Assembly: GCA_025336685.1 (NCBI GenBank)
Contig: GCA_025336685.1_4717.1
Strand: one strand, 5' to 3'
Source of the DNA: Escherichia coli
GTDB taxonomy: Bacteria; Pseudomonadota; Gammaproteobacteria; Enterobacterales; Enterobacteriaceae
Length of the DNA: 64,000 bases
Of the stretch, positions 1 through 64,000 are shown in pieces. The notes below the pieces were generated by a model. It did not search any database and was not told where the DNA came from. It saw only the letters and a list, made by a program, of their open reading frames with translations. Each line of letters begins with the position of its first letter. Positions within the stretch are counted from its first letter, which is position 1. The position numbers and the translations under genes are program-made.

Positions 1-2127
1 AACGTTCAGTTGATGATACAGAATCCTCAACGCACGGTTACCACCAATGGGATACTTCTCGAAGTTGGTCGCAATAGGAATCGCTGACGGCTTATCGGTC
101 GCATAGATGCTTTCAGTGATGCTATCCACCTGTTTTGGATTGTTTGCATAGTCCATAAAGACGCTCGCAAACCACCCACCAGCAAAGGCGGTAACTTCGC
201 GATGTTCAGATTCACCACAGTAACGAGTTGGTTGCTCTTTACCAGGAGAACTGTACTTATCGCTATTACTGAGTTTCGACGGTAATCCGTGCGCTTGCAG
301 TTTAGGAATACCCACCGCTGACCAATCGTTCGCCGTCTTCTCCAACATCATGATGTACGTGTCACCGATCGCAATATCGTTCTTGGTTGTCCGCCACTGC
401 CCAGAACGTCCGCGGTACCGTACAGGACCTTTCTTCAACGGGAACTCACGAATCAGATTCTCCATACGTTCTGAACCCGCTGCGATACTGTCTGTCGGGA
501 TATAAACTTCCGTACCGTGGCGTTGTACGTACCGTAAATGATCCCATTTATCCTCATCCGTGATACAGTATTTTTCAACAACCTGTTCCACGAACTCAGG
601 ACTGACGATATAGTAGTAGCGCATCAGTGTGTTCCAAGCGGTCTCCAGATCGCCTGCATCCATCACTGGTTTCAGCTCACGCATGATCTGGTCACCAACA
701 CCGTTGATGTATGGCGCATTAACACGACTTAAACTCATCCTTTTGATTACCGTGCTATCGTCAAACATAAAGTCCGCAACGTTACCCCATTGGTCAACCG
801 GCATTTCATCGTCTTCCATGATGTCGGTTACGACGAATTTATCACCCGCCATACCCGTGAATTTAAACCCGATACCTGGAACAACGTCATACGTGTACGT
901 GATGGTCACACGCCAATCATCGAGATTCTCTTTACGGTAATCGCGGGTTGGTAATACATGACGTAGCTGTCCGTTAGGATTGCGGATATCAATACCGTGT
1001 TCAGCATCAGCCAGGTTCAACCACCACATCACCGTTTGATGATGACGTATCGGCGTACCAACGCGTTCACGTTCGTACTTACGAACAGCATCCTGAATTC
1101 GGGTGTAAAGCAAACCGATTGCGTTTTCATATTTCAGGAATTGACGATACGGAGGACGCATCTTCTCTTCCATCATAATCGCACGCTCGCGGGCTTGACG
1201 TCCAGAACGACGATGTCGATCGCTGACAACATCGATATCCGTTACACGCGCATTCGGTTCAGCGTAAGTGAGATCATCGTAAACATAATCCACGCGCTGA
1301 AGGTTACACGTCATCATGTCAACAACGCTGAGGATAGGATCTATTTCGCGTGTTGCTGCAAGCAACCCATCCTTACGAATGCGCTCACCGTTCTCGGGTA
1401 TTGCTTGGTATACTTCGTCATCACCGTAGAGATTGATTGGGTATCGCGATTTACCTGATGTAATTGTTCGCTTCTCAATACCAGTACTGGTGAAATGCTT
1501 CAATACACCGCGACGGGCAACGCCACCATCTTCAATACACTGGTAGAAGCTACCGAAACACACCTTGCAATCGCGACCGTAACCCCACTCACGTGTTTCT
1601 TGATTGATCGCTGGGCTTTCCATCAAACGAGAATATCGTGGTACGATCTGGCCTCGACGAAGGGAATGGAACAAGTTGGTTGGTCGAAAACGGAAACCGT
1701 ACTGCTGATGCATGATGTGATGCTCGGGCACTTCAAGCAAGCGTAGCTCGTGACGGTTACCATCCTCTTGGTTTTCATACAGCACGTAATGCATCGTGTT
1801 TGTTTTGATGCTGTTTGCTGTATGCCCTGGTTGAAACCGCGGAATGATATCTATGATGCGAGATTCAACTGGAAACTCTACTGACCAAGTGTTTTGTCCG
1901 TACTGGTATTCAATCCCCGTCGTTAGTCGGGACGGCTTCGCATCTTTGATAACCAACGCTTGGCTAAGATGTCCACCAAACATCGCAGCGCGCTGTGCTG
2001 AGTTATAATGCAATAGCCCGTTAAGTCCAGTCCCTACGCCAGTATACTCCTGTTTAATGGGAATGATTTTACCTTCAGCGATTGCCTGCTTCACAGATTC
2101 ATAAAGAGGTTTTTCTTTATAATGCAT
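1..2127 (-). CDS. RNA polymerase beta-like subunit, C-terminal fragment (partial; 3' end lies beyond window start)
   Basis: Unlisted minus-strand ORF, manually translated, starting at ATG 2125-2127 with AGGAAG RBS 6 nt upstream and open to position 1. Contains LLHYNSAQRAAMFGG (cf. beta FLEHDDANRALMG), GMAGDKFVVTDIMEDDEMPVD (cf. GDKMAGRHG...IEDMPYDENG) and GESEHREVTAFAGGW (cf. GEMEVWALEAYG). The plus-strand ORFs 538-1746 inside it are antisense artefacts. Confidence 0.65.
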   Translation of the reverse strand, partial: MHYKEKPLYESVKQAIAEGKIIPIKQEYTGVGTGLNGLLHYNSAQRAAMFGGHLSQALVIKDAKPSRLTTGIEYQYGQNTWSVEFPVESRIIDIIPRFQPGHTANSIKTNTMHYVLYENQEDGNRHELRLLEVPEHHIMHQQYGFRFRPTNLFHSLRRGQIVPRYSRLMESPAINQETREWGYGRDCKVCFGSFYQCIEDGGVARRGVLKHFTSTGIEKRTITSGKSRYPINLYGDDEVYQAIPENGERIRKDGLLAATREIDPILSVVDMMTCNLQRVDYVYDDLTYAEPNARVTDIDVVSDRHRRSGRQARERAIMMEEKMRPPYRQFLKYENAIGLLYTRIQDAVRKYERERVGTPIRHHQTVMWWLNLADAEHGIDIRNPNGQLRHVLPTRDYRKENLDDWRVTITYTYDVVPGIGFKFTGMAGDKFVVTDIMEDDEMPVDQWGNVADFMFDDSTVIKRMSLSRVNAPYINGVGDQIMRELKPVMDAGDLETAWNTLMRYYYIVSPEFVEQVVEKYCITDEDKWDHLRYVQRHGTEVYIPTDSIAAGSERMENLIREFPLKKGPVRYRGRSGQWRTTKNDIAIGDTYIMMLEKTANDWSAVGIPKLQAHGLPSKLSNSDKYSSPGKEQPTRYCGESEHREVTAFAGGWFASVFMDYANNPKQVDSITESIYATDKPSAIPIATNFEKYPIGGNRALRILYHQLNV

Positions 2128-2146
2128 AGGACTTCCTATTATCGAA

Positions 2147-2512
2147 TTGAGGTACGTCATGTCTAACACGCCCCTGAACGACTTTCTTAAGACAAACCCC
2201 GATGACCTCATCCACGATCTTGATTTCAGGAACGTTGTTGAGATGCATCTGGAATATTTCAAAAATGCCGGACTGGTCTCTACGATAGACATACCACCCG
2301 AACGCGCCTACGAATTCGATGGTAACTTTTATGGATTGTGTCGTGTTCTGCTCGGCGAGGGCAGTGAATCAATGCACTGGATCACCATGAGACTCAATGG
2401 TTATCGCGACCCTACGGAATACACCGCCGATGTTCTAACCATGAAGATTGTCGATACAAGCGCAATCAACACATTAAAACAACAGTACCGCACAATCCAC
2501 TACAGCGCTTAA
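2147..2512 (+). CDS. hypothetical protein (121 aa, TTG start)
   Basis: ORF convergent with the 2578-3858 gene and followed by a GC-rich hairpin; no recognisable motif. Confidence 0.35.
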   Translation: MRYVMSNTPLNDFLKTNPDDLIHDLDFRNVVEMHLEYFKNAGLVSTIDIPPERAYEFDGNFYGLCRVLLGEGSESMHWITMRLNGYRDPTEYTADVLTMKIVDTSAINTLKQQYRTIHYSA

Positions 2513-2517
2513 GATAA

Positions 2518-2546
2518 CCCTCCCACAGCGTAAAGCGTAGGGAGGG
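2518..2546. terminator. GC-rich stem-loop CCCTCCC-N15-GGGAGGG between convergent genes (putative bidirectional terminator)
   Basis: Perfect 7-bp inverted repeat read directly in the sequence, placed between the stops of 2147-2512 (+) and 2578-3858 (-). Confidence 0.5.
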
Positions 2547-2577
2547 CATTTATGCCGTCGTTCGTTGGCTTAGCACA

Positions 2578-3858
2578 TCAGAAACGATTTACAGTACGTC
2601 CTGTCCATGCACTCAGGATGTTGTTACGTTCCATCTCAGCCCGACGACGTAAGCCGTTTGGTGACTGCGGTGCTTGCGGCATCCCCCACCCAGCAGGCTG
2701 CATACCCATACCAGGCCAAGCGGAATTATTGAACATCGTACCGTTACGTTCCGCAACACGATTCATTAATGTATCAAACGTGCTATTACCTGCCGGTTGA
2801 TTACCGCCGCTTTCCCATTGATTAGGTTGAACAGGTGTAGTTTTACCCAACAGGTTATCAATCACGTTACTCGTTGCAGCAGGACGCGGTTGCATGCCTT
2901 CATGTGCAGCTGCTGATGGATTTGGCTTAACCGTCGGCTGCGGACGACTGTTCAGCGTTACACCCATGTTGTATTTCGCTGGTGGAATCTGACCACGATG
3001 TTGGGTAATCGGCTCAAAATCCTCGACCCAGGTAACATCGCAATAACCGTTCTCTTTACCGTCGTACTTATCACCAAACAGTTTGATAAGATTGTTCAGC
3101 GGTTCCATCAGCTTCGCGAAGCTGTGGATAAGACAATCGAAATACGGAGCATGAGGATCGCTTGACCCAGCATTATACGTTTCACTTACCTCACCGGAGT
3201 GAGGGATAACGTACTCAACCAGGTTTCTCAGCATGTTAAGATCTTTCTTGGAAATCTCAACACCACACCAGTACGTTTTCTTATCTTTCGTGCTGATGTG
3301 TTCCTCTTCCATGAACGGGAAAGTAACTACCGCAACGCGGGTCATCTTCTTACCCATGTAGGTTGCGCCAGTACGACGAAGATAAATTTTAGACAACGTA
3401 TACGGTGTGTCACGTTTCAACCAAACGGTGACCAGTTTACCTAACGTCGTTAGCGTTTTATCGCTGGCATCCGCAAGGATATTGAAGAACTCTTTTTGCT
3501 TCGGTCCGAAACGTTTTGCTTCTTTAGGATTGATTGCGGTTTCAACCATCCAAATCAGCATGGAACACAGTGTGGCGTTAAAACGAACAACCATTGCACG
3601 ACGCAGGAACTGAAGTACTTCCGATTCACCATTCATCACGTCTTCACTTAGCGGATGGAACAGTACACGTTCGGCGAGTTGATTTCCGGTACGAACTTCG
3701 GGAACCGGCATCAGCAACGGCATGCTTTCCACGGTAGCGGCAACTGCAACAACTTTACCATCCCCATCTGTAAAACGATATTCTAATTCGTGGGCGTCAT
3801 TTTCAAAATAGTTAACGCTTTGCAGCGCTTTGCGATAAGCTTCAATAAGCTTCGACAT
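2578..3858 (-). CDS. hypothetical protein (426 aa) with Q/P/G/M-rich C-terminal region
   Basis: Long ORF; low-complexity C-terminus (GMGMQPAGWGMPQAPQSP); no catalytic motif recognised. Confidence 0.55.
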   Translation of the reverse strand: MSKLIEAYRKALQSVNYFENDAHELEYRFTDGDGKVVAVAATVESMPLLMPVPEVRTGNQLAERVLFHPLSEDVMNGESEVLQFLRRAMVVRFNATLCSMLIWMVETAINPKEAKRFGPKQKEFFNILADASDKTLTTLGKLVTVWLKRDTPYTLSKIYLRRTGATYMGKKMTRVAVVTFPFMEEEHISTKDKKTYWCGVEISKKDLNMLRNLVEYVIPHSGEVSETYNAGSSDPHAPYFDCLIHSFAKLMEPLNNLIKLFGDKYDGKENGYCDVTWVEDFEPITQHRGQIPPAKYNMGVTLNSRPQPTVKPNPSAAAHEGMQPRPAATSNVIDNLLGKTTPVQPNQWESGGNQPAGNSTFDTLMNRVAERNGTMFNNSAWPGMGMQPAGWGMPQAPQSPNGLRRRAEMERNNILSAWTGRTVNRF

Positions 3859-3886
3859 ATTGCGTTTCCTTTTCTTTTACGTCAAC

Positions 3887-3907
3887 GGTCCCCTACAACA
3901 GGGGACC
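3887..3907. terminator. stem-loop GGTCCCCT-loop-AGGGGACC downstream of the 3914-5500 gene
   Basis: 8-bp inverted repeat immediately after the stop of the minus-strand two-gene operon. Confidence 0.4.
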
Positions 3908-3913
3908 TATGGA

Positions 3914-5500
3914 TTAGAAGTTGCCTTTGGTAGTTACCGCATCCACCAGGTTAAACAAATCAACACTCAGCTTGTAAACCTCCTGCTGACTACGGTTGAG
4001 CAGCGGGCTGTACGCGGATGGGTTGATGTTCGGCATGGTGTACGGAATCGGTGAAGAGCCGTCAACGCTGATCTTGAACTGGCTGTCCAGGAACAGGTTA
4101 ATCGCACCACTCACCATAACCGCGTTCGGGTTGTTACCCAACATGGAGGGCAGGATATTGGTAATCATGTCGGAACGCATCTGTTCAGCAGCGCGGTTAC
4201 AATCATACCCTTTAATGAACGGTACAGCGTCAGTAACCGCAACCGCCCATTGCCCAGGCATGATGCCTAGTTCTGGATGGCCGTGGTTATCAGCAATGAA
4301 ACGGAACGACTCCAACATGCGATACGTCATCGCAGCAGGCATCATCGCAGCAAGTGATGAACAATACAGCGTTGGATAATCGATAACGTCCCAGCTCTGG
4401 CTATCGGTCGGCATCCAACCAAACTCGGTGGTTGCCGATGTACCGCGACGAGCTTCCACGTACGGGAACAGTCTTAAGACATCACGGACATGCTCGCCGA
4501 ACATCCGTTTCATATCAGCCCAACTCAGGCTACCGCTGAAGGCGAATCCCTCATCACGCATAATCGCACCGAATACCGGATGCGCAACCAACGGTTCTTC
4601 ACGAACAGCTTGAGCTGCTTCTACGTAAATATCCTCATTCTCTGCGCTACCTGGATGAGACCCGCTTTCGTACGTCTGACGAATAGCCCCGACGTTATCG
4701 AAGGCTTTTCTTAGATAGATGGTTGGGATGTTCGTATCAGCACTCGCTGGTTTGATTTTCTCCGTTGCGAAACACATTGCTGCTTCCACACCACGAAAAA
4801 CCGGTTCCGGTTGCGATTGATAGGAAGAGCGATGAACCACATCAGCGTAGGCTGGATCGAACTGCTGCATCACGTTCTGCATGGCTGGGTCCATGAACTG
4901 GTTATCAAAACCACCATTGCCTACCCAACGTGCAGTCGACGCATAAGTCAGCGTATCCTGAACACGAGTACTGAACTGAACATCACGATTAACAGGGTCG
5001 TATGCGCCAGTCAAAAGGTTCGTTGCGTCCATCGGGGTCGCGCGAACGATTTGCTTACCGAACATATCCGTTGTGGTTGTTTCGGTTACCTGGATTACAT
5101 TCGTGAAGAAGAACACCAGTTCGTTCGGCAGATCGATGGCACGTGTTGTAAACGCATCGAGGCTTACCGAATGGTCGGTGTATCCAGAAATGTAATGGAC
5201 GCGCTTGGTTCCTGGTGCAAGGGCCAAGGATTCTTCCACAGCCATCATGAAATGGAAACGACGTGTGCCCCAACCATTCGCAATCTCCGAAACCCCCTCA
5301 GGTTCTGCAGACTGCTGTAACAAACCGGTTGCAAGCTTATTGATTGCTGATGGGGTTGTTGCCGTACCGAACTTCGTCGTGTTAATAAAGTCTTCGATGC
5401 TACGCATGCTATCTGCATGGAATCGTAGTGGACGACGTTGTACGTTGTTGTACGGTGCGGTTTCAACCATCAGTATTTCACGAACATTCATCGGGATCAT
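3914..5500 (-). CDS. hypothetical protein (528 aa)
   Basis: Long ORF starting 1 nt after the stop of the upstream 5502-7088 gene, so probably co-transcribed from the promoter at 7184; no motif recognised. Confidence 0.55.
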   Translation of the reverse strand: MIPMNVREILMVETAPYNNVQRRPLRFHADSMRSIEDFINTTKFGTATTPSAINKLATGLLQQSAEPEGVSEIANGWGTRRFHFMMAVEESLALAPGTKRVHYISGYTDHSVSLDAFTTRAIDLPNELVFFFTNVIQVTETTTTDMFGKQIVRATPMDATNLLTGAYDPVNRDVQFSTRVQDTLTYASTARWVGNGGFDNQFMDPAMQNVMQQFDPAYADVVHRSSYQSQPEPVFRGVEAAMCFATEKIKPASADTNIPTIYLRKAFDNVGAIRQTYESGSHPGSAENEDIYVEAAQAVREEPLVAHPVFGAIMRDEGFAFSGSLSWADMKRMFGEHVRDVLRLFPYVEARRGTSATTEFGWMPTDSQSWDVIDYPTLYCSSLAAMMPAAMTYRMLESFRFIADNHGHPELGIMPGQWAVAVTDAVPFIKGYDCNRAAEQMRSDMITNILPSMLGNNPNAVMVSGAINLFLDSQFKISVDGSSPIPYTMPNINPSAYSPLLNRSQQEVYKLSVDLFNLVDAVTTKGNF

Positions 5501-5501
5501 T

Positions 5502-7088
5502 TTATTTTTTTCCTCTTAAATTTACTACATGTTCATTTAATCGAACAACTAATTGCACAAGCTGCTGACGGATATCTGCTGGGCAAAGCATCAATCCTTT
5601 ACGATCAGCTGGGACTTTCTCAAGGATTTCCGGACCTGCTGCGGAAACATCCCAATCCCATTCACAAAACGCATCAGCCACCATGTTAATACCGACAACC
5701 GGTAAAGTTGTACGTTCATCTTCATACATGGCATGCGGATACAATTTATTGACGGTAATGACCTCCTGTGGTTTTAACTGATGGATAATCTGGTAAACGT
5801 CGTCGCGTTTAACCTGGATACCTACGGTCAGCGCAGCCAGTTGAGGAAAACCCCAATGGTCTAATAAGCACGCTGCGATTGCTAACGCTTTTGCCTGATG
5901 TACGGCTTCAATCGGTGATAGACTTCTCGCTGGAAGATGACTATCAAGCAACCATTGTGCCAATGCTCGGCATCCACGGTTGATTGGTTTTAACTCAATG
6001 CTGTCATCATGTTTAGCGTAGGTGTATCCGTCGTAACGTTTTGCGATACGCGCATACATGTCTTCAACTTTACCGTAAGGTGCTGTTTCGTCGACGTCAT
6101 GCAACACCCGTTCCATCTGGGTAAGATACGCGATATCAAGGATGAGTACGCGTGGTGAACGTTTATCTTTCACCATCAACGCATCAATCACGCCTTGACT
6201 GTCTTCATCTTGCGCATTCCCTCGCGGCGTTTTCTCGCGAATCGGTCCGCTGAAACGTCGTTCCGTACAAAGGTTATTCACATAGCTAAAGATCAACGTT
6301 ACCAGGTGCGTACAACTCACCAACACTCCATCTTTAACGACAGGCTGTACGGCTTGGTCCAAATCGCGTACTGCGAGACGGCGAACGATGGCTTGTGAAC
6401 GCAACCAACCAGGTACTTTCTCTGTCGACATGTAATCCACCGTCATCGACAGCGTGATCTTTTTATCGCCTGTCTGTGCACGGATATAATCTTCCAGTCG
6501 GTCGTAAGCAGCGATATCATGAATGCGTGTTTTATACATCAACGACATAGCCACTTCTTCTTTACGTACCGTCCCGTACGTTTTCCCTGCGTCAATCAGA
6601 AACTCCGCCCAAATCGGCACCATCAGCCGGACGTAGATCGCTAACGCCGTTAACTCAACGTAATCGTTTCGTAAATAGGTTTTCTCAGGTATGTCATCCT
6701 CACCTAATGTTGTTTTCATGTCTGGCGGTAATTTTACCCAACCTGGGGTATTACACAACGCCAGAATCTCTTCATAGACGATCGGTTTGTAAATTTCACC
6801 GACGGCGCGGCTCAACTCCTCCATTTGTTGCTGTGGAGCAATGTAGTTATCCATCGCTTCACGTGCTTTAACGAACCCTTCGAAGATGTCGTCGATTCGA
6901 CGTGGGTTCTTTTGTTCTATCCAAGCGAGATACTTATTAATCTCTCGCATCTGATTGCTAGCCATATCCCCATCAATCTTGATGTAGCCTTGGCCTGAAA
7001 ATTCCACGGCACGTCCGTCACGATGTTTGATGAGATAGTGATCCAGCTTTTCTTTGCCTTGCGTCGTAATGACGGGCACAATGTGCAT
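5502..7088 (-). CDS. hypothetical protein (528 aa), first gene of a promoter-driven operon
   Basis: Long ORF about 96 nt downstream of a TATATTAC-type promoter motif. Confidence 0.55.
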   Translation of the reverse strand: MHIVPVITTQGKEKLDHYLIKHRDGRAVEFSGQGYIKIDGDMASNQMREINKYLAWIEQKNPRRIDDIFEGFVKAREAMDNYIAPQQQMEELSRAVGEIYKPIVYEEILALCNTPGWVKLPPDMKTTLGEDDIPEKTYLRNDYVELTALAIYVRLMVPIWAEFLIDAGKTYGTVRKEEVAMSLMYKTRIHDIAAYDRLEDYIRAQTGDKKITLSMTVDYMSTEKVPGWLRSQAIVRRLAVRDLDQAVQPVVKDGVLVSCTHLVTLIFSYVNNLCTERRFSGPIREKTPRGNAQDEDSQGVIDALMVKDKRSPRVLILDIAYLTQMERVLHDVDETAPYGKVEDMYARIAKRYDGYTYAKHDDSIELKPINRGCRALAQWLLDSHLPARSLSPIEAVHQAKALAIAACLLDHWGFPQLAALTVGIQVKRDDVYQIIHQLKPQEVITVNKLYPHAMYEDERTTLPVVGINMVADAFCEWDWDVSAAGPEILEKVPADRKGLMLCPADIRQQLVQLVVRLNEHVVNLRGKK

Positions 7089-7182
7089 AACAACCTCTTT
7101 TCGCGGTTCCCTGTTGAAACGTCTTCTGTGACGTCTACCACAAAGGTAACATTTATGTCGCCTCTATGACTTTGTTCATAGA

Positions 7183-7200
7183 GGTAATATAAGCGTGAAT
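7183..7200 (-). promoter_or_regulatory. phage promoter, minus-strand core TATATTAC with extended consensus (attcacgCTTATATTACC)
   Basis: Plus-strand gtaatata at 7184-7191. One of five sites sharing ttcaSg-N-YTATATTACC with an A/T-rich upstream flank, all upstream of minus-strand genes. Core matches the early promoter element reported for phiKZ-like phages. Confidence 0.6.
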
Positions 7201-7330
7201 AATTTTGGATTCCAGCTGAGTTATCGCTCAGCATGCAAGGCATCCCGCCGAAGCGAGACACCTTGCACTAACGGAAAGTATTCGCGTTACCTTCTGAGTC
7301 TTCGATTCAGAATGCGAAGCTAAAGCATTA

Positions 7331-8119
7331 TTAGAACGCTAAGCCATCAAAGGCTACAGACGGATCATCGTCGTCATTTGCGCTTGGTGCATCCCAACGG
7401 GTATCAGGGGCAGCTGGGGCCGAACGTGATGCGTTAGAGTTACCGTTGTACTGGCCGTTACCAGCATTACGGTTACCGCCGCCGTTATTATTGTTGCGAT
7501 TATAGCTGTTGTTGCCATTACTTACGCTACGGCTCTCACCATCGAAATTGGTTGCGAGGATGCTTGGCAACACAGCACGATGGATGCGTACGAATTCCAA
7601 TGCACAAAGCGGAGAAACAACCCCGATCTGCAACGGTTGCCCAGACTCATCAACCAGAGAGTGGAAACGTGGTGGTTTGAATACGAACTGGATGTTTGGT
7701 TTCTGGTATGCTGTTACAGCGATGTATACCGAACCATCATCATTCTTACCAACCCATGTTGTACTTTCGGTAATCTGTTTCTTCTTACCTGGGTTATTGC
7801 GATCATCAATAACCTTTTCGTTCTTCATCGCAAAGCGTTGACCTGGTTTACCCTTAGCAACCTGCTCAAGGATCGCAAGCAGGTTGTAGAACGCGTATGA
7901 ACTCATGCGTGCCCAAATGCTTTCAGCGCGACCCTGCTGGTCTTTACGACCTGTATAAACCGTGATACGCGGTTGATTCTTAGCAACGCTAATTTTCAGT
8001 GAGGGGACCGAATTGCCACCCTCAACTTTTTCGTCCGCCCACAGTTTCCAGTTGTTGTCGTCGTAAGCCGTAGGAATAATGTTTCCTTGTGGTTTACTAC
8101 CCGAATTCCAATTGCTCAT
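7331..8119 (-). CDS. hypothetical protein with N/G-rich linker and acidic C-terminal tail (possible ssDNA-binding protein)
   Basis: C-terminus is NGNNSYNRNNNNGGGNRNAGNGQYNGN...DDDDPSVAFDGLAF, resembling the flexible linker plus acidic tip of SSB proteins; the N-terminal domain is not recognisably an OB fold by eye. Confidence 0.3.
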   Translation of the reverse strand: MSNWNSGSKPQGNIIPTAYDDNNWKLWADEKVEGGNSVPSLKISVAKNQPRITVYTGRKDQQGRAESIWARMSSYAFYNLLAILEQVAKGKPGQRFAMKNEKVIDDRNNPGKKKQITESTTWVGKNDDGSVYIAVTAYQKPNIQFVFKPPRFHSLVDESGQPLQIGVVSPLCALEFVRIHRAVLPSILATNFDGESRSVSNGNNSYNRNNNNGGGNRNAGNGQYNGNSNASRSAPAAPDTRWDAPSANDDDDPSVAFDGLAF

Positions 8120-8192
8120 TTTCAGCCTCGTTACGTAGTGTGCATCAATTTCTGGTTCAGATGATTGTCAATATTAGTTAAAAATTACAGCC

Positions 8193-9026
8193 TCAGCGGA
8201 ACATGTCCAACAGAAAACGTTTTGCGAAGGGGTCGCGTAACTGGTTGACACCAAAGCGTGTACGGTCTTCCGTTGTTAACGGATTCCACTGACTCTGTTT
8301 CGCAAGATCTAACAGCATCCTTTTTATTTTCACCGGTCCGCTGTTAAACTGTACGGCTTGGTCACCGAACGTTCCCAATGTCATCTTTGTAAATGGGAGG
8401 TTCGCAACCTCTGGACGATCCCCACCAGTAAGTTTGGTTGACCACTGATGTTTTCGTTTCAAAGTTCCGGTATGACTCTCTACCAAAATAAGTTCACCAA
8501 AACCGGTTCTTGCCAACAAGTCAGAAACATAGTGCGTGGTGATATACGATGTTTTGGTTATCGTGGGTAATTTACAATCCATCGATTCGATATTAGGGAG
8601 TCGATCTACAGACGCCATCAACCCACGATAAAGTGTAGCGAGTCCTTTTTGTTTTTCGGTATGTGGCTCCTTGTGTATAGCGTGCGGATAAACACGCTTT
8701 ATTGATGCATAGGTTGGCGCATATATCCGCAAACGAATATGGGGAACGAGTTCATTCACCAACTGCCTTAGCTGCAGCAACTCGTTTTGAAAATCCCCCG
8801 TTATCATCGATAATGGTAATTTATGTTGCTCGACGTCTTCAAAGCTTTCAACAAAATTGCGCGCTAAAGTACGCAGGTTGAACAACCAATCCATCGGTGT
8901 TTCTGGCTGTTGCTGTACTGCTGATAATGTTGCTGACGTCCCCACCGATAAAGGATAATCACCTAGCGTGCGGGCGTACATATCGCTCATACCCCACAAC
9001 TCCTTCTTATCATGGCAACGTATCAA
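8193..9026 (-). CDS. hypothetical protein (277 aa)
   Basis: ORF in the same-strand operon; no motif recognised. Confidence 0.5.
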   Translation of the reverse strand: MIRCHDKKELWGMSDMYARTLGDYPLSVGTSATLSAVQQQPETPMDWLFNLRTLARNFVESFEDVEQHKLPLSMITGDFQNELLQLRQLVNELVPHIRLRIYAPTYASIKRVYPHAIHKEPHTEKQKGLATLYRGLMASVDRLPNIESMDCKLPTITKTSYITTHYVSDLLARTGFGELILVESHTGTLKRKHQWSTKLTGGDRPEVANLPFTKMTLGTFGDQAVQFNSGPVKIKRMLLDLAKQSQWNPLTTEDRTRFGVNQLRDPFAKRFLLDMFR

Positions 9027-10152
9027 GCCAAGCAGAAACCTTTAAGGCATCAACGTTCGGGTATTTATTACGGATGCGTTCGACCAACAAACGCTTAACG
9101 TTGTCCTTTGTCAAGTCCCCACCCTTCTCGATAACGTTATTGACAAAACTGTTCTTTAATAGCGACTGGTTGTTCTTGGCATCCGTTTTAATTGACCAGA
9201 CAAAACCTGGATACAAAGAAGGGATAGAACGAAACGTTTTCGCTGCGTCGTCTTCCTTATCGCAGCGTATTCGAATATGATCGCCCTTCTTCAATGGAGC
9301 CAATTCCCGTTCCAACACACGGACAATTTCATCTCCAACAAGACCATGCAGTTTTATCGTCTTGTAGACATCTGCTTTCTTGTTCTCAACAAATTCCCAT
9401 TGGTCGTTAAACGATTCTGTTAACGTATAACGGAGGTACCCCTTTGGACCTTCTTCGCCATGCGACAAGCGACCGAACGAACCGCCAACCATGATACGTC
9501 CTTTCTGGGATTGTAAGTGAATATGTCCGCTCACAATCCATCCCTGGGTCTTCTCCACCATTGCGTTATACGCATCACTGCTATGAACACATGTCGCTTT
9601 TAACGCTTCTGGTGGAAGCTGATATTCGAACGCACCGTGCATCAGAATGAAGTCCGGCGATCCCTTCTCATCAATAAGTCGGTTCACGGCTGACAACGTC
9701 ACATCCGGGTCGTGGCTGTAGTTATCTGGAAGATAAAGTACTTTTAAACCAAAGTCTTCATCAACCATGCAGAGGTCATCGTAATAACGAACTTTCGCTC
9801 CTATCTCCATGACCTCGTTCTGCTCAACGAACCACTGGCTTTGCTTCTGGTCGTGTAAATTGGTACCCTCAAGAAAGATCAATGTAATATCGTGTTTTCT
9901 CGCATACCGTAACAACCAGGTACCCCAAGCACGAACAGCAACCACGTCACTCGTTACAAACGTCGTAATACGATCGAAGACATCACCACTGAACGTAATC
10001 ACGTCAAGCAGCGCAGGATCTTCTTTGGTGATGTAATAACGTAGCTGGTTAATCAGGTTTACTGTTGGTGTTTGACGATGGATAAAGTGAATATCCGACA
10101 AATTGATTCCACGTAATACCCCAGGCGTTTTATTTCGACTGAAGTCTCGCAT
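9010..10152 (-). CDS. calcineurin-like metallophosphoesterase (Mre11/SbcD-like nuclease candidate)
   Basis: Ordered phosphoesterase motifs: LSDIHF (D-x-H), GDVFD (GD), GTNLHD (GNHD-like), MHGAFEY, SGHIHLQ (GH-x-H). Confidence 0.6.
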   Translation of the reverse strand: MRDFSRNKTPGVLRGINLSDIHFIHRQTPTVNLINQLRYYITKEDPALLDVITFSGDVFDRITTFVTSDVVAVRAWGTWLLRYARKHDITLIFLEGTNLHDQKQSQWFVEQNEVMEIGAKVRYYDDLCMVDEDFGLKVLYLPDNYSHDPDVTLSAVNRLIDEKGSPDFILMHGAFEYQLPPEALKATCVHSSDAYNAMVEKTQGWIVSGHIHLQSQKGRIMVGGSFGRLSHGEEGPKGYLRYTLTESFNDQWEFVENKKADVYKTIKLHGLVGDEIVRVLERELAPLKKGDHIRIRCDKEDDAAKTFRSIPSLYPGFVWSIKTDAKNNQSLLKNSFVNNVIEKGGDLTKDNVKRLLVERIRNKYPNVDALKVSAWLDTLP

Positions 10153-10934
10153 CAGAATTCCTCTAAATCGCTGCTGCTAATAGTCCCCGTCGTAGACGAC
10201 ATGTTTCTACTGCTCGCCGACGCTGTTGTTGCGGATGTTCTGGCTAGATTCAATCCATTTAATAACCCGCGCTCTTTTACCGTACGACGCGAACCATCAC
10301 GAACATCGTAAAGAGGTACGTTGTAATGGTCAAAAATCCGAAGCCATTGCACGTAATCAGCAACAACATGGTCTTTGCTTTCATTCGGAGCAAAGCGATC
10401 GAGCTGATGGTCAACATACGCTTTTGCGCTTTCAGGATTGAAGTTATACTGTCGACGTGCTTTATCCACCATCGCGAGGAAACATGTGTTGGGGTCACGA
10501 TTGATGTATGAACGCGTCCGGATAAAGATAGCCGGTACCGTAAACAGAACCTTGTTGTTATTCCCGTCAGTGACAATATTAACGGCACGATGTGGCTGAC
10601 CTGCTATCTTACACCAATCATGGACAATGGTGCTATTACTCAACATCTCCGCGTATTCAGGATCCTGAGAAAACATTCCTGCGAACGGATACAAGAAATG
10701 TTTAACAAACAGCGATTCGGGCAGGATGTTGGGACGCGTCATCTCCTGTAAACCTTTTCGTAGAAGCTCGCTGTTGTCTACCAGCTCCTGCCACATGTCC
10801 GGTCGTGTTTTCGGGATGGACGGATCCTGAGCGCGACGAATGCGTTCTTCTTCATTTACAACCACTACCCCGGCCGGATACCCCAATAAATCCGTTCCTT
10901 CGCTAACGTTGCTGTTAGTTTGGTGCGCCTTCAT
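10152..10934 (-). CDS. hypothetical protein (260 aa)
   Basis: ORF abutting the phosphoesterase gene (start/stop overlap); no motif recognised. Confidence 0.5.
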   Translation of the reverse strand: MKAHQTNSNVSEGTDLLGYPAGVVVVNEEERIRRAQDPSIPKTRPDMWQELVDNSELLRKGLQEMTRPNILPESLFVKHFLYPFAGMFSQDPEYAEMLSNSTIVHDWCKIAGQPHRAVNIVTDGNNNKVLFTVPAIFIRTRSYINRDPNTCFLAMVDKARRQYNFNPESAKAYVDHQLDRFAPNESKDHVVADYVQWLRIFDHYNVPLYDVRDGSRRTVKERGLLNGLNLARTSATTASASSRNMSSTTGTISSSDLEEF

Positions 10935-11322
10935 TTACTTCCTCCTGCCACTTGACAAAATTACCACGCTCGGATCGCAGAACACCGCCCAAATCGTACG
11001 ATATACCTTTCTCTGTGACAATCCCGCCAATCTGGAGATCGACACGTTCCGTCGTCGGATCGATATACTTGACACGGACTTTCAATTCCACACGATCGTA
11101 ATAACGCATTAAATAATCATACAACATCCGGTATGTCGCATCTTCCAATTTGGGTGCGCTATACTGCGATGTTGCAATGAGGTACGGTAGTGAAACGATG
11201 GAACCTTGATAGCAATACGACTGGGAATGATTCGATATTGCGAAATTGGTCATTAACCCATCCAGCTTTTTTCCCGACGCGGTTAAAAAGCTCGACAGTC
11301 CAGGTAACGGATTCGATGCCAT
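10915..11322 (-). CDS. hypothetical protein (135 aa)
   Basis: ORF in operon context. Confidence 0.4.
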   Translation of the reverse strand: MASNPLPGLSSFLTASGKKLDGLMTNFAISNHSQSYCYQGSIVSLPYLIATSQYSAPKLEDATYRMLYDYLMRYYDRVELKVRVKYIDPTTERVDLQIGGIVTEKGISYDLGGVLRSERGNFVKWQEEVNEGAPN

Positions 11323-11335
11323 GAGGAACTCCTCT

Positions 11336-11785
11336 TTAAGCGTAATTCATTCCAACCAATCTATCGTAGTTAGGCATATGCCCTAACTTCAGTTCGATAG
11401 GCATGGATACGTTGGTGCGCGGTGCGTAAAATGTTCGCGTATGCATATCGATATACCCACAGTCCAAATAAACAATATCGGACAACTCTGCCGGATGTTT
11501 AGGTGTGGGAATCTTTAGTCGATTATAACACTCGAGCTGCCACCAGGCATGAAAAAAGTTATTGTAAGCGTACGATTTACTGTTGGCAACTTTAAGTCCG
11601 TAGACCACCCATAACGCCGCCATGAAGTTGGTTGCGTTAATTCGCATCGGTTGTTCATTATTGAGCATGTACGTGTAGGTAAACAAGGGCGTGTTACCAT
11701 CACCGAAACGTCCGACCAAGGTATTGTTTGTGCGTTCGACCTCAAAGGAAAAATGCTGGCTGCTATTACCATCAAAATGAATCAT
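11336..11785 (-). CDS. hypothetical protein (149 aa)
   Basis: ORF in operon context. Confidence 0.45.
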   Translation of the reverse strand: MIHFDGNSSQHFSFEVERTNNTLVGRFGDGNTPLFTYTYMLNNEQPMRINATNFMAALWVVYGLKVANSKSYAYNNFFHAWWQLECYNRLKIPTPKHPAELSDIVYLDCGYIDMHTRTFYAPRTNVSMPIELKLGHMPNYDRLVGMNYA

Positions 11786-11902
11786 TCTGTTCTCCCCAAG
11801 CTTTTCATTTCATAGAGTGGTGGAAATTCGTAGAAAGTTACAAAAATAAAAAGAATGGGTAGTCCCTCCCCACCCGAAGGTAGGGAGAGACCACAGATGT
11901 AT

Positions 11903-12367
11903 TTAAACCAATGCTGCGATAACGTCGTTAACATTACGACCACGCAACTCTGCCGCCAAACGAATAACTTCATCCAGGGAACGGTTTGTACGAATCTTAG
12001 CTACTTTCCAATTTTCAGGATACTGTTCGAAGTTAAGTAACCAAGTCATTACCTTTGCTTGTTCCACACCGTTGAGTTTGATTGTCGTGCGTGGATTGGC
12101 TTTGAACCACTTCTTGCTCAGCTGTGCCATACGGCGAACAGGGTAAGCGTAAGCGCGAGTCCAATCTTTGGACAGATTGTCGAGTAACTCACGGTAGCTG
12201 CTATCGTAGTCTTTGTTGATACGACGTAATAACCAGTTGGCGGTCATCTGATAGAGTTTATCATCTTCGCGTAACCGCATCCCTGCTACTGCTAAATAAA
12301 CGATAAGACCTGCACCCATGATGAGAGACAGGATAAACAGAACTTGGGTTTCTTGTGCTAAAGTCAT
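11903..12367 (-). CDS. hypothetical membrane-anchored protein (154 aa)
   Basis: N-terminal hydrophobic segment VLFILSLIMGAGLIVYLAVAG followed by a charged domain; first gene after a TATATTAC promoter. Confidence 0.5.
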   Translation of the reverse strand: MTLAQETQVLFILSLIMGAGLIVYLAVAGMRLREDDKLYQMTANWLLRRINKDYDSSYRELLDNLSKDWTRAYAYPVRRMAQLSKKWFKANPRTTIKLNGVEQAKVMTWLLNFEQYPENWKVAKIRTNRSLDEVIRLAAELRGRNVNDVIAALV

Positions 12368-12459
12368 TTTACTATCCTCGGATTTCGTTAGGATTTGATT
12401 TCCAATATAAGGACAATGTGATATGCCTTATACAGTCGATTGATGTTGTACATCACTTA

Positions 12460-12477
12460 AGTAATATAGCCGTGAAA
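12460..12477 (-). promoter_or_regulatory. phage promoter, minus-strand tttcacgGCTATATTACT
   Basis: Plus-strand gtaatata at 12461-12468, about 94 nt upstream of the 11903-12367 start; matches the extended consensus. Confidence 0.6.
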
Positions 12478-12486
12478 AATGTTGGA

Positions 12487-13302
12487 TTAACGTGTTCTCC
12501 TATCACGATGCGTATACGACTGAAGACCGATGTCCATATGCGGTAACGTCAGCGTCTGCCAGATCTGTCGTGCATAGCGATCGAGCGTATGATCGTCAGT
12601 AACACAATCGACCGGTTCGATGAGGTGCGTCGTATACTGGCTTTTCTCGGAGAAAGGTTCTATGTTAGCGGTGTCCCCTAATCCGCTTTTCACCGTGAAG
12701 ACGAGACGAGTAATTATCATCGCCTTATGCTGCTGTTCATTATAGCGAAGGCTACGATATACGGCATAGCTCCCCCCTTTTAAGCTTCGGGTATAACGAA
12801 GGTCGGAGGTCGTCTCGGAAATCTGATACAGCATCCAATCCAACGTATCTCGCCAGTACGCATCATCCACATCAGGAACCGTGATACCATAACGCGTAGG
12901 CAGCAGTTCTAAAAGCAATTTATAAAGTCCTCGACGCAGACCATGCTCTTCTGTTTCAGACAAACCGTGTCCAACGTAACGTGAGATACGCGTACGTAAA
13001 TACGTACGGATGAACATATTTGTCATCAGTGATTTCGCGCTACTACTGGTATCCTCAAAGCGATCAACACTGAAACTCGTTTCAATCGGCTGCCCATTAA
13101 AGTACAATGCGGCAACATACATCGCATTACTGCTATCTCGTTCAATGTTTAAACGCCCGCAGATATTGGCTGCGTCGTTCATGGTAAATTCTAACTTATC
13201 GTGTTCGATACGATAGATAATATCCTCTTGGGTTGCTAAGCTCGCAATGCGACGATAACCCGGAGAAGTGCGTTTTACACCCATGATTGTCCTCGTTTTC
13301 AA
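12487..13302 (-). CDS. hypothetical protein (271 aa)
   Basis: ORF; no motif recognised. Confidence 0.5.
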   Translation of the reverse strand: MKTRTIMGVKRTSPGYRRIASLATQEDIIYRIEHDKLEFTMNDAANICGRLNIERDSSNAMYVAALYFNGQPIETSFSVDRFEDTSSSAKSLMTNMFIRTYLRTRISRYVGHGLSETEEHGLRRGLYKLLLELLPTRYGITVPDVDDAYWRDTLDWMLYQISETTSDLRYTRSLKGGSYAVYRSLRYNEQQHKAMIITRLVFTVKSGLGDTANIEPFSEKSQYTTHLIEPVDCVTDDHTLDRYARQIWQTLTLPHMDIGLQSYTHRDRRTR

Positions 13303-13325
13303 TTTAAGATTACATGCAGCATAAA

Positions 13326-13350
13326 CCCTCCCCGCATAAGGCAGGGAGGG
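13326..13350. terminator. GC-rich stem-loop CCCTCCC-N11-GGGAGGG
   Basis: Inverted repeat between the 13366-14004 stop and the 12487-13302 start. Confidence 0.5.
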
Positions 13351-13365
13351 TAGCCATTGAATAGA

Positions 13366-14004
13366 TTAACCTAATTTACCACCGGCGATATTGGTGAAAT
13401 CTTCGCCATCAGGAACTTGCAGTAGAATACGTGCCATGTCCCAGTTGGTTAATGTGATTGCTTTATCATCGATACTCAGTTCTGGTAGGTCGAGTTCATG
13501 ATCATCAAACTCGTAGGAAATACTCCACGTTTCATCTGTTTTAGGATCCGTCATCAATACACCGTCTGTCACACGCATGTAGTCCGGATGCAGTTCATTA
13601 CTGAACGTACTGAACGGATCGGTGTAACATTCAGCATACCCCTCGATCTGCTGACGCTGTGCCTTCGTACGTAATTCAGGGCACGCCATGATCAGTTGTC
13701 GAGATATGCCGTTTGCAGCACGGAAGTCTTCCACAGTGTTACATGGCATAACCACATCGTCATGGAAGATGTTCTCCGATTGTCTCAACAGCGTCTTACG
13801 GAGTTCAGCATAGTTTATCTGATTGAATGCATCGAACGTTGCTAACGATTCAGCGTAAAAATGCTTTACGTGTTCGCTTGCGCCACCGAGACTATTCATC
13901 AACTTATGGCCGTACTCCATAAAGCTTTTATCGAGACCGGAGGACATTTCTCCGAACCTCAGTGCACGATAACTGTCTCGTCCACCTGTAAATATTTGCG
14001 CCAT
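13366..14004 (-). CDS. hypothetical protein with RNA polymerase beta 'region I'-like motif (possible small beta C-terminal fragment)
   Basis: N-terminus FTGGRDSYRALRFGEMSSG resembles the universal beta motif GG...RFGEME. Gene starts 13 nt after the beta-prime exon-2 stop with an AGGAGG RBS. Confidence 0.4.
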   Translation of the reverse strand: MAQIFTGGRDSYRALRFGEMSSGLDKSFMEYGHKLMNSLGGASEHVKHFYAESLATFDAFNQINYAELRKTLLRQSENIFHDDVVMPCNTVEDFRAANGISRQLIMACPELRTKAQRQQIEGYAECYTDPFSTFSNELHPDYMRVTDGVLMTDPKTDETWSISYEFDDHELDLPELSIDDKAITLTNWDMARILLQVPDGEDFTNIAGGKLG

Positions 14005-14019
14005 TACAGGCGTCCTCCT

Positions 14020-14257
14020 TTAGCAATGGTTGTTAGTTGCTTCTATTTCATCAAGATACGGTTCTACGTCATCGCCCTCCACGAATTCGTTGAACCAACA
14101 GTCAATGGTAGAAATAACCGGTGACTGGTGTTCACATTTCTTAGATACCTTAAAAGGCACGTTATTATCCATCATACCGAGTTCGGGTCGAAAACGCCCG
14201 AAATGTTTCGCAGTCCAAATGTCTGGGACGATATGGTTGTTCATCGCGTCCCCATCG
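14020..14257 (-). CDS. RNA polymerase beta-prime-like subunit, exon 2 (begins DGDAMNNHIVP...)
   Basis: The reading frame of listed ORF 14020-14244 extends upstream to ...C GAT GGG GAC GCG ATG, encoding DGDAMNNHIVPD (cf. beta-prime NADFDGDQMAVHVP). Joining to exon 1 (ending ...GAC TT) restores NADF-DGD in frame. Confidence 0.7.
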
Positions 14258-15669
14258 CTTCAGTTTAATTTGGTCGAACGTATTCCAATTTCAATCCATG
14301 CCAATCACCGCCTTTACTAATAGCGGTACTTATCGTAGTCGGATGCACTTTATGTTCTTCAGCAAGGGCGAATCTATCAGGATAGACTTTATGTGTACCA
14401 TCCTCAAACACCACCTTTACTGGGAACCTTTGTAATCCACCAGTTTTTGGTCTAGGCTCTTTAGGAATATATTTACATTCGTTCACATCGCCAGGATAAT
14501 TCCTTGTCCACCATGCTTTCCAACCGTTTCTGGAAAACATCTTATCTCCATGACATAAGCTATGACTTAATGTCGCATAGCTCACTCCCACCATTGTTGC
14601 CGCCATTACGGTACTTTCCATGTGATACTTGTCTCCATCGGGCGATATTAAAACCAACCCGCCGTAAATAACATACGACTTACCGGCATCTTCGGATGTG
14701 AAACCGACAAATTCCATTCCGTGGGTAGCCGCATCGTAATATTTCATCAACGGCCATTGTCGTGTAGTACGGAACCATTTTGAAATCTGGGTGTGTGGGA
14801 TACCGTAACACTTAGCCGCATCGCGCATACTGTAATGTTCGGTTATCTCGCCAGTTCTCAAATCCTTTATCCATACTGTTTTAGCTTTCCAGTTCAAGCC
14901 CGTACGATAGGCATGGTACGTATTTTGGGATTGACTCGTCCATTCAAGATTATCCAAGCGGTTGTTATCTTTAACTCCGTCAAGATGGTTACCTACTAAC
15001 ATTGATCCCTCAGGCAGCATAGGTTTTTCACGAAAGGTGGATAAAACAACATGATGAGCTGCTATATCTCTACCTTCATGTCTGACCCTTACATATCCTA
15101 ATACGTTAGTTTTTCCTACTTCCTCTCCAGTATAGGCATCTATAATGACACCCTCCACAGAAGCGGCAAGTCCGGGATAATCTTTACAATGGTAAAATCC
15201 TGGGAATTTTGTCTCTCTAAGTTTCATCTTCTCTCCGCTATCGGCCAACAGAGAGAAAACGTTCCTCGGAGGCCGACGTTTTCAAATTAAACTACGTTAT
15301 CGACTATATCTTCATCCTCATTGCGAGGAGTCTCCCGTTTGGGTCTGTGTTTAACAGAGCCTACTCTACTCGACATCGCGTCTTTCGATAGTCTGTGAGC
15401 ACACATCTTAACGAACATTCGTGGACTCCTAAACAGGTGAACATTCTTGTTAAGATGCTTCGCTGCGGGTTATTCCCGTCCTACCTCTTTTACCATACCC
15501 AGTTCATTACGCTGGCCCTCATCTATGTCGCCACGATGAGTTGGTGTGTAGTCCGATTACAGAAACTTCCCGTCAATTAGAGAGTTTTAACTATGTTCCT
15601 GTTACCAGAAACCCGACTCCGATGATATCAATAAATCAACGTAAGTTATTGATTTAATTGAAGAAACTG
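14258..15669 (-). mobile_element. group I intron (about 1.4 kb) with HNH endonuclease ORF in its 3' part, interrupting the beta-prime-like gene
   Basis: Minus-strand core elements: P/Q-like GGACGGGAATAACCCGCAGCG (plus 15461-15482), R-like GCTCACAGACTATCG (plus 15386-15399), S-like AAGATATAGTCG (plus 15301-15312). The 5' exon ends in U, the intron ends in G, and splicing yields a perfect NADFDGD. Confidence 0.75.
14265..15248 (-). CDS. intron-encoded HNH homing endonuclease
   Basis: HNH motif HHVVLSTF...VGNHLDGVKDNNRLDNLEWTSQSQN plus helix-turn-helix-like repeats (YGIPHTQISKWF, MVGVSYATLSHSL); sits inside the intron; TTG start with an in-frame ATG 7 codons downstream. Confidence 0.85.
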   Translation of the reverse strand: MADSGEKMKLRETKFPGFYHCKDYPGLAASVEGVIIDAYTGEEVGKTNVLGYVRVRHEGRDIAAHHVVLSTFREKPMLPEGSMLVGNHLDGVKDNNRLDNLEWTSQSQNTYHAYRTGLNWKAKTVWIKDLRTGEITEHYSMRDAAKCYGIPHTQISKWFRTTRQWPLMKYYDAATHGMEFVGFTSEDAGKSYVIYGGLVLISPDGDKYHMESTVMAATMVGVSYATLSHSLCHGDKMFSRNGWKAWWTRNYPGDVNECKYIPKEPRPKTGGLQRFPVKVVFEDGTHKVYPDRFALAEEHKVHPTTISTAISKGGDWHGLKLEYVRPN

Positions 15670-16925
15670 AAGTCGGCATTGTATCCCTTAAGGATCATCA
15701 CGCTTAACCCGATGGTGTTATCCTGCGGATCGCGTTTAACCTTGGTGATTTCAAGACATTGGTTACTGCTTCGGTCAAGTGATGGGTTTCGAACAAAACC
15801 ACACACAATCCCATCGAACGGTGTATCGGCAATAAGCTCATCGTGTAGCTCGCTCATCATCGGGTGGTAATTACGGACATGTTCCGCAACGAACGCACGT
15901 GCTGCTCTTGGTGAATAACCACGATGGAATAACTTGGATTGGATGTGTTCTTTATTGGTTAATGTAAATGGCGCGTATGGGAAATGCAGATGATAATAAC
16001 GATGGTTCGCTGTTATCGAACTGATTACGGTACGCGTGGTGAATGGGTGTAATGTACCTAATATGTTTTTACGCGTGATACCTTTCTTCTTACCGATGAA
16101 CTCATCGAAAATCGCCGAGTGGTACTGCAGCAGCTTCAGTTGTACTTTCGCCATCCAGTTTTCTTTCTTTCTGGCGCTCAAAGGTGTTGTTGGGTGATAG
16201 ATACTATTCAATGTGCCGATAGCATCGATCGCACCTTCCATTTTGCTATCTGCATAACGGCCGGTCGGTGTATTTTCGATAACGAACATCATGGCCGCAG
16301 GAAAGCTGATATACTGGCTGAAGAACTTATCACGATGGATACGGATGAATTCTCGTAGCGTGTCAACTTTCTCTGTGTTCTTCGGTCCACGTAACGTAGG
16401 TCCTTTATACAAGATCTCCATGATGCGATCGAAGTTCTGTATAAAGCTATTTACGCCACGTCGTATCCCGAATACATCGAATTGCTGCTCCAGATAGTTC
16501 TTGAGTTCGATGGGTCGTTTTACATTTGGACGGTAACTGGCATCAATGAGCCACGTCATCGTTTCGAAGCTTTTGATATTCAACTCGCTTGCCAGCACGA
16601 GATGGACCAACGGGTTAATGAACGCATCGATTCCTTCAGGGACACGCGCCCAGACCGTCGAACGAATCTCCTGTTCTGCTGGGTAGGTCACAACCGTTTT
16701 ACAGTTTGGACACACCGTGCCGAGCAGCTCACCACGATTGTAAAAACCGCATCCACATTGCGGTGTGATATCCAACGTATCGCTGGAGTAAACACGGGTG
16801 ATAAAACTGTTTAATTTCTTCTTCTCTTCGACGACTTTTGTATCGTAATCGTTCAACAAAATCGGCGTAAAGGGAAGTTCTGCGAGCTGTCTATCGAAAC
16901 TCACGATATCGAGCATGATGGCCAT
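15670..16925 (-). CDS. RNA polymerase beta-prime-like subunit, exon 1 (zinc-finger N-terminus through NADF)
   Basis: CGCGFYNRGELLGTVCPNCKTVV matches the beta-prime zinc-binding motif (E. coli [23 protein letters not shown]); GKKKGITRKNILGTLHPFTTRTVIS matches [24 protein letters not shown]; the listed ORF ends ...KGYNADF followed by SFFN-stop, which is the start of the intron. Confidence 0.8.
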
Positions 16926-16967
16926 GGGACATCTCCTACAAATGAAAAAGAACGTTAGGACGTATAA

Positions 16968-16991
16968 GGGAGGGAGGTTGCCCTCCCTCCC
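16968..16991. terminator. strong GC hairpin GGGAGGGAGG-loop-CCTCCCTCCC downstream of the 17018-18913 gene
   Basis: 10-bp perfect stem with a 4-nt loop, 27 nt after the stop codon, followed on the minus strand by a T-rich stretch. Confidence 0.55.
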
Positions 16992-17017
16992 GTCAGATTA
17001 CATCGAACGTTCTTCCA

Positions 17018-18913
17018 TTAGAACAGGTTGAATGCCCCACCCATGTTGTTACCGCCAACATTCGGACGATCGCTACGTGCATAGATGTTGCCGGAGATGT
17101 TACCCAGACCACGAGCACGTGCTGCTGTGTTACCACGAACAGCGGTACCTGCCAGATGCTGGATGTTCTCAGGACGGATGGTGAAGCCAGCTTCGGCAGC
17201 CGCTTCAATCAATGCCGCAAGCGCATTCGGTTCGAAATCGTAACGCATTGCCCAACCGGTTTGTTCCCAGCTACCAGACAGAACGCGATCGATGATTTCG
17301 TGACGAGCAACAACACGCTGAGACATCGACATATCGGTACGGTCGAAGCTGTCTTCCCAAGCTTCTACGGTATCCGGGTTAGTGATGTTCATCATGTACA
17401 GATCGTCCATATCACGAATATCGTGACGGTGGCCATCCTGGTGGTTGTAGTGACCCAGCGGGATACGGTTACCGGTAGCGTACACTAACGGCTGGCCGTA
17501 TTGATATTTCTTGCTGAAGCAACCCAGGGTGGTATCATCGAATGCACGATAGAGTGCTTTATAGCCTTCGGAGATTTCTTGAACTTTACCGTCAACGTTG
17601 CCCGTAAAGATCTTCTCAGCTGCAGGGATCATACGCAGCAACCAGCTATATTCACCTTCTTCCGGTACATCGATAGAAATCAGCAGAGACGGATACAGTA
17701 CCTGTTGCAGGAACTTGTAAATCTGCTCGTTGGTTTGAGTAGACAGATCCAGCGGTGCGGTAACTTCCGGATCCAGTACCATTGCCAGAGCACCCGGGTT
17801 ATGAGGACCGATGCCACGAGCAGCGTTGCTGATTAAAGACTGTGCCCACGCCATACCGCTGTTCAGCGTAGCGATGGTACCAATCAGACCTAACACGAAA
17901 GTGTTCGGAGTGAACGCATCCAGCTCCAGCGGGTAAGCGCTGGTCATCACGTAACGCGGCTGGTATTGTACAGTCGGCGGTACCGGATAACCGTTAACCA
18001 GAACAGGACCTTGGTTGAAGGTCGGGTTCTGCGGGCTGTAGGTCAGGTCAATGTAACCAGTGGTTGCGACCAGGCGCTGTTGACTATCGTAATCGCTCAT
18101 CGCTTGACGGATACGGTTAGAGATAGTTACAGTGATGTCAGAACGTACTGGGTTACCGACGATATCGCTGTCCTGCATACCGCTGGTGTTGTACTGAACG
18201 CTGCTGATCGGCTGATCGCTTGCCATCATGCCCAGGTTGAACTGCGGCAGGCCCAGTTTATCGCCGAGACGGATTTCGATCGCGGTTTGGATTGCGTTAT
18301 CTGCAGCAGACAACAGGGTGGTTGCCAGATGTGCAGATTCAGCGGTGATTTCATTGGTCACCACAGCCAGACCGGCGATACGAACAGTACCATTAGCCTT
18401 ACCACCAATAGCCGCATACATTGCCGCCATGACTTCGTTGATGAACGTGCCGTTCAGGTTATCAACCCAGGTACGTGGTACCAGAATGTTACCATGCGGA
18501 CCTTGTTCTTCACGACGCGGCAGCGGAGCCAAACCGGCAACCAGCGGAAGCACATAACCGAAGAAGTGGTTATGGTCACCAACTTTTGCACCGCTCATAA
18601 CAACCAGGGTCGGATACGGTACACTGTACTGGTTAGGATCGACGGTCACCATGATGAAGTCGTCTTTGAATCCTTTATCTTCCAGTTCTTTTTCCATCAG
18701 ACGGCGGAGATTCAGTACCTGCTCGGAGCCAGTATTACGGCTAATACGACGGCTCAGTGTACGGTTGATCGTACGCATCGTATGAGTTACTTTAGGCTGG
18801 CCAGCAAAATCTGCAGCGGTTTCCAGCGCCTCATCAGCACGTTGTGCGGTGCGGGTTTCAGCTGCACGAATTTCTACATTATCGTTACCGTTATTACGTA
18901 CGTCTAAGCCCAT
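17018..18913 (-). CDS. chmA: candidate phage nucleus shell protein (chimallin-like), 631 aa; alternative: major virion protein
   Basis: Size typical of chimallin; stand-alone gene bracketed by a TATATTAC promoter (73 nt upstream) and a strong hairpin; flexible N-terminal region and G/N-rich C-terminal tail ending ...GGNNMGGAFNLF; PhuZ present in the same genome. No direct sequence confirmation. Confidence 0.4.
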   Translation of the reverse strand: MGLDVRNNGNDNVEIRAAETRTAQRADEALETAADFAGQPKVTHTMRTINRTLSRRISRNTGSEQVLNLRRLMEKELEDKGFKDDFIMVTVDPNQYSVPYPTLVVMSGAKVGDHNHFFGYVLPLVAGLAPLPRREEQGPHGNILVPRTWVDNLNGTFINEVMAAMYAAIGGKANGTVRIAGLAVVTNEITAESAHLATTLLSAADNAIQTAIEIRLGDKLGLPQFNLGMMASDQPISSVQYNTSGMQDSDIVGNPVRSDITVTISNRIRQAMSDYDSQQRLVATTGYIDLTYSPQNPTFNQGPVLVNGYPVPPTVQYQPRYVMTSAYPLELDAFTPNTFVLGLIGTIATLNSGMAWAQSLISNAARGIGPHNPGALAMVLDPEVTAPLDLSTQTNEQIYKFLQQVLYPSLLISIDVPEEGEYSWLLRMIPAAEKIFTGNVDGKVQEISEGYKALYRAFDDTTLGCFSKKYQYGQPLVYATGNRIPLGHYNHQDGHRHDIRDMDDLYMMNITNPDTVEAWEDSFDRTDMSMSQRVVARHEIIDRVLSGSWEQTGWAMRYDFEPNALAALIEAAAEAGFTIRPENIQHLAGTAVRGNTAARARGLGNISGNIYARSDRPNVGGNNMGGAFNLF

Positions 18914-18984
18914 TTGGGATTCCTCTTTTCTTAACCTTTATTAAATGACGTCATTGAATCAGCTTCTACTCGCTCATTCACCTA

Positions 18985-19002
18985 GGTAATATAACCCTGA
19001 AA
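18985..19002 (-). promoter_or_regulatory. phage promoter, minus-strand tttcaggGTTATATTACC
   Basis: Plus-strand gtaatata at 18986-18993, about 73 nt upstream of the 17018-18913 start; matches the extended consensus. Confidence 0.6.
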
Positions 19003-19167
19003 TTTTTTTCAATATTGGTGTAACCGCATTGAACGATATAAACCCCTAGGCGAACGCTGCCGAGAAGCAACATTCTTTCTACATATAATCAGGATATGTC
19101 TGTAAACTTTTACTTCTCTTATTGAGAGTAATGTCATATCCGTTTACCATCTTCTTACGGAGTTCGT

Positions 19168-20262
19168 ATGTTTCGTGTTTTAAATAACCTCCCGCGAACA
19201 TCATCGGGTGTGCAACCCGTCCCTCAGAAAGACTATCTAATACGCGAAGTTCAAAGAAACCTACAGACAATCCAGAACCACTATCAGGGTTTTACCTTCG
19301 CGGTTCAGAGCGATCACATCCTTGCGTTGCTGCTCGCACAGCTCCCTATGAGATACGACATCTCAGTACAAACTTACTACGACATGATTCTCGATCTTAC
19401 TCCAGAATTGGGTAATCGTGTTAAGTTGACAACATCAAGATACGCGGGTAAGTTATTCGACGGAGCCTTCTATCCGGGATTGCATGAAGCTATTATCGCA
19501 ACCGGTGAAAGTCGTCTTATTTCACGTGACGTTCTTGACAACTGGCGTAATTGGTCACCAGTTAGAATCGTGACGCACCCATACGCAAATCTTCGTTACA
19601 TTCCTCTTCACCAAAAGCAGGTTGAGGAAGGACGGGGGTTTGCGGTCATTATGGTTGATGTACCTTTATTAGCGCTACAGTATCGAATGTGGTCTTTGGT
19701 CATGGGGCATAACGTCGATGGTAAATGGGTGGTTAAAGAACCGGTTACAAGCTTCCTTGCGAGTTTTCCGTTGGTTAACGCATTATACTCACACAACGAT
19801 GTTGTCGTACGCAACCGCTGTTTGTGGGTATCTCCGGCTAAGAATCCACTCAAATCACCAATTTACGTTAACGACCTTGATAACGTATTCGACCAAGTCG
19901 CTCTGTCCGTACAGCATCATTTATTACGAAGAAGACGAAGCTACACCGACATGCTTAAACAGATACCGAGTTTATACGGGGATCAGTACCAAGCAACCCG
20001 AATGGGCTACACCGTTGATCTTCGACAAACCCGATGGGCAAGGGATCTGGGTTGTCTGTCATTATGGCAGCAACTCGTCACGTTGCAAAACGTATCTGAA
20101 AGCGTCGGATTTAGCAGTCAAATCGATAACGACCTGTACCGTGCTGCCGACCGGAGTCTAAAAGAAGGTAACTGGGAATCCTCTCCGTTACCTGGCGATT
20201 TAAGACGTGAAGTTATTGCACAGGTTGCCGACCTCTTAAAAATTCTTCCTGCTGGTGCATAA
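19168..20262 (+). CDS. hypothetical protein (364 aa)
   Basis: Plus-strand ORF convergent with the 20329-22482 gene; no motif recognised. Confidence 0.5.
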   Translation: MFRVLNNLPRTSSGVQPVPQKDYLIREVQRNLQTIQNHYQGFTFAVQSDHILALLLAQLPMRYDISVQTYYDMILDLTPELGNRVKLTTSRYAGKLFDGAFYPGLHEAIIATGESRLISRDVLDNWRNWSPVRIVTHPYANLRYIPLHQKQVEEGRGFAVIMVDVPLLALQYRMWSLVMGHNVDGKWVVKEPVTSFLASFPLVNALYSHNDVVVRNRCLWVSPAKNPLKSPIYVNDLDNVFDQVALSVQHHLLRRRRSYTDMLKQIPSLYGDQYQATRMGYTVDLRQTRWARDLGCLSLWQQLVTLQNVSESVGFSSQIDNDLYRAADRSLKEGNWESSPLPGDLRREVIAQVADLLKILPAGA

Positions 20263-20281
20263 CCACCTCCTTCTTTCCACG

Positions 20282-20313
20282 CATCCTCCCAACCCGTAAG
20301 GGAAGGGAGGATG
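20282..20313. terminator. stem-loop CATCCTCCC-N14-GGGAGGATG between convergent genes
   Basis: 9-bp inverted repeat between the stops of 19168-20262 (+) and 20329-22482 (-). Confidence 0.5.
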
Positions 20314-20328
20314 GGGTGGTGGGTTATG

Positions 20329-22482
20329 TTATTCTGCGGTTTCTTGCTTCGGTAAATAACTTGCTGCGATGTCTTGGGCCAACAATGTATTGTTTTTATT
20401 CGAGATGAAAATACCGTAACTTTCCATTAACGCATAATACGAACGAACGAGCGTAGAGATCAGTCGACGAATATCCATACCTTGAATAAAGATATCAGGA
20501 AGCCCGGAGGCTTCGATCACCGGTAATGGTATCGTTAAGTTGCTTATCGTTTTCTTATCGTTACGTACAATCCAATCACGGAAACGTTGTTGTAACCCTT
20601 TATCCTCCCATGAATCAATCCAATCATTAAGAAGCGTTTTGTTCTTCGTCGCCAGCGGTACACGAACCCCAACATAAGGCGGTTCAGAGCAATGGCCGTA
20701 CGATTGAGCAAACACCTCTTCCCACATATCGTAAGACTGTTTCGTTACTGCAACATGTGGTTTCACTTTAACACGTGTTAAGAAATCGGGGTCACCTCGT
20801 TTCATTGACTCAACGATTTCGTTTTCTAACGAGATGATATCATCAAGAACCAATCGAATACTGATCTTCTCGTTACGTAACAGCTTATCCATGATACCAC
20901 ACATCATCCGCTCAACACGTTGGACGATCATCTTCGGCGCTGATGCGTCGCGCATAACAGGGCCTTTCAATTCCAGCTTCGGTGGATTGATAGGAACCCC
21001 TTCACGCATGGTCATGTATCCGTAATAGTTTTTACCCATCGAGGTTAACGACAGGATTAAGAACATATATTCGTTCTTCATCTCCATTACGTACATATGC
21101 TCTTTCGCTACACCGATATTACCAGAACACATCGCCATCAGATGAACCGTAATCTGCGTAACCAGATAGATAAGCGTGTTTGCTAAGCGCGTCGAAATTG
21201 GATTGATCTCCATATTTCCAAATCGCCACTGAACCCACTCCTGGCAGGTAAACACCGTCGAGTCGGTATCAGACAACACACCCACTTCACGGATTGCCGA
21301 CGGAAAAGCATAAACGCCTGCCGGTTGGTTCTCGGTACGCCATAACGCCTTAATTAAATCAGCGTAGCTTTGGATGCGTTGCAGCATTAATTTTGTCGTT
21401 GCTGCAGTAAGACGATAACCGAGTTCATTTCCTTTTTCTAGCGCTACGTAAATCGCTTCCCCGTTCAAGAACTCCGTGCATTGTGCTGTAATCCAAGCTA
21501 CCGTGTTGTTATCCATGGAAGCAATAATGGCTTTAGCCTCTTCCATCGTTTCAACAGGTTCGGATGCCAGTTCACATAACGAGTCAAGAAAATCTCGAAC
21601 AAATTCAGGATTAAGCTCACGTAACGAGTACAGGTTATTGCTGTACATGTAGCAGGCACGTTCCAACGGCGTTAAACCGGTAATTAGCTCCCGGATGGTC
21701 AGCTCTTTCTCTGGGTCGAAAGTATACCGATGTAAGCATTTCGATACGTTAGCCCAAACCTCTTCCGGCGTAGGGTAATGCAGTTTGTATTTTACCATTA
21801 CCTGCTCAATGGCTTTACGATCGCTGTTACGGACAATACTCACGATGTTTTCAATTGCGATATCACAATCGTAATAATGGAAATTACCCGCAAGGAAGCG
21901 TTCGTTGTTCGCATTGGCTGAACCTGAAGCACAGCGACATGTTGTCGTTAGACTCGGATGCGCGATCGGATTGTAAAATGGGTTAAACTTGGACGCTTGG
22001 GTTCCTGACAAGCTGTTGTTATCTAACTTGGTGTTGGTTTGTCGTTTATCGTGTAACTCAGCTTCGTCTTTACGTCCGTGAGCTTGCGCTATCGACATTT
22101 GTTTCTTCTGTTTCTTACGCAACTTACCGTTTTCAACCGCAAAGTCGCTTAGCACACTGGAACGTGTTTCACGTGGATAACAGTTAGCCCATACCGGCGT
22201 GATAATTAAATTATTTTCTTTAATATCGTTGAAGTATTGGCTGAACTTGATGACTTCTTTTTCTCGGTTTCCTTCAGTACGCTGTGTTAGTACAAGGCAG
22301 TCGGGATCAACCATCCCGTATTTTCCACCAGGACTAACCGTATCAAGAACAAACTGCAACGCTTCCTGCTGAGAAATCCCACGCATGCGCATTAAGAACA
22401 GGGTATAATCCTGTACCGCTTCTTTGGTCATATCCAACGTACGGCCATATCCGTTTTCATCGTAAAAGAACGGATTTTCCAT
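20329..22482 (-). CDS. hypothetical protein (717 aa); weak polymerase-like motifs
   Basis: Long ORF containing GVLSDTDS and YDMWEEVFAQSYG, which loosely resemble nucleotidyltransferase / RNAP beta region I motifs; not sufficient for assignment. Confidence 0.5.
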   Translation of the reverse strand: MENPFFYDENGYGRTLDMTKEAVQDYTLFLMRMRGISQQEALQFVLDTVSPGGKYGMVDPDCLVLTQRTEGNREKEVIKFSQYFNDIKENNLIITPVWANCYPRETRSSVLSDFAVENGKLRKKQKKQMSIAQAHGRKDEAELHDKRQTNTKLDNNSLSGTQASKFNPFYNPIAHPSLTTTCRCASGSANANNERFLAGNFHYYDCDIAIENIVSIVRNSDRKAIEQVMVKYKLHYPTPEEVWANVSKCLHRYTFDPEKELTIRELITGLTPLERACYMYSNNLYSLRELNPEFVRDFLDSLCELASEPVETMEEAKAIIASMDNNTVAWITAQCTEFLNGEAIYVALEKGNELGYRLTAATTKLMLQRIQSYADLIKALWRTENQPAGVYAFPSAIREVGVLSDTDSTVFTCQEWVQWRFGNMEINPISTRLANTLIYLVTQITVHLMAMCSGNIGVAKEHMYVMEMKNEYMFLILSLTSMGKNYYGYMTMREGVPINPPKLELKGPVMRDASAPKMIVQRVERMMCGIMDKLLRNEKISIRLVLDDIISLENEIVESMKRGDPDFLTRVKVKPHVAVTKQSYDMWEEVFAQSYGHCSEPPYVGVRVPLATKNKTLLNDWIDSWEDKGLQQRFRDWIVRNDKKTISNLTIPLPVIEASGLPDIFIQGMDIRRLISTLVRSYYALMESYGIFISNKNNTLLAQDIAASYLPKQETAE

Positions 22483-22557
22483 AAATCCTCCAAAAGTTAT
22501 TTAGTCTGTCTACATCATCTCGTATATCTGTTAAAAAAGAAGGACGGCATAAAAAGA

Positions 22558-22583
22558 ACCGATCCAGCCGAAGCCAGATCGGT
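22558..22583 (-). terminator. hairpin ACCGATC-N12-GATCGGT followed on the minus strand by a T-tract
   Basis: Minus strand reads ACCGATCTGGCTTCGGCTGGATCGGTTCTTTTTATG, a rho-independent-terminator-like structure in the 300-bp intergenic region. Confidence 0.4.
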
Positions 22584-22638
22584 TTAAAGGATAATAACTG
22601 ACTGAAAGATATCGATGATGTTCGTGAAACAAGATCTT

Positions 22639-22687
22639 CTCTCGTGTTACAATGATGCCAGATCAGAGGGAGGTTGTAACACGAGAG
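22639..22687. other. long stem-loop (14-bp perfect stem, 21-nt loop) in intergenic region
   Basis: CTCTCGTGTTACAA...TTGTAACACGAGAG inverted repeat read directly; sits between the promoter-proximal end of the 20329-22482 gene and the 22781-23194 stop. Confidence 0.45.
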
Positions 22688-22780
22688 ATGGTTCGCCAAA
22701 GAAGGAATAAAAAACACGAACCTATCTTATTTCACTGATGGCACTAACCACTCAAAATATATAGTACCGTATGTAAAAGT

Positions 22781-23194
22781 TTACTGATTAATCAAGTCGT
22801 TAGCAACAATCTTGGTGTAACCCGCCTGATTAAGAATTTGATTAATTTTTGTCATGTCGGTCGCATCCTCGATAACGATGCTAGGTTTATAGATCAGCGT
22901 CTTGGTAACGACGATCGTGCTCTCCTTAATCCAAGGAATCCCTAAAATCACATACTCACCATCAGCTGTGATGACCTCGACGTAATTGTACTTCGTCGGA
23001 TCGTTCGGTACACTCGACGGGAGCCGGGAATAAATCTGTTGGTGAATGGCGTCCACATCGCGGCCGTTACGTACGGCGGTACGATAATTGTACACCGCGC
23101 TAATTTCTACTCCGTTGAAGTTAACCCCAAGTTCTGGGGCGTACACATCAAAACTCACAACAGAGCCAATCTTTTCTAAATCAGAAGCTGGCAT
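22781..23194 (-). CDS. hypothetical protein (137 aa)
   Basis: ORF; no motif recognised. Confidence 0.45.
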   Translation of the reverse strand: MPASDLEKIGSVVSFDVYAPELGVNFNGVEISAVYNYRTAVRNGRDVDAIHQQIYSRLPSSVPNDPTKYNYVEVITADGEYVILGIPWIKESTIVVTKTLIYKPSIVIEDATDMTKINQILNQAGYTKIVANDLINQ

Positions 23195-23205
23195 AATAGC
23201 ATCCT

Positions 23206-23727
23206 TTATTTAAAAATGTATTCATATCCGAAAGTCGTCGCCGACCAGACCCGGATAGATGATAGTGTTCCACCACGATAAAACGTTTTTGTGAACTCCA
23301 TATCCTGGACAACACGATAATAAACACGTCCGATAATACGTACGATAAGATATCGTGATAACGATCTCTCCTCGCAGTACTCATCGATAAAGTCATCGTC
23401 GATATCCGATAAGACAACATCTGCGATTTCTTGCAGTAGATTCCTCATCAGCATCTGCCTTCCTTCGGTACCCCACCCAGACAAACAGTAATCGTCTTCC
23501 GCCTGACTATAGATGTCGTTAACCGCCTGTTCGAGCAGTTGCTCAAGATAGTAGTCATCGCGCTTTATAACGTGGCGACGGCGCTCAGTGGCGTATTTTT
23601 CCATCCTGTGTTTCTCTTGTTCGGCGTATGTATTAACGACGCCACAGTCTTTTCTGGATCGTCCCACAATGCGCGACGAAAACTGGATACTACCATAACG
23701 GTAGGATAGATTTGTACGACCTCCCAC
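23206..23727 (-). CDS. hypothetical protein (173 aa or less)
   Basis: ORF in a run of frame-shifted overlapping ORFs; the true start is probably internal. Confidence 0.35.
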   Translation of the reverse strand: MGGRTNLSYRYGSIQFSSRIVGRSRKDCGVVNTYAEQEKHRMEKYATERRRHVIKRDDYYLEQLLEQAVNDIYSQAEDDYCLSGWGTEGRQMLMRNLLQEIADVVLSDIDDDFIDEYCEERSLSRYLIVRIIGRVYYRVVQDMEFTKTFYRGGTLSSIRVWSATTFGYEYIFK

Positions 23728-24053
23728 CCGTAACGATGCGTGTTAGTCGTACGACCGACATTGAACAGACATAACTGATTTAAGAAACAGAGCTGCATCT
23801 TCGTAAACAACACCATGTCTTCACGTTTAACGTATCCGAGGATATATGCATTCTCGAACGCCTCGCGTGACAAGACAGGACGATTAAGATACCGCAACGC
23901 TAATACCAGCAACGTTGTTATACGCAACGGATCTTCCGGGTCATTCATGGTGTTCAGCTCTGCTTGTAACCAGTCGGGGATAGTAACCGTCAGACGATAG
24001 GTATCTGTTCCACGATCAACCACATTCAACGTTGAAAAAGGCAACATATCCAT
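23565..24053 (-). CDS. hypothetical protein (162 aa or less)
   Basis: ORF overlapping its neighbours in a different frame; start uncertain. Confidence 0.35.
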   Translation of the reverse strand: MDMLPFSTLNVVDRGTDTYRLTVTIPDWLQAELNTMNDPEDPLRITTLLVLALRYLNRPVLSREAFENAYILGYVKREDMVLFTKMQLCFLNQLCLFNVGRTTNTHRYGWEVVQIYPTVMVVSSFRRALWDDPEKTVASLIHTPNKRNTGWKNTPLSAVATL

Positions 24054-24591
24054 GAATTCCTTCTAGCTCGAGGTTGTTCTCGACGGTCTTCGGTAATAAC
24101 CCACTGGCCGTTAACATCTGTGTCATCGAGTAATCAAAGCACGGAAATATAAGGTTAACGGTTTCCTGGATCGCGTCAACATAACTATAAATGGCTTCAT
24201 AATACTCACCGTCATGATCTACGCTAACCAGTTCCTGACACAGTTCTTCGCTTATCATTTCATATACCGGTGGATACCACGATTGAAATGGTCGCTGCAT
24301 ACGTAACGACCAGTACTCGTACGTCGTATACTGAAGCACGTCATAAGCCGATACGTTAATGCGGTCGAAGAAAGCATACTTGTCCATATGCTGATACAAC
24401 ATCGCCAGTACGGTTTCCAAGCACACCGATATCCGCACGCCATCATCTTTCCCGTTAAGAAAATTAGGTTTCTGCCGATAACGCACAAATGCCGACGGCT
24501 TTGATTGTATTATTCCACCACCAACCATAACGTCATACTCGTATCTAACGTAAAATTGAAATGCCACCAATCTTCTACACGTGGAATCCAT
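24016..24591 (-). CDS. hypothetical protein (191 aa or less)
   Basis: ORF; start uncertain. Confidence 0.35.
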   Translation of the reverse strand: MDSTCRRLVAFQFYVRYEYDVMVGGGIIQSKPSAFVRYRQKPNFLNGKDDGVRISVCLETVLAMLYQHMDKYAFFDRINVSAYDVLQYTTYEYWSLRMQRPFQSWYPPVYEMISEELCQELVSVDHDGEYYEAIYSYVDAIQETVNLIFPCFDYSMTQMLTASGLLPKTVENNLELEGIHGYVAFFNVECG

Positions 24592-25193
24592 GTACGAAGG
24601 ATTTGGTTAACTTCGCTTCGCATCACCGATAAACGACAACGAAAGTCGAACTTCTCATCGTGGCCGTAGTCTTCATGCATGAAAACTTCATCCAAAACGA
24701 ACTCAAGTTGCGTGTCTACATCACGACCGGAGATATTTCGTTTGTACAGATACAGTTCAATCGTGTCGTAAAGCAACGTATGAATATCATAATTTCCGTT
24801 CGGCGAGAAATAAGGTAATCGCTCATCGAGCATCGAAAACAGATACTCACTGTAGTTTAATAACGGGATGATGTACCGACGTCCGGTCTGTGGTGTGCGA
24901 ATATGTATCGAAACCTGACTTGGACGCGGAATAGCCGACGGCTTAGAATCGTCTCTCTGAAATTGCTCTAAAGATCGCAACAAAGGTGGCCGCATTGTAA
25001 CTCTCCAACGCCCAATTGTAAGGCCCTTCCAACATGTGTTCCCATACGTGAATAAACTCACTACCGAAGACAGGCTCGAGCGCCATGGTGAGATTCGTAA
25101 GTTCTGACGCTGCCGCATGGTAAGCATCAACATGTCTTTCCATCGACGGATCGTCTTCATTGAAAATACGTTCTGTGTCGCCAGCCCTCTCAA
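24510..25193 (-). CDS. hypothetical protein (about 160 aa if started at an internal Met)
   Basis: The first 60-80 codons overlap the upstream ORF and have atypical composition; a downstream start is likely. Confidence 0.3.
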   Translation of the reverse strand: MRGLATQNVFSMKTIRRWKDMLMLTMRQRQNLRISPWRSSLSSVVSLFTYGNTCWKGLTIGRWRVTMRPPLLRSLEQFQRDDSKPSAIPRPSQVSIHIRTPQTGRRYIIPLLNYSEYLFSMLDERLPYFSPNGNYDIHTLLYDTIELYLYKRNISGRDVDTQLEFVLDEVFMHEDYGHDEKFDFRCRLSVMRSEVNQILRTWIPRVEDWWHFNFTLDTSMTLWLVVE

Positions 25194-25572
25194 TAAGTTC
25201 GGTAATGAGATCTGTCCATGTTTCGTGGCACGTCATCATTTCCTGTTCTCGACTTAGTATTCCGATGTCTGCGTGGACGCTGGACTCGAACCGGTCTAAA
25301 AGGACCCGAAGAACATGCACCTTGTCGATGTATTTCACCGTTATCCAAGAAAGCGGTCGCCATCGACTCAGCGTCCATCCGGTACTCGGGAACCCCAAAC
25401 TCATATAGTACGGGTTGCACGGGACCGAAGACGGAGCGACGTTGTTTAAATCGTTCCTTAATGGCAATGCCCTGTTTAATGTAAATGGGTTCATTGGCGA
25501 GTTGTTTCGCTTTTCGTTTCGCGTGAGCCAATCGAAGTTCTTCCAATTGCCCAAGCCATTCAAATTGTTCAT
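24943..25572 (-). CDS. hypothetical protein (about 100-200 aa)
   Basis: Overlaps 25190-26167 by about 380 nt; the real start is probably the internal Met near 25250. Confidence 0.3.
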   Translation of the reverse strand: MNNLNGLGNWKNFDWLTRNEKRNNSPMNPFTLNRALPLRNDLNNVAPSSVPCNPYYMSLGFPSTGWTLSRWRPLSWITVKYIDKVHVLRVLLDRFESSVHADIGILSREQEMMTCHETWTDLITELIERAGDTERIFNEDDPSMERHVDAYHAAASELTNLTMALEPVFGSEFIHVWEHMLEGPYNWALESYNAATFVAIFRAISERRF

Positions 25573-26167
25573 CTGTTAGCTCCTGGGGACGTTCAACAAT
25601 CGCGCCAGATGGGCAGACATTGATCGTGATGTTAATTGATGGCATCGCCATCACTTGAGGGTTACTATTACGTACGCGGACAACATGTTCGGTTGCTGAC
25701 TTACGATCAACGCAATACTCTGTTTCTTGGAACTCAAATGCTTTTAACGGTGTTGGTTTTGTTTGATGTTTCTTAACACGACCAAGATCAACGATATAGA
25801 CATAGTCGCACACACGCTCTATTCCGTAAATACGGTTATCCGACCAGTTCTTACCAAACAGCTTGTTGTGATGATAAGACAAATATTCGGTTACCATACC
25901 CTGAACAACATCGAAGTCTTCTCGAAAGTCAGGTTGATACCAAATCGGGCCGAGAATATCTGCGAACGATTCGTGACGATATCGAGGATCATGTCGAGTC
26001 CAGGGCATTCTCTGATTAAGATCGAAATCCACCAACAATTCCGTTAATTGCAGTTTTTCCTTCGGAGAAAGCTGGCGTTGATGATGCAAACTCAAGCAAT
26101 CGATAAGTGGTAATGAAACCCACGATGCTAATGTGTACAAATCGATCCTGGCTAGTCTCTTGGTCAT
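25190..26167 (-). CDS. hypothetical protein (325 aa as listed)
   Basis: Long ORF; the C-terminal third overlaps the next ORF. Confidence 0.4.
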   Translation of the reverse strand: MTKRLARIDLYTLASWVSLPLIDCLSLHHQRQLSPKEKLQLTELLVDFDLNQRMPWTRHDPRYRHESFADILGPIWYQPDFREDFDVVQGMVTEYLSYHHNKLFGKNWSDNRIYGIERVCDYVYIVDLGRVKKHQTKPTPLKAFEFQETEYCVDRKSATEHVVRVRNSNPQVMAMPSINITINVCPSGAIVERPQELTDEQFEWLGQLEELRLAHAKRKAKQLANEPIYIKQGIAIKERFKQRRSVFGPVQPVLYEFGVPEYRMDAESMATAFLDNGEIHRQGACSSGPFRPVRVQRPRRHRNTKSRTGNDDVPRNMDRSHYRTY

Positions 26168-26258
26168 ACTCTTTTCCTAAGTCCCCATTGTTTATACACA
26201 CGATATCTGGGAATAGTTAAAATATACGGCGTAAAACGAAATAGGAGAGTTTCTGGCA

Positions 26259-26558
26259 TCATTTTCTCCCTCTTCGAATACCACCGATACCTCTTCGATC
26301 CAAGACGTCCCAAGCACGCTTTATTTCTTCCTCCCGTTCCTGATTCCAATCGTTAAATCGTTTTCTTATTTTATCCCACCACTCTCCCATGCTTTCTCCT
26401 ACACGGCATAAAAGCCTGCCCCGAAGGACAGGCTCGATAGAACTTAATAACCATCCAATTTCAATGAAGGATGGTTGACGATATGTGCGTGTTTTGCTGG
26501 GTCGTATGGTTGATATGGAAAATAACCATGCCACTGACGACCTTGGCATTTCGTACAT
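26259..26558 (-). CDS. hypothetical small protein (99 aa)
   Basis: ORF; overlaps 26444-26644, so only one of the two may be real. Confidence 0.25.
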   Translation of the reverse strand: MYEMPRSSVAWLFSISTIRPSKTRTYRQPSFIEIGWLLSSIEPVLRGRLLCRVGESMGEWWDKIRKRFNDWNQEREEEIKRAWDVLDRRGIGGIRRGRK

Positions 26559-26644
26559 ACGAACTGACCATCGCTTCGCTGATTCTCGTAAGCGAGTTCA
26601 GTACTATCAACATGACCGCAACGTTCGCAGATAAACAGCGACAT
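26444..26644 (-). CDS. small zinc-ribbon-like protein (66 aa)
   Basis: Two Cys pairs, CERCGH...CTKCQG (C-x2-C ... C-x2-C). Confidence 0.4.
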   Translation of the reverse strand: MSLFICERCGHVDSTELAYENQRSDGQFVCTKCQGRQWHGYFPYQPYDPAKHAHIVNHPSLKLDGY

Positions 26645-26826
26645 AGCGCATCTCCATTCACTTGAACTTTTTGGTTCGGTGTTAGAAAAGCAAGAAACCG
26701 CTGTTCTTCGCTTCCGCTACAGTTTCGTCACCAACTTTCGGTGCCTGTTGACGCGCGTTACGATGTTCGATGTAACGTTTCGCTTCGTCAGCGATTTGTT
26801 TGATAATACCCTAAACGATCCAGTAC

Positions 26827-27660
26827 TTAAAACAAACGACGTCGCTTCTGAATCAGGCTGCTTTCAGGTACAAAACCGTCACAGCTGTAAATAGCGTTAA
26901 CACCCATGACTTTAGTCGCGTCTTTCGGATAAAGCGTACAGAAAGCAATAGGACTATCGTTCTCTTTCGTCCAATCGTATCCCACGAACGTATTCAGTTC
27001 GGTGATCGTTGGTTCCAAACCGGTAACACGTGGATGGTTTAAGAAGTTTTCCAGGTCGGCGCTGTCAAGACGACGGTTCTCACCAGAAAACAGAACACAA
27101 AGCTGGCTAATAACAACCTGCACGTCCAGGTTGACATCCTGCTCCGATTTCCCATTTTCGCCATTCATGTGATAGCTAACAATCACCGGACGTTTCAATC
27201 CTTCTGCAGCTGCCATCAGTCCTTTAAAGGTACGATCGGCGTTGATCGTTTGACGCTCATCATCGAACGAGGCAACGATGCAACACACCACACGTTCACC
27301 GCGTTCCAGCAGGTTAGCAACCAACGCAGGACCTGCAACAGAACCTGAACCACCGCTCAGACTAAAGACCACGATATTAAATTTACCAGGCGTATGCTTA
27401 TTGAGAATGCCTGGGATTTGTGAACAGATCAGTTCAGCGTTCTCATCACGCTTCTTACCAGAACCGTCTAACTCACGACCCGCCGCATCTTTAAAGATGT
27501 AGATATGATCGTCGTCCAGTGCGCTATCGCGTAGGTTAGCCCGGCTGGTATCAACATACGTCATGCTGTGTAATCCTTTCGCGACTTCGCCTTCAAACGC
27601 TGAGCCGATTTCGCCACCACAACCACCAACAGCCCAAATATGTACTTGGTTCTCTTGCAT
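26827..27660 (-). CDS. phuZ: PhuZ-like phage tubulin/FtsZ-family GTPase
   Basis: N-terminal glycine loop IWAVGGCGGEIG and tubulin signature FSLSGGSGSVAGPALV (cf. PhuZ SLGGGSGSV / tubulin GGGTGSG); size and spacing fit the tubulin fold. Confidence 0.8.
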   Translation of the reverse strand: MQENQVHIWAVGGCGGEIGSAFEGEVAKGLHSMTYVDTSRANLRDSALDDDHIYIFKDAAGRELDGSGKKRDENAELICSQIPGILNKHTPGKFNIVVFSLSGGSGSVAGPALVANLLERGERVVCCIVASFDDERQTINADRTFKGLMAAAEGLKRPVIVSYHMNGENGKSEQDVNLDVQVVISQLCVLFSGENRRLDSADLENFLNHPRVTGLEPTITELNTFVGYDWTKENDSPIAFCTLYPKDATKVMGVNAIYSCDGFVPESSLIQKRRRLF

Positions 27661-27724
27661 GTGAACTCCTAATTTAATATGTATTTAACGTACAATGAAT
27701 CTTTCTTTGCTAAAGGGGTGACCC

Positions 27725-28567
27725 ATGGGTGCTATTGACCACAGTGTAGATCGTATCTGTCGTACAATACCGGCAGATATCCTACAGTATTGCTATATCG
27801 ATCGTTACGACTGGCGTAATCGCTATCCTCGTTCCGTAGAAGACATCATTACCGATTGGGTAATCCGTAAACGGGTTATCGGTGACATCGATATCTACGG
27901 GGGACTACAAACCGTTATTCCCCTCGATGATGCTGGCGTCACAGTCGAAGAAGTCACCATTAATTGTTATGTTTTCCACATCCCGTTGGAAGCCACGCAG
28001 GGACGTTATATCACGTCCGCATTATCCATTATCTCAGGGAGCGTGAACAACTACGGAATAAACTATAACGGGCAATGGGGTGCTTTCAACCAAACCCAGT
28101 TTCAACGTCAGCTTTGTGGGTGGAACCCCGCAAGCAACACGTTACAGCAAGGGATGAATGCTTTCGGTCCCATGAACGTTCTTAGTACGGCCAACGTTGA
28201 TATCATCGCCCCTAACACCATCATGGTGAACAACGTCACGCCGGTACAATTTCCCCTGAGTCTACGTTGTTTTCTTGCCCACGATCCGGAACTCACCAAC
28301 CTCAGCATGGAAGTTTGGAACGACTTCTACAAACTCTGTTTATACGCCACGCAAAGTGACATCTACAACAGAACCGTTATCCGTCTCGATAGAGGTGTTA
28401 CAGCACAAGGACAAGAAGTCGGTGCATTCAAGGAATACATCGATCGCTTTGCTGATGCTGAAAACACATATCAGGAATTCCTGAACGAAACGTGGGCTGG
28501 CGTTGCTGCCTGGAACGATCCACAAACTAAACGTCGCGCCATTCGACTACAAACCGGCTACTTCTGA
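27725..28567 (+). CDS. hypothetical protein (280 aa)
   Basis: Plus-strand ORF followed by a hairpin and T-rich tract. Confidence 0.5.
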   Translation: MGAIDHSVDRICRTIPADILQYCYIDRYDWRNRYPRSVEDIITDWVIRKRVIGDIDIYGGLQTVIPLDDAGVTVEEVTINCYVFHIPLEATQGRYITSALSIISGSVNNYGINYNGQWGAFNQTQFQRQLCGWNPASNTLQQGMNAFGPMNVLSTANVDIIAPNTIMVNNVTPVQFPLSLRCFLAHDPELTNLSMEVWNDFYKLCLYATQSDIYNRTVIRLDRGVTAQGQEVGAFKEYIDRFADAENTYQEFLNETWAGVAAWNDPQTKRRAIRLQTGYF

Positions 28568-29175
28568 TTAACGACAGCTTCCTCCCTCGGTGTTTTCGAG
28601 GGAGGTATTTGCCGTTTGAACACTTTCAGCACGTTCGCAAAATCAGCAGCAATAATACAGGCCGAGGCTGATAGCTTATTGCTGAAAATGAGATCGTCCG
28701 GTAAACAATCGAACTGAATACCATATTGCGTCTTTGTCTCGTCAACGATCAGTGACGGTGTCGATCCTGTCTTCGCAATATCGGTGATGTACAAACGTAA
28801 AAATAATTCACCGTCTTCGCTATCAATAAAACGATAAGCGTTACCGGAAAACGCAGCATACGGCGTAACGATAAATTGAACACGATCGTCGGTCGGGTGG
28901 ATTTGTAACCAACGTTCGACATCGTTATTGCTCACATTCTGCATACGTAACACCGTGAATGCGAACAGTGTATCGTGATGCTTGGAATAATGCAGCACAT
29001 ACGCCGCATCTTTCTTTCTGTGAATCCCTTCAATATATTCTATTGTCGTGTAGCCTGATTTATATAGCTTTACTTGCGGTTTATCACTCATCATAACAGC
29101 CCTTCCCGTTTCATCGCAGCGCGCATACTTGCGTAAAGCGCATTCTTCATCGCACCTGGACGCAACGGATAACAA
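28558..29175 (-). CDS. hypothetical protein (boundaries uncertain)
   Basis: ORF whose 3' end overlaps the plus-strand terminator hairpin and whose 5' end overlaps 29091-29390; the real gene is probably shorter. Confidence 0.35.
   Translation of the reverse strand: MLSVASRCDEECALRKYARCDETGRAVMMSDKPQVKLYKSGYTTIEYIEGIHRKKDAAYVLHYSKHHDTLFAFTVLRMQNVSNNDVERWLQIHPTDDRVQFIVTPYAAFSGNAYRFIDSEDGELFLRLYITDIAKTGSTPSLIVDETKTQYGIQFDCLPDDLIFSNKLSASACIIAADFANVLKVFKRQIPPSKTPREEAVVNQK
28581..28605 (+). terminator. rho-independent-like terminator CCTCCCTCG-loop-GAGGGAGG then TATTTGCCGTTTG
   Basis: Hairpin plus T-rich tail 14 nt after the 27725-28567 stop. Confidence 0.55.
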
Positions 29176-29390
29176 ATCTCATATCGACGTCCTTGTTTTA
29201 CAGCAATTTTCCTTCCGTTCAAAAACAGCGTACCATTATCCAGCAACAACTCACCTTGTAGTACCATGAGTCCTGCTTTAACATGCCGTCCTTCTTCTTT
29301 AGTTAAGACCTTATAGCCGTGTTTATCCAATAACCACAATTCGTAGATACCATGCGCAGCCTTCGGCATTACTTTCTTCTTCGTCGTCAT
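29091..29390 (-). CDS. hypothetical protein (99 aa)
   Basis: ORF. Confidence 0.4.
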   Translation of the reverse strand: MTTKKKVMPKAAHGIYELWLLDKHGYKVLTKEEGRHVKAGLMVLQGELLLDNGTLFLNGRKIAVKQGRRYEICYPLRPGAMKNALYASMRAAMKREGLL

Positions 29391-29402
29391 GGAAGATCCT
29401 CC

Positions 29403-29777
29403 TTAAACTCCTTGTCGGACCATCACCAACCGGAGCATGTTGTATTCCAATGTAGCGCTTTCTAATTCGAATTCATATCGATACCAGAAATTCGGCTCTA
29501 GTTGACCTACAACACATTTACGAACGTCTGTCTGCACCTTCCTCGACAATCCCTGTAATAGTTGCGTTATCTCTGGCCTGAAGTAATACGCCAAACCTAA
29601 CTGGTCAGAGTAAAACAGGCCACAATCAAAGATGGCCTGTAAAATAACATATTCAACCATCAGGTGCCGTGCATGGGGCTCAGGGAATGGCGAACGTAAA
29701 GCAAGATCTAACACATCGACGATTGGGCCGACATAAATGGCGGCACGGTACTCACGAATAACACTGATGTTATCCAT
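29403..29777 (-). CDS. hypothetical protein (124 aa)
   Basis: ORF. Confidence 0.45.
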   Translation of the reverse strand: MDNISVIREYRAAIYVGPIVDVLDLALRSPFPEPHARHLMVEYVILQAIFDCGLFYSDQLGLAYYFRPEITQLLQGLSRKVQTDVRKCVVGQLEPNFWYRYEFELESATLEYNMLRLVMVRQGV

Positions 29778-29790
29778 GGTAGCCTATTCA

Positions 29791-30615
29791 TTAACTATCG
29801 CTTTCTGATGTATCAACGTAGTTGAAAATACGATCCCGTAAACACTCATAACGAGGCAACGCACTAAGAATGATCATCTTCAACTGCATCGCGATCGATA
29901 CGCGTTCTTCATCCGATGCATCGTCTCCCCATTTACCCGGCTTAACCTGAATAGGTTCACGCGGATCCTGCGGAAATATGAAACTTAACAACAGATAATC
30001 CGTACGGAACTCCCACACTTCTCGGCCGTCGTTATCGGTTTCTTTACGCAACGTGAAGAGTTGACGTTCGGTGGTTGGATCCAGCATCAGCGGTCGACCA
30101 CGAACGATCTCCAGTTTACGTGGACTGACGAACGTCGTACGTTCAGGAAGGTATTTTTCAACATCATCCGTATCCAACAAGAACAAAATGATGTCGTCGA
30201 AATACTTCGGTGCGTACGTGTGTATCGGTTCGCCATCGCTATACGAAGAGATCTCTTGGAGTATTGGCGTCTTAGACGAAAAGTTCTGGCATGAACCACG
30301 AGTGATCGGTAAGGTGTTCCATTGATGTTCCGTAGACAATTCGACAGGCACCAACGGATAATCATCGATGAAGACCGCGCACGTTGTGCTAATGGGTATT
30401 CTTCCATCATTGTTCGGTTCAAAAACCAGACGTATCTTACCGGTAATTAACGCCATCTCATCTGGCATTAAGTGGCTCGCTGACCGGGCAAGTCTGAAAC
30501 CGCTCGCCTGTTTATAAGGTTCGGGTTTATAGCCACGGACAATAAGAGAGACATCCGCAAGTTCAACGCTCACGAACGCATCTTTGATGTCTTCATTGTT
30601 CGTCGTTAACGTCAT
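29791..30615 (-). CDS. hypothetical protein (274 aa)
   Basis: ORF; a TTTATTACG motif lies about 39 nt upstream on the minus strand. Confidence 0.5.
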   Translation of the reverse strand: MTLTTNNEDIKDAFVSVELADVSLIVRGYKPEPYKQASGFRLARSASHLMPDEMALITGKIRLVFEPNNDGRIPISTTCAVFIDDYPLVPVELSTEHQWNTLPITRGSCQNFSSKTPILQEISSYSDGEPIHTYAPKYFDDIILFLLDTDDVEKYLPERTTFVSPRKLEIVRGRPLMLDPTTERQLFTLRKETDNDGREVWEFRTDYLLLSFIFPQDPREPIQVKPGKWGDDASDEERVSIAMQLKMIILSALPRYECLRDRIFNYVDTSESDS

Positions 30616-31630
30616 TGTTCATTTTCTCCATTGCTACAAATCGTTCAAGTTCACGTAATAAACGCTCTTTTAAAGCAGGATCAACTTCCGGAGCATGTTT
30701 ATCACGATACCATTCGGTCCCGTTGTATTGCAGGCTAACATGCCATGTTCCTAACGGGCTTTCCTCTGCAGCGGCGATGAAATTCTTAACGCCGGTTTTG
30801 GTAGGATACTCCATGATAGGAACAGCCTGCTTCGGATCCATTACGGTAAGATCCTGGAAGTTATAATCCAGGAGTGTTAACGCGCGTTTGTCGCGTAACA
30901 GTAATCCGCAATCCAAGATAGTGAAATCAATACCCCAGAAACGTAACTTACCTCCAACCCCAACAGGGGTATGGCCACGATAAACCGCGAGATAAATCTC
31001 ACCTTTATCGGTTTCTTTGTTGTATCCTGCAATGAAAGCAGCCGTAATTAATGGCTGGTGTCCTTTCGCTAAGAAGACAGGGTGGTTATGATACAACCAG
31101 TCACTACGAATCAGATCGGTAACCTGACCTAAACGTGCTGTTGGTACCATCACCGATCCCAGAGTTTCATCAACAGGAACCTGGTAATATTCAAACAGAA
31201 CACCATCGATTTCTTCGGTAGCGTAAGGCGTACGTGTGGGATCGTTAAGAAGTTTACGGAGTTTTGTGTCGATTTCGTTAACACGGCTACCCTGTTCTTT
31301 CTCGCGGCTACCGATAACAAAAGCAACAAGATTACGTACGCTAACAAAAACATCATCTTTCTCGGTGTCGCTGAGATCAGCCTCATCCGGCATCGTTGTC
31401 CAATGTAACGGACCTTCAACGACCTTAAGCCATCTATCTTCACGTCCCGGATAAATAAAAGGCTTATGTACAGGAACACTGGTATGCTGAACCCGTAATA
31501 ACAGATTACATAACGATGGCAATGTTTTCTCCAGAGGAGGAACAATACCTGATGTAACGGAAATAACGTAACGATTAAGAACAAGAGAAGCTGAATAGGT
31601 GATGTTATCTAATCCTGGTAATTGATCCAT
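30593..31630 (-). CDS. hypothetical protein (345 aa)
   Basis: ORF preceded by a 300-bp AT-rich intergenic region. Confidence 0.5.
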   Translation of the reverse strand: MDQLPGLDNITYSASLVLNRYVISVTSGIVPPLEKTLPSLCNLLLRVQHTSVPVHKPFIYPGREDRWLKVVEGPLHWTTMPDEADLSDTEKDDVFVSVRNLVAFVIGSREKEQGSRVNEIDTKLRKLLNDPTRTPYATEEIDGVLFEYYQVPVDETLGSVMVPTARLGQVTDLIRSDWLYHNHPVFLAKGHQPLITAAFIAGYNKETDKGEIYLAVYRGHTPVGVGGKLRFWGIDFTILDCGLLLRDKRALTLLDYNFQDLTVMDPKQAVPIMEYPTKTGVKNFIAAAEESPLGTWHVSLQYNGTEWYRDKHAPEVDPALKERLLRELERFVAMEKMNNDVNDEQ

Positions 31631-31885
31631 GATAAGAATCCTTAGTATGTTTGATATGTTGTTTAATTGACATATTAAGTTTAAAAGAGGTTATGTTTTA
31701 CGTATTGTTAATAACGTATTCTTATTTCTATTAGGTTATGTTCTATCTAAAGATAGTAAACAGATATAATGCTCCCCACCTCCCCATTCTCCCAAGTAAT
31801 ACTGGCCTACCGGCCCTCTCCTTTTTAAGGGAGAGAGTAAGCATTCAGTATTGCTCAAATGAATAAGCAAAACAGTATAAACTTA

Positions 31886-31909
31886 CCGTCTCGGGATAAC
31901 TCGAGACGG
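31886..31909 (-). terminator. hairpin CCGTCTCG-loop-CGAGACGG with T-rich tail on the minus strand
   Basis: 8-bp inverted repeat downstream of the 31935-32288 stop. Confidence 0.4.
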
Positions 31910-31934
31910 CGTAGTATCTGTTTATCTCTTTATG

Positions 31935-32288
31935 CTAACAACCTATTTCTGCATAAACCTTTAACGATTCGAATACATCTCCCTTCTTTATCATCGTCTT
32001 GTATAAACGTGATTGAGCAATGATCTTTATCCATTGTTGCGGATCGTGTAAATTCACATTTTCAAAACGGGGTGGGGTATTATCTCCGTCGAGTCGGATA
32101 TACCCTAAGAGCAATCCCTCATGGTGTCCTCGACGTATTTCGATATGTGGTTTGAGGAAGGTATGATTGTCTGGTGGATACCAGCTTACGGTGTAATAAT
32201 GGTTTCCTGAAACAACGATTTCGTGAACGGTTTTTGTTTCATCGTCAATAATCGCGTTTACGCAGGGAATCATTAATTTTTGAAGCAT
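31935..32288 (-). CDS. hypothetical protein (117 aa)
   Basis: ORF. Confidence 0.45.
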   Translation of the reverse strand: MLQKLMIPCVNAIIDDETKTVHEIVVSGNHYYTVSWYPPDNHTFLKPHIEIRRGHHEGLLLGYIRLDGDNTPPRFENVNLHDPQQWIKIIAQSRLYKTMIKKGDVFESLKVYAEIGC

Positions 32289-32872
32289 GGGACATAAACC
32301 TCCATCAACATCGCATAAAGCGCACCAAGCCCATGCAGGACTCGGTCAGGTGCAAAGGTTGGTGTGTAACATACTTGTTCGGTTGGTGCTTGTTGACGTA
32401 AGTCTAACGGGTCTCCGTTGATAAGCATCTGCAGGAGATCAACATCATCTTGCAATGTATCCTCATCGATGTATGCATCAACAAAAAGCAATCGGTGTAA
32501 CTGTTCCGGTTTAATTGAGATACCTACAACCATGCAGTTGTTGTAGGTGGCGTTGTCCAGAAAGAAGTGAATGACACCCGCTTGTGGATCGCCGTTGTAA
32601 TGCAGCCATCGCGTAAAGCCAGCCGACATCATCCACAGCGGATTGTGTTGTAGCGCACTGACGACGCGGGTCTCGAATTCCAAACCGAACTTCTGGAAGA
32701 TTGCGCCCATCTGGAAACGATCTTCATCGAGACGGTAACGGAATATACAAGCATCCGATCCCGTTGAGTTGTCGTACACCGAAAGATACCCACGATGGAT
32801 TTCCACGGTAACATTGTTGTCGTCAAGCGTGGCGCTCGCAACACCGTTAGAAAAGGTTGGAACAAAGCTCAT
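32273..32872 (-). CDS. hypothetical protein (199 aa)
   Basis: ORF. Confidence 0.5.
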   Translation of the reverse strand: MSFVPTFSNGVASATLDDNNVTVEIHRGYLSVYDNSTGSDACIFRYRLDEDRFQMGAIFQKFGLEFETRVVSALQHNPLWMMSAGFTRWLHYNGDPQAGVIHFFLDNATYNNCMVVGISIKPEQLHRLLFVDAYIDEDTLQDDVDLLQMLINGDPLDLRQQAPTEQVCYTPTFAPDRVLHGLGALYAMLMEVYVPCFKN

Positions 32873-33420
32873 CTTGTAATCCTTAATTTACCTGAATGAA
32901 TTATCGTTGATGGGTCTACGACGCGACCGTATTTCGCATTGCGTAATACACGATGCCCGAAGAAGTCCGCGGTTTCCAAAACAACCGTGTAACAACCCAG
33001 CTGATGTTGGTGTCCCCAAAACCGTTCAATGGGGATCCAGCATGGCGTCATGCCTTTGTGTCGCCAATCCGTAACACAGCCGAATTCAGCAAACTGTTCA
33101 GTAAACCACTCGTCAATATCGGTATCCGTAAAGAGAAACACGTGGTTTTTAACCAGATAAGCGAACCCTGGATAAAAAAGCTGAGGGTCATCCGGGTCAC
33201 GAAGGTAAACACGAAGTTTGTCTAGCGTACCCTCGATAACGATCGTATCGGGTAATCCCGGCGGTGTGAACCGAAGTTGGAAGTTATCCTCGTTTGCCGA
33301 GGCGTTAACCAAATACCCCAATTGAAGGGGTCGATGCAATTCGAAAAGGTTAAACGTTAATGCATATTCGATATACTCTAATCCTATATTCATGTCTGAC
33401 CTATGTGGTATGGACGGCAT
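32869..33420 (-). CDS. hypothetical protein (183 aa)
   Basis: ORF; 4-nt start/stop overlap with the downstream gene. Confidence 0.5.
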   Translation of the reverse strand: MPSIPHRSDMNIGLEYIEYALTFNLFELHRPLQLGYLVNASANEDNFQLRFTPPGLPDTIVIEGTLDKLRVYLRDPDDPQLFYPGFAYLVKNHVFLFTDTDIDEWFTEQFAEFGCVTDWRHKGMTPCWIPIERFWGHQHQLGCYTVVLETADFFGHRVLRNAKYGRVVDPSTIIHSGKLRITR

Positions 33421-33525
33421 TGCATTGCCTTCCGCGAGTGTAATCAGGAAGGTAATGTAGGTTTATTTTAATCTCCATTTCGCGATGATATGACAGTCTT
33501 TATTACGTTTACCATCTGAGGGAGC

Positions 33526-34770
33526 ATGCTCATGTCTTCTATTTTACAGGTGTTTAATGCGCATGCGGAAGGCATTGACATCGACGAGTATTTTGTTAAT
33601 CAGGTTATCCGTTACGCGACACGCTTCCGCACGCAAGACCAAGAACACATGCGTTTTTTCGGTGGGGTTCTGTTAGGTGTGCAGAAAATCCGATTCACAA
33701 CAAGACATAACGATATGTGGTTTTCCGACGTCTTGATGATGGATGAAGAAAGCTTACGACGCGATTTGAGTAAACTGCCCTTTTACAATACGCAGACCAA
33801 CCGTGTTGCCTCAAACGCATTTAACCTAAGTTGCTGTTGGTTGCTTTATGCGATTTTCCATAGCAAACAAATCAAAAAAGAAAAGGTTCGTGAGGCCGGG
33901 ATGCTTGCTGCAATGCAAGTCCTTCATTATAAATTCATTTGCGGTCTGGTAGCACGACGTTATCCTTATAACGCTGATCCGGCTATCGCTATTAAGGCGT
34001 ACGATGAGTTAACGCTCAAATCAGGTATCAAACGCATGAATAGCTGGAATGAGTACATTGACGAACGCTGTAATGCCATCATTGCGCGTAATAGCACACA
34101 TTTCAGTCGCTGGTCAACCCTGGAACCAGATAGTGTCGCCGAACGTTTTGTACGTGATGTGAATACCGGAATCCGTAAAGTTATCAACCGTATCACCGAT
34201 ACGTACTACGCGATGTACGAAGAAGGTAAGAAGATAGGCACGTCCTCTCAAACCGTAGAATTAGACGATGGTCTTGCTGTTCGCGATATTAAACGCAATG
34301 AAACCACTTACCGTCAATATCTGTTCGAAATCGCTTATGACCGGACAAGTTTCGTTAAACGCGAACTCATGGTCGTCATCCTCGACGTGCATCATACTAC
34401 CAATCTCCTATCCCTTGAGCGAGCGTTAAGCTATATCAGCGCTAACGTAGAGCGGCCAACAAAAGACGGAAAGCAGGTCTCTCAGATGTTGAGGCTTGTA
34501 ATGGAACATGCTATCGAGTATATCATCTTGAATAAGGTTGATATGCGCGATCTTACGTTCTTATTCTACATGCGTAACGTGTATACGTCTAACCGCACTA
34601 GCAACCCGAAACTGTTAGAGCTGCGTAAACTCGGCTCTGAAGTCATTAAGAAAGCAACCAACGCGAGAAACGACGCTGAAGCTGCAGCGACACGCACAGG
34701 TGTCTTTCTGTATATCCTGCTTCGGGTGTTTAGCCGCAACTATTACGTTCGTCGCGCGATGTCTCGCTAA
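33526..34770 (+). CDS. hypothetical protein (414 aa)
   Basis: Plus-strand ORF with GAGGGAG RBS; terminator hairpin about 140 nt downstream. Confidence 0.5.
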   Translation: MLMSSILQVFNAHAEGIDIDEYFVNQVIRYATRFRTQDQEHMRFFGGVLLGVQKIRFTTRHNDMWFSDVLMMDEESLRRDLSKLPFYNTQTNRVASNAFNLSCCWLLYAIFHSKQIKKEKVREAGMLAAMQVLHYKFICGLVARRYPYNADPAIAIKAYDELTLKSGIKRMNSWNEYIDERCNAIIARNSTHFSRWSTLEPDSVAERFVRDVNTGIRKVINRITDTYYAMYEEGKKIGTSSQTVELDDGLAVRDIKRNETTYRQYLFEIAYDRTSFVKRELMVVILDVHHTTNLLSLERALSYISANVERPTKDGKQVSQMLRLVMEHAIEYIILNKVDMRDLTFLFYMRNVYTSNRTSNPKLLELRKLGSEVIKKATNARNDAEAAATRTGVFLYILLRVFSRNYYVRRAMSR

Positions 34771-34911
34771 CAATGTAACAGTAAAACTTTACTGATGTTG
34801 GTTATTATTTGAAGCATAGGGCTTCACCCAGGAGTACCATCCCTGTAAGTCGTTTGTCCTCTCCTGGTTAACTGTCGTTCTCTCACAGTGCTCGACAGAC
34901 CAAAAATGCTC

Positions 34912-34940
34912 AAGCCTCATAGCCTCCTCTGGGAATGGAA
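34912..34940. terminator. hairpin CCTCCTCTGGG-loop-CCCAGAGGAGG followed by a T-rich tract (between convergent genes)
   Basis: 11-bp inverted repeat; the listed ORF 34789-35055 overlapping it is probably spurious. Confidence 0.55.
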
Positions 34941-34963
34941 CCCAGAGGAGGACTATGTTTGCT

Positions 34964-35284
34964 TTAAAATTCAATGCGACCCTTAGTTGTAAACAATACA
35001 CCTCTTTGCCAACAGAAAAGATCCTCCGATTGAGCGCAAACACGAATACCCGCATCGAATAGATGTTTTGTTCTGGCGCTTAAACAATCTGGATCTTCTA
35101 CATACAACAGAAGACGTTGGCATTTATTTTGAATGCGTTCGACAAGGATGTTCTTATCGCTTAAAATAAAATGCGCGTTATCTGTTAAGTTGTCGTCGGT
35201 TTCCAGCTGCCCGACAAGTTTGATTAAAATACGTAATTGCTCAAGTGTGTCATGATCAAATGAATCGCCCATGGCGTACCTCAA
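34964..35284 (-). CDS. hypothetical protein (106 aa)
   Basis: ORF downstream of the terminase gene. Confidence 0.4.
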   Translation of the reverse strand: MRYAMGDSFDHDTLEQLRILIKLVGQLETDDNLTDNAHFILSDKNILVERIQNKCQRLLLYVEDPDCLSARTKHLFDAGIRVCAQSEDLFCWQRGVLFTTKGRIEF

Positions 35285-35331
35285 CGTTATACGTCGTTAG
35301 TATTATAATACGTTATAGTCTCCCTGCCGGT

Positions 35332-37584
35332 TTAACGGGGAGTCTGCGGACTACTCTTAGAAACCTCCGGTCGGTATTGGCCCATCGTCATCCACGCGTT
35401 ACGAGAAATATTCCGTTCGTTCGAAGAGCGACTTATTTGACGATACGTATTCGCTCGTTCCTCCCTTGCTTTCGTAATCATCGCGTCGATAGAGACAGAC
35501 GCTGAATCCTCCCCGCGTATTTTTCCTTTATAGGTAAGAAGCTCCGCCTCCAACCGATCCAAGATAAGGCCATTGGTTTCGGTCTTAAGCAGCTCATAGA
35601 TTTCAGCAACGCGTTGACGTAGCTTCGCCTGCTGTTGGTTAAGATAAGCTTCATACGGATCTATTTCACCCGTCACAGATGCCGGTAAACGACTCATGAC
35701 TTTAAGCGGATCGATACCGTAATGAATCTGTTTCTTAGCACGCTTGATGAACCACATCGCTAACATCCATGCGAACGTCATGTCATCGTGCATTCCATCC
35801 TGGTGGTCGACACGCCCATCTTTGATAACCAATCCGAGAATCTCGGAACACAGCATCTTATCGCGTAACTGCCCGCGGGTTTCTACGATACCTTCCATCA
35901 AGATGTCGGAGTACAACTCCATGCGTTTGCGTGCATCCGTCGTGAAGCCCAAGTGTCGTTTACGCTGAGCGTACCAACTTTCATCACGCATGCTCAACGG
36001 CAGTTTCAGGTCTTCGAACATTGCTGGATTATCAGCATGTCTGTCCACAATCGTGTTGTATACACGTTTGAATACGTCGATGCCTGCTTGCCGCAAGAAC
36101 TCTTCAATTGCGTCTAACAACATGATTGCACTGCTCTTACGTTCGGGAATCAACGTAACGTTCTTATAGCGCATCATGAAGTTGGCCATCCAACGAGCAA
36201 AAGAAAGCAGACTCAGTTTATTAAAACGTCCTGTCGCAACAACTTCTGCTGTTTCCACATCCACCATCACCAAACCGATCGCGTCACGACCTATCGCGTC
36301 ACTGGTATCTAAACCAGCAACCACCTTGTTGTTCTGCATGTATGTCTCGATTTGACCTCGAGGTATATACCAGTTAATGCAGTAGCCTTCAGGTGAGATC
36401 TCGATATGGTCGATTTCACGTTGTCCTGCCATGATCATCTCAACCATCTCAGCGGTTAACGGGCTTTCTGCTGAACCGTTGGTCCAAATGTTCATGTAGT
36501 CACGGTCTTTCTGAAGCTTATCACCTTCCGTTTCGTTCATGGTTTTTGCTAACCATTCGTCACTGAATCCTAATTGAGCATGGTTCCATTGTGCCCCGAT
36601 CCTGACGGTCGCCTTGCTAAGTTCACACGGTACGTTGTTCAATACCGTCTGATGCAGATGCTTTTCGTTACGGCAGTCAAAGAAACTTTCAGAAAACGGT
36701 GCGGAACGCATGAAAACTTCATAAGCCCATTTACCCTCGCGTTTATCCAATTCACCTGCTGTTGTCGTATAGATGATACTTGTCAGGTCGCCGTTGCTTA
36801 ATGCTTCATCGCGTGCTGCACCCATCGCACCGATACCGGCAGGGACAATGATTTCGATGTATTTCGTAAACGCGGTTTCGTCGCTATGGAATATCGGGGT
36901 TGTTAGACCACGACCGATGTTTGTTGCTTGTTTCTTATCCGAACGTGGAATCTTTACCGATAACTTGTTCTTGAAACGTGTGTAGGTTACGTTCTCTTTG
37001 TTCGATGAATCACGGCTATCCAGCGTCCAGAGATACGCAGGCAGTAGATCACGTATACTACGCACGTCTTCTACTGTTTTCGTACGGGCATCACCGTCTT
37101 TTGTTAACTGAATAACCTCGGTGTTTCGACTACGAACATAGGTTAGATAGCAGAACAATCCTAACATGGTCATGGATTTACCCGTCTGACGTATCTGTAT
37201 CTGATACCAGTTCGTTCGGGTAAATATCCCCCAAAGCATCGGAATGTTACCGCGGTTAGCACGGAACGAGATCTTGTTATCACCCGCCTTAGCCGGAACC
37301 CGCATCACTTCACGGAAGAAGTACCATGGGTTAAGGTAACACTCCGCACTGATCATCTGAATCTGTTCTGACGTCAAATTCGGTGCGTGGGGATCAACAC
37401 CGATTAATCTTGGGTTTAATAGCGCCATGAAAAACGCAGAGTTTCGGACACCGAATTCACGACGATACAAGATCGCTAAATCACGCCAACTTGTGTTTGT
37501 TGTTTCCCAGTGTGGAACAGCTTGAGGAAAATAATCCCAATCTTCCTCAAACAAGATGATTTTCTTCGGATCGACAATCGACAT
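35332..37584 (-). CDS. terL: terminase large subunit (ATPase plus nuclease)
   Basis: Walker A-like QIRQTGKSMTM; C-terminal RNaseH-like nuclease motifs VVAGLDTSDAIGRD...GLVMVD and HQDGMHDDMTFAWMLA; size 750 aa. Confidence 0.8.
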   Translation of the reverse strand: MSIVDPKKIILFEEDWDYFPQAVPHWETTNTSWRDLAILYRREFGVRNSAFFMALLNPRLIGVDPHAPNLTSEQIQMISAECYLNPWYFFREVMRVPAKAGDNKISFRANRGNIPMLWGIFTRTNWYQIQIRQTGKSMTMLGLFCYLTYVRSRNTEVIQLTKDGDARTKTVEDVRSIRDLLPAYLWTLDSRDSSNKENVTYTRFKNKLSVKIPRSDKKQATNIGRGLTTPIFHSDETAFTKYIEIIVPAGIGAMGAARDEALSNGDLTSIIYTTTAGELDKREGKWAYEVFMRSAPFSESFFDCRNEKHLHQTVLNNVPCELSKATVRIGAQWNHAQLGFSDEWLAKTMNETEGDKLQKDRDYMNIWTNGSAESPLTAEMVEMIMAGQREIDHIEISPEGYCINWYIPRGQIETYMQNNKVVAGLDTSDAIGRDAIGLVMVDVETAEVVATGRFNKLSLLSFARWMANFMMRYKNVTLIPERKSSAIMLLDAIEEFLRQAGIDVFKRVYNTIVDRHADNPAMFEDLKLPLSMRDESWYAQRKRHLGFTTDARKRMELYSDILMEGIVETRGQLRDKMLCSEILGLVIKDGRVDHQDGMHDDMTFAWMLAMWFIKRAKKQIHYGIDPLKVMSRLPASVTGEIDPYEAYLNQQQAKLRQRVAEIYELLKTETNGLILDRLEAELLTYKGKIRGEDSASVSIDAMITKAREERANTYRQISRSSNERNISRNAWMTMGQYRPEVSKSSPQTPR

Positions 37585-37596
37585 ATAAACTCCTCC

Positions 37597-37623
37597 GATG
37601 GAGGGTGCCGAGCACCCTCCATC
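37597..37623. terminator. hairpin GATGGAGGGTG-CCGAG-CACCCTCCATC
   Basis: 11-bp perfect stem between the 37635-39374 stop and the terminase start; overlaps the terminase RBS region. Confidence 0.5.
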
Positions 37624-37634
37624 GTTGTATTACC

Positions 37635-39374
37635 TTATGCGACTTTACTAATAACGACTGCGGTGATACCAAGATGTAGGTCAACGCCATTCTGTACTTT
37701 AATCCAGCGGATATACAGGTTAGCGTTATCCTGTCCCGTACCACCTGGGACGTTATTGTTCTTATTCCATTGTGAGATTTCGAAACGTTTCTGCACGTTA
37801 GGACCAACCATGATTTCAAAATGGGTCGGTTCTGGCGCTTTCGATTCCGTCTTCTCAAGATAGAGCGGATGTGTCGCGTAGTAAAGCTGGTTCAACCATT
37901 CACCCAGATCTGAGTGTTTGTTCGTCAAGTCAACATACGCGTTACCAGCAACATCGTAAGTAAACAACGCTTTCGTGTTACGGCCATACACGTCCGTTGT
38001 CGTCGGCGTTGTTTGCGAACTAAATGTTACTGTCCAGTAATCACCGGATGTTGCCGAACCTGCTTGCAGTAACGTCATTCGAATAGTCTGCGTATGACGT
38101 ACGCGTTTGTAAACGGTAGGATCGACTTCATCTAACCAGATATTGTACGCAAATTCCTGGGGTTGTCCGTATTTCTTCGGATTAAACTCAGGACTGTTCA
38201 GTGCCAATTGTACTTTATCGGTTACGTTGTAGTATCGCTCACGGTCAACGTTGTACAACCAGAATACCAGCTCATATCCCACTGCATCAGATACCCATTG
38301 CGGATAGCAGAACAGTTTAACACTGTATGCCCCTTTCGCTTCTTTAGAAACAACTGTATAAGGGACACTAATATGTTTCACTGCACCAGGTAACGCGTAG
38401 GATGTGTCCTCATCGTCGTCCAGGTAGTAGTGTAACGCCAGCGGATGTTTGCTGTTGATGACCTGGGACGTGAAGACGTTAAGACCATCCAATACAACCT
38501 TGTTACCAGTAACCGGCCAATGTTTAATGGAGCCGTCACTGTAAGTGACTTCAGCCTGAAGGTCAACGGAGTCCAGGTTGACGTTGATCGGCAACTCAAG
38601 CAGTTTGGTATCGCTGCTGCTCAGCCACGTTGACTTCAGTCGTACCCCGTCTTCCAGAATATATTTAATACCCTGGTCTGGAGTGCGTACGTAGTCAGTG
38701 ATACGAACGATCATGCGCTTCATGGATAACGGCTGCGGACCGTCACCATAACCCACTACCATCACCTGCTCAAAATCTTCGACGGGTTTAATGCAGTAAC
38801 CTTCGCGGGGTGCCCAGATGGCTTTATTCGTTCCGTCTTTGTAAGCGATAAGCTGACACGGAATGAAGTCACTGATCTTATTTCCGCTGTTGTCATACAT
38901 TGCACTGATGATTTCGCCTTTGGCGCTAATATCAGAACCACGGAACACCGCGATACGTCGAATATCCGAACCATGTAGATGGAAACGACGATCGATATTC
39001 ATCGTAGCTGGGATCGTGTTCGTATTAATCAATACACGCCATGTGTCGTACGACCACGTCGGATCGATACCTTCAAAGGTTGTCGTCCCATCGCCCTGAC
39101 CGTCGAACGGAGCAGATAGCTGACCGATAAGTTTAAGGGTACTTAGCTTCGTACGATCATCTACAGCGATAACACGGTATACCGCATTCGTATCCCAGTC
39201 TTCAACCTTATCATCCACGTTGGGAACATAAAGTTTCCAGTCTTCTTCAACGCCATTATAGATCTCTTTATACGCATAGGTGGTATAGCGTCTGTCGAGA
39301 TCCTGAATAGCGAGTTTATCCGGATGCTGTTGTGCGTAAAGCACCGGATTGGTAATTTCTCTTCCCATTATCAC
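37635..39374 (-). CDS. hypothetical protein (579 aa), possible virion protein
   Basis: Long ORF in the structural/packaging block; no motif recognised. Confidence 0.5.
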   Translation of the reverse strand: MIMGREITNPVLYAQQHPDKLAIQDLDRRYTTYAYKEIYNGVEEDWKLYVPNVDDKVEDWDTNAVYRVIAVDDRTKLSTLKLIGQLSAPFDGQGDGTTTFEGIDPTWSYDTWRVLINTNTIPATMNIDRRFHLHGSDIRRIAVFRGSDISAKGEIISAMYDNSGNKISDFIPCQLIAYKDGTNKAIWAPREGYCIKPVEDFEQVMVVGYGDGPQPLSMKRMIVRITDYVRTPDQGIKYILEDGVRLKSTWLSSSDTKLLELPINVNLDSVDLQAEVTYSDGSIKHWPVTGNKVVLDGLNVFTSQVINSKHPLALHYYLDDDEDTSYALPGAVKHISVPYTVVSKEAKGAYSVKLFCYPQWVSDAVGYELVFWLYNVDRERYYNVTDKVQLALNSPEFNPKKYGQPQEFAYNIWLDEVDPTVYKRVRHTQTIRMTLLQAGSATSGDYWTVTFSSQTTPTTTDVYGRNTKALFTYDVAGNAYVDLTNKHSDLGEWLNQLYYATHPLYLEKTESKAPEPTHFEIMVGPNVQKRFEISQWNKNNNVPGGTGQDNANLYIRWIKVQNGVDLHLGITAVVISKVA

Positions 39375-41965
39375 TCACCTTTGATTGTGTAAAACTTCGT
39401 GAAGTCCACGCGATCTTTCAAGAACTCACGACTGACACGTTCTAAGAATCGCAGTTGTTTAACCGTAACTTCGAGCGGTGTCCAACTGTCGTGTGGATGA
39501 ATAGAAACCATCCGCCAATCGTATTTACGTAACGCAGGATCATAGTCATAGAACCATTTATACGGCTCCATGAAATCCATCAGTTTAACGTCCTGCATAT
39601 CAGGATCGGGATCGATAACACCGTTGATGAGATCGTACGTTACAGCCATCAGCGTTGGACTGATAAGCTGGTATTTGTTTTCAATCGTTACCGGCGTATC
39701 ATACTTCACACGAGGGAAATACAAGGACATATAGTCTTCAACGCGTTTATCGGTTTCAAGACTTTTGTCGCGTAGATAATACGTGTCTGTGTTCACGAGA
39801 CCGCGGATAGGGGCAATAACACGGTAAATCGCATAAGGCACCCCGTCGTTGACTTTGATGTCGGTCGGGTATTGCGTGTCCTCTGCGGTAACCACTTCGC
39901 TACGATCGTAAATACGTCCACCAACCACAACACGAACAACATGGTCATCACGAACATTAAACACGTCGTCGTAAGAAAGCTGACCGTGCATCGTCCAACC
40001 AGTATCGTAAACAGCTTCACCGGTTAAGTCCGCGCGCGGAAAACCGGTGCATCTCACGGTAACCGTGTGTGTGTTCCCTTCACTGAAATAACGTTTCGCG
40101 TTGATCATGATCGTTGGCCATTTTACGATATAATCAATATCGCGCACCAAGCTGTAGCTTTTGGTTGCTCGCTCGTCACCTAACCACACTTCGATTTGAC
40201 CAGGTTCGAACGGCAGCGGGTATTCAACATCGATACCCGTGGTAACATCCAACCATACGGTGTGGTTACGATGTTGTATTGTGGTCTTATACGCTAAGAA
40301 GTAGGTGTCGAACAACACTAAACCGGTTTGCTTTCTTCCATCCAACGACCATTTTATTACCCCGTTCTCTTCCGTTACCACAGAAGCATCGTCGGTAACA
40401 TCCTTCCATGTGTTCGCAACAGGTTGTCCGTTACGAAGGTTTACGCTATAGCAACGGTAACTCGCCCATTCACGGATTGGGACGTCGGCAACACCCATCA
40501 CGTAATCGAGCGTTCTTCCACCAACACCCGATCGACCCTCAACATAGGACGTGGTTTCATATTGCGGATAAAAAAGTCGACCTGCGGGATGTTGCGTGAT
40601 ACCCAATAACAGACCGTTACTGTCGTACTCGAAGAACGTCGCGTTTGCACGCAATCCCCATGGTACTTCAGCCGCGGGTGTGCCCATTTTGTCAGTAACA
40701 CGTTGGGGGCTGTCTGCAACCAGTTTCGCCATCGCGTTATACCCGTAAGCAGAGGTCACCATGTCGATCGTGATATTGCTTTCCTTATTACGCATGATAC
40801 GCGTATAGTCACTGGCTTCAAGCGTACGTGCAAAGAACTCAGGTATATTGGCGTTCTGTTCCAACATCGCACCGACGATAACGTCGTCTGGAAGTTTATA
40901 CAATTCGTGGATGCGGTTATGTTCAAAGGTTAAATACGTTTTCAAACCGCTATCACGGACAACCACTTCCAGGGTTAAATCACGAAGCGAATCCGCACCA
41001 TCAATTCGTTCAACGAAATAGCTGACGTAATCAACAGGAATCCCATAATCACGATGTGTGAGCATGCGGATACTGTTTTCCTGGTTGGTGTGGTAATAAC
41101 GTCCTTTTCCGTTAGGGCCTTTCACGTAGATATCAACGTCATCACGATATTGGATTTTAGTATCCACTTCATCTTTCGGTGGGTGAATAAGATACTTCAC
41201 TTTTTTATCCAGATCGCTGTTGTACGTTTTAAGATCTTCTACACGGAAGCTATATCGATGTACAACCGTACCGTCATAGACGACTTGAATGCTATCACCG
41301 ATCTTAAAACTTGACGGTGGGATATCATCAACCGCTTCACCGTTGATGCTGCAATGCGTCCAACCGATTCCGGTTTCCTGGATCTTTTTACGCCATGCGT
41401 ATAGCTGACGTTGCCACTGCAGAACCTGTGTTGAACTGGTTACAATCCCCCCAAGGACATGCACTTCGCGTCCCGTCGGTTTCGTGTATGATGGATAACC
41501 TTCCGCGAAGTCAGCATTGAGATAGGTGCGCCAGTAATAATCACCAACGCCAAGGTCAGCGATATTCGGTTGGTCTAGCACACAGACCAACATCGTTTCG
41601 TTTTCCAGATTACCTGTCCATGTCAATGTCAGCGGGAATTCTTTACCGTCCTCAGTATAGATGTTGTAATATGAACCCTTCACTTCGCAGAACTTGCTGA
41701 GTTCTCGCCACCACAACCGCCCAGCCCCGACATTAAAATCCTCACCCATATGTCGTCCGATAACAAACACATGGAACGTATTCGTGTCGTCAGGAAGATT
41801 GAATGTACGATGCCAAGCTGTAAAGTTTTTTACGGCACCGGTCTTTCCGGTAATACGACGCATCTTGATACGATGCTGGTTGTCCATTAATGGACGACAG
41901 TTCACATTCAGCGCAGCATGATTTATCAAGTATTGCGCTGTAGGATTAGAAGCGTTCAACACCAC
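39371..41965 (-). CDS. hypothetical large protein (864 aa), possible virion protein
   Basis: Long ORF with 4-nt overlap to the downstream gene. Confidence 0.55.
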   Translation of the reverse strand: MVLNASNPTAQYLINHAALNVNCRPLMDNQHRIKMRRITGKTGAVKNFTAWHRTFNLPDDTNTFHVFVIGRHMGEDFNVGAGRLWWRELSKFCEVKGSYYNIYTEDGKEFPLTLTWTGNLENETMLVCVLDQPNIADLGVGDYYWRTYLNADFAEGYPSYTKPTGREVHVLGGIVTSSTQVLQWQRQLYAWRKKIQETGIGWTHCSINGEAVDDIPPSSFKIGDSIQVVYDGTVVHRYSFRVEDLKTYNSDLDKKVKYLIHPPKDEVDTKIQYRDDVDIYVKGPNGKGRYYHTNQENSIRMLTHRDYGIPVDYVSYFVERIDGADSLRDLTLEVVVRDSGLKTYLTFEHNRIHELYKLPDDVIVGAMLEQNANIPEFFARTLEASDYTRIMRNKESNITIDMVTSAYGYNAMAKLVADSPQRVTDKMGTPAAEVPWGLRANATFFEYDSNGLLLGITQHPAGRLFYPQYETTSYVEGRSGVGGRTLDYVMGVADVPIREWASYRCYSVNLRNGQPVANTWKDVTDDASVVTEENGVIKWSLDGRKQTGLVLFDTYFLAYKTTIQHRNHTVWLDVTTGIDVEYPLPFEPGQIEVWLGDERATKSYSLVRDIDYIVKWPTIMINAKRYFSEGNTHTVTVRCTGFPRADLTGEAVYDTGWTMHGQLSYDDVFNVRDDHVVRVVVGGRIYDRSEVVTAEDTQYPTDIKVNDGVPYAIYRVIAPIRGLVNTDTYYLRDKSLETDKRVEDYMSLYFPRVKYDTPVTIENKYQLISPTLMAVTYDLINGVIDPDPDMQDVKLMDFMEPYKWFYDYDPALRKYDWRMVSIHPHDSWTPLEVTVKQLRFLERVSREFLKDRVDFTKFYTIKGE

Positions 41966-42893
41966 GGCATGCCTCCAGGAGGTATTTCATGTTGGCTTGG
42001 AAATCATTGACGTCACGCGCCATACGACGCTGATCCGCCATGAGACGAGCCAACACGGTATCACGGTAACCACGATCGTGGTCAGCAGCAGAGCATAAAA
42101 GAATAAATGTTGGCGGATGCTCTAAAGCAATCCCAGCAACTTCTTTACTATAACCCCCAACCCAGCTGTAAGCGGTGATTTCAAATAACAACGCTTGGGT
42201 TAACGTGTTCAAACGGGGACTAATATTACTTTCTTTTAATGCTGTTACGAAAGCTGCCATGTTAGGGATATAACCCAGGTTTTCGGTTGCGATACCGATG
42301 CTCGCAAAATCGTAACGAAGCGTTGTCTGGATGGTGCGCACCATAGTTAGTCTTTCATTATTTGTAAGGCTATCTTTAAACAAGCAAAGATAATACCATG
42401 CGGTTATGATGGCAACATCGCGACGTTGCTGAAGATCCAGCCCTAAACGTTGTGTGATTTGTCCGCTAATCCAATCACAAAAGACACGCATCGGGATAGG
42501 GCCAAGACGTTCAAAAGGACGTGTGCCCAAGGATTCCCATCCTACCTGAAGATACGCACGTGATTGAAGAAAGTTATATTCACGTTCGTTAACAACGGTA
42601 GTACGCGATCCTGGGCGTGAGGTGTCTGTTGGGGTGCGTGCGTAAGCGCGCTGGTCGACAACAACGCGTCGTCCATCCATCACCGTTTTAATGACCAACG
42701 GATGGCCAAAAGAAGGGATATCGTCCAGCGTATTTTTGTTGCCGATAACTTCGAGAACGGGGGTGTTTACAGCACTTTCTTCACCTGGTGCACTTAACAA
42801 TCCGCCGACGTAAGCAATTTCGACAGCGGTTCGGATACGGTCAACGCCTTTCAGTTTTGTTCCAACAGTTGTGTCGTAAGGAGAGATGAACAT
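41946..42893 (-). CDS. hypothetical protein (315 aa)
   Basis: ORF divergent from the tail sheath gene. Confidence 0.5.
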   Translation of the reverse strand: MFISPYDTTVGTKLKGVDRIRTAVEIAYVGGLLSAPGEESAVNTPVLEVIGNKNTLDDIPSFGHPLVIKTVMDGRRVVVDQRAYARTPTDTSRPGSRTTVVNEREYNFLQSRAYLQVGWESLGTRPFERLGPIPMRVFCDWISGQITQRLGLDLQQRRDVAIITAWYYLCLFKDSLTNNERLTMVRTIQTTLRYDFASIGIATENLGYIPNMAAFVTALKESNISPRLNTLTQALLFEITAYSWVGGYSKEVAGIALEHPPTFILLCSAADHDRGYRDTVLARLMADQRRMARDVNDFQANMKYLLEACRGVERF

Positions 42894-43036
42894 ATGTAAT
42901 TCCTTTATTACGGCATATAAGAAAACGGGTTAAGCACACAGATTTACGCATAATTGTAATTTTTTACGTTATGCCTATGACATTGTGTCACGTGTGCAAT
43001 TATGTCATACAATTTCCTTAAATTAAGGAGAGTTCC

Positions 43037-45109
43037 ATGAGGCTTAAGAATAGCACGCCTCGCGCGATTTTTACGGGCTTTAAAGAGGGTCTTACCACGG
43101 ATCCGGTTACAGCCCCAGAGATCACGCCCATTCACCTCCCGTATGTATTCATTCAGGGTGGTCGTGGTAAAGAGGACACCTTGCTGTTAACAGGGGACGC
43201 CCTGTCTACAGTTTACGGTGAAGATATGCTGAACTACCGTAGTAAGTACGCTTCTCCAGCAACACTGATTGCTCGCCAAGCTGCTTCTACGGGTAGCGCG
43301 ATCTTCACAAAACGTTTGGTTGCGCCGGATGCAACGGCAGCACGCCTCCGTATCGGTGTTGAAGTGGTCGCCGATAAACTGGTCGTTTACCAGCGTAATG
43401 CTGACGGGTCTTTCAAAAAGGACACCGCCGGTAACAAAATCCCCGACGGCGATAAAACCGTTGATGGGTTGAAACTGCGTTGGGTTGTTAACCACGACAA
43501 AGATGCTGAAACGCCGAATGTTTTCGGTAAAGATGAAGTGGTTATCGGCCAACTGACGGCAACTGACGGTACCCAGAGTAACTACTATCCTATTCTGGAT
43601 GGGTTAGTAAGCTGGCGTGGTGCTGACGGGGATAACATCGGCGTGCGTTTGGAAGCACCGACCGCGCTGAGCAGTAACCCTACCCGTACCGATATTATCG
43701 AACGCATCGGTGCTTTCCTGTACCGCATCCAGTTCGTGGAACGCAAGTCTTCACGTACTGCGCCGACAGTCATTCGTACAATCAGCGGTATGGAACAAGA
43801 AACCTTCGCACTGCAGGAAGGTGTTATCCAACCTGATGATGAAACCGATCTGTCCTTCGGTAAAGTGGTCGTTGACGCCTACGAGTATAATGAGACGGGT
43901 AACACCCCGATCTTTGCTCCGATGGATCAGATGCATCTTTATCAGAAGAACATCGACGAAATCGTCAAGAAGCTGTACGAATCTGAAAGCAAAGCTAACA
44001 ACGATCTGTTAACCGACGTCGAATTCGTCGAAGGCCAGATGAACATCTTCACTGGTGTTGATTACAACGGTATTCCGTATCAAACCATCGAAGTTCTCGA
44101 TGCGGATCAGGGCGGCGCTATCTTCGATGGTACCAGCACCTTCTACGCAATCGATGGTAGTGATGGCGACGTAAGCTGGGATACCTTCGATGCGTTAGCG
44201 AAGCAGCAGTTCGAATCGTTCGGCAACATGGGTGAAGACCTGGAAGACATGGCTTTCTATCCGTTCTCTATTGTGTACGACATTGGTTACAAAGTCGACA
44301 CGAAGAAAGCGATGGCGAATGTCTTGTCTCTGCGTCCTGACGTCATGATCATTGCATCAACCCACACCTGGAAGGGCGTGGAGCTGAACGTCGACGAAGA
44401 AAGCTCCATGGGTGCAATGCTGCGTAACTACTACCGTCTGCATCCAGAAAGCGTGCTTTACAATACCCCAGCCTGTCGTGCTGCTGTGTTCATGCAATAT
44501 GGCGAAAGCATCGAAGCGCCAAGCCTGGGTAAAGTTCCGCTAACGCTGGAAGTTGCTAATAAACTTGCAACGTACATGGGTGCTTCAGATGGTGTTATCC
44601 GCGGTACCCGCATCGATAACAACCCTGGTAACGTTGTCACAACGATGCGTAAAATCAACAAGACGTATCGTAACGCAACGGTCCGCGATCGTGATTGGGA
44701 AAACGGCTTGAACTATGTTCAGACCTACAACCGTAATTCCAACTTCTTCCCGGCTTGGGGCACGATCTACAATAACGACCGTTCGGTATGGCGTTCGTTG
44801 ATCAACGTGATCATCGGCTGCGATCTGACCCGTGTGTGTTATCGTCTCTGGGCAGAAACCACCGGTACTACAGGAATGGATGAAGCGCTGTTCCTGAAGC
44901 TGATGGGTGAACGCTTCCTGGAATACACCACGGGTCGTTACAACGATCACGTGACCGTTAAAGGACGTTTCTACCTGGATAAAGAAGACGGTTACAACGG
45001 CTTCAGCTATCACGGCGATATTAGCCTTATCGGCGATCCGGGTATGACCGTGGGTACGTTTACCATCACCGGGCTGCGTCGTAACACCGAAGCAGCAGAA
45101 GCGGCGTAA
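43037..45109 (+). CDS. putative tail sheath protein
   Basis: 690-aa ORF with strong RBS (AAGGAGAG), followed 15 nt later by a roughly 300-aa ORF and then a strong terminator, which is the typical sheath-tube arrangement. Size matches myovirus sheath proteins. No motif-level confirmation. Confidence 0.5.
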   Translation: MRLKNSTPRAIFTGFKEGLTTDPVTAPEITPIHLPYVFIQGGRGKEDTLLLTGDALSTVYGEDMLNYRSKYASPATLIARQAASTGSAIFTKRLVAPDATAARLRIGVEVVADKLVVYQRNADGSFKKDTAGNKIPDGDKTVDGLKLRWVVNHDKDAETPNVFGKDEVVIGQLTATDGTQSNYYPILDGLVSWRGADGDNIGVRLEAPTALSSNPTRTDIIERIGAFLYRIQFVERKSSRTAPTVIRTISGMEQETFALQEGVIQPDDETDLSFGKVVVDAYEYNETGNTPIFAPMDQMHLYQKNIDEIVKKLYESESKANNDLLTDVEFVEGQMNIFTGVDYNGIPYQTIEVLDADQGGAIFDGTSTFYAIDGSDGDVSWDTFDALAKQQFESFGNMGEDLEDMAFYPFSIVYDIGYKVDTKKAMANVLSLRPDVMIIASTHTWKGVELNVDEESSMGAMLRNYYRLHPESVLYNTPACRAAVFMQYGESIEAPSLGKVPLTLEVANKLATYMGASDGVIRGTRIDNNPGNVVTTMRKINKTYRNATVRDRDWENGLNYVQTYNRNSNFFPAWGTIYNNDRSVWRSLINVIIGCDLTRVCYRLWAETTGTTGMDEALFLKLMGERFLEYTTGRYNDHVTVKGRFYLDKEDGYNGFSYHGDISLIGDPGMTVGTFTITGLRRNTEAAEAA

Positions 45110-45124
45110 TGAGAGGAGTCCATA

Positions 45125-46015
45125 ATGCGTCCTGATAATACCCTACTCGGTGAACAGGGTGTTGGTGCTCTTAGCAACGCGGCTATGGTCGATATTCGTG
45201 CAGGTGCCCAAAACGGGTACATCAGCAATATCGGTACGTACGTTGCTAACGCCAACTACATTCCGAACCAAATGTTCTGTCTCCTGCTGGAGGCACCACG
45301 TGGTTTCAACTATCTACCTAACCCGGATGTACAGATTGGTTATCTGAAGGCGCTGGTAGAAGAGGTTGCGCATTCGATTACCGGTCTGCAACGCGGATTG
45401 GAAGTTGAATTCGTTAGCGTCCCGGTTTCTGGTTCCGGTGAAATCCAGGAAGAAGTCTCTGACGTTAAACGTCCTCGCTCTAACCCGACTTTCGGGATCT
45501 ATGAGAAAGAAGGTCGTTCCGTTAGTTACTTCCTGGAACAATGGATCACGTATCTGTTGATGGATCCGGATGCCAAATATCCGATGTTGTCGTCTATCGT
45601 ATCCACCGGTGGTCCAACCGACCTGCTGGCGGATTATCGTAGCGCAACAATGCTGTTCGTTGAGCCAGACCGTCAACACAAGAAAGTGGTTAACGCCTGG
45701 CTGTGCACGAACATGATGCCTCACGGTACCGGTGACTGGACATCACGTCGTAACAAGAACGATGCGCCAAACGTGGTAGAATTGAGCATTCAGTTCACTG
45801 CGTTAACACAGACCAACTACGGCGTGCGTGCTTTTGCACAACGTCTGCTGGATAAGATGAACCTGCTTAAAGTGAACCCGGATTTCCGTCCGGCTTATCT
45901 GAGCGACATCGATCCTGCTGTGGCAGCGCAGAAGGTTGGCTACACCTTCGACTTTGATAACAGCGATACCTTTGAGGTACCGAACGCTTATCAAAACGTA
46001 ACACCTCGCGTGTAA
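45125..46015 (+). CDS. putative tail tube protein
   Basis: 296-aa ORF immediately downstream of the sheath candidate with GAGAGGAG RBS; terminator follows. Confidence 0.4.
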   Translation: MRPDNTLLGEQGVGALSNAAMVDIRAGAQNGYISNIGTYVANANYIPNQMFCLLLEAPRGFNYLPNPDVQIGYLKALVEEVAHSITGLQRGLEVEFVSVPVSGSGEIQEEVSDVKRPRSNPTFGIYEKEGRSVSYFLEQWITYLLMDPDAKYPMLSSIVSTGGPTDLLADYRSATMLFVEPDRQHKKVVNAWLCTNMMPHGTGDWTSRRNKNDAPNVVELSIQFTALTQTNYGVRAFAQRLLDKMNLLKVNPDFRPAYLSDIDPAVAAQKVGYTFDFDNSDTFEVPNAYQNVTPRV

Positions 46016-46040
46016 CGTAAAAAAAAAGCATATTAACCTC

Positions 46041-46077
46041 CCTTCCTTCCCCGGCCTTGATGGCTAGGGAAGGAAGG
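46041..46077. terminator. bidirectional terminator CCTTCCTTCCC-N15-GGGAAGGAAGG flanked by A-run and T-run
   Basis: 11-bp perfect stem, AAAAAAA upstream and TTTATGGTTTATTT downstream; between convergent genes 45125-46015 (+) and 46090-46629 (-). Confidence 0.6.
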
Positions 46078-46089
46078 TTTATGGTTTAT

Positions 46090-46629
46090 TTACTGTTTGT
46101 TCTTAGCTTCGCGAATGAAAATAACGTCAGGATATTCTTGAGATTCAATGAATTCAGGATTACGATAACGACGAATATGACGCATCGCCGTACAGGCAAG
46201 TTTGTAAAGATGTTCCTCCTCACGTTGCGTTAATAACATCAGCTGTGTGTCTGGAATCACGAATGGAAGTCTTTCATTCACATATTCCCGGAGGTCATCG
46301 AGATCATCATGATGAATACCCTCTGAGAGTTTATATAACGCTTCCAGCAGTTCTAATCCGCCAAACTGGTAACTTCCTATTGTCGTCTTAAACAATGCGC
46401 CAGAACGCGTGGTGGATGCTCTATCGGCAACATCGTACTGTTCCAACACATATCCGTAGACCATGCTACGTCGATCCAGTGTATCTGTAACGAGATTACG
46501 CCATCGTTCCAGTCTTTTGAGCGCCTTGTCGATAGAGTAAACGATCATGCCGTGCTCATCTAACTCTTCTGCGATACCCATTAGTTCGGTGTTGTTCGGT
46601 TTTGCTGCGCCGATAAGAAAAACACTCAT
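46090..46629 (-). CDS. hypothetical protein (179 aa)
   Basis: ORF. Confidence 0.45.
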   Translation of the reverse strand: MSVFLIGAAKPNNTELMGIAEELDEHGMIVYSIDKALKRLERWRNLVTDTLDRRSMVYGYVLEQYDVADRASTTRSGALFKTTIGSYQFGGLELLEALYKLSEGIHHDDLDDLREYVNERLPFVIPDTQLMLLTQREEEHLYKLACTAMRHIRRYRNPEFIESQEYPDVIFIREAKNKQ

Positions 46630-47090
46630 TACTCAAACTCCTTATTCCAAAACTCGATTAACGAATCGAGCTGTTCCTTACTGGTTATCTCACCTCCCTT
46701 AACAAAATGAAATCGTTCTTGAATCGCGATCTTTTCAAGGATATCGGTAAGCAAATGACGATGACAGAAATTTCCTGCAGGACAATAACACCCTAACACC
46801 ATAACCGGATGGGAGAATAAAGACAACCATTCCGATGTATGATCAACAAAGCTTTTACGCATGAGTGCGTAGTAGCCTGCGGTATATTCATCCTCGGTTA
46901 ACGTTTTTGATTTGATTCCTGTAACAAGTTCCCATGAAGGTGCGTAGAGCGGGTTACCTGTTTTCACCGTTGTGTCCAGTAGGAACGCCCGTGTGTCTGA
47001 AAGCCAACGATATTTAGCTAATTGAAGGGTGTATAAAAACATAGCACTAACCCCCAAAGGATAAAAATAAAACCTTAACATAACCACCAC
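46629..47090 (-). CDS. hypothetical protein with Cys/His cluster (GCYCPAGNFCHRHLL)
   Basis: ORF; conserved-looking C-x-C...C-H-R-H motif suggests a small metal-binding domain of unknown function. Confidence 0.4.
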   Translation of the reverse strand: MVVMLRFYFYPLGVSAMFLYTLQLAKYRWLSDTRAFLLDTTVKTGNPLYAPSWELVTGIKSKTLTEDEYTAGYYALMRKSFVDHTSEWLSLFSHPVMVLGCYCPAGNFCHRHLLTDILEKIAIQERFHFVKGGEITSKEQLDSLIEFWNKEFE

Positions 47091-47147
47091 CGCAACCCCA
47101 TTACAGGGCTACGGTGGGGTCATACAGAGAGACGTGTTATGTTACAA

Positions 47148-47627
47148 TCAGTCTTTCAACAGCTCGGCTGCATACGCACTGATGTTGTCGCGAATATGCT
47201 TAACCTGAGTTGTCGGGAAAGATTTCTTATACGCGGTGGTCAGACGTCCGTAAACCTGTTTCTTCTCGTTAGAGCCGAAACCAACTTCAGCGCTACGTTG
47301 AACTGTTGCAGACACAACGTCTTTGCCCAGCGGCAGCGTCACAGAAACAACGTCAACCTGCTTGTTATCCGCCATGAACTGCGCGCCAACACGGCCAACC
47401 GCCAGACCGTGAGCCAGACCGATATCGGTGGTCAGTTTCTGTGCTTTTTCCAGGATTTCTTTTTCTTCCGGCGTTACCAGAGTACCCAGGAAATCACTGC
47501 CCAGCTTCTGGCTACCTGATTCGTCCAGTTTGAGGCCAGCGGCGATTTTATCAGAAAGGGCCTGAACTTCCGGACGTACGTTAGAAGTGGTTTCAGTTGC
47601 TACGGTGGTTTCTACAGCTTCAGACAT
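47148..47627 (-). CDS. hypothetical protein (159 aa)
   Basis: ORF downstream of a TATATTAC promoter. Confidence 0.5.
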   Translation of the reverse strand: MSEAVETTVATETTSNVRPEVQALSDKIAAGLKLDESGSQKLGSDFLGTLVTPEEKEILEKAQKLTTDIGLAHGLAVGRVGAQFMADNKQVDVVSVTLPLGKDVVSATVQRSAEVGFGSNEKKQVYGRLTTAYKKSFPTTQVKHIRDNISAYAAELLKD

Positions 47628-47749
47628 GTTAATACTCCAATTAGTTTTTTCGATCGATCAAAAGGATAAAATCAGAAGATTCTTTCTTCATAGGGAAAAC
47701 ACAAGTCGGTTAAGGTTTACTTCTTAAACTCCTTGCGTTCTATCAGTTA

Positions 47750-47767
47750 GGTAATATAGACCTCAAC
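47750..47767 (-). promoter_or_regulatory. phage promoter, minus-strand gttgaggTCTATATTACC
   Basis: Plus-strand gtaatata at 47751-47758; matches the extended consensus. Confidence 0.6.
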
Positions 47768-48560
47768 TTTTTTCCAATAATGCCGCAACGTTCCGCGCGA
47801 AACGAATAACTTTGTAATTGCGGGTTTGTTTGACATCTTCTCCATCACTATCATCTTCGGACGGATCTTCCCACATGAAGTCTTGTTCGTCCGCTTTCTG
47901 TAAGTAGTGGTATAACTGCACCATGCTGCGTGCGGTTGGAGAGATAGCGCGAAGTTCGTCTAAATCTTCATCGGTAAGCAGAACATGCGGTGAACGCAGT
48001 GGTTCCATTGCCGTATTACACAGCAGACGAATAAGCAGATCGACACACGGAATAACGGAACTTGGTGAGGCGATTTCTGGGTGTAGTGTATAACCCCAGT
48101 ACACGCTGTTAAAATAGGCCAATACCGCAGGTAGTGAAGGATGTTCCATCACACGACCAATTTGCTGTCTTACAATAGATGCACGATCGTTCAGTACATC
48201 GAGAGTAATTTGTTGCGGTTCCATAACAGCGAGTGACATACCGTACGCATCGGCTACGCCAAGGATTTCATGAAGAGCCGAACGCTCTTCTTCTGCGGAT
48301 GTTGTCCCGATCGCTTTACGTCCAGCAAGTTCGATTAGCATCGGTGAAACAGTTTCTTTAACCTCGTTTAAAGAAGCCTGGTAAGCATGTTTGTGAAGGT
48401 ACAGTGTCCACGCTAATGCGCGCTCAGCTGCATGAAGCAGATCGACATAAGACTGTTCTTGATAGCATGGTCCGTACACGCTCACCGCAAGCTTGGTGGC
48501 TTTCTCGGAAGCTTGCATAATAGCATCAGGTGATTTAGGCATATCGCGTTCTTCTTGCAT
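47763..48560 (-). CDS. hypothetical protein (265 aa)
   Basis: ORF. Confidence 0.5.
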   Translation of the reverse strand: MQEERDMPKSPDAIMQASEKATKLAVSVYGPCYQEQSYVDLLHAAERALAWTLYLHKHAYQASLNEVKETVSPMLIELAGRKAIGTTSAEEERSALHEILGVADAYGMSLAVMEPQQITLDVLNDRASIVRQQIGRVMEHPSLPAVLAYFNSVYWGYTLHPEIASPSSVIPCVDLLIRLLCNTAMEPLRSPHVLLTDEDLDELRAISPTARSMVQLYHYLQKADEQDFMWEDPSEDDSDGEDVKQTRNYKVIRFARNVAALLEKS

Positions 48561-48663
48561 CTTTTAAATTCCTACTTAACAATAAAGTTTATATACGGCG
48601 TATGTATCCGTAGAATAATGAGTTCTGGTAAGATCTTACATCAAAATGACGGCATAAAAAGTA

Positions 48664-48689
48664 CCTCCTTACCCATGTGGGTAAGGAGG
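48664..48689. terminator. hairpin CCTCCTTACCC-ATGT-GGGTAAGGAGG
   Basis: 11-bp perfect stem in the intergenic region between 47763-48560 and 48842-49651. Confidence 0.45.
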
Positions 48690-48841
48690 TTCGTCCATCA
48701 CGACGGAAGGACGTTATGTGACGCGGTGTCCATAACGGCCCTGGTAGCAGGCATTAAAAAGATAACAAAAGGATGTAAGTTGAGCTAAACCACCTAAATA
48801 CGGTAACGATTACTTCCGTACACAATATAACGTAACATCTT

Positions 48842-49651
48842 TTACCACTGATTAAAGCTGCCCGCTTTAACGATGTCACAACGCAGATGGTTACATAACT
48901 GATCCAGGAAGACAACCGGACTGTCACCGGACAACATGGCCAGTGCGTGCTGACCGCCAGAACGAACAACCAGATCATCAACCATTGGCGCAGTAATCGG
49001 GAGATCGTACGCGTCCATGATTGCTTTGGCTTCCTGTTCTACGTCTTTCTGAAACCCTTCCATCGTCGGAGAGTCATATTTGGTTGCAAACTCGATCCCA
49101 GGCAAGTTAACGTAATCGTAAGTCATCACGCGGGTCATAACGCGACGGCGCTCACGTTGCCAGATCTGAGGATCGGTTAACGCACGAACCGAAAAACACA
49201 CGTTCACCAGAGGCGTTTCAAAATCCTTACGTAACGCATCACCGTACGGACCACAAGGAATAACGTCCCCCATCACCATCACGACAGGACGACCACGACG
49301 ATCGCGTCCTGCTTCTTCCAACCAAATCTTAGAAAAGCAATGACTCACTTTGGTTTCTTCGATTCGTAACGCTCGCTGTAAAAAGCTGGTGGCATCCTGA
49401 CCGATCTCTGGTTTAGGGTGACCGTATTCACCTTTCAGCGAACGATTGCGTGCGTTTGTTTGCAGTAAGCTGTTTTCCAGGAACAACGGTTTCGAACGCT
49501 CAAGTTCGTAATATTCTTCGGTATTGTTAAAACAGTTAAACCCACCGATAACACAGGTGTAGGCACCGTCAGCGTTAGGACGGATAATACCTTTTTTATT
49601 CACACCGAGATAACTGGTGCAAACAAGATTACTAATTGGTGGTTGCATCAT
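48842..49651 (-). CDS. hypothetical protein (269 aa)
   Basis: ORF. Confidence 0.5.
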   Translation of the reverse strand: MMQPPISNLVCTSYLGVNKKGIIRPNADGAYTCVIGGFNCFNNTEEYYELERSKPLFLENSLLQTNARNRSLKGEYGHPKPEIGQDATSFLQRALRIEETKVSHCFSKIWLEEAGRDRRGRPVVMVMGDVIPCGPYGDALRKDFETPLVNVCFSVRALTDPQIWQRERRRVMTRVMTYDYVNLPGIEFATKYDSPTMEGFQKDVEQEAKAIMDAYDLPITAPMVDDLVVRSGGQHALAMLSGDSPVVFLDQLCNHLRCDIVKAGSFNQW

Positions 49652-49729
49652 AACCCCTTTATAAGCAACTGAATGAAAAACGTTACCTTCCCGCTTTTTA
49701 TATCAAGAAGGCGACACGTAAGCGTTATA

Positions 49730-50461
49730 TCACCATTCATACGATCCGGCGCACTGATGTCCCAACAGCACCAATGCGTCGTCTTTGGCGGCCAGGTATT
49801 TTTCTAACGTTATCCGTGAAACAGACACATTGGAGAAATCCATCACACCTAAGCGATGATCGTAATGGTTAATTTGCATCCGGTAATAACCTTTCTTTAC
49901 CACCAAAAACTCACCCTGACGCAACCATAACGGAACGTTGTCCACCTCCGCATGGATATAAAACACCGGACATTCTGTCGTAACGGAGTTTTCCTTCCCA
50001 TCACTATCCGTGATCTTCCCTTTGGGAACAGCCGCGATAAAACATTCTCCGATACGTTCGGTTTGATACCCGTTGGGATAGCGTGGATCGTGAAATAGCC
50101 AATGCTCATCGCTGATATCAACATCGGATAACAGCGTACGATGTGGACGTAAGGCGATGTCAAACGGAACACGATAGATAATGTACCCGCCTAACCAATG
50201 CGCTAAGTGACCACCGGAATAATACTGCTTGATTGCGGTACTGTAACCGTATACACAACCCATCAAACTGCTGGATACACAGATCCTTGGAAACGATCCA
50301 TCCTCCATACGCAAGGTACGTTGAGGAATACGCGGCATCATCGTTTTCAGTTCGGTATCGGTGCTAATATGCAATAAACCGAAAGGAAGCGTTTTACTCG
50401 GGACCCACGCGCAACGTTCCATAATCGCTCTTGGGACAATAGTCTCGATAGACGATAACAT
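49730..50461 (-). CDS. hypothetical protein (243 aa)
   Basis: ORF. Confidence 0.5.
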   Translation of the reverse strand: MLSSIETIVPRAIMERCAWVPSKTLPFGLLHISTDTELKTMMPRIPQRTLRMEDGSFPRICVSSSLMGCVYGYSTAIKQYYSGGHLAHWLGGYIIYRVPFDIALRPHRTLLSDVDISDEHWLFHDPRYPNGYQTERIGECFIAAVPKGKITDSDGKENSVTTECPVFYIHAEVDNVPLWLRQGEFLVVKKGYYRMQINHYDHRLGVMDFSNVSVSRITLEKYLAAKDDALVLLGHQCAGSYEW

Positions 50462-50462
50462 A

Positions 50463-51173
50463 TCACCCCCTCAGAATCGCTTCTGTTTCGCTGATCGTAT
50501 CCGCAGGATAAACCAAACTACTGTCGATTGCGTTATTCACGTAACCACCCATTAAGTTGGTGATGGTGTTTGTACCACTATCGATAATGTTTCGTAATCC
50601 GATGTCGATGGCTTTTAAGGTGCTGCGTTCCTCATCCGAAAGTAAACGCCACGCTCGACGACGATCGTTGGGGTCACGTGTGGTGATAGAAGCCAGAACA
50701 GAATAGATGCTGCTGTCTGCGTTCAGTTTAACACCCGCCAATTTCGCTGACGTGTAGAGCAGCTGATATTTTTCTTTTTCGGTATACCACCATGGCACTT
50801 TACCGAGCGTATAGATCTCGTTATACATCAGCCATGGGAAAGAGTTTCGCATCACGACATCGGTTGACACCAACACCGTGTCGCCGGGAAGAAATACAAA
50901 TTCGTAAAACGGCTGACCATCCATGGTAATCTCACGGATGTCAGATGGGTCGATATGGAGCTGAGTCAATGCGTGGCTGACACCATACTGACCATCGGGA
51001 AGAATAATCGGGCAGCACGCACAAACCCGGTTCTCACTCCCGATGATAGATAAACCCAATCCCTCGTAACGGACGGGCGTCAGAATCGAACACCCGCCAC
51101 GAGTAACAACAGATTTATCTTCTTGTATGTCCCAGTCCGCAAGCACCGCAGCACCGTTGCGGACAAGCGCCAT
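50463..51173 (-). CDS. hypothetical protein (236 aa)
   Basis: ORF starting 1 nt after the stop of the upstream gene. Confidence 0.5.
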   Translation of the reverse strand: MALVRNGAAVLADWDIQEDKSVVTRGGCSILTPVRYEGLGLSIIGSENRVCACCPIILPDGQYGVSHALTQLHIDPSDIREITMDGQPFYEFVFLPGDTVLVSTDVVMRNSFPWLMYNEIYTLGKVPWWYTEKEKYQLLYTSAKLAGVKLNADSSIYSVLASITTRDPNDRRRAWRLLSDEERSTLKAIDIGLRNIIDSGTNTITNLMGGYVNNAIDSSLVYPADTISETEAILRG

Positions 51174-52697
51174 TTACACCTCGCTAATCTGGATAACGTA
51201 AAGCTGTTGGGCCACGTAATCGGTGGTCAGATGCATTGTTGCGATGGTCGCAGCTTCGAATACCGTGAGTTCAGGACGTTCACGCATAATCAAATCGATC
51301 TCGTCGATGAGACGGTTAACGCCTTGAGCGTCTTCATGATGCATGGTTTTCACGTACAGTGTGCGGAAATACTGCTGGAAGTTAGCTACGTCGGTATCGG
51401 TAAGAGTAGCAACTTCACCACGCACAATTTCCATAACCTTCTTACGGGTATCTTCATCGAGGTCCACCGTAATCAGGTCAGCAAATACACCCTGCAATGC
51501 CAACGCGTATGCACGTAAGCGGTTTGCGGCTTGCTGGCTGGCTTTCATGTTGATGTAGTTACGGTAATGCTGCATGAAGCCAGCACCGTTAGCCAACAGT
51601 TCGTCTTTACTGATGAGTTCGCGTTCTAACAGGACGGCTGCGGTTAGTGCTTCCGGTGAACCGCCTTCTTGCAGATAACCCATGTAGACATCCGCATTAA
51701 CGAAAATCGTCATCGTTGATGCGTCTTCAGCACGTTGAATCTGAGAAGCTGATGGTGCAGAAAGAATCAGCTCACCACGCTCCATACGCAGGATACGATC
51801 ACGACCGACGCGTGCCATCCCATTGATCGCCGCAGCACGAGCTTGTTGCATTTTAGCGCGGTAGTTTTCAAGCATCATGTCGTTGCCGTCCTGGATATCT
51901 TCCAGCAGGTTAACGGCCCACATGTAGCAGAGGAATGCAGGAGTTGCCGCAGCGCGCGAACCATGGAATGCAACGTTGTCGCTATCCGGATACGTAATCA
52001 GATAAGCGGTGGTGTTCGAAGAAGGAGCGGAGCCACGGAAGAAATAGTTGTAGATGTCTTCCAGTGCCTGATCGCTCATCCCTTCCGTCGCTTGCTGCAC
52101 AAAACGATCCAGGTTTTCATTACCAGTATACAGCAACGTACGCAGCTTATCACCGGTGATAAACGCAAGCTTTTCGGTTGGGGTGAAATCGTTATTAATC
52201 GAAATCAAGCCGTTGAGATCGTAATCGCCAACTAAGGCCTGGTACTCTTCGGAGTTATAAAACTCAGGATAGTAACTCAGACTTACCGTCGGGATCAGTT
52301 TCGGGGCCAGGATGATCGAATCGATACGTTTTTCCAGTTCCGGGTACAGCGCACGGCATTTCGGCAGGATGGTATTACGTGCCAACTCTTTGGCATACAC
52401 CACTTTTTCCACCACGTCTTGAACTGCGGTCTGTAAAACTTCATCGTGGATATAAACCTCGCGTTCGCTGGCAGGTGCTACAGCGCCATCTTCGGTTTCA
52501 TCAAGTGTTTCAGCAACAACCATACGTTCAGCACTAAGCTGCACCAACGCATCCGCATCTTCCGGCGGCTGGTTCCAATGCATGGTTTCACAAACCGCGG
52601 CTAACGGGGTACCTGGAATGGCTGCGACGATTTGGTTACGTTTGATAAACCCTTCGACAATGGGCTCAACGGCATAAACGGTTTTATTGGTGATCAT
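51174..52697 (-). CDS. hypothetical protein (507 aa)
   Basis: ORF; tightly packed with neighbours. Confidence 0.5.
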   Translation of the reverse strand: MITNKTVYAVEPIVEGFIKRNQIVAAIPGTPLAAVCETMHWNQPPEDADALVQLSAERMVVAETLDETEDGAVAPASEREVYIHDEVLQTAVQDVVEKVVYAKELARNTILPKCRALYPELEKRIDSIILAPKLIPTVSLSYYPEFYNSEEYQALVGDYDLNGLISINNDFTPTEKLAFITGDKLRTLLYTGNENLDRFVQQATEGMSDQALEDIYNYFFRGSAPSSNTTAYLITYPDSDNVAFHGSRAAATPAFLCYMWAVNLLEDIQDGNDMMLENYRAKMQQARAAAINGMARVGRDRILRMERGELILSAPSASQIQRAEDASTMTIFVNADVYMGYLQEGGSPEALTAAVLLERELISKDELLANGAGFMQHYRNYINMKASQQAANRLRAYALALQGVFADLITVDLDEDTRKKVMEIVRGEVATLTDTDVANFQQYFRTLYVKTMHHEDAQGVNRLIDEIDLIMRERPELTVFEAATIATMHLTTDYVAQQLYVIQISEV

Positions 52698-52930
52698 TAC
52701 TGCGCTCCCTCCAACGCATTACTACCTACGGGTTCTTTGGTTTCCAGACGGCTGTTTAAGCGTGCAGCAACCGCATCTTCCAATCCCAACGGCATAACCT
52801 TTTTGTTCACGTCAGGATCGGCGGCATCATTACCAACGGTTTGACGTACGACCTCAGCAACCAACGTTACCGCGTTCGTCAGCGCAACAAAGCTCGCTGC
52901 CCGAGCCGTGTTAAGTTGTTCTTGGTTCAT
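52697..52930 (-). CDS. hypothetical small protein (77 aa)
   Basis: ORF. Confidence 0.35.
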   Translation of the reverse strand: MNQEQLNTARAASFVALTNAVTLVAEVVRQTVGNDAADPDVNKKVMPLGLEDAVAARLNSRLETKEPVGSNALEGAQ

Positions 52931-53006
52931 TCACTTTTCCTTTTAATGTCAGAGCATCGCATTCTTGACGTACGTCAAGAAGGTACTGCGTTCAGCGAAA
53001 TAAACG

Positions 53007-53030
53007 AGCAGGGGCATGAAGCCCCCTGCT
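53007..53030. terminator. hairpin AGCAGGGG-loop-CCCCTGCT with T-rich flanks
   Basis: Inverted repeat immediately after the 53032-54255 stop. Confidence 0.5.
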
Positions 53031-53031
53031 C

Positions 53032-54255
53032 TTATTTAGCGTCGTTAAAGTAAATATCAACAGCTCGTTCCGTTGCGTAGAGGAGACCAAGATTCACAGT
53101 CCCAACCACTTCCGGTGAACCGATGATACGGTTAGCGATACTGGTGCCACTGAAGATAGCATCAAGGGTGTGCCCGTCTTCGGTTTTGTTCACACCATGA
53201 CCCACGGAAGAGACAACGGATTTCGCTTGTGCTGCGAAGGTACCCTTATCACCCATCCCCGCACCAAGGTCGTAACGCATGAAAATACGGATGGCGATCT
53301 GGTTCTCGCCTAACGGATTACCGTCTATTCTCACGTTACTGTTGTTGATACGCCCCGTCGTTGCTTCATTGAGTTTCAGTTCCTTGACGCGTTTAGCTCG
53401 CGCTTTATCTGCGTCACCGACGAGCGCCGCCATGGTTTCACTCATATCCTCAATCTGAGCGCGGTACAGCACATCGATCTGTACAACTTCACCATGAACG
53501 TCAGCACGTGGGTTATACTGACTCATACGACGTAATGCTTCAACGGCTTCCTGACTCTCATCACTCAGATCAGTTGCGATCGGTTCTTCCAGTGTTGCAA
53601 GAATAGTTCGAGGTTCAACATGATCGCCGATTTTTACGAGACCACGAATGTTGAGATGGGCGTCAACAATGAGCGTGCGGCTCTTAATCGATGGTGTTAC
53701 GAGACGATCGGCAAGATTGTCGAAGATATACGAACTGTCCTCGTGAGTCTCTGGAATATCCAGAATACCGACAAGAGACAGAACACCTGCGCGCCAAACA
53801 ACCTGACCTGGGTTCCACCAGTCGCGTTTAAAATAAAGACGATGGAAAACTACCACATCTTGATCCTTAACGCGATCCCCAACTTTATAATCGGTAATGA
53901 GGTCATGCGGATAATACTTACCTGGTCCTTTCCCGATTATCGTACCGAGTTGGAAAACCTCTTCTCCTAACTCTGGATCATCGTATTGTATCGTAAGCGC
54001 AGTTTTGGTGACCTTCTTCACAACACCATCGCCTTGGGCGGCAGCTGCGAAGAGTTTACCAACGCGATGCGCGATAACGGTCTCGCCACCAGTACGCCAT
54101 GGTTGTACATCGTAACCTTCAGCAGCAATCATGCGGTTGTGTTGGATGCCTATAAATACGAGACGCTTTGGCGGAATCCAGCAAAATACATTTACTGTGC
54201 GTCCGGATTGTTCAGATAAGGTCGTTAATCTTATCCCGGAGGCGATGATAGGCAC
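53032..54255 (-). CDS. RNA polymerase beta-like subunit, middle segment (probable 3' exon)
   Basis: [23 protein letters not shown] resembles beta [40 protein letters not shown]...[13 protein letters not shown] resembles GDKMAGRHGNKGVIS...GVPSRMNIGQILE. The listed start is GTG, and the frame stays open a few codons upstream, consistent with an exon. Confidence 0.6.
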   Translation of the reverse strand: [407 protein letters not shown]

Positions 54256-54483
54256 ACCGCCTCCCGCTTACGCTCTCACGTAAGAGCAGACTATATCACA
54301 TCTCGTCTTAGGCTTGTTTTCACAAGTCAAACGGTGCTTCTTCAGCACCTCAACGAGAGTTCACTTCTTCCCAGCGCATCCAGCGCCATTCTCTTATCCA
54401 AGGAGAATGCCTCACTCGAGGGGTACAGGGGGATGAATCCCTTAGTCGTTGAACCGTCACCCTAGAACGTTTCACAACGATCC

Positions 54484-55695
54484 TTAGGCGATTGGCTGCG
54501 GATTACCCTTGGCCTGCGGACCACGAACTTTTGTCGCGGTCAACTCTTCATTTTTAAAGCCTGCTTTACGAGCAATACGTCTCGCTTCTCGCACGTCTAA
54601 CGTTTCCGTTTCCGCTTTGGCTGAAGGCAGCATTGGGCGTCCTCGCAATTCAATGAATCTCGTCCATACGTCACCGTATAAACGGACCCGCTCTTTGTAA
54701 ACAGAATAGTAAATATAACGTTTTCCGTCAGGGAATTTAGTCATCCCATCGGACTTCAAACGGTAATTGAGTAACGTAGTAGATATACCCATTTCTTCGG
54801 CGCAATCAACGGCTGAAAGGTACAATAGCGGTACATCATTTTCAGGAATGACGACAATAGCACGTTTGTTGGTTGTCTTCTCCAACTCCAGGATACTATC
54901 TTCGACTTCCCGCCACGGCGTCTCATCAGTAACCCATTTAACTTGATAACAGCCATTAACGACAGGTTGGTTCTTGTCGTTAACGTACATCGACGCAGTG
55001 GGTAACTTAACACCAATGTGATTAGCGAATTCAGTCAATGATTCGAAAAGATGAATCTCTTTTGTTATCGTTGACCTTGCAATCACGCCCTTACTCCCCG
55101 TATCCGTCAACGTTGCTAACTCGTATTTGGTAGGAATACGCCACGGTTCATCGCCGTAATCTTTGCGGTACTGCTTACGTTCAGGAAACGCTCGCTGTTT
55201 ACCTCTATAGACACGATGATGAATGAAGTCGATATTCACACCAAGATCGCGTGCCGCTTCCGTCATGGATGGATATCTAGTTACAACACCGGTGTCAACA
55301 TCACGAACCTGAATAGGTTTACCGTAAGCAGCAATAGAACGTTTACGCATGTTCATAATGCGGGCATGCTGATTGTTCTCTTTCTGTGTAACCCATTCAA
55401 GATTGTCATTCTCTGTGTTACCGTCGGGATCAAGGTAGTTATTAAGTCTGTTGCCGTCCTTGTGGTTCACATGGAGCAAATGCGCATCATCGATGTTACG
55501 GAACGTTAACATTAGAAGTCTATGCATGGAACGGTAAACCAATGTTCCATCGTGACCTCGAAACGAATAACGATAATACCCAGCAATGATGATGGGCAAA
55601 TATTCAAACTTCGATTCCTTGTTACGCAATGTTCCATCTATGGATATCTCCAGGAACGGGAATTCCGGTACGGTCTTAAATACCTTCTCACTCAT
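54484..55695 (-). CDS. HNH homing endonuclease (intron-associated)
   Basis: HNH motif HRLLMLTF...HVNHKDGNRLNNYLDPDGNTENDNLEWVTQKENNQHA; helix-turn-helix-like repeats; located between the two beta-like segments. Confidence 0.85.
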   Translation of the reverse strand: MSEKVFKTVPEFPFLEISIDGTLRNKESKFEYLPIIIAGYYRYSFRGHDGTLVYRSMHRLLMLTFRNIDDAHLLHVNHKDGNRLNNYLDPDGNTENDNLEWVTQKENNQHARIMNMRKRSIAAYGKPIQVRDVDTGVVTRYPSMTEAARDLGVNIDFIHHRVYRGKQRAFPERKQYRKDYGDEPWRIPTKYELATLTDTGSKGVIARSTITKEIHLFESLTEFANHIGVKLPTASMYVNDKNQPVVNGCYQVKWVTDETPWREVEDSILELEKTTNKRAIVVIPENDVPLLYLSAVDCAEEMGISTTLLNYRLKSDGMTKFPDGKRYIYYSVYKERVRLYGDVWTRFIELRGRPMLPSAKAETETLDVREARRIARKAGFKNEELTATKVRGPQAKGNPQPIA

Positions 55696-55735
55696 TGACT
55701 ATATTCCTCTTGTGCAGTGATATTAACTACACTTT

Positions 55736-55750
55736 CGTAATATAGCCTTA
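55736..55750 (-). promoter_or_regulatory. phage promoter, minus-strand attaaggCTATATTACG, inside the putative intron upstream of the HNH ORF
   Basis: Plus-strand gtaatata at 55737-55744, about 42 nt upstream of the HNH start. Confidence 0.55.
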
Positions 55751-55770
55751 ATTCTGTTTACATTGAAGCC

Positions 55771-58700
55771 TTAATCATCTCTATCAGCAGCAGGTACTGC
55801 AAGTGCTGATGTACTCATTATTGACGAGCTACCATCCGTTTTCTCGTCGTAGGGTTTCGTTTCACCGTATACAGACACAATGTTTGCGTTAGGTGCGAGG
55901 TAAGCAGAAATACCTACATCCCCACTATCCTTCGTACCTTCGGATACAACACCAATGTCCGACTTGTCGTATTCACGATCGCGTGCGCGTCGAAGCGATG
56001 TCTTTGAACGCCCCCCGATACCGGTCATCGTTGCTTCTTCACCCTGCTTGATATCCAGCATCGGGTTGGTTTCATCGATCACGATGGAAGCGCTGTCGTC
56101 GAGAATTTGGTTCCAGACACTCACTGGACTGATTGAGATTTTCTGGCGGTTTCCTTGACTGCTGTTCTCGTTTTGACGAATAGCGCTAACCAGGTCCTTA
56201 TACACCAGTTCGGCGAACTTATCGTACGTTTTAAAACGTTGGTAGTTCACATCGTTCGTGTTAGGTGCCCAGTCATCCAGAAGCAGTTCAACAGCACGCA
56301 GTAACAACATGGCGAAATCGGTAGGTTCTCCCATGTTCTGTAGCAACGTACGGCTCACCGGATCGATGAAAAGACGCTCCATGAGTTCAAGTTCGCGTAA
56401 ATGGCGAACCTTAAGTCCAGCACCATCGACAACGTTAAAATAGATATCTCGATTGTCAAAAGCACCGCGAGCGTAACCGATGTAGTTACGGTACTCGTTG
56501 AACCCACCCAACAGCAACGTCGTCATGCGATCGTCTTTACTGAAGATCAAACTTTCGTCGTCAAAGCTCACCGCGAATTCATCGGGTGCTAGACCCATAC
56601 GAGAGCCGCGAGGTACCGTACGATAGTTCGCTTTAAGGTGTTCTAATAACGGGGTAAGCCCACCCAGATAACTTAGAACAACACCGACCGGAATACGTAC
56701 ACCCATGAATTCAAGATCGGCGGCTTCGATCGGCATCTTAGCCGCATTGATACCGAAGAAATCAGGGAACGTCCCTACAGGTGTTGGTGTTTGTCCTGAC
56801 TGACAGATATAGAGCTGATTGCGTTCATCGATTGCTAAGAATTCACCCAACGTGTTACGTGCAAACGTCAGGAGCCCTTCGGCTAACTGTTCGTTGAACC
56901 GATCTTCCCCAATGAACTCCGGCAATGTCTTTATATCGAGACGTATATCCCAATCAGCGAATTGGATTTGGGTATAGTTGCGTGCAAGCACTGCGAAGTA
57001 ATACGGGACTTTGACAGCCGGATCAAAGACGTTACCGCGTTTTAACGTGGTTAAGGGTGAGGACTTATCGTAATACATCGCCGTAAGTTGACGTGTTAGC
57101 CAACGACCCGCATTATTAACGACGCGCTCTGAACGTTTAACAAACACCTTACCGTAGGCGGTACTCAATGCAACTTCGGATGACGATACCTTTCTAATAG
57201 GTTTATCGACGCGTTGTTTACGCATCCGGTACTTGATGCCGTTAACGACATAAATGCCGTCCTTACGAACCTTCGGTAACATCACCGGGAACGTGGTCGG
57301 GACACCGCCTACGGGGGCCAGTTTAATCGTGATGACTTGATAATCCCCCATCACGTCAACAACATCTTCGACTTTATATCCCGTGACTGGGTAACCTGCC
57401 TGCTGTACCGCAACAACAGCAGCTGCGATGTCCTTTTGCATTACGTGTTCGACGTAATGTTTATCCCACACCGCAAGCGTCGATTTACATAAGCTCTTAT
57501 CGACGATAACGTCCGCTTCCGGCATAACCTTTGCGGGAGCTAATTTCGCGGCTTTTGGTTTAACTTCAACATACTCAGCAAGTGTTAATCCAGAACCGTC
57601 GGGTGCTTCGATTTCATGGATGGCGTCAGCGTTACGCATCGCTGCTTTATATTGGACGCCACTTAACTGCCCCGCATCCGCCAGATCGCCCGCGCGTACC
57701 AACACCGCATCCGATAACGACTGAATATACTCACCGTGTGTTTTTGGTAACGTTGTCGCGTCAAAGACATCAACCTTTTCTTCTTCGGTATCGTCAGTAA
57801 CGACTTCGAAGAGATCGTCGGTAATGTCCTGATCTTCATCAGGTTGGAAATCCGGTTGTACTTCTACCCCGGGTACTTCACGGACATCTTCGAACGTGCG
57901 TTCTACAACGGCGTTCCATGCATCAGCGTCATCGTCTTCATCCGACCCACCGACCAACTCCGCTTCTAACTCATCGGGGTCAAGAACAGTGGCCAGATCC
58001 TCACCGTTAGGAAGCACGACGTCACGATCGTCGTACTCCGCATCCGGGTTGTCGGTAAGAATATCTCGCTCTTGACGAAGAACCTGTTCCTCTTCTTGTT
58101 TCTGTTCTTCTTCATTCGCGCTCTGCGACCACAAACGTGTTACCGCCATCATCCAACGACGTTGGAAGGTTTCAAGTGTCGTTTTGTCGAGTTCTTCCCC
58201 TTCCTTTACAAGCCCGGTACGCCATTCCTCCAGCAGGCCGAGATTCAACGTAAAGAAGTACACACCGTCTGTAAATACAACGTTAAGCTTATCCAGCGTG
58301 GCCCTGTCTAACGAAGCCATCGTGCTGTTCTCACGATCGGTTCCCAACCAGCGGAAGAAGTCAAAGAACGACAGCTCCTCCGGTGTGGCGAAATTCATGA
58401 GGTTGTTACGGGTCGGTGCCTGTTGTGTGGTACGCATCAACGAAATCTTCGGCAATGTTGACGGTAAACGGAACAACAAAAAGTGTTGACGATCGCTTTG
58501 TTGTGCGATTTCGTTGGCTTTCGACCAAATTGTTTTACGTACGTTGAACCATTCATCATACCAACGGGTGAGCGTTGGACGATAGATGTACATGTGGTTA
58601 AGATGCGCGTAGTTAGCAACGATCTGAGCGTTGATGTTTTTCTCCACCGTACTTAGATCGGTAACCAAACGAAAACGACGATGCGATGCACGATAATCCA

Positions 58701-58980
58701 ATTTCGCTCGTGGAAGTTGGAATCGTTGATCGCGTCGAGGTGCGCCTTGTTTGGTTGCGAGATCATCAGCAAACGAAATCCATAGTTGAGCATTTTCTTT
58801 ACTCAGCATGTATTCGTTTTCTGGAGGACCTATCAATGAAGGATCCGTTGCGGTGTAATGATAGACAGCATAACGCGGCAGCTGCAATAGCTGCACTAAA
58901 CGTAATCTTGGTGATAGTAGCTCTTGGTAGCGTCTGACACCGAACTGTCGGTAGTAATCAAGGTATTTAAGTTTTGCCAT
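55771..58980 (-). CDS. RNA polymerase beta-like subunit, N-terminal segment (probable 5' exon), 1069 aa with acidic insertion
   Basis: C-terminus SEGTKDSGDVGISAYLAPNANIVSVYGETKPYDEKTDG aligns with beta region D ([37 protein letters not shown]); contains a D/E-rich insert. Confidence 0.65.
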   Translation of the reverse strand: MAKLKYLDYYRQFGVRRYQELLSPRLRLVQLLQLPRYAVYHYTATDPSLIGPPENEYMLSKENAQLWISFADDLATKQGAPRRDQRFQLPRAKLDYRASHRRFRLVTDLSTVEKNINAQIVANYAHLNHMYIYRPTLTRWYDEWFNVRKTIWSKANEIAQQSDRQHFLLFRLPSTLPKISLMRTTQQAPTRNNLMNFATPEELSFFDFFRWLGTDRENSTMASLDRATLDKLNVVFTDGVYFFTLNLGLLEEWRTGLVKEGEELDKTTLETFQRRWMMAVTRLWSQSANEEEQKQEEEQVLRQERDILTDNPDAEYDDRDVVLPNGEDLATVLDPDELEAELVGGSDEDDDADAWNAVVERTFEDVREVPGVEVQPDFQPDEDQDITDDLFEVVTDDTEEEKVDVFDATTLPKTHGEYIQSLSDAVLVRAGDLADAGQLSGVQYKAAMRNADAIHEIEAPDGSGLTLAEYVEVKPKAAKLAPAKVMPEADVIVDKSLCKSTLAVWDKHYVEHVMQKDIAAAVVAVQQAGYPVTGYKVEDVVDVMGDYQVITIKLAPVGGVPTTFPVMLPKVRKDGIYVVNGIKYRMRKQRVDKPIRKVSSSEVALSTAYGKVFVKRSERVVNNAGRWLTRQLTAMYYDKSSPLTTLKRGNVFDPAVKVPYYFAVLARNYTQIQFADWDIRLDIKTLPEFIGEDRFNEQLAEGLLTFARNTLGEFLAIDERNQLYICQSGQTPTPVGTFPDFFGINAAKMPIEAADLEFMGVRIPVGVVLSYLGGLTPLLEHLKANYRTVPRGSRMGLAPDEFAVSFDDESLIFSKDDRMTTLLLGGFNEYRNYIGYARGAFDNRDIYFNVVDGAGLKVRHLRELELMERLFIDPVSRTLLQNMGEPTDFAMLLLRAVELLLDDWAPNTNDVNYQRFKTYDKFAELVYKDLVSAIRQNENSSQGNRQKISISPVSVWNQILDDSASIVIDETNPMLDIKQGEEATMTGIGGRSKTSLRRARDREYDKSDIGVVSEGTKDSGDVGISAYLAPNANIVSVYGETKPYDEKTDGSSSIMSTSALAVPAADRDD

Positions 58981-58983
58981 GGG

Positions 58984-60672
58984 TTAGGCTCCACGAGGTC
59001 CCGTTAAGTTGCGTAATAGGAACGCAACCGTATCGTAACCAATATCAATGTTGAATTTATTTTTACCACTTACCCAGAAAGCTCGCTTCTTGTGCGAGTT
59101 GGTAATTTCGTCAATGGCTTCCATGGAATAAAGAACGTTAACCGAGACCGTATCACCATCAAAGTCCCCGCCAAGTCCGGCGAGGTATGGGGCAGGGACA
59201 ATAGTCGTTTCTACGAACGAAGCATTAGGTAACCAGTCAGGGTATTCCCATGCGATAAATCGTTCATCCGTTATTGGTTCCCAGTTACTATCCAGTTCGG
59301 TTTTCGGTTTTGCGGCGACGGTTGTACGCGCATAACAGGTTAACGGGATAACGGATTGCATACCCGATACCGGATAACGTGTTACCATTGCAGCCAGGTT
59401 ATTCCAGTACTTATATCCGGCGATGTACACTAATTCGGTATACGTGATGGGGTGAACATCCGCACCAGGTTTATTCAACATTTCTGGGGGTAATTCACTC
59501 ATACCACGGAACAGTCGAAACGAATCATTGTTCACATAGACGAGGCAAAGATAACGTCCATTAACCATGATAGGTTCGTTACGCACGCCTGGATCGCTTA
59601 AGGTGTTCAATAAACGTTCTATTCCGTCCCATGTCGTAAAGTCATCGATGGTGTCTGGATCAAGCGTGACGCGTTCACGTTCCATCGTTTCGGTATCGAT
59701 AAGTTCAACTTCTGTAACATCACGGACAAATATTTCCTGCAAAATCCCCGTACGTAACGCATGTTGCGTCACGGGTAGGGCGGCTTTGCTCATCTGGTAT
59801 AACCCTAACTGAACTGCAGTACAGGAAGGCTGGTTGGGCGATCCTAGTACCTCCGTTGTGGGGTTAATTGCCGAAATAACGTTACGGGTTGAGTTCCAAA
59901 CACGACGTGAGCCGAACTTCCCTTGAAAGATCCCTTTCTTACCTTGGAACATATCCAACAACAAAGCGTAGATATCGTTAAATGTTCTCTGTAAGCTCCA
60001 GCGTTGGCCGTCGTAAACGGGATCGGAATAATCTTTTAATCCATCGGGGACGGTGTTAGAAATTGCAAGGAAACGACGATACAACTCCGTGATTTCTTGC
60101 TCGCTTTCATACCCGCCTTCTTTTACTTCTATTTCACGTAAGCCCGCAGGTAAAACCAGTAAGTGACGGGTCATCGCTTTGAACATGTTCTCTTCGACAA
60201 CTTTAATTCGTAGCTCTCGTTGAGCTGAACCCGTTGAAACGAACTTGATATCCGCGACGTGTTGTGCAAAGAACCCGTACCCTGTCTGTCCTGTTAACGC
60301 ATCAGACGCAACGAAATCGCGTTGTTCAGGATCCCACCGAGCGTACGCCTTCCCCGACATGATATCACCATAGAGGTGTTTTAATCGAATGAGGCGGTCG
60401 TAAATGACAGGATGCAGGATTTCAACTTTGCATTCAATCACCGCAAATCGACGGTCTCGATCTTCACTACCTGCACTACCAAAGATGGTGTAAGAATAGA
60501 AACCATCATCGTGGAAATTACCGGTGCTTGGGTCACGAATGCTCATGCTCGTGATCTTGGGGAGAAAACGTAACTGTTGTTTATCGAGGTGTAAAATACT
60601 AATATTAAACGGCTCTCTGACTTTAGCCATGGAGACACTCCTCTTTACCACCACCGGCTGCGGCGGTATCAT
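58984..60672 (-). CDS. RNA polymerase beta-prime-like subunit fragment with catalytic DFDGD motif
   Basis: GGDFDGDTVSVN matches NADFDGDQMAVH; GKKGIFQGKFGSRRVWNSTRNVISAINP matches [27 protein letters not shown]. No zinc finger in this copy. Confidence 0.75.
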   Translation of the reverse strand: MIPPQPVVVKRSVSMAKVREPFNISILHLDKQQLRFLPKITSMSIRDPSTGNFHDDGFYSYTIFGSAGSEDRDRRFAVIECKVEILHPVIYDRLIRLKHLYGDIMSGKAYARWDPEQRDFVASDALTGQTGYGFFAQHVADIKFVSTGSAQRELRIKVVEENMFKAMTRHLLVLPAGLREIEVKEGGYESEQEITELYRRFLAISNTVPDGLKDYSDPVYDGQRWSLQRTFNDIYALLLDMFQGKKGIFQGKFGSRRVWNSTRNVISAINPTTEVLGSPNQPSCTAVQLGLYQMSKAALPVTQHALRTGILQEIFVRDVTEVELIDTETMERERVTLDPDTIDDFTTWDGIERLLNTLSDPGVRNEPIMVNGRYLCLVYVNNDSFRLFRGMSELPPEMLNKPGADVHPITYTELVYIAGYKYWNNLAAMVTRYPVSGMQSVIPLTCYARTTVAAKPKTELDSNWEPITDERFIAWEYPDWLPNASFVETTIVPAPYLAGLGGDFDGDTVSVNVLYSMEAIDEITNSHKKRAFWVSGKNKFNIDIGYDTVAFLLRNLTGPRGA

Positions 60673-60875
60673 CTGAACACACGAGAGACGTAATGGGTGA
60701 TGGCGTCACCCATCGCTTCCTTGCTTGAGGCGAGGAAGTTATTAGGTTACGTACCTGCCTGATTTTATCAGGTGGGCGATGTGTGAAGTTACGCTTCAAC
60801 ATTATCAATGCCGAAGGTAAACTTCGTGCATCACGTTCCAACGTAACATGGGAACGTATCGAACTGGAGGTATAC

Positions 60876-63479
60876 ATGGTAGATAAAACCCGTGTTGAGG
60901 GTGATGATAATTGGGATAACTGGGATGATGACTTCTCCCTGGATCTCGATTTTAACGAACCCAAAGACGATCGTAAACCGATAACACGCTTTGCGGTAGG
61001 AGCGGTTAAAGGTGCCGCTGAGGATCTTACTTCCTACGAAAGAATGAAGGAGATCGCCAGAAACGCATTGCCTAAGGGCTATAGCGACGGTATGGATCTT
61101 ATCGATTCCGCCGTCGGATCCACGAAGGAACTATACAATGAAGCCGTTCGTGATGTTCTTCCTAAGGTCCAAAGCTCAAAACGGTTAGCTGCACAACTGA
61201 CCAAGAAATACCGTGCGAGCATGCCCGATTTCTCGAAGAAAATTCTTGAGCAATGGGAGCGAGAAGCCAAGGAAGAAGACGAACGTAAACAAGCTGAAGA
61301 AACCCTTCGTCAACGCATGGCGAGCGCGGGGGACGATGAGGTCGCCCGCAAGGTTGCCGAGGCGTTAGGTGAATCAGCAAACCAAAGCGCGGATCAGTTT
61401 GCCGAGCAGCAAGCAAAAGAAAGTATCCGTGACGATATCGCTGACAAACGGTACGCTGTAACCAACAAACAAATGAGTGCGATGCAAGAAGGCGTCGCCA
61501 AGATGGTTGGTTTCAACAATGAATTCGCTGCGCGCTACATGCGTAAAAGCCTGGAACTGAAATATCGTTCCTTAGCGATTCAACGCGCAAGTTTCGATCA
61601 GCATAAAAAGTTAGCCGAAGTCTATATCGGTTTATTACAAAACATCCAGAAGAATACGGCTTTACCTGATGCGGCTAAAGCAAAAATGTCGGAAGAATTC
61701 CGCCGTAGCGCGTACCAACGTTTCTTTGGTAATGCGTTAGATGCGATGAGTTCTTTCGAGAACCGTTTCTTTGCCGATGTTAAGAAAAACCTTGCCACCA
61801 ACGCATTAGGTGCTTTAAAAGGCGTCGTGTCTGGCGCAAACGATGCGTTATACGGTTTAAACGAAGCACGTGACTCGATGTCCATGATGGATGGGATGGG
61901 GTCAGAAGGCGATATTAAGGAAATGCAAGGAAAGATGTTGGGTCAGTTCATTGGCTCAACTGTCGCACCATGGATGGCTAATAAAGGCAGGATGGCGTTA
62001 CGCGATTTAGCAAAACGTCACCCCAATGCTAAATTCGCTAGCGCGTTAAAAGCCGTGGATCAAGGTGGTGAAGCAGCCGCTTACACAACGCGCAATATCG
62101 GTAAACTGCTCCAGGAAGATATTCGTAAGAACGAATTCAATCTTAGCGATCCGTTTTACAAGCAATTGTTACGCGGCGCAGGGCGTTGGGCGTTCAACAT
62201 GGACAGCGGACGTAACTTCCGCGTGATGAACGACTCCGCTGAAACATTGGCTGAGCAAACGTCTTTCGACGGTTTAACCTACCGCAGCATCAACGAGGTT
62301 ATTCCCGGCTTTCTTGCGCGCATTCTGAAAAGCAGTGAGGGTATCCGCACTGGAAACAGCGATCCTGACTACGAGGTCTATGACGGCATCAGCGGGCAAT
62401 TCGTGTCTCAGCGCACGCGTGAACAAAGCGTCAACGACACGCTGTTTAACAAACGTTCGTTTGGTTATTACGCAAGCCGTTTCAATGAGGTTATCTCGGT
62501 CATCGATCCCGATAAACAATTATCGGAAAAAGCCAGAAAGGCGCTGGCTAAGCAGTTGGCACGAGATAGCGACGCAAATATCGCATTCGACCCGGCCCGT
62601 TTTACGGATGAAAGCAACTTCGATCGTAGTATTGACCGCGACGCTATTAAGGAACTTTCCACGTACTTTCGTGATCGTTACGGTATTCGTGACGATATCA
62701 ACGATAAGGGCGAACGTCATCAGGTCGTTGGAAACCGCGGGCAATATTACACGGAACGTAACCGAGCCGATCTTCGTTACGGAAATCTGAAATCTTTACA
62801 ACCGGATATCCAGCGTAACCTTAACCTGCTGAAACGTACTGGTGACGTCCAATATCTGGAACGGATTGGGATTGTAACGAGAAATAGCGACGGAAGCTAC
62901 TCGGTTAATCACGATCGGTATTTCTCTGAAATTGATCAATACATCGACCGACCGGAGTACGCCGAACGTAATGATGTTAATACGCGATTAACCGCTCAGG
63001 AAACAAGAGCGCTGGCGCTGGGTTATCGTGACGCAAAACCATCAGTTGATGACGTGCAAAATGCGGGTCTGCCGAACATCGATCGTAAGGCTGTTGGAAC
63101 AGTAACCGTTGATGAAAACATCGGCTACGATAAATGGTGGAACGACACGGGTGTTATCACCACATCGCTTGAAGAACAGAATCGAGCGTGGCAAGAGCTT
63201 TATCTCGAGGCCTTGTCTGAAGCATCCGAACAACGTGTTGAAATGCTTGCGTTACTGAAAGCCATTTCTGAGAAAGACTGGTCTAATAACGTTTCACTGG
63301 ATGGCGAAGATGTACCTGAAGGTACGGCACCCATTTCATTTATCGATCGTGCCAAACAAAAACTCGGCGCACGCAACCTCTTTAAAGGCGGTCGTAATCT
63401 CCTCTGGAAAGGAATTAAAAATACCGCACGGTTGGGTGTTAAAGGTGCACGCTGGGAGTGCAGAACACACACTAGGTAG
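60876..63479 (+). CDS. hypothetical large protein (about 868 aa), coiled-coil / charged-rich
   Basis: Listed ORF begins at 60783, but the in-frame ATG at 60876 has a GGAGG RBS (ggaggtatacATG); long K/E/A/R-rich helical-looking regions; no catalytic motif. Confidence 0.5.
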   Translation: MVDKTRVEGDDNWDNWDDDFSLDLDFNEPKDDRKPITRFAVGAVKGAAEDLTSYERMKEIARNALPKGYSDGMDLIDSAVGSTKELYNEAVRDVLPKVQSSKRLAAQLTKKYRASMPDFSKKILEQWEREAKEEDERKQAEETLRQRMASAGDDEVARKVAEALGESANQSADQFAEQQAKESIRDDIADKRYAVTNKQMSAMQEGVAKMVGFNNEFAARYMRKSLELKYRSLAIQRASFDQHKKLAEVYIGLLQNIQKNTALPDAAKAKMSEEFRRSAYQRFFGNALDAMSSFENRFFADVKKNLATNALGALKGVVSGANDALYGLNEARDSMSMMDGMGSEGDIKEMQGKMLGQFIGSTVAPWMANKGRMALRDLAKRHPNAKFASALKAVDQGGEAAAYTTRNIGKLLQEDIRKNEFNLSDPFYKQLLRGAGRWAFNMDSGRNFRVMNDSAETLAEQTSFDGLTYRSINEVIPGFLARILKSSEGIRTGNSDPDYEVYDGISGQFVSQRTREQSVNDTLFNKRSFGYYASRFNEVISVIDPDKQLSEKARKALAKQLARDSDANIAFDPARFTDESNFDRSIDRDAIKELSTYFRDRYGIRDDINDKGERHQVVGNRGQYYTERNRADLRYGNLKSLQPDIQRNLNLLKRTGDVQYLERIGIVTRNSDGSYSVNHDRYFSEIDQYIDRPEYAERNDVNTRLTAQETRALALGYRDAKPSVDDVQNAGLPNIDRKAVGTVTVDENIGYDKWWNDTGVITTSLEEQNRAWQELYLEALSEASEQRVEMLALLKAISEKDWSNNVSLDGEDVPEGTAPISFIDRAKQKLGARNLFKGGRNLLWKGIKNTARLGVKGARWECRTHTR

Positions 63480-64000
63480 TTTGGTAAATTCCGGTCGACG
63501 CATTATCAACTTCAACCGATTCGTGTTCGGCGCATTATCCAAGGTTGATCAAGTTCCGTTTGACATTTATGTTAAAAGTCAATACGCATACTGGCTGCCA
63601 AACTTCGTCGGTTATACTTCGACGAAGCGACAGGAAAAACCATAAAACGAATGAAGGATATCAAAGGCCCACTCGTTGATGCTGATGGAAACATCGTAAT
63701 CAGCAGCAACGAGGATATCGAGAAAAGGGTTGGTCACTCGCGCCGGTCGTGCCTTTGAAATTCAGGACTTAAAGCGTGGGCACATGAAGGTCTTAATGGA
63801 ATCACGACAGTCTTATTCTGCCACGGATGTTAAAACGCGGTGCGGTTGAGATCTACAAACAGCTCGACAAAACGCCCGACGTTTACGTCAAGGGAGAATC
63901 AACACCTCGTCTATTATCCATGGTGTTAGCGGCAGGTGGGTATTTCCGTCGCTCCGACGGACAAACCGTCAAAAATCTTGAAGACATCGATGGTGATGTT

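Follow-up and report, generated by a model that had tools for sequence, protein, structure and literature searches.

All seven consecutive open reading frames (ORFs) on the minus strand between positions 22781 and 26167 of the window, that is, the whole 64,000-nucleotide stretch of DNA that was analysed, are genuine genes on which strong purifying selection acts, and neighbouring genes overlap out of frame at five junctions. The gene at one end of the block (gene A) encodes a lower-wedge, i.e., inner baseplate, virion protein, while the other six (named G to B from the upstream end) may, as a tentative reading, serve the phage nucleus. At the DNA level the window shares ~95-96% identity with Escherichia phage Goslar (vB_EcoM_Goslar, GenBank MK327938; RefSeq NC_048170), a value of 96% being found across 22400-26338, and the Goslar-type genome has a size of 237 kb. 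To judge from its sequence, the block thus belongs to a jumbo phage of E. coli that forms a nucleus, namely a Goslar-like chimallivirus. The seven ORFs map gene-for-gene, in unchanged order and without indels, to Goslar_00192-00198 (HOV27_gp243-gp237 in RefSeq), which are already annotated. Upstream of the block the two genomes differ, as the PhuZ gene of the window is frame-disrupted in comparison with that of Goslar.

Selection was assessed in a set of 11 genomes, comprising the window and 10 relatives with 86-98% nucleotide identity. Across 22781-26167 no indels were found in this set, dN/dS of the seven genes ranges from 0.016 to 0.13, and the variation at third codon positions follows the proposed reading frames. 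Orthologues in unchanged order were also found in three more distant lineages, and the gene set and its order remain fixed, without gain or loss, in lineages whose SH3DP protein (the product of gene A) is only 55-63% identical. The six other proteins have diverged far more rapidly than the core genes beside them, with 22-44% identity in comparison with 55-63% for SH3DP, and they occur only in Goslar-like phages. An earlier note on this DNA, made from the sequence alone, had stated that none of the seven ORFs carries a recognisable motif; this holds for G to B, which have no match in Pfam, PHROG, NCBIfam, PADLOC or PDB, but not for gene A, which encodes the SH3DP domain (PF20287). The products of G to B are soluble, small and mostly acidic proteins, in which no hydrophobic or transmembrane segment was found, and neither the available portion of the virion mass-spectrometry table nor the set of Goslar virion chains in PDB includes them.

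The boundaries of the seven ORFs depend on how they are drawn. When each is extended to the first ATG, GTG or TTG after a stop, all seven are present exactly at the limits given in the earlier note (22781-23194, 23206-23727, 23565-24053, 24016-24591, 24510-25193, 24943-25572 and 25190-26167, all on the minus strand), which imply overlaps of 383, 251, 82, 38 and 163 nt from the G/F to the C/B junction. The out-of-frame overlaps are genuine at these five junctions, but their proposed sizes of 80-380 nt are partly an artefact of choosing the longest form: the real overlaps amount to 149 nt (possibly 215) for G/F, 53 nt for F/E, 19 nt for E/D, 32 nt for D/C and 40 nt for C/B, and B and A are separated by an 11-nt gap. 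The extension of B (23605-23727) is rejected as coding on account of stop codons in genome L011; that of E (24996-25193) on account of stops at 25078/25083 in Goslar and L011 and of a stop inside 24996-25061 in L022; and that of D because L011 has CTG at 24591, the changes upstream of 24573 being moreover non-synonymous in the D frame. The supported starts are ATG 26167 for G, GTG 25338 for F (ATG 25404 being possible), and ATG 24995, 24528, 24047, 23604 and 23194 for E, D, C, B and A, respectively.

Within the overlaps, third-position variation of the upstream gene collapses to a degree that exceeds chance. Variable third positions of G number 5/76 inside the overlap vs 99/249 outside (p = 7e-9), those of F 0/17 inside the annotated F/E overlap vs 30/43 outside (p = 6e-7), and the same applies to D (0/10 vs 64/154, p = 0.007) and C (1/13 vs 60/137, p = 0.015). 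Since the downstream starts sit inside the preceding gene, translation must begin either internally or through re-initiation that is coupled to the gene before, and the internal starts or translational coupling that had been proposed from the ORF list alone are thus borne out by five overlaps with dual-coding signatures. Outside the block, no same-strand overlap longer than 23 nt was found in ~95 kb of Goslar annotation.

The longest overlap joins G (Goslar_00198, gp237; 25190..26167, minus strand) and F (Goslar_00197, gp238; 24943..25338, minus strand). G encodes 325 residues with a pI of 9.2, conserved in the N-terminal region (with an LTDEQFEW motif), and shows the highest dN/dS of the block (0.13); its remote relatives P0007 and P0008 are 27-31% identical (E = 6e-37 and 2e-19), and its AlphaFold model reaches a pLDDT of only 33. 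The basic C-terminal tail of G (RPVRVQRPRRHRNTKSR...) is encoded in a second frame that covers the 5' part of F, and its RPVRxQR motif is kept in distant lineages, while the G homologue of lineage L017 stops at 280 aa, short of the tail, leaving a G/F overlap of ~14 nt. The G/F overlap is the longest because G gained this tail, read in a second frame across the F start. As for F, its Goslar annotation is too short (98 aa from ATG 25239): this codon is ACG or ACA in 5/11 genomes, and the alternative ATG 25236 is CTG in 3/11. Comparative data move the start upstream to 25338, where all Goslar-clade genomes and L029 have GTG and L018 has ATG, resulting in a protein of 131 aa (153 aa if ATG 25404 is used). 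Inside G, the F frame stays open and is conserved over ~70 codons, and its W-x-T-[VM]-[KS]-Y motif is present in all lineages. G shows suppressed third-position variation between 25420 and 25190, so that a stretch directly upstream of the F start (25339..25420, minus strand) is included, with 2/27 variable positions vs 99/249 elsewhere in G (p = 5.5e-4), a sharp boundary at 25421 and an RNA fold that is not unusual (z = -0.02). This suppression may reflect either F coding from ATG 25404 or a constraint linked to translation initiation.

A similar zone lies inside F directly upstream of the E start (24996..25062, minus strand), where third positions of F are variable in 1/22 cases in six genomes (p = 2.5e-7) and 4/22 in 11 genomes. 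Here a required extension of the E frame is rejected, as the frame from GTG 25061 contains a stop in L022; the RNA shows less structure than shuffled sequences do (z = +1.57), and no Rfam match was found. E itself (Goslar_00196, gp239; 24510..24995, minus strand; 161 aa) shows the highest conservation among the small proteins and is the only one among B-G with a confident structure model, a predicted alpha/beta fold with no solved structural analogue and no known fold. In Foldseek comparisons this one model matches a Goslar protein of 325 aa, equal in length to G, and gp039 of PhiPA3, which is orthologous to phiKZ gp43, with TM-scores of 0.4-0.57, so that a structural link of E to the phiKZ locus described below is weakly suggested by modelling.

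D (Goslar_00195, gp240; 24016..24528, minus strand) encodes an acidic, tyrosine-rich protein. The start annotated in Goslar, ATG 24510, reads ATA in the window and GTA, GTG or ACA in other genomes, whereas ATG 24528 is kept in 11/11, which changes the length from 164 to 170 aa; the automatic gene call in L011-L013 also gives 170 aa, and the orthologues in L017 and L018, ~25% identical, align from residue 1. C (Goslar_00194, gp241; 23565..24047, minus strand; 160 aa; dN/dS 0.058) begins at the conserved ATG 24047, the codon at 24053 being ACG in L011, L012 and L023, and has an orthologue in L018 with 22% identity (E = 2e-7). B (Goslar_00193, gp242; 23206..23604, minus strand; 132 aa, acidic; dN/dS 0.071) also begins at a conserved ATG, and only 1-2 sites vary in the 40 nt that it shares with C. 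A protein named gp193 was described as nuclear by Birkholz 2022, and may or may not correspond to gene B.

Gene A (Goslar_00192, gp243; 22781..23194, minus strand; 137 aa) is the best understood of the seven. Its product matches PF20287 with E = 1.3e-36 and 125 bits (cut-off 25), PDB 11lx_V/36za with E = 2e-86 and PDB 9xqs_M (PHIKZ049) with E = 2e-14. It has homologues in 173 phage records, is conserved across chimalliviruses (gp49 in phiKZ) and shows a dN/dS of 0.016. In the Goslar cryo-EM preprint, gp243 was built into the model as lower wedge, and in the virion mass-spectrometry table it is classed as inner baseplate, at 24 copies.

The block is delimited by two intrinsic terminators on the minus strand. 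The upstream one (26410..26433) follows a gp200-like zinc-ribbon gene, has the sequence GCCTGTCC-TTCG-GGGCAGGC and then TTTTAT, and corresponds to a terminator annotated in Goslar (-18.8 kcal/mol). The downstream one (22557..22584), strong, with a 12-bp stem and then CTTTTTAT, lies between A and the DNA polymerase gene, at a place where Goslar also annotates a terminator. The first small ORF in between is a shortened homologue of Goslar_00199 (gp199'; 26259..26390, minus strand), with a GGAG-ATG start context, reduced to 43 aa from 106 aa in Goslar by a 189-bp in-frame deletion at position 26333. Thus, gp199'-G-F-E-D-C-B-A form one minus-strand polycistronic unit. Its expression class was taken from published Goslar RNA-seq, in which knock-down of the nuclear shell protein ChmA was compared with a control. 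The log2FC of gp237-243 was +0.03 to +0.6, in comparison with +0.7 to +1.1 for ChmA, +0.8 to +1.2 for PicA, +0.35 to +0.54 for PhuZ, about -1.1 for the DNA polymerase and -3 to -7 for late genes. Since the block transcripts do not drop upon shell knock-down, they are placed with the early genes ChmA, PicA and PhuZ.

The position of the block is shared well beyond Goslar. The arrangement of PhuZ, the slot that the block fills, SH3DP and DNA polymerase is collinear in phiKZ, PhiPA3, 201phi2-1, Psa21, Simmy50 and Proteus phage 10, and in every chimallivirus examined this slot contains one protein of 280-500 aa plus five to seven small ones. In phiKZ, two of its genes, orf47 (Imp2) and orf48 (Imp4), encode cargo-specific nuclear import factors, whose conservation is described as limited to related Pseudomonas phages (Kokontis et al., bioRxiv 10.1101/2024.03.27.586873); their positional counterparts in the block are C and B, respectively. 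Another phiKZ adaptor, Imp5, is encoded outside the slot (orf287). An import role has been shown for only two of the ~six phiKZ slot genes, and B-G show no sequence or profile homology to Imp2, Imp4 or any slot protein of the six phages named (best hhalign probability 3%). From position, namely the slot shared with phiKZ import factors, B-G would be clade-specific factors serving the phage nucleus, the leading candidate being adaptors that link cargo to the PicA import machinery; by analogy, this is the best explanation of the terminator-bounded unit, albeit a tentative one. The presence of the baseplate gene A in the same operon fits poorly with a purely nucleus-related theme.

We think that nucleus factors are more likely than the function proposed in the earlier note, namely that the six proteins act early on E. 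coli proteins or immunity, before or during nucleus formation, as host-takeover or anti-defence factors. Such a role is somewhat unlikely but deserves weight: the transcription class is early and independent of the shell, the proteins are small, soluble, mostly acidic and restricted to a single clade, their divergence outpaces that of SH3DP, E lacks a known fold, and none was found in the available part of the virion table. Anti-defence islands usually show gene flux, whereas here gene number and order are fixed, with neither presence/absence variation nor a single indel in 3.4 kb among the 11 genomes. Moreover, dN/dS of 0.02-0.13 reveals no arms-race signal at this depth, no Pfam or PHROG match points to such functions, and an equivalent slot is found in all chimalliviruses examined, whatever the host, that of phiKZ carrying import factors. 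The routine structural function that the earlier note had named as evidence against its own reading was found by homology for gene A only.

Other explanations fare worse. That the block provides accessory replisome proteins (e.g., for processivity, loading or single-strand binding) working with the divergent DNA polymerase is improbable, even if the two adjoin in every genome examined, expression is early, the strongly basic tail of G could bind nucleic acid, and the Pfam name of the last gene reads 'SH3 fold domain associated with phage DNA polymerases'. A terminator separates block and polymerase gene, which also differ in ChmA knock-down (about +0.3 vs -1.1), E is unlike any solved replication protein, replication factors are usually better conserved, and SH3DP turned out to be a baseplate component, so that the neighbourhood misled in that case. 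Still less probable are non-virion morphogenesis factors, such as baseplate or tail chaperones or scaffolds co-expressed with the wedge protein. B-G share the unit with gp243, the opposite-strand neighbour is the portal adaptor gp233, and assembly chaperones are typically missing from virions, consistent with the portion of the mass-spectrometry table available; nearly all other structural genes, however, are late and fall 8-fold to 100-fold in ChmA knock-down while the block does not, the phiKZ slot members of known function are import factors, and searches of Pfam and PHROG revealed no resemblance to known chaperones of the tail or baseplate. Finally, programmed ribosomal frameshifting could join G and F into one fusion, as in the G/GT pairs of phage tail chaperones. 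The F frame conserved within G and the suppression from 25420 onwards would agree with this, but it is very hard to credit: the required shift is +1 (or -2) instead of the usual -1, G runs ~50-75 codons past any possible shift site with its tail motif conserved, codon 25338 alternates between GTG and ATG like a start codon, the L017 genes barely overlap, and no stable downstream RNA structure was found.

When compared with known systems, the overlaps recall the overprinted genes of phages such as phiX174 and lambda Rz/Rz1. As in these, both frames of one DNA stretch are selected, synonymous variation is strongly suppressed, and the G tail, as the younger frame, has a basic, low-complexity sequence. 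In contrast to them, the block overlaps run over five consecutive junctions in a large genome without evident pressure to compress, and the suppression reaches 66-82 nt upstream of two internal starts, which dual coding does not explain. The closest parallel to the nucleus-factor reading is phiKZ gp43-gp49, in the same slot and orientation, where PhuZ is followed by a 300-360-aa protein, about five of 90-180 aa, SH3DP (gp49) and DNA polymerase (gp50). Protein lengths are comparable (357/119/152/144/178/127 aa in phiKZ and 325/131/161/170/160/132 aa in the block), long same-strand overlaps occur in both (59 nt for phiKZ gp45/46 and 128 nt for gp44.1/45), and the proteins of each are restricted to one clade, the modelled E weakly resembling the gp43 orthologue. 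The two differ in their hosts, Pseudomonas and E. coli, and in that homology is detectable only for the SH3DP protein; function has been demonstrated for the phiKZ proteins alone, and by analogy a comparable role may be assigned to the block.

At the DNA level, the stretch 22400-26338 shares 96% identity with a nucleus-forming jumbo phage, Escherichia phage vB_EcoM_Goslar, and between 22781 and 26167 zero indels separate the two sequences. The seven minus-strand ORFs located there, lettered so that G is read first and A (ORF1) last, correspond to Goslar_00192 to Goslar_00198 (GenBank MK327938), that is, HOV27_gp243 down to gp237 in RefSeq NC_048170; all seven had already been annotated, B-G as hypothetical proteins. 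On one side the block is followed by a divergent DNA polymerase gene (PF20286; 20329-22482, minus strand, downstream of ORF1), one opposite-strand gene and chmA, which encodes the nuclear shell; the other flank has two tiny genes along with PhuZ (tubulin) and a gene for the portal adaptor. Since Goslar has two gene numberings, the same gp number can denote different genes. For instance, "gp193" (a RecA homologue) and "gp196" (a virion RNA polymerase subunit), as used in recent work on Goslar, follow the RefSeq numbering and denote genes near 228-231 kb, so that neither can be taken as an ORF of this block. The RefSeq reading of "gp193" is confirmed by published Goslar RNA-seq, where HOV27_gp193 drops strongly upon ChmA knock-down whereas HOV27_gp242 does not. 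The nuclear "gp193" of Birkholz 2022 could be matched to no one gene. Readers should be aware that both names refer to different genes depending on the numbering chosen.

Some features of the neighbouring genes are recorded here in their own right. The PhuZ gene (26682-27662, minus strand) is frame-disrupted in comparison with Goslar and two other relatives (L005 and L011), as three clustered indels (-1, +1 and -2, near 26848, 26822 and 26810) lead to a premature TAA at 26827-26829, leaving an ORF of 277 aa instead of 326 aa, from which about 50 C-terminal residues would be missing; an error in the assembly and a genuine defect would both fit. Directly after PhuZ, a 66-aa Goslar_00200 homologue (26444-26644, minus strand) with two CxxC pairs has a zinc-ribbon-like appearance and shares 44-49% identity with its counterparts in two distant Goslar-like lineages, L017 and L018. 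The Goslar_00199 homologue (26259-26390, minus strand) carries an in-frame 189-bp deletion at 26333 (43 aa vs 106 aa), and the gap pattern of this gene in L005 differs from that in the window. Finally, L018 has a SUKH/SMI1-KNR4-domain gene (16353-16760, minus strand) from a family resembling immunity proteins; it sits as an insertion between the DNA polymerase and opposite-strand genes and is missing from the other lineages.

The earlier note had described all seven ORFs as devoid of recognisable motifs, a description that does not apply to ORF1. Gene A matches the Pfam family SH3DP (PF20287) over residues 8-127 of 137 (E = 1.3e-36; score 125.3 bits, cut-off 25), a Goslar virion chain in the PDB (11lx_V/36za) over residues 1-137 with 99% identity (E = 2.1e-86), and PHIKZ049, the gp49 of phiKZ (PDB 9xqs_M, E = 2.1e-14). 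In a 2026 Goslar cryo-EM preprint, gp243 is assigned to the inner baseplate, where it lies in the lower wedge, and the mass-spectrometry table of that work lists it as an inner-baseplate protein with 24 copies. Homologues of A occur in 173 phage records, and the gene immediately precedes the divergent DNA polymerase gene (PF20286), a layout repeated in all related loci. A is thus the chimallivirus baseplate lower-wedge protein, known as gp243 in Goslar and gp49 in phiKZ. As a separate observation, the 57 nt over its start and first 16 codons (23145-23201) contain no variable site in the six genomes first compared; about 0.02 stretches of that length are expected by chance.

The limits of the seven genes were compared with ten relatives, comprising Goslar, IMG/VR and metagenome genomes (93-98% identity) and the L011/L012/L023 lineage (86-89%). 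Across these genomes there are about 680 variable sites and no indel in 3.4 kb in any of them, and variation at third codon positions yields a clean frame map of the block. The limits proposed in the earlier note are exact as ORF limits, and both the genes and a chain of true overlaps between them hold; these are nonetheless maximal ORFs, and the overlap sizes were inflated by upstream extensions of B, E and D. Those extensions are non-coding, as the ones of B and E contain stop codons in relatives and that of D shows solely non-synonymous changes. Conserved starts on the minus strand are found for G (ATG 26167), E (ATG 24995, with GGAG 8 nt upstream), D (ATG 24528), C (ATG 24047), B (ATG 23604) and A (ATG 23194). 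The D start annotated in Goslar, at 24510, is ATA in the window and variable in other genomes, and 5 of the 11 genomes lack the annotated F start, ATG 25239. At 25338, every Goslar-clade genome has GTG, as does the distant lineage L029, and L018 has ATG; the F-frame peptide around this codon is kept in every lineage. From these alignments, position 25338 is therefore the start of F, with ATG 25404 as a possible alternative. Two start-codon annotations of Goslar are corrected by this region. A longer E starting at GTG 25061 (183 aa, with a 119-nt overlap with F) had seemed right, because an invariant zone (24948-25062) begins exactly at that codon, and it was rejected, given that another relative, L022, has a stop inside the extension (equivalent to window 25030-25032, and seen in this single genome) and that the N-termini of orthologues align to ATG 24995.

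With these starts, the same-strand overlaps amount to 149 nt (or 215) for G/F, 53 nt for F/E, 19 nt for E/D, 32 nt for D/C and 40 nt for C/B. The overlapping frames are open in 11 genomes, except that in one relative, L026, a single-genome stop codon (equivalent to window ~25199) shortens G by three codons. Within the overlaps, synonymous variation of the upstream gene collapses: variable third positions number 5/76 inside G/F vs 99/249 (p = 7e-9) and 0/17 vs 30/43 for F/E (p = 6e-7), suppression is also seen in D/C (p = 0.007) and C/B (p = 0.015), and the E/D overlap, with 0/6 (p = 0.09), is too short to be informative. On this sequence evidence of open frames and suppressed synonymous change, the other four overlaps are dual-coding (overprinted). 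The overlaps are also unusual for the genome: over ~95 kb of annotated Goslar sequence, same-strand overlaps elsewhere reach 23 nt at most. The region documents a long and old dual-coding overlap in a genome that has no need to be compact.

The longest of these overlaps has a recognisable origin. The L017 homologue of G stops after 280 aa, the codon equivalent to 25338 is GTC, not a start codon, and G and F overlap by no more than ~14 nt. A basic tail (RPVRxQR...) extends G in L018, L029 and the Goslar clade and covers the 5' part of F in a second frame, with overlaps of 89, 113 and 149 nt, respectively. The longest overlap is a new G tail overprinted on the pre-existing F gene. A G-F fusion by programmed frameshift, of the tail-chaperone G/GT type, was rejected, because the frame relation is +1 and not -1, G runs on for at least 50 codons, and a GTG/ATG start is conserved at 25338. 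Two further observations concern the interior of G: few synonymous changes occur at 25511-25600, over the PQELTDEQFEWLGQLEELRL segment, the best-conserved motif in distant G homologues, and an F-frame ATG preceded by AGGAG lies at 25572, further downstream of which the F frame is unconstrained.

Synonymous variation is suppressed, with sharp boundaries, in two additional zones, 24996-25062 (66 nt), directly preceding the start of E, and 25339-25420 (82 nt), directly preceding that of F. A stable RNA element does not account for either, as the folds are no stabler than shuffled controls (z = +1.57 and -0.02), and an Rfam search gave zero matches for both. The simplest remaining idea is a putative constraint on internal translation initiation.

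For B-G, the absence of a recognisable motif reported by the earlier note was borne out: searches of Pfam, PHROGs, NCBIfam, PADLOC and PDB sequences yielded nothing significant. A tblastn search of 50,697 phage genomes matched B-G in Goslar only, and exhaustive HMMER and word-indexed searches recovered relatives only in Goslar-like uncultured phages, namely the distant lineages L017, L018 and L028-L030 (among them a 259-kb NCBI assembly), each with an identical gene set in identical order; the IMG/VR and metagenome contigs searched for more distant lineages returned Goslar-clade genomes only. Identities to the distant lineages are 27-31% for G, 32-33% for F, 36-44% for E, 25% for D, 22% for C and 25% for B, and 55-63% for SH3DP across the same lineages. 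Within the Goslar clade, dN/dS is 0.016-0.13; these are therefore functional proteins that diverge fast between clades and are tightly constrained within them. The six proteins contain no hydrophobic segments, and all-against-all blastp and hhalign comparisons gave nothing that would make them mutual paralogues. The AlphaFold model of G, from four close sequences, failed (pLDDT 33), and a model of E, from eleven sequences, is confident (pLDDT 80, pTM 0.77), with a predicted fold of one strand, four helices and a C-terminal hairpin. When compared with predicted viral structures, the E model gives weak matches (E 4e-4 to 0.1), nearly all to uncharacterised proteins of chimalliviruses or other jumbo phages, among them PhiPA3 gp039, which is orthologous to phiKZ gp43, and a Goslar protein that, at 325 aa, equals G in length.

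The block is delimited on the minus strand by a terminator after the upstream zinc-ribbon gene (26433-26410) and a strong terminator after A (22584-22557). A repeated promoter motif upstream of G was discarded, as it occurs once in the window, and a scan for sigma-70-type sites found no more than expected by chance. In the published Goslar RNA-seq, at 30 min under ChmA knock-down, gp237-243 are unchanged (log2FC +0.03 to +0.6), a response shared by the ChmA, PicA and PhuZ transcripts; the DNA polymerase gene is down two-fold, and late genes are down 8-fold to 100-fold. Two virion structural proteins, gp243 (22781-23194) and the portal adaptor gp233 (27725-28567), fall in the ChmA-independent (early) transcript class, and nearly all other structural genes drop 8-fold to 100-fold. 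B-G are absent from the part of the virion mass-spectrometry table that was covered, which is weak evidence.

Against this background, B-G may tentatively be regarded as clade-specific phage-nucleus factors, with import adaptors as the leading candidate, although this role is far from assured. By analogy, an import-adaptor-like role of the block would rest on synteny, expression class and pattern of evolution. The host-takeover or anti-defence function that the earlier note had suggested for such a compact array of small proteins is rated somewhat less likely; B-G show zero significant matches to described anti-defence and defence families within Pfam, PHROGs, NCBIfam and PADLOC. A role as replisome accessory proteins, next to a DNA polymerase gene whose transcript is halved under conditions leaving the block unchanged, is distinctly improbable, and a role in morphogenesis, as for the baseplate gene A at the end of the block, is the least probable. 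If the block consists of ordinary accessory genes, the finding is routine.

In nucleus-forming phages, which select the proteins that enter their protein-walled nucleus, the core importer PicA/Imp1 is conserved. In phiKZ, orf47 encodes Imp2, which is needed to import the RecA-like Nlp1 and is itself imported through Imp1/PicA, and the import of host TopA depends on Imp4, encoded by orf48; both factors are reported to be conserved solely among Pseudomonas phiKZ-like phages (Kokontis et al., bioRxiv 10.1101/2024.03.27.586873). When considered from a positional point of view, the corresponding slots of phiKZ, PhiPA3, 201phi2-1, Psa21, Simmy50 and Proteus phage 10 are collinear with the Goslar-like block, each having one 300-500-aa protein and five to seven small ones between PhuZ and SH3DP/DNA polymerase; between Simmy50 and Proteus phage 10, the slot proteins are orthologues that share only 23-31% identity. 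C resembles Imp2 in size and in being the second-to-last small gene before SH3DP in the PhuZ-DNA polymerase slot, and B resembles Imp4 in position, as the last small gene before SH3DP, and in size (132 aa vs 127 aa). A five-lineage profile of C found no match to the gp47 family (phiKZ, PhiPA3 gp44, 201phi2-1, Psa21) by blastp and hhalign, the best hhalign probability for any C comparison being 1.2%, and B gave no significant match to phiKZ gp48 (hhalign probability 1.2%, pairwise E = 0.043) or to the equivalent-position family of 201phi2-1 gp80, PhiPA3 045 and Psa21 044 (1.0%). Among equivalent-position genes of the six phages, homology is restricted to SH3DP, and membership of C and B in the Imp2 and Imp4 families therefore fails.

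A broader proposal, unlikely in our estimate, is that the slot is a fast-evolving, family-wide determinant of nucleus specificity, in which B-G would be functionally equal to phiKZ gp43-48, including Imp2 and Imp4, with an E-like fold shared and sequences diverged past recognition; the out-of-frame overlap chain and the conserved upstream initiation zones would then enforce stoichiometric output. If true, all chimalliviruses would have cargo-specific import adaptors findable by position, and counterparts in the Goslar block would make such adaptors universal, locatable by synteny and testable in genetically tractable E. coli. Unusually long same-strand overlaps are also annotated in the slots of phiKZ (9964-10937 in L016; 128 nt for gp44.1/45 and 59 nt for gp45/46), PhiPA3 (6032-6725 in L031; 47 nt for 041/042) and 201phi2-1 (6266-6727 in L032; 59 nt for gp77/78), so that they could be typical of the slot in general.

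Follow-up and report, generated by a model that had tools for sequence, protein, structure and literature searches.

PhuZ is the tubulin of nucleus-forming jumbo phages, and the closest described relative of the locus studied here is that of Escherichia phage vB_EcoM_Goslar (gp201, GenBank MK327938; gp234, YP_009820885.1, RefSeq; PDB 9pm9/9pmk). In Goslar, PhuZ filaments form a vortex that makes the phage nucleus rotate but has no part in its positioning, and the hydrolysis-defective, dominant-negative mutant PhuZ(D202A) stops the rotation with the position of the nucleus unchanged (doi 10.1101/2021.10.25.465362, Birkholz et al.; PMC12908238). A literature search for the paper behind structure 9pm9 gave nothing relevant. 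In contrast, the PhuZ proteins of phages 201phi2-1 (gp59; 3r4v, 3rb8, 3j5v) and phiKZ (gp39; 3zbp, 3zbq) build a bipolar spindle that centres the nucleus. In these two proteins, helix H11 and the C-terminal tail constitute the main longitudinal contact and the lateral contacts of a three-stranded filament, and point mutations in the terminal 'knuckle' or its deletion abolish assembly in vitro and in vivo (PMC7950403; doi 10.1101/311498). For the 201phi2-1 protein, deletion or mutation of the tail abolishes assembly (PMC7950403). TubZ of the Clostridium botulinum phage c-st (3v3t) is likewise a phage tubulin with a C-terminal tail, and its engineered tail-less structure (4xcq) is a laboratory analogue of a truncated subunit. 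However, it belongs to a DNA-segregation system with other biology and is distant (13-14% identity, TM ~0.63).

The normal product of a Goslar-type phuZ is expected to be a 326-residue protein with the tubulin/FtsZ fold, whose N-terminal domain would bind GTP through loops T1-T6. The T7 loop of one subunit (D199/D202) would complete the active site of the next, and H11 together with the terminal tail, which ends in D/N-x-G followed by three hydrophobic residues, would contact the neighbouring subunit and supply most of the longitudinal and lateral contacts of the filament. GTP-driven polymerisation and hydrolysis through the T7 aspartates would then give dynamic filaments. In infected E. coli, the filaments of Goslar form a vortex around the chimallin-shelled nucleus, push on the membrane and make the nucleus rotate.

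The phuZ locus and its family

The DNA that we analysed (the window, 64,000 nucleotides) is, judged by its sequence, part of a Goslarvirus genome (family Chimalliviridae), because it is 95.6% identical to Goslar DNA around phuZ and because ∼55 Goslar genes have colinear single-frame orthologs in it (chimallin, RNA polymerase subunits, DNA polymerase, terminase and tail sheath among them). The ortholog of the chimallin ChmA is located at 17021-18913 with 96.7% identity to Goslar, and ChmA, the RNAP beta-type subunits, DNA polymerase, TerL and the tail sheath follow one another in Goslar order, as in a nucleus-forming jumbo phage genome. This agrees with a recent report that assemblies of enterobacterial isolates contain, in hundreds of cases, Goslarviruses as whole contigs (PMC12768965). 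Full-length Goslar-type PhuZ proteins of 326 residues (the P0001 cluster) were found on 237-248-kb contigs of assemblies labelled E. coli O157, Shigella sonnei, Shigella flexneri and Salmonella enterica, in agreement with the published Goslarviruses hidden in isolate assemblies.

The phuZ locus aligns with positions 180574-182076 of the Goslar record NC_048170 (megablast, 95.6% DNA identity), with the same neighbouring genes in the same order. Its features are the following.

27666..27670 (-): AGGAG ribosome-binding site, 5 nt 5' of the ATG, taken straight from the sequence
26682..27660 (-): entire phuZ locus, colinear with the 981-nt phuZ of Goslar (gp234/gp201) and here broken by three indels
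26827..27660 (-): ORF as read, the feature of the initial annotation; 277 codons, ATG to TAA
26851..27660 (-): codons 1-270, in frame with Goslar PhuZ; GTPase domain, H7 and most of the C-terminal domain (strands S7-S9), from alignment to 9pm9
27604..27630 (-): T1 loop VGGCGGEIG, residues 11-19; G12, G13 and G15 near-invariant
27448..27468 (-): T3 gamma-phosphate-sensing loop DGSGKKR, residues 65-71; G66, G68 and R71 invariant in 23 sequences
27328..27363 (-): T4 tubulin signature region SLSGGSGSVAGP, residues 100-111; G103, G104 and V108 invariant; S105, G106 and S107 near-invariant
27055..27066 (-): T7 loop D199-S-A-D202, including D202, the residue mutated in Goslar PhuZ(D202A)
26827..26850 (-): out-of-frame codons 271-277 (QKRRRLF) and new stop TAA; relatives encode (R)EATSFVL from the same DNA
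26811..26850 (-): frameshift patch with three indels, from alignments to Goslar, two IMG/VR genomes and one ENA contig; all private to the window
26682..26810 (-): 3' part of phuZ left stranded, coding for GIIKQIADEAKRYIEHRNARQQAPKVGDETVAEAKNSGFLLF (helix H11 and C-terminal tail) and followed by the stop, in another frame than the ORF and with no start codon of its own

The initial annotation had placed a 277-residue ORF on the minus strand at 26827-27660 and identified it as a PhuZ-type phage tubulin from two GTP-binding motifs, VGGCGGEIG and SLSGGSGSVAGP. The ORF lies exactly there, both motifs are present (residues 11-19 and 100-111) and the family call was right. In phmmer searches of the PDB, the ORF matched Goslar PhuZ over query residues 2-272 (9pm9, E 1.7e-179), and the comparison with the two Pseudomonas-phage proteins that had been proposed as a check was also positive (phiKZ gp39, 3zbp, E 1.3e-28; 201phi2-1 gp59, 3r4v/3rb8/3j5v, E about 2.5e-14). 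PHROG 4733 'tubulin PhuZ' matched at E 3.4e-63. In phage genomes, tblastn returned 173 records, all of jumbo phages, with >60% identity in Goslar only. Residues 1-270 are ∼97% identical to Goslar PhuZ.

Neither of two Pfam models reached its threshold. PF00091 (Tubulin) scored 30.7 bits for the ORF and 30.3 bits for a repaired full-length protein (see later in the text), both below the cut-off of 33, and the gathering score of PF22334 (TubZ_C_2) was reached by neither the truncated nor the repaired protein. The latter model does not extend to the Goslar clade and is uninformative for it: with a cut-off of 27, two distant homologues scored 57.6 (P0013) and 29.9 bits (P0017), and a 64%-identical homologue (P0002) scored 17.3.

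In an alignment of 23 sequences, D37, T38, S39, N42, G66, G68, R71, G103, G104, V108, N140, Y163, N166, D199, D202 and G262 were invariant, and all of them are in the ORF; the residues of the T1, T3 and T4 loops, the T5 asparagine (N140) and the T7 Asp-x-x-Asp are invariant or near-invariant, and those of T1, T3, T4 and T7, including the catalytic D202, are shared with Goslar. An AlphaFold2 model of a 326-residue relative with 96% identity (P0001; pLDDT 86, pTM 0.86) had the tubulin/FtsZ architecture, with GTPase domain, H7 and C-terminal activation domain, and matched, in order, 9pm9, then 3zbq, 3zbp, 3rb8 and 3r4v, and then TubZ, CetZ and FtsZ. We infer the fold of the ORF product itself from its 97% identity over residues 1-270. 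Absence of a tubulin/FtsZ fold or of GTP-binding residues, either of which the initial annotation had named as grounds for giving up the assignment, was seen neither in the model of the relative nor in the alignment. These comparisons strongly support the ORF as an ortholog of Goslar PhuZ with its nucleotide-binding and catalytic loops intact.

The PhuZ proteins of 201phi2-1 and phiKZ share family, fold (TM 0.76-0.83 with the model of the full-length relative) and architecture, with a long H11 and an assembly-driving C-terminal tail after the tubulin core. However, they are only ∼22-30% identical to the present protein, and the extreme C-terminus encoded at this locus is ...NSGFLLF, as opposed to the strongly acidic 'knuckle' of 201phi2-1. 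The description of the product as a spindle that centres the phage nucleus was taken from the Pseudomonas-phage model and does not suit this locus, whose 97%-identical Goslar ortholog forms a rotating vortex. The gene is thus already known in the sense that the cell biology of its near-identical Goslar ortholog has been published and the structure deposited; its sole unusual feature is a frameshift, seen in one assembly.

The reading-frame break and the C-terminus

The ORF had been considered to be of the right size for PhuZ, and this did not hold. Goslar PhuZ has 326 residues, 22 homologues found among 5.8 billion proteins have 308-341, and the ORF spans only positions 1-263 of the 323-position PHROG PhuZ profile. 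DNA alignment with Goslar revealed three indels on the coding strand within 40 nt (-1, +1 and -2). The first is a 1-nt deletion inside codon 271 (window 26849/26850), the second a 1-nt insertion at 26822, 27 nt further along the coding strand, and the third the loss of 2 nt from a stretch of five G (26811/26812). The frame is lost after codon 270, and the final 55 codons of the gene are out of frame. When Goslar PhuZ was used as the tblastn query, its residues 1-284 aligned with 27660-26809, a stretch that includes the new stop and the first two indels (-1 and +1), and its residues 285-326 with 26810-26685 in a different frame. In-silico repair of the three indels restored a 326-residue protein that covers positions 1-321 of 323 in the PHROG profile and scores 232 bits, versus 215 unrepaired. 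The locus is almost certainly a Goslarvirus phuZ whose ORF has been shortened by a frameshift and whose basic end is an out-of-frame reading.

The protein does terminate in KRRRLF, as the initial annotation had correctly read from the translation (...PESSLIQKRRRLF, i.e. ...LIQKRRRLF), because the 1-nt deletion puts the EATSFVL codons out of frame. This basic end had been put forward as a C-terminal tail worth comparing with known family members; it results from the frameshift and does not represent a variant tail, the true tail sequence lying downstream out of frame. A functional shorter PhuZ, in which KRRRLF is an evolved alternative tail that mediates filament assembly differently, would be in keeping with an ORF that is intact from ATG to stop, has a good ribosome-binding site and carries a complete GTPase domain. 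We consider it very improbable: the seven end residues are the out-of-frame translation of the EATSFVL codons of four related genomes, the canonical tail is still encoded immediately downstream with synonymous changes only, none of the 22 homologues ends in this way or falls below 308 residues, and a core beta-strand of the model (E274-279) would be removed as well.

The stranded tail has 100% amino-acid identity to Goslar residues 285-326, all three of its substitutions being synonymous, and codons 1-268 differ from Goslar by 26 synonymous and 5 non-synonymous changes. The preserved tail-coding sequence is also the one observation that speaks for programmed recoding, in which ribosomes would shift across the three indels and make the full-length protein. 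However, this would require three separate shifts (+1, -1, then -1 or +2) within 40 nt, inspection of the sequence gave no recognisable slippery site at any of them, and in the relatives a single frame encodes the protein, so that the probability of recoding is close to nil. The alignments effectively exclude both a functional basic-tailed PhuZ and programmed recoding. Translation of the tail as a separate peptide was likewise rejected, there being no start codon within the tail frame.

In the numbering of the P0001 model, the ORF lacks strand E274-279, the last strand of the sheet of the C-terminal domain (S10), helix H281-305 (H11) and the terminal segment with H312-321. All 22 homologues keep the strand, the helix and the tail, and end in the conserved D/N-x-G followed by three hydrophobic residues. 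The ORF, which stops at residue 277, has no long H11 and tail; the locus would provide them only if the indels are errors, and the corresponding DNA is still present out of frame at 26682-26810. If a 277-residue protein is made, it would keep the nucleotide pocket and the surface that receives the tail of a neighbour, and the loss of its own tail and of a core strand would leave it assembly-incompetent and possibly unstable. A phage with such a protein would be expected to behave like a PhuZ-less chimallivirus.

The same 277-residue protein is present in NCBI (MCT7382273.1/WP_260974143.1; P0032 in our set), annotated as a 'hypothetical protein'; its contig (240,999 bp) belongs to the assembly of an E. 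coli isolate and appears to be the phage contig from which the window derives. The record ought to carry the name phuZ together with a flag for a frameshift or for verification, and its KRRRLF end ought not to be interpreted as a novel kind of tail. No new tail chemistry would follow whether the indels are an error or a genuine knockout.

Origin of the indels

To place the indels, the locus was compared with four genomes: Goslar, two IMG/VR Goslarvirus genomes and one ENA metagenome contig. All three phuZ indels were private to the window and the frame was intact in 4 of 4 comparison genomes, one IMG/VR genome being 97.5% identical at the DNA level over the 3.8-kb phuZ locus. The 277-residue form accounted for 1 of the 40 members read from a cluster of 111. 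Exact searches did not find the frameshift haplotype in viral, metagenome or species-representative genome contigs, and the 277-residue protein had no exact match in the contig index. The intact haplotype was found by exact search in one ENA contig and not in the species-representative genomes, and megablast of complete E. coli genomes gave no Goslar-like record.

A second private cluster of indels was detected at 63457-63815, in the tail-fibre gene orthologous to Goslar gp204, which starts at 60783 on the plus strand (60783-64000 in the window). It consists of seven indels (+1, -7, -3, +3, +1, -1 and -1), with the first in-frame stop at 63477. Read in the Goslar frame, 12 of the 18 private substitutions of this patch are synonymous, those between the indels among them, indicating that this frame was under selection until very recently. 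The two genes together carry ten coding indel events within ∼400 nt. Among the roughly 60 Goslar genes compared, coding frameshifts were confined to phuZ, the tail fibre and two gene-end changes; the latter, the only other coding changes in ∼58 kb whose length is not a multiple of three, are a 1-nt change located 20 nt from where the gp183 ortholog starts and a 4-nt change in the final codons of TerL. The remaining single-base indels relative to Goslar are intergenic, and the intergenic indel rate for this genome pair is roughly 3 per kb.

The clustering of ten indels, the involvement of a presumably essential gene and the signature of purifying selection nearby favour either an error or a very recent lesion. 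We lean towards a local error of the deposited assembly as the most likely origin, in which case the phage would make an ordinary full-length PhuZ; both the erroneous nature of the indels and a Goslar-like behaviour of the protein are our inference. Several observations weigh against an error. The rest of the assembly is clean, with ∼55 Goslar orthologs colinear in one frame; generalised sequencing noise was rejected on this ground, and a special local cause must therefore be assumed. A repeat search of the window found no second copy of either the phuZ or the tail-fibre patch, so that repeats were rejected as a cause of local misassembly. Furthermore, just 3 of the 10 indel events are homopolymer run-length changes, the kind typical of long-read errors. 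Finally, PhuZ is dispensable and has been lost repeatedly in Chimalliviridae (PMC11724907; PMC12908238), which makes a real knockout plausible.

A real frameshift, that is, a Goslarvirus lineage with a recent loss-of-function phuZ allele, has in our estimate a somewhat less than even chance. The 277-residue product could then fold its GTPase domain and bind GTP, but the tail-mediated longitudinal and lateral contacts would be gone; neither filaments nor a vortex would form, the nucleus would not rotate, and replication would be somewhat less efficient, as in the PhuZ-less chimalliviruses. Such an allele would be in accordance with the absence of coding frameshifts elsewhere in the assembly, with the 277-residue protein in the NCBI annotation and with the assembly defect of tail-deleted or tail-mutated 201phi2-1 PhuZ (PMC7950403). 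PhuZ is non-essential and sporadically lost even within genera that otherwise keep it (PMC11724907; PMC12768965), and Goslarviruses in bacterial isolate assemblies may persist in a carrier-like manner, with selection possibly relaxed (PMC12768965). However, three indels in 40 nt far exceed the neutral intergenic rate, the stranded tail shows no amino-acid change, the same odd pattern recurs in a tail-fibre gene that a spreading phage should need, and the allele is known from a single assembly with no independent copy. More specifically, and more tentatively, real indels would mean that clustered error-prone events have only just deprived a Goslarvirus, captured in the culture of an E. coli isolate, of the function of its PhuZ filaments and perhaps also of normal tail-fibre function.

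If the frameshift is genuine, the window copy would be functionally PhuZ-less, like the chimalliviruses of the Erwinia phage Asesino clade, Vibrio phage Ariel, Seoulvirus and 'Bapsvirus', and would add a further instance of sporadic loss within a genus that encodes PhuZ (PMC12768965; PMC11724907). In those phages, however, the gene is wholly absent, whereas here it is complete save for three indels and without other decay. It would then constitute a natural tail-less allele, suited to an in-genus comparison of what the vortex contributes to fitness, and a case of PhuZ loss in progress, a natural snapshot of chimalliviruses shedding their tubulin cytoskeleton that is perhaps tied to carrier-like persistence or to escape from RNA-targeting defence.

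Further differences from Goslar in the window

Beside the first phuZ indel, at 26849-26856 (-), two private substitutions turn the palindrome CGA-T-TCG of Goslar into TGA-T-TCA with the symmetry kept, which may be a coincidence or a templated (quasi-palindrome) mutation. Around 26334, the window lacks 189 bp of Goslar, and with them most of gp236, a small gene; because the closest IMG/VR relative (L010) is arranged in the same way, the gap is a real lineage difference.

Other differences concern introns and endonuclease genes. An insert of ∼1.6 kb that is absent from Goslar divides the large beta-type RNA polymerase gene, the ortholog of Goslar gp207, into two parts (55771-58980 and 53032-54255). 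This insert (54169-55787) matched no Rfam intron model at threshold and carries a 403-residue HNH-type endonuclease ORF at 54484-55695 (-), 27% identical to Goslar gp206. Conversely, the Goslar group I intron with the gp206 ORF, located between gp207 and gp205 (211754-213798 of the record), is missing from the window at 59163-59165. The two genomes therefore differ in where their RNA polymerase genes carry mobile inserts. A group I intron at 15281-15660 (-) (Rfam RF00028, 50.3 bits) is in the same place as in Goslar, and the adjoining HNH endonuclease ORF (14307-15179, -) is 29% identical to Goslar gp186, which suggests a homing-endonuclease replacement.

Two patches, 30596-31630 (-) and 28920-28981, diverge from Goslar well above the background of roughly 5%. 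The first is the gp228 ortholog, with only 83% amino-acid identity and several in-frame indels, and the second, in the gp232 ortholog, is a 60-nt stretch with differences at every third base; both look like mosaic recombination tracts.

Follow-up and report, generated by a model that had tools for sequence, protein, structure and literature searches.

What is carried by the 304 nt (31631-31934) that separate two genes of a phage in the 64,000-nt stretch of DNA analysed here (the window)? Outside one hypervariable stretch, the window is approximately 95% identical to Escherichia phage Goslar, and the 2.4 kb around the gap show 88.6% identity to this phage (vB_EcoM_Goslar). Goslar is a nucleus-forming jumbo phage of E. 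coli belonging to Chimalliviridae. The gap lies between homologues of Goslar gp208 (31935-32288) and gp207 (30593-31630), both encoded on the minus strand, and its counterpart in Goslar, 308 bp long, is without any annotation. An initial annotation made from the sequence alone had proposed that the gap could be a regulatory hub, with a terminator plus a promoter or operator, or encode a small RNA.

Genomic context and related phages

Because both neighbours are on the minus strand, the gap is 3' of 31935-32288 and 5' of 30593-31630, in agreement with the initial placement downstream of the former and upstream of the latter. It is located inside a same-strand accessory gene cluster, made up of homologues of Goslar gp210 to gp203, and the gene order around it is preserved in all the relatives collected. 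No Pfam family was found for the genes flanking the gap, and PHROGs and PADLOC likewise returned none for the flanking proteins. For the neighbouring proteins, the sole PHROGs match was phrog_2921 (function unknown), in the gp211 homologue (33526-34770), and PADLOC retrieved the gp209 homologue only, with a weak score of 15 bits. Searches with Pfam, PHROGs and PADLOC detected no recognisable nucleic-acid-binding domain in gp207, and its AlphaFold model (pLDDT 33.6) is too poor for use. No tRNA or tmRNA was found in a scan of the window.

The homologous gap was gathered from eleven distinct related contigs representing four lineages, and its length ranged from 269 to 337 nt throughout. The Goslar type comprises Goslar, two IMG/VR contigs, a Goslar-like contig in a Salmonella assembly and the metagenome contigs ERZ1026852 and ERZ1643250. 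A divergent lineage (ERR11836920, SRR9161836 and JACXXQ01) has flanking genes that are about 80% identical in DNA; at their third codon positions, identity is 72% for gp208 and 58% for gp207. A profile search with gp207 retrieved one remote clade only, hereafter the distant clade (P0005, E 8e-55, and P0006). An alignment with related phages, which had been suggested as a check in the initial annotation, showed that a core and a gp207-proximal island are conserved, while a spacer and the direct repeat are not (Table 1).

Beyond these relatives, no match to the gap was found in E. coli genomes, and plasmids contained only one chance match of 25 nt. Searches of GTDB genomes and IMG/VR with 18-19-mers retrieved only chance matches beyond Goslar-like contigs.

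Table 1. Position of the features in and around the gap, listed in the direction of transcription
Feature	Position	Strand	Remarks
Early-promoter-like motif CTACATTACCTTCCTGAT	33443..33470	-	Upstream of the gp210 homologue; putative start of the cluster
Hairpin 1	31885..31910	-	9-11 bp GC-rich stem, arms 31902-31909 and 31886-31893
TTTATAC	31875..31881	-	One base off the TTTATGC trailing many intergenic hairpins of the phage
Conserved core, about 135 nt, single-copy	31741..31876	-	96% identical to the divergent lineage
Long imperfect hairpin, 85 nt, about 34 pairs	31783..31867	-	Inside the core
Hairpin 2, CTCTCTCCC..GGAGAGGG	31814..31837	-	Tip of the long hairpin
G-rich tract GGGAGAATGGGGAGGTGGGGAG	31772..31793	-	Gs invariant in four lineages
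Palindrome CTATCT-TT-AGATAG (CTATCTTTAGATAG), 14 bp	31743..31756	.	3' end of the core
Variable AT-rich spacer	31704..31740	-	Holds the distal repeat copy, 31733-31742
Conserved promoter-proximal island, 54 nt	31650..31703	-	Holds the proximal repeat copy, 31688-31697
TATG, candidate transcription start motif for gp207	31671..31674	-	G at 31671, 41-nt leader
Shine-Dalgarno-like AAGGA	31639..31643	-	8 nt before the ATG of the gp207 homologue at 31630

Length, composition and repeats

Initially described as the longest non-coding gap, the stretch does exceed all the other intergenic gaps in the window, the runner-up measuring 298 nt, with two exceptions. These are the group I intron gap (15228-15653, 426 nt) and the first 349 nt of the window, which remained without a gene call under a crude, ATG-only calling and were excluded from the ranking. 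The description of the region as AT-rich applies only to the gp207-proximal 110 nt (31631-31740, GC fraction 0.236); the remainder (31741-31934) has a GC fraction of about 0.41, the value for the whole window being 0.467. Compared with shuffled sequences, the whole gap folds with z-scores of -4.7 on the minus strand and -6.3 on the plus strand. Such strong folding is not unique to it, as the gaps 22483-22780 and 7089-7330 are equally structured.

The 10-nt direct repeat AGGTTATGTT was correctly placed at 31688-31697 and 31733-31742 in the initial annotation. As a notable feature, it did not hold up: a perfect 10-nt direct repeat arose in 9% of first-order Markov simulations of the region, and the distal copy is altered in Goslar (AAGTTATGTT) and missing from the divergent lineage. 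The repeat is, thus, a red herring. A long stem that would close the structured part (31757-31766 paired with 31915-31924) was also discarded, since it is not conserved and a perfect 10-nt inverted repeat appeared in 8% of the simulations. A search for repeats elsewhere in the window or in Goslar, with blastn-short and a covariance model (R1), found no other copy.

Hairpin 1 occupies the position of a standard hairpin module

The hairpin initially reported at 31886-31909 is present, with arms CCGTCTCG and CGAGACGG, and begins 24 nt past the stop codon of the gp208 homologue. It folds in the window with -16.2 kcal/mol (z -4.1), and its five sequence variants all fold, with energies from -15.6 to -20.7 kcal/mol. 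The alignment, in which 98% of the cells are paired, contains one two-sided change, from C-G to U-A, in ERZ1026852. Two-sided changes, thus, affect one out of 11 pairs, a value reached in 103 out of 500 shuffles, with few diverged sequences in the comparison. The loop was found as TTGT/ACAA and as TTAT/ATAA. It has, therefore, switched orientation between the arms and is unconstrained in sequence.

Hairpin 1 is restricted to Goslar-type genomes, the divergent lineage having none. Its position in the distant lineage, directly after the stop codon of the gp208-like gene, is taken by a canonical CU/GA hairpin followed by TTATGC. This module (TCCTTCCTCC..GGGAGGAAG plus TTCTTATGC) aligns collinearly with the hairpin 1 region. 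The sequence TTTATACTGTT after hairpin 1 aligns with TCTTATGCT of the distant lineage, and differs by one base from the TTTATGCTGTT that follows Goslar hairpins in the gaps 3501-3835 and 110415-110507.

CU/GA hairpins with TTATGC are the phage's own modules, found in the window, for example, at 13350, 20311, 46077 and 48689. Goslar contains dozens of such hairpins at gene boundaries, and 21 of its 68 strong intergenic hairpins have a TATG within 10 nt. Hairpin 1 differs from them in that its arms are not of pyrimidine-rich and G/A-rich composition. Moreover, TTATGC does not directly follow its 3' arm; TTTATAC is found 4 nt further on, with an A replacing the G of the module. As expected of a terminator, hairpin 1 is a GC-rich stem-loop located soon after a stop codon. 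No U-run was found 3' of the stem, where TAAGTTTATA follows with a maximum of four Ts per 8-nt window. The terminator scan did not call hairpin 1, as just four of the eight following bases are T.

A conserved core folds preferentially on the sense strand

Downstream of hairpin 1, the core and its counterpart in the divergent lineage are 96% identical; over 136 nt, they are separated by only five substitutions and one paired indel of 1 nt. Given the 58-72% identity at third codon positions of the flanking genes, this degree of conservation indicates strong purifying selection at the nucleotide level. The elements conserved in every lineage are ATTTGAG, GGCC(G)GTAGGC and, above all, the G-tract.

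On the sense strand, the minimum free energy of the core is -44.9 kcal/mol (z -3.4), with a well-defined ensemble, compared with -30.3 kcal/mol on the opposite strand. The same asymmetry was observed in the consensus fold of four distinct sequences obtained with alifold, at -35.4 kcal/mol for sense and -22.5 kcal/mol for antisense. The main element of this structure is the 85-nt hairpin, which folds with -33.2 kcal/mol (z -4.4) as sense and -26.9 kcal/mol (z -3.7) as antisense, and which retains the same architecture in the divergent lineage (-36.4 kcal/mol). It contains ten G·U pairs, nine of them with the U in the 5' arm, and this arm (CUUAUUCAUUUGAG) departs from a perfect complement of the 3' arm mainly through C-to-U changes. 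These G·U pairs would turn into A·C mismatches in a DNA cruciform or on the other strand. This one-strand-only pairing is our best argument that the selected form is probably an RNA of the sense strand. None of the 42 pairs of the core shows a two-sided change, in a comparison of few diverged sequences, and the six one-sided changes among the sequences are all compatible with the fold. In the absence of two-sided changes, the fold of the long hairpin is not proven by covariation. In the distant clade, the hairpin of the collinear segment is shorter and folds no better than shuffled sequences (z +0.4).

The second hairpin of the initial annotation (CCCTCTCC/GGAGAG) has the right coordinates, about 31814-31837, but is not independent, being the tip of the conserved 85-nt hairpin. 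It resembles the lower stem of the abundant intergenic hairpins of the phage (CCCTCTCCC..GGGAGAGGG), with the pyrimidine-rich 5' arm and G/A-rich 3' arm of the CU/GA module, including the CTCTCCC/GGGAGAG arms common to both. TTATGC is not found next to its 3' arm, where CCGGTAGGCC occurs instead. The modules are near-perfect palindromes, foldable on both strands and multi-copy. In contrast, the long hairpin is single-copy, more than twice as long as a module, and has its G·U pairs on one strand only and no adjacent TTATGC.

The G-tract has the form GGG-N3-5-GGG(G)-N-GG-N-GGG(G), in which the single-base spacers vary (A/U, U/C). Only two G3-G3-G2-G3 tracts exist in the 237-kb Goslar genome. The second, near-identical one (GGGAGGATGGGGTGGTGGG) is located in the window at 20307-20325 on the plus strand, where it forms a 3' extension of the gp190-gp191 hairpin. 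Since a near-identical tract is carried by a hairpin of the phage, the core has the appearance of a more elaborate relative of the phage's own hairpins, restricted to one strand. The tract does not contain a canonical G-quadruplex (four runs of at least three Gs with loops of 1-7 nt), as its runs are only G3-G3/4-G2-G3/4; the combination of invariant Gs and variable spacers is no more than suggestive. At the other end of the core, the palindrome is invariant in nine Goslar-type and divergent sequences and unrecognisable in the distant lineage.

Searched with a covariance model, the core proved to be single-copy in both the window and the complete Goslar genome, and no counterpart was found in E. 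coli genomes, plasmids or other phages. Rfam 15 gave no match to the gap at the gathering score. In E-value mode (up to 10), the best hit was an unrelated snoRNA model, with 21 bits against a gathering score of 88. Two sponge functions were considered and rejected: an anti-SD/ribosome sponge (GGAGGTG), whose motif is broken in the divergent lineage, and a CsrA-type GGA sponge, whose motifs are not conserved.

A conserved island precedes gp207

On the gp207 side of the core, the spacer aligns poorly, and a 58-nt insertion is found beside it in the divergent lineage. The proximal 121 nt, including the spacer, are unstructured (z -0.4). The island that follows shows only three to four changes in 54 nt relative to the divergent lineage, which points to purifying selection here as in the core, and its block TATG..ATT(T)AAACAA is still recognisable in the distant lineage. 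All four lineages share the TATG, which precedes the ATG by 41 nt in the window and by 45 nt in the distant lineage, and the AAGGA is conserved in the Goslar-type and divergent lineages. The longer motif TAATATG has 14 sites in Goslar, five of them in the intergenic 8% of the genome, and is, thus, enriched in intergenic DNA. One of the intergenic sites precedes gp202 in a very similar context.

In phiKZ, T-3ATG+1 defines the late promoters used by the non-virion RNA polymerase, the contribution of downstream sequence being undefined (PMC7598289), and one gene has both an early and a middle promoter (PMC8244752). By comparison with these promoters, the TATG island is a putative internal promoter of the phiKZ non-virion polymerase type.

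Phages of this kind each carry an AT-rich early-promoter motif that is conserved and approximately 10 nt long (PMC7598289). A de novo motif shared by upstream regions of the window and Goslar, TTTCACGnCTAyATTACCTnnnTGA (TTTCACGnCTA[T/C]ATTACCTnnnTGA), fits this published description. All of its 12 sites in Goslar are minus-strand sites, one of them in front of the early gene chmA. The best match near the locus is, in every lineage, found upstream of the first gene of the cluster, which appears, from this motif, to be driven by an early-type promoter upstream of gp210. The motif is absent from the gap in all lineages; in the window, the best PWM score in the gap is -2.8, compared with 11.6-40.8 for sites elsewhere. 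A sigma-70 promoter scan found no site in the gap either; such a scan is barely relevant to a phage with its own polymerases.

Interpretation of the gap and alternative explanations

We consider it about an even bet (probability of roughly 0.5) that the gap combines an intercistronic 3'-end or processing structure with a downstream internal promoter, both putative. From sequence comparison, we infer termination or processing at the hairpins, promoter activity at the TATG and the polymerase involved. As the transcript leaves gp208, hairpin 1 would form first, followed by the 85-nt G·U-rich hairpin within the core, and both RNA structures would end, pause or process the upstream message and protect its 3' end. 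Beyond the core, an unstructured AT-rich stretch would lead to the conserved TATG-type start, from which transcription of gp207 to gp203 would be re-initiated, by analogy with phiKZ through the non-virion RNA polymerase. With a separate start for gp207-203, the two halves of the cluster could be expressed at different levels or times. The regulatory hub proposed initially would, thus, be broadly right, based on a hairpin with a compensatory pair at the position of a standard module and on a conserved TATG island, while the direct repeat has no part in it. The alternative of a small RNA retains some probability, given a core of about 135 nt under strong purifying selection that folds best on the sense strand.

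Several observations run against the terminator-plus-promoter reading. Hairpin 1 has no canonical U-tract and is missing from the divergent lineage, the long hairpin lacks two-sided covariation and its distant-lineage fold has a z-score of +0.4, the loops and G-tract of the core are conserved more than a simple terminator requires, and the TATG motif is only four bases long. RNA-seq of Goslar has been published (10.1101/2023.09.20.558163).

As the conservation of the loops and the G-tract exceeds the needs of a hairpin, the main rival is a discrete regulatory RNA. The core would then be a stand-alone, stable non-coding RNA of the sense strand, acting in trans on RNA or protein of the phage or host. 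It could arise by release from the gp210-208 transcript or from a start immediately upstream, with the G-tract or the CU-rich tract as its functional surface. Nucleotide selection on the core that exceeds that on the flanking genes, in loops as well as stems, argues for such an RNA, as do the well-defined ensemble fold, the single copy matching no known family and the Gs invariant in four lineages; the hairpin plus TTATGC directly upstream in the distant lineage could start it. However, no conserved promoter lies immediately upstream, in a region that is replaced between lineages, and no terminator-like 3' end lies past the core. In the distant lineage, the fold does not reach significance, and the best complementarity to the 16S anti-SD (GGAGGTG) is broken by an A to T change in the divergent lineage. 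On balance, we regard a stand-alone RNA as unlikely, albeit worth keeping in view. Similarly doubtful is the suggestion that the core is an undescribed structured RNA of Goslar-type nucleus-forming phages, selected more strongly than the genes beside it, in which the invariant G-tract and the one-strand-only hairpin would jointly serve more than simple termination. Its possible roles include a trans-acting RNA, a protein-binding RNA or a G-rich pausing or R-loop element coupling the two half-clusters in the phage nucleus.

An antisense RNA would begin on the plus strand at AGGTTATG (31688-31695; TATG, G at 31693), traverse the core and reach the 3' end of gp208. The plus strand of the gap does fold far better than shuffled sequences (z -6.3; z -6.0), GGTTATGTT is the sequence that trails several standard hairpins of the phage, the proximal repeat copy is conserved across the nine sequences of the Goslar-type and divergent lineages, and hairpin 1, in its window variant, retains a G·U pair on the plus strand only. 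This reading is nevertheless improbable, since the ten G·U pairs become A·C mismatches on the plus strand, with the weaker of the two consensus energies, and the stem 31757-31766/31915-31924 behind its z-score is not conserved. Furthermore, the changes in ERZ1026852 favour the minus strand, and the start motif is not kept in the distant lineage. The G·U pattern bears in the same way on a DNA-level element, such as a transcription-primed (R-loop type) replication origin or a protein-binding site, as its strand asymmetry points to RNA rather than duplex DNA. Such an element would combine a promoter, a G-rich non-template tract and an easily unwound AT-rich region. It would account for one of just two such G-tracts in the genome, for the 110-bp stretch at 24% GC directly downstream and for the invariant palindrome, and the flipped loops of hairpin 1 indicate DNA forming or recombining through a palindrome. 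We rate it as very improbable, however, as there are no iterons and no turn of the GC skew at the gap, and the AT-rich part is the least conserved and tolerates the 58-nt insertion. We know of no characterised chimallivirus origin that could serve for comparison.

A small protein encoded by the core on the minus strand, of 33 aa (ATG at 31844) or 44 aa (TTG at 31870), is highly improbable. Both frames are open in all Goslar-type and divergent sequences, and the paired +1/-1 indel restores the frame; this openness is explained by G-rich composition alone. The start codon changes from ATG to TTG, neither start is preceded by a Shine-Dalgarno sequence and the AUG is buried in the long hairpin. 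No substitution is synonymous in the 33-aa frame and only one is in the 44-aa frame, which also loses its stop codon in the divergent lineage. There, a 42-aa frame on the plus strand has likewise lost its start and acquired a stop. The gap, thus, carries no coding signal.

A terminator-plus-promoter spacer is useful for annotation and is not a new kind of system. To our knowledge, the transcription signals of E. coli chimalliviruses have not yet been mapped, while Goslar is emerging as a phage-nucleus model. The analysis provides a testable map of one operon boundary, together with candidates for an early-promoter consensus and for a TATG start. It also describes a family of hairpin modules with which the annotation of these genomes could be improved, and one conserved non-coding segment. 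A discrete RNA in the core would join the small number of non-coding RNAs known from nucleus-forming phages; otherwise, the region would be an ordinary terminator-promoter spacer.

Comparison with known systems

The early mRNA of phage T7 carries RNase III processing hairpins between genes. Like these, the long hairpin is imperfect and conserved, has small internal mismatches and lies between cistrons of what would be one transcript. As in T7, it would leave a protective 3' hairpin on the upstream message. The likeness is one of architecture only, with no sequence similarity, and, unlike in T7, the message of a nucleus-forming phage would meet the host enzyme only after export.

The autoregulatory leader of phage T4 gene 32 consists of a structured element and, after it, an AU-rich stretch without structure that extends to the ribosome-binding site. 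The gap has a similar layout, with a structured RNA followed by approximately 110 nt of unstructured sequence at 24% GC up to the ribosome-binding site of gp207. Unlike the T4 case, gp207 has no recognisable nucleic-acid-binding domain. Moreover, as the conserved TATG start is probably located between the structure and gp207, the structure would be excluded from the leader.

The terminator-promoter boundaries of phiKZ-like jumbo phages, known from a phiKZ operon map with predicted terminators and TATG late promoters (PMC7598289, PMC8244752), occur in phages of the same family, with two RNA polymerases of their own. The gap differs from those boundaries in that its hairpin and TATG are about 210 nt apart rather than adjacent, with a 135-nt conserved structured segment between hairpin 1 and the TATG. 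It also differs in that hairpin 1 lacks a clear U-tract and that the gap is known here from its sequence alone. As at the phiKZ boundaries, a stable hairpin follows the stop codon and a TATG stands at leader distance before the next gene, and, as in phiKZ operons, the cluster has an AT-rich early-promoter motif upstream.

A candidate early promoter motif

De novo motif searching of Goslar-type phages yielded the consensus TTTCACGnCTA[T/C]ATTACCTnnnTGA, a candidate for the early (virion polymerase) promoter of this group. Goslar contains 12 sites, all of them on the minus strand, including one located 73-80 nt upstream of chmA, and no description of the motif for this phage was found in the literature searched. 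The distant Goslar-like clade carries a second strong match (22-25 bits; L025 6881 and L029 4881) within the 3' end of a gp206-like gene and thereby ahead of the gene that follows. Neither the window nor the divergent lineage, whose flanking genes are about 80% identical in DNA, yielded a counterpart at this site.

Coordinates of the recurrent elements, the intron and the endonuclease genes
Feature	Location	Strand	Remarks
Candidate early-promoter motif, 28 nt	window 12479, 19004, 47769, 7202, 33470 (first base)	all minus	
CU-rich/GA-rich hairpins	window 2546, 11890, 13350, 20311, 28605, 34952, 46077, 48689		
G-tract copy, GGGAGGATGGGGTGGTGGG	window 20307-20325	+	near-identical to the G-tract of gap 31631-31934
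Group I intron	window 15281-15660	-	Rfam RF00028, 50.3 bits
HNH/NUMOD1 endonuclease ORF	window 14265-15227	-	after the group I intron
I-TevI-like homing endonuclease gene	L025 1768-2412		Pfam I-TevI_DNA-bd, NUMOD3

Hairpins at gene boundaries

A stereotyped family of palindromic hairpins with CU-rich and GA-rich arms, such as CCCTCCTCCTTCCCTTACGGGTTGGAGGAGGG, marks gene boundaries in the window, often flanked by GCATAA..TTATGC, and is found at about 40 places in Goslar. Of 68 strong intergenic hairpins in Goslar, 21 have a TATG no more than 10 nt from their 3' arm, far above chance, which suggests that hairpin and TATG form one module serving as both terminator and start site. The long hairpin that separates the convergent homologues of gp190 and gp191 is extended at its 3' side by GGGAGGATGGGGTGGTGGG; this tract and the G-tract of the 31631-31934 gap are the only two of their kind genome-wide. 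Two other long gaps, 22483-22780 and 7089-7330, equal the 31631-31934 gap in fold strength (z about -5 to -6.6, minus strand) and enclose perfect hairpins of 15-16 bp.

Variation in and around the 31631-31934 gap

The loop of hairpin 1, the stem-loop that follows the stop codon of the gp208 homologue, was compared between the window (31894-31901) and the same site in three related contigs (L005, L006 and L016). Genomes that are otherwise near-identical carry it in opposite orientations (TTGT/ACAA and TTAT/ATAA), a pattern that repeated inversion of the loop between the palindrome arms would produce. One of these contigs, L016 (AAHLIX010000047.1), is a 34.6-kb Goslar-like phage contig in a Salmonella enterica Typhimurium assembly (GCA_007256055.1) and is about 96% identical across the gap. 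This points either to infection or contamination of the sequenced culture or to a host range of Goslar-type phages that includes Salmonella.

Within the gp207 homologue, positions 30900-31596, which encode its N-terminal two thirds, are only 63-82% identical to Goslar, against about 95% for the remainder of the 8.5-kb comparison. The segment is a local hypervariable or recombinant stretch of an ORFan protein, for which the AlphaFold model was unusable (pLDDT 33.6).

Group I intron and homing endonucleases

In L025, of the distant clade, an I-TevI-like gene lies between the early-promoter motif of the gp210 to gp203 cluster and the next gene; it is missing from the window and from L029. Elsewhere in the window, an RNA polymerase beta'-like gene is split by a group I intron. 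The Goslar annotation includes the same intron, together with a second one at 211817-212245.

Follow-up and report, generated by a model that had tools for sequence, protein, structure and literature searches.

A probable mobile group I intron with an HNH endonuclease gene in the virion RNA polymerase beta-like gene of a Goslar-like jumbo phage

The stretch of DNA analyzed here (64,000 nt in total, hereafter the window) originates from a nucleus-forming jumbo phage that is ~95% identical to Escherichia phage Goslar. An earlier note on this sequence had described an HNH endonuclease gene lying between two segments of an RNA polymerase beta-like gene, and three open reading frames (ORFs) are found at the places it gave, all on the minus strand: 55771-58980 (1069 aa), 54484-55695 (403 aa) and 53032-54255 (407 aa, with a GTG start). 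An intron-less allele of the gene is known, namely Goslar gp207, which encodes an uninterrupted virion RNA polymerase beta-like subunit of 1448 aa. The gp207 homologue in the window is broken by a 1602-nt insertion (55773..54172, minus strand), and the locus is organized as follows:

55774..58980, minus strand: exon 1, 1069 codons, ending in ...PAADRDD, with U at 55774 as the last exon base
54172..55773, minus strand: group I intron, 1602 nt, starting with UAAGGC... and ending with ...GGAUUCCG, terminal G at 54172
54484..55695, minus strand: HNH homing endonuclease ORF, 403 aa, I-HmuI-type HNH/NUMOD
53032..54171, minus strand: exon 2, 379 codons plus stop
53006..53031, minus strand: terminator-like GC-rich hairpin, directly after the exon 2 stop codon

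Exon 1 matches positions 2-1050 of the 1424-position profile PHROG 3148 'RNA polymerase beta subunit' (E 1e-290), and this match is directly continued by that of exon 2 (positions 1051-1420, E 4e-120). Identity to Goslar gp207 is 94.4% for exon 1 (compared with the 5' part) and 95.7% for exon 2 (compared with the 3' part); the Goslar match to the query falls into two pieces (73% coverage) separated by a gap of ~1.6 kb that corresponds to the intron with its endonuclease. When the exons are joined in silico, they form an ORF of 4347 nt, exactly the length of gp207, to which it aligns with 94.6% identity and no gaps. This alignment places the junction. Along with the known intron-less allele and the continuity of the PHROG 3148 match at positions 1050/1051, the colinear arrangement of the joined exons bears out the suggestion that a single beta gene has been split. 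The 1069-aa and 407-aa ORFs are thus likely to represent one protein of 1448 aa, and their separate annotation is likely an error. As for the host gene, its homologues are phiKZ gp178 and Goslar gp207, and its product is the beta-like subunit of the virion RNA polymerase. Because a PDB sequence search with the spliced protein yielded nothing significant, the identification as beta rests on PHROG 3148, on the Goslar and PhiPA3 annotations and on PMC11620839; Pfam gave no matches for either beta exon or for the adjacent beta-prime-like gene. A terminator is annotated in Goslar at the position equivalent to that of the hairpin behind exon 2.

The assignment of the middle ORF to the HNH endonucleases is well founded: it matches PHROG 59 'HNH endonuclease' (E 5e-38) and Pfam NUMOD1 (34.3 bits, over the cutoff of 22.8), and its only significant PDB match is I-HmuI (1U3E, E 2e-5). 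The Pfam families I-TevI_DNA-bd (25.8) and I-HmuI_NUMOD-like (18.9) scored below their cutoffs, and the HNH_3 match was weak. The NUMOD-type DNA-binding modules are located C-terminal to the catalytic domain. By E-value, the strongest phage match is PhiPA3 gp210 (36.5% identity, E 5e-47), and phiKZ gp72 and Goslar gp206 are distant relatives (23-27% identity). In the alignment of endonucleases, His78 is invariant and matches His82 of gp210, the H82R mutant of which is inactive (PMC11620839); N98-L-E-W and N107 are invariant as well. Compared with its homologues, the window protein contains an 8-residue insertion between the two halves of the HNH motif, and its last ~75 codons read through helices P2-P6 of the ribozyme.

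The frame of exon 1 is closed by an in-frame TAA, which constitutes the first three bases of the intron. The beta ORF had been read as ending with '...DEKTDG'; the ORF itself is present at 55771-58980 but continues 19 codons beyond that point, to '...PAADRDD'. At the boundary, Goslar reads ..DRDD/GKRLVF.. and the window ..DRDD[intron]PKRLVF... The junction that we adopted is the only one that keeps the reading frame and has both U at -1 and a terminal G. Junctions moved by 1-2 nt were rejected because the terminal G or the U at -1 is lost, as was a 3' site homologous to that of PhiPA3 (...CUGAACAAUCCG/GAC, ~54206), which is followed by an immediate in-frame stop. An intein was likewise dismissed because the insertion is not in frame and starts with a stop codon. 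The pattern GAU/...G/ (slashes mark splice sites) recurs in PhiPA3, 2050HW, C-ZP2022 and Kodama; U is found at -1 in all six same-site introns examined, and the terminal G (54172 in the window) is common to all same-site homologues and variants. The true start of exon 2 is therefore at 54171, 84 nt downstream of the GTG at 54255, with the 3' splice site at 54172/54171; the earlier note had wrongly placed this site upstream of the GTG. The GTG does exist, but the upstream frame that had been described as open extends for only 4 codons (TAA at 54268-54270). The insertion follows conserved "DD" codons, and the same site is used in PhiPA3, Serratia phages 2050HW and Kodama, Vibrio phage C-ZP2022 and the metagenomic contig L016, all of which also have the exon-endonuclease-exon architecture.

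The region between the beta segments contains a group I ribozyme core, as had been proposed. The Rfam covariance model RF00028 aligns end to end (model positions 1-253) with positions 54267-54709, with a score of 49.4 bits and an E value of 5.9e-11 in a local search, 0.6 bit below the gathering score of 50. A search of the whole window at the gathering threshold missed the intron owing to this small deficit, which is itself due to large insertions in L5 and P7.1/7.2; the homologous same-site introns of PhiPA3 and 2050HW score 67.8 and 82.6 bits, respectively. The Q-, R- and S-like elements and the P8/P9-like hairpins recognized previously are all present and are aligned by the Rfam model to the expected helices:

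54267..54709, minus strand: ribozyme core P2-P9, RF00028 alignment
54685..54688, minus strand: candidate P1 3' strand (internal guide) GGUC, pairing with GAU/U at the 5' splice site; tentative
54641-54650, minus strand: P4 5' strand, RF00028 alignment
54494-54504, minus strand: Q, AATCCGCAGCC, aligned to P4 3'/P6
54440-54454, minus strand: R, GTTCAACGACTAAGG, aligned to J6/7-P7 5'
54367-54441, minus strand: P7.1/7.2 region, RF00028 alignment
54301-54358, minus strand: P8, RF00028 alignment
54286-54297, minus strand: S, GATATAGTCTGC, aligned to P7 3'
54267-54286, minus strand: P9, RF00028 alignment
54172..54266, minus strand: 3' peripheral extension with P9.1, P9.2, a variable terminal hairpin and the terminal G
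54236-54266, minus strand: P9.1 hairpin, including the GTG pseudo-start and an SD-like GGGAGG
54215-54235, minus strand: P9.2 hairpin with a conserved UAACGA loop
54175-54209, minus strand: variable terminal hairpin, before the terminal G

The P9/P9.1/P9.2 architecture is common to PhiPA3, 2050HW, Kodama and C-ZP2022, with P9.2 stems that differ by fully compensatory changes, and substitutions among the population variants preserve pairing in the 3' extension. Approximately 375 nt of the core (54705 to ~54330) are invariant in all seven independent sequences. The candidate guide, the best but not a convincing assignment for P1, forms only 4 bp in the window. An RGUC just upstream of P2 is conserved in all same-site introns, and the guide varies in step with the end of the exon: it is GUCGUC in C-ZP2022 (exon GACGAU) and GGCC in phiKp_32 (exon GGU), and changes likewise in Kodama. 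In the ORF-less intron of BUCT660, the candidate guide occupies the canonical position, ~36 nt after the 5' splice site. Given a guide at 54685-54688, the endonuclease ORF is probably located in loop L1 of the modelled structure, from where it runs into the core. Alternative guides within the 78 nt that separate the 5' splice site from the ATG were dropped in favor of the GGUC behind the ORF, as they showed no positional conservation; a U-G-anchored pairing scan of four introns (from three phages and the variant contig L005) returned only 5-6 bp candidates, at positions 47 and 75 of the window intron. For P10, no complement to the exon 2 start was found.

These features bear on whether the beta gene could be genuinely split, with exon 2 translated from the GTG at 54255 as a second subunit and the endonuclease gene free-standing in between. 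Polymerase subunits of jumbo phages are commonly split into separate genes (PMC7598289), the SD-like GGGAGG lies just upstream of the GTG, and gene callers annotate the 407-aa ORF. Yet the GTG and the SD-like sequence are both buried in the strong hairpin P9.1, and the 28 extra codons that would be translated from the GTG have no counterpart in Goslar gp207. Furthermore, 22 additional nt at the 3' end of the intron in two variant contigs (L005 and L008) put the GTG out of frame, yet exon 2 is conserved; the start is therefore not conserved coding sequence. The break also falls inside a motif that every homologue conserves, the stop of exon 1 is made of intron bases, the beta segments are separated precisely by a complete group I core, and in the closest relative, Goslar, the gene is continuous. 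The separate, conserved start and ribosome-binding site that characterize naturally split RNA polymerase genes were not found at this locus, nor is a split point here shared among relatives, as the survey of phage records given below shows. A split gene is thus highly improbable, and we are confident that the insertion is a mobile group I intron with an HNH endonuclease, residing in the virion RNA polymerase beta-like gene of a Goslar-like jumbo phage.

Transcription of the gene would proceed through the intron, whereupon the ribozyme is predicted to fold (P3-P9 core, P7.1/7.2 and the extended P9.1/P9.2) and to splice, joining ...GAU GAU to CCA AAG... and restoring the 1448-aa protein (...DRDD-PKRLVF...). 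The endonuclease may nick intron-less alleles near the DD codons in co-infecting relatives, and repair would then copy the intron together with ~90-100 nt of the upstream and ~25 nt of the downstream exon.

The distribution of the element among related genomes is consistent with such homing. The intron shows a presence/absence polymorphism, being present in the window phage and absent from Goslar gp207. An identical endonuclease is encoded in 11 public contigs, of which six, metagenomic and Goslar-like, were examined. In these six, the 5' intron and the endonuclease ORF are 98.9-99.5% identical to the window, whereas the flanking exons and downstream genes are only 94-96% identical; since the contigs had been selected for an exactly identical endonuclease protein, the comparison is biased towards high intron identity, but synonymous sites could still vary. 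Over its last ~93 nt, exon 1 varies little or not at all among most intron-plus genomes but departs from Goslar at 30 of 100 positions. By its sequence pattern, this stretch upstream of the intron is a co-conversion tract, evidence of recent homing; its recombination breakpoint is visible in L005 and lies elsewhere in L006. An exact-match scan of IMG/VR for the 5' junction returned zero matches, and a search of a large protein database with exon 2 returned only 9 distant proteins, the close relatives not among them, but led to contig L016.

An intron that still splices but has become an immobile relic, with an inactive or decaying endonuclease, could produce a similar pattern through old events or through loss from Goslar. 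Endonuclease loss is indeed seen in related phages with ORF-less introns (BUCT660 at the same site, Aeromonas phage PS1 10 nt downstream), and the 8-aa insertion in the HNH motif of the window protein is unusual. However, the endonuclease ORF is intact with conserved catalytic residues, identity in the 5' intron and ORF is ~99% between genomes that diverge by 4-6% in the flanks, and the co-conversion tracts are sharp, with distinct breakpoints in L005 and L006. Around the site, the Goslar sequence is free of any scar and deviates from the intron-plus flank at 30 of 100 positions, which fits recent import from a divergent donor, not loss. We therefore regard a relic as unlikely. The near-identity of the intron in genomes that are 4-6% diverged suggests that a mobile intron may currently be sweeping through Goslar-like phages of E. 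coli.

Introns at this position are scattered across phages of different hosts. The DD site is occupied in Pseudomonas, Serratia, Vibrio and Escherichia phages and in an unplaced metagenomic lineage, and a second intron family is found 10 nt downstream; both site families occur with and without an endonuclease ORF, the ORF-less representatives being the introns of BUCT660 and PS1, respectively. Most of the 288 phage records are continuous at the junction or carry only a short insertion there, with 269 of the 288 giving a single match over at least 80% of the junction-spanning query. The neighbouring virion beta-prime-like gene (58984-60672) is uninterrupted in the window but contains an intron in Goslar. 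Another intron of the window (15281-15660) resides in a gene matching PHROG 2987 'RNA polymerase beta subunit', the Goslar homologue of which, gp247, is noted as weakly similar to the beta-prime subunit; we infer that this gene belongs to the non-virion polymerase. HNH elements have thus not invaded the two largest subunit genes, as the earlier note had it: the second intron is in a smaller, different polymerase gene, the 423-aa exon of which matches a profile of only 478 positions. The broader proposals, that polymerase genes are hotspots for homing elements and that the endonucleases may act against co-infecting phages, agree with what has been published on the PhiPA3 gp210 intron at this site (PMC11620839), and our own survey of related phages points the same way.

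Two further elements precede the endonuclease ORF within the intron:

55730..55754, minus strand: early-promoter-like motif GAATTAAGGC-TATATTAC-GAAAGTG, core at 55737-55744, 42 nt upstream of the endonuclease ATG
55697..55747, minus strand: hairpin predicted with RNAfold, in which GGCUAUAU (55740-55747) pairs with AUAUAGUC (55697-55704)

The internal promoter posited previously coincides with the TATATTAC at 55737-55744 on the minus strand, and its extended consensus matches published chimallivirus early promoters: the TATATTAC copies and their flanks fit the early-promoter consensus of phiKZ and 201phi2-1 (PMC7058600 Table 2). The window contains five copies of TATATTAC, all of which are on the minus strand and outside ORFs of at least 120 aa, although sequence outside long ORFs makes up only 12.8% of the window (f^5 = 3e-5). 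The copies share an upstream A/T-rich ...TT.A.GG.. consensus, three of the five are followed by GTG, and one is located upstream of the nuclear-shell gene. The endonuclease thus probably has its own early (virion-polymerase) promoter within the intron, judging from motif and context. However, GGCUAUAU, the 5' strand of the hairpin, overlaps the promoter core, and AUAUAGUC lies between the Shine-Dalgarno sequence GAGGA (55705-55709) and the endonuclease ATG; analogous hairpins that would occlude the ribosome-binding site are predicted by RNAfold before the endonuclease ATG in 2050HW, PhiPA3 and phiKp_32. A comparable hairpin with an identical GAAAGUG loop occurs in the Goslar gp206 intron but lacks the exact motif, so that the motif may be partly structural. 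It is conceivable, though less probable than a promoter, that TATATTAC is merely a strand of an intron hairpin and no promoter at all, the endonuclease being translated from read-through pre-mRNA of the host gene. The overlap with the hairpin and the Goslar counterpart lend themselves to this explanation, as does the count itself, since at least five copies were reached in 8 of 100 shuffles. The confinement of all copies to one strand and to the small non-ORF fraction, their common flanks, their joint fit to the 201phi2-1 and phiKZ consensus and the copy before the nuclear-shell gene speak for a promoter.

If the motif is a promoter, expression of the endonuclease could be separated in time from that of its host gene, presumably a late gene given that its product is part of the virion. 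The promoter would lie in loop L1 and its core would itself form the 5' strand of the hairpin occluding the endonuclease ribosome-binding site, so that only early transcripts initiated at the promoter, without this strand, would be translatable. Tentatively, we combine this with the population data into a scenario in which the endonuclease acts as an immediate-early weapon and homing device, uncoupled from the host gene, while the intron is sweeping through the population. Should the timing part hold, the endonuclease would be both weapon and homing device at the immediate-early stage; should the sweep part hold, a natural intron-plus/intron-minus pair, ~95% identical, would be available for telling homing and interference competition apart in E. 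coli. Goslar, which lacks an intron at this site but has one in the adjacent beta-prime-like gene, and the window phage, with the reverse arrangement, are natural reciprocal counterparts that infect a tractable host, so that homing could be tested against exclusion. The window intron extends the range of the occupied DD site of the virion polymerase beta gene to a Goslar-like E. coli phage and, at the level of the population, adds evidence from sequence that homing was recent: co-conversion tracts, and much less divergence in the intron than in its flanks.

The element is of a known class, sharing class and site with the PhiPA3 gp210 intron, which interrupts the same host gene (vRNAP beta gene gp211/gp209; Birkholz et al., Science 2024; PMC11620839). 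That intron acts as a weapon between co-infecting phages and was the first with a demonstrated fitness benefit to its virus (PMC11620839). Both introns are inserted directly after two conserved Asp codons (GAU GAU/), both show the order exon 1, endonuclease ORF, ribozyme core and exon 2, both have a P9/P9.1/P9.2 tail with a UAACGA loop, and the catalytic His residues are aligned. They differ in that the window phage belongs to another host genus (E. coli, Goslar-like), the endonucleases are only 36% identical, and the window ORF exceeds that of PhiPA3 by 73 aa and runs through P2-P6; in the window intron, L5 also carries a far larger insertion, the 3' splice site is preceded by an additional variable hairpin, and an exact early-promoter motif lies upstream of the ORF. 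Nicking and interference have been demonstrated for PhiPA3 gp210, whereas the window endonuclease is known here from its sequence. The two annotated Intron_gpI features of Goslar and the phiKZ ORF72 and ORF179 elements are also HNH-bearing group I introns at polymerase catalytic motifs. They all occupy other genes and sites than the window intron, that of Goslar gp206 being in GGD/FDGD; Goslar is devoid of the beta intron of the window, which in turn is devoid of the gp206 intron. More distantly, I-HmuI is an HNH homing endonuclease of the nicking kind, carried in a phage group I intron, and it homes with co-conversion of flanking markers (cited in PMC12908238). In I-HmuI of the SPO1 DNA polymerase intron (1U3E), the HNH domain is likewise followed by NUMOD-type DNA-binding modules, although the interrupted gene encodes a DNA polymerase, and I-HmuI is a far smaller protein (174 aa) with little sequence similarity to the window enzyme. 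In the T4 td intron, an internal promoter is located just upstream of the I-TevI ORF, and a hairpin occludes the ribosome-binding site in read-through transcripts. The arrangement predicted for the window is similar, but here the promoter core itself would be the 5' strand of the occluding hairpin; moreover, I-TevI is a GIY-YIG enzyme with a late T4 promoter, whereas the window intron combines an HNH enzyme with a motif of the early (virion polymerase) type.

On sequence grounds, the insertion that splits the virion RNA polymerase beta-like gene is a mobile group I intron carrying an I-HmuI-type HNH endonuclease, located at the site of the PhiPA3 gp210 intron. The three ORFs reported in the earlier note were recovered with exactly the same coordinates:

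ORFs of the split beta-like gene
55771-58980, minus strand: exon 1 ORF, 1069 aa
54484-55695, minus strand: HNH/NUMOD endonuclease ORF, 403 aa
53032-54255, minus strand: exon 2 ORF as called, 407 aa, GTG start

Escherichia phage Goslar matches only 73% of the region, in two pieces, at 94.9% identity. Goslar gp207, annotated as 'RNA polymerase beta subunit', is one gene of 4347 nt, and the window match to it runs to 55788 and resumes from 54169. At this site Goslar encodes ...AVDRDD GKRLVFVG... (nucleotide sequence GTAGACCGTGACGAT|GGAAAACGTCTGG), and the window ...AADRDD, followed by TAA, ~1.6 kb and ...PKRLVFIG. At a single junction, GAUGAU|UAAGGC...GGAUUCCG|CCAAAG, the frame is kept, the last exon base is U and the last intron base is G, all at once, which places the intron at 55773..54172 on the minus strand (1602 nt). 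Splicing would ligate the exons to ...AGAGAUGAU|CCAAAGCGU..., and the product would contain the junction-spanning peptide ...AADRDDPKRLVF.... When aligned to intact gp207, a check proposed in the earlier note, the joined exons are gap-free over 4347 nt (94.6% identity, 23 residue differences). Independently of the Goslar alignment, exon 1 corresponds to positions 2-1050 of the PHROG 3148 profile and exon 2, read from 54171, to positions 1051-1420. With the intron ending at 54172, the GTG at 54255 and the next 28 codons are intronic. They lie within the P9.1 hairpin, and in two natural variants, the metagenomic Goslar-like contigs L005 and L008, they are out of frame with exon 2 owing to a length difference of 22 nt. 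The stop codon of the beta gene is immediately followed by a GC-rich hairpin of 9 perfect base pairs (53006-53031), which has T-runs on both strands and resembles a bidirectional terminator; the Goslar annotation has a terminator at the equivalent place.

The same layout is found in PhiPA3, in which gp211 (exon 1), gp210 and gp209 (exon 2) are together homologous to the uninterrupted phiKZ gp178, as well as in Serratia 2050HW, Vibrio C-ZP2022, Serratia Kodama and the metagenomic contig L016, from a phage with 66% identity to the window in the exon 2 protein. All five have the exon end GA(U/C) GAU and an intron-terminal G.

With Rfam gathering thresholds applied to the whole window, a single group I intron was retrieved, at 15281-15660. 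A local covariance-model search, a kind of check proposed in the earlier note, covered 53800-56200 and produced a full-length RF00028 alignment at 54267-54709, minus strand (49.4 bits, E 5.9e-11), 0.6 bit short of the gathering score; the Q, R and S elements picked out from the bare sequence are aligned by the model to P4 3'/P6, J6/7-P7 and P7 3', respectively. The related ribozymes of PhiPA3 and 2050HW score 67.8 and 82.6 bits. Approximately 375 nt of the core show no variation among the seven sequences compared (the window and the Goslar-like contigs L004-L009), differences being limited to the P8 loop (19-nt indel), P9, P9.1 and the terminal hairpin, where substitutions keep pairing. The 3' tails of the window and related introns share a P9/P9.1/P9.2 architecture, with a conserved UAACGA loop in P9.2 and stems displaying fully compensatory changes (GAUAAG/CUUAUC, GAUAG/CUAUC, CUUAGG/CCUAAG, GGAAG/CUUCC); members of the window family carry an additional, variable hairpin (54175-54209), placed after the conserved CUGAACAAUC segment and before the terminal G. 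Over 54150-54210, two intron sub-lineages can be told apart, represented by L005/L008 and the window: their terminal hairpins are different, and their first exon 2 codons differ at 6 of 18 positions, all synonymously (CCAAAGCGTCTCGTATTT versus CCCAAGAGATTGGTGTTT). These differences suggest independent homing events or donors.

In the 78 nt preceding the endonuclease ATG, we found no convincing guide sequence. A short RGUC element lies just 5' of P2 in every same-site intron:

Candidate guide sequences and 5' exon ends of related introns
Window: 5' exon end GAUGAU, candidate guide GGUC (54685-54688)
PhiPA3: 5' exon end GAUGAU, candidate guide AGUC
2050HW: 5' exon end GAUGAU, candidate guide GGUCA
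Vibrio C-ZP2022: 5' exon end GACGAU, candidate guide GUCGUC
Kodama: 5' exon end GACGAU, candidate guide GUCG
Klebsiella phiKp_32 (site 10 nt downstream): 5' exon end GGU, candidate guide GGCC

The intron of Serratia BUCT660, of the Kodama type and devoid of an endonuclease, has the same GGGUCG ~36 nt past the 5' splice site, the normal position of the P1 3' strand. Because of this placement and of the RGUC preceding P2, we tentatively propose that the endonuclease ORF resides in loop L1, its last ~75 codons reading through P2-P6, although the candidate P1 of the window is just 4 bp, with G54687 as the candidate partner in the U-G pair.

The assignment of 54484-55695 to an HNH endonuclease was borne out by matches to Pfam NUMOD1 (above cutoff), I-TevI_DNA-bd and, weakly, HNH_3, and to PHROG 59 (E 5e-38). 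Among solved structures, only I-HmuI, the nickase of the SPO1 intron (1U3E, E 2e-5), matches it significantly, and the best E-value in a tblastn search of phage genomes belongs to PhiPA3 gp210 (36.5% identity, E 5e-47). His78 aligns with gp210 His82, and the motif is invariant in its NLEW...N part. Birkholz et al. reported that gp210 nicks the intron-less PhiPA3 junction and phiKZ gp178, that its H82R mutant is inactive, and that PhiPA3 benefits from the enzyme during co-infection (PMC11620839). The window protein has an 8-residue insertion within the HNH motif (55393-55416, minus strand; residues about 94-101), which separates the N-H-x-D-G-N half from the N-L-E-W half and is missing in all seven aligned homologues. 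The stretch 54484-54709 (minus strand), in which the last ~75 codons of the endonuclease ORF coincide with helices P2-P6, including a 140-nt L5 insertion, is invariant in the seven intron sequences. The PhiPA3 and 2050HW endonucleases end before P3, whereas the L016 homologue, like that of the window, extends into the core.

Eleven public contigs from different sequencing runs encode an identical endonuclease protein, and six of these (L004-L009) were compared with the window. Identity to the window is 98.9-99.5% in the 5' part of the intron, including the endonuclease ORF, and 94-96% in the exons and the downstream genes, reaching 97.8% in exon 2, in a sample that exact endonuclease identity biases towards close intron relatives; synonymous sites, free to diverge, have diverged far less than the flanks. 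Mismatches with Goslar accumulate at the junction: the final 100 nt of exon 1 have 30 and the initial 50 nt of exon 2 have 8, the mean over the gene being 2.7 per 50 nt. Most intron-plus genomes have those ~93 nt upstream of the junction in identical or nearly identical form; in L005, Goslar-like sequence gives way to window-like sequence at about -93, and in L006 the sequence is a mosaic closer to the junction. This pattern is the footprint that a currently or recently mobile element would be expected to leave when homing, with co-conversion, from a more divergent donor. The co-converted tract is predicted to span about 90-100 nt upstream and about 25 nt downstream.

Among 288 phage records matched by a 255-aa junction-spanning query, 269 have a single match covering at least 80% of it, and in about 19, including PhiPA3, 2050HW and C-ZP2022, the match is broken by a large insertion. 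ORF-less insertions of 340-500 nt occur in at least five records among the matches listed, for example, BUCT660 and Aeromonas PS1 (RF00028, 37.5 and 35.5 bits). A second intron type is inserted 10 nt downstream of the two conserved Asp codons (DD site), after DD(P/S)KR, in phiKp_32 (L011, about 4800-6190), with an HNH ORF 29% identical to that of the window, and in PS1 (L015, 664-1054), without an endonuclease; two distinct introns thus target adjacent positions of one motif. In BUCT660 (L014, 660-1043), a Kodama-type DD-site intron has lost its endonuclease by a clean deletion from the proposed loop L1, which fits the cycle of gain, decay and loss that homing endonuclease genes have been described to undergo.

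Three polymerase introns are polymorphic in the Goslar group, so the notion of a hotspot stands; its attribution to the two largest RNAP subunit genes does not, the window introns residing in two different polymerase genes, one of PHROG 3148 and one of PHROG 2987, which we infer to belong to the virion and the non-virion enzyme, respectively. The beta-gene intron is present in the window and absent from Goslar. A second intron, which splits the catalytic motif GGD|FDGD in the neighbouring beta-prime-like gene, is found in Goslar (L001, 773-2817; a ~2-kb group I intron with HNH ORF gp206, RF00028 67.7 bits), L004 and L008, and is missing from the window (58984-60672, minus strand); L004 and L008 have both introns, and L006, L007 and L009 the beta-gene intron only. 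The third (15281-15660, RF00028 50.3 bits; whole locus 14265-16925, minus strand), present in the window and Goslar, interrupts a polymerase gene beside the nuclear-shell gene, right after a 423-aa exon matching PHROG 2987 'RNA polymerase beta subunit' positions 1-419 of 478; its HNH ORF (327 aa, 14265-15248) lies 3' of the ribozyme core instead of 5'. The Goslar counterpart comprises gp247, Intron_gpI and HNH gp186, and the match covers only 72% of the query; ~1 kb, possibly the endonuclease, thus differs or has been replaced.

The motif TATATTAC has five copies in the window, all on the minus strand (2.0 expected by chance; at least five in 8 of 100 shuffles). ORFs of at least 120 aa leave 12.8% of the window uncovered, and all five copies are located there (f^5 = 3e-5). 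Each lies 42-130 nt 5' of a start codon on the minus strand, which for one copy is that of the nuclear-shell (chimallin-like) protein gene (17018-18913, PHROG 4795). Besides the one in the intron, the copies are:

Intergenic copies of TATATTAC
7184-7191, minus strand: 5' of a minus-strand gene
12461-12468, minus strand: 5' of a minus-strand gene
18986-18993, minus strand: 5' of a minus-strand gene
47751-47758, minus strand: 5' of a minus-strand gene

A flanking pattern, A/T-rich...TT.A.GG(C/T)-TATATTAC, is common to the copies, with GTG five bases after the motif in three of five; this agrees with the early-promoter core of phiKZ and with the consensus tabulated for 201phi2-1 (PMC7058600). Motifs of this kind, centred near -10, have been described as early promoters of the virion polymerase (PMC7598289). 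The four copies outside the intron are probably early promoters of this phage. In the RNAfold prediction, the promoter core region (55740-55747) pairs with 55697-55704, between the Shine-Dalgarno sequence and the ATG of the endonuclease, and a transcript initiated downstream of TATATTAC would lack the strand occluding the ribosome-binding site. The Goslar gp206 intron forms a comparable hairpin, likewise with a GAAAGUG loop and without the exact motif, so that a purely structural role of the intronic motif is conceivable, if less likely. Read as a candidate promoter coupled to a hairpin, the arrangement would resemble that of T4 I-TevI.

The gp210 intron characterised at this site in PhiPA3 is the known counterpart of the element. 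What is modestly new is that the element occurs in phages of E. coli, that sequence evidence points to recent homing, that two adjacent sites are repeatedly occupied, that a candidate early promoter is coupled to a predicted hairpin occluding the ribosome-binding site, and that Goslar and the window phage have reciprocal intron content.
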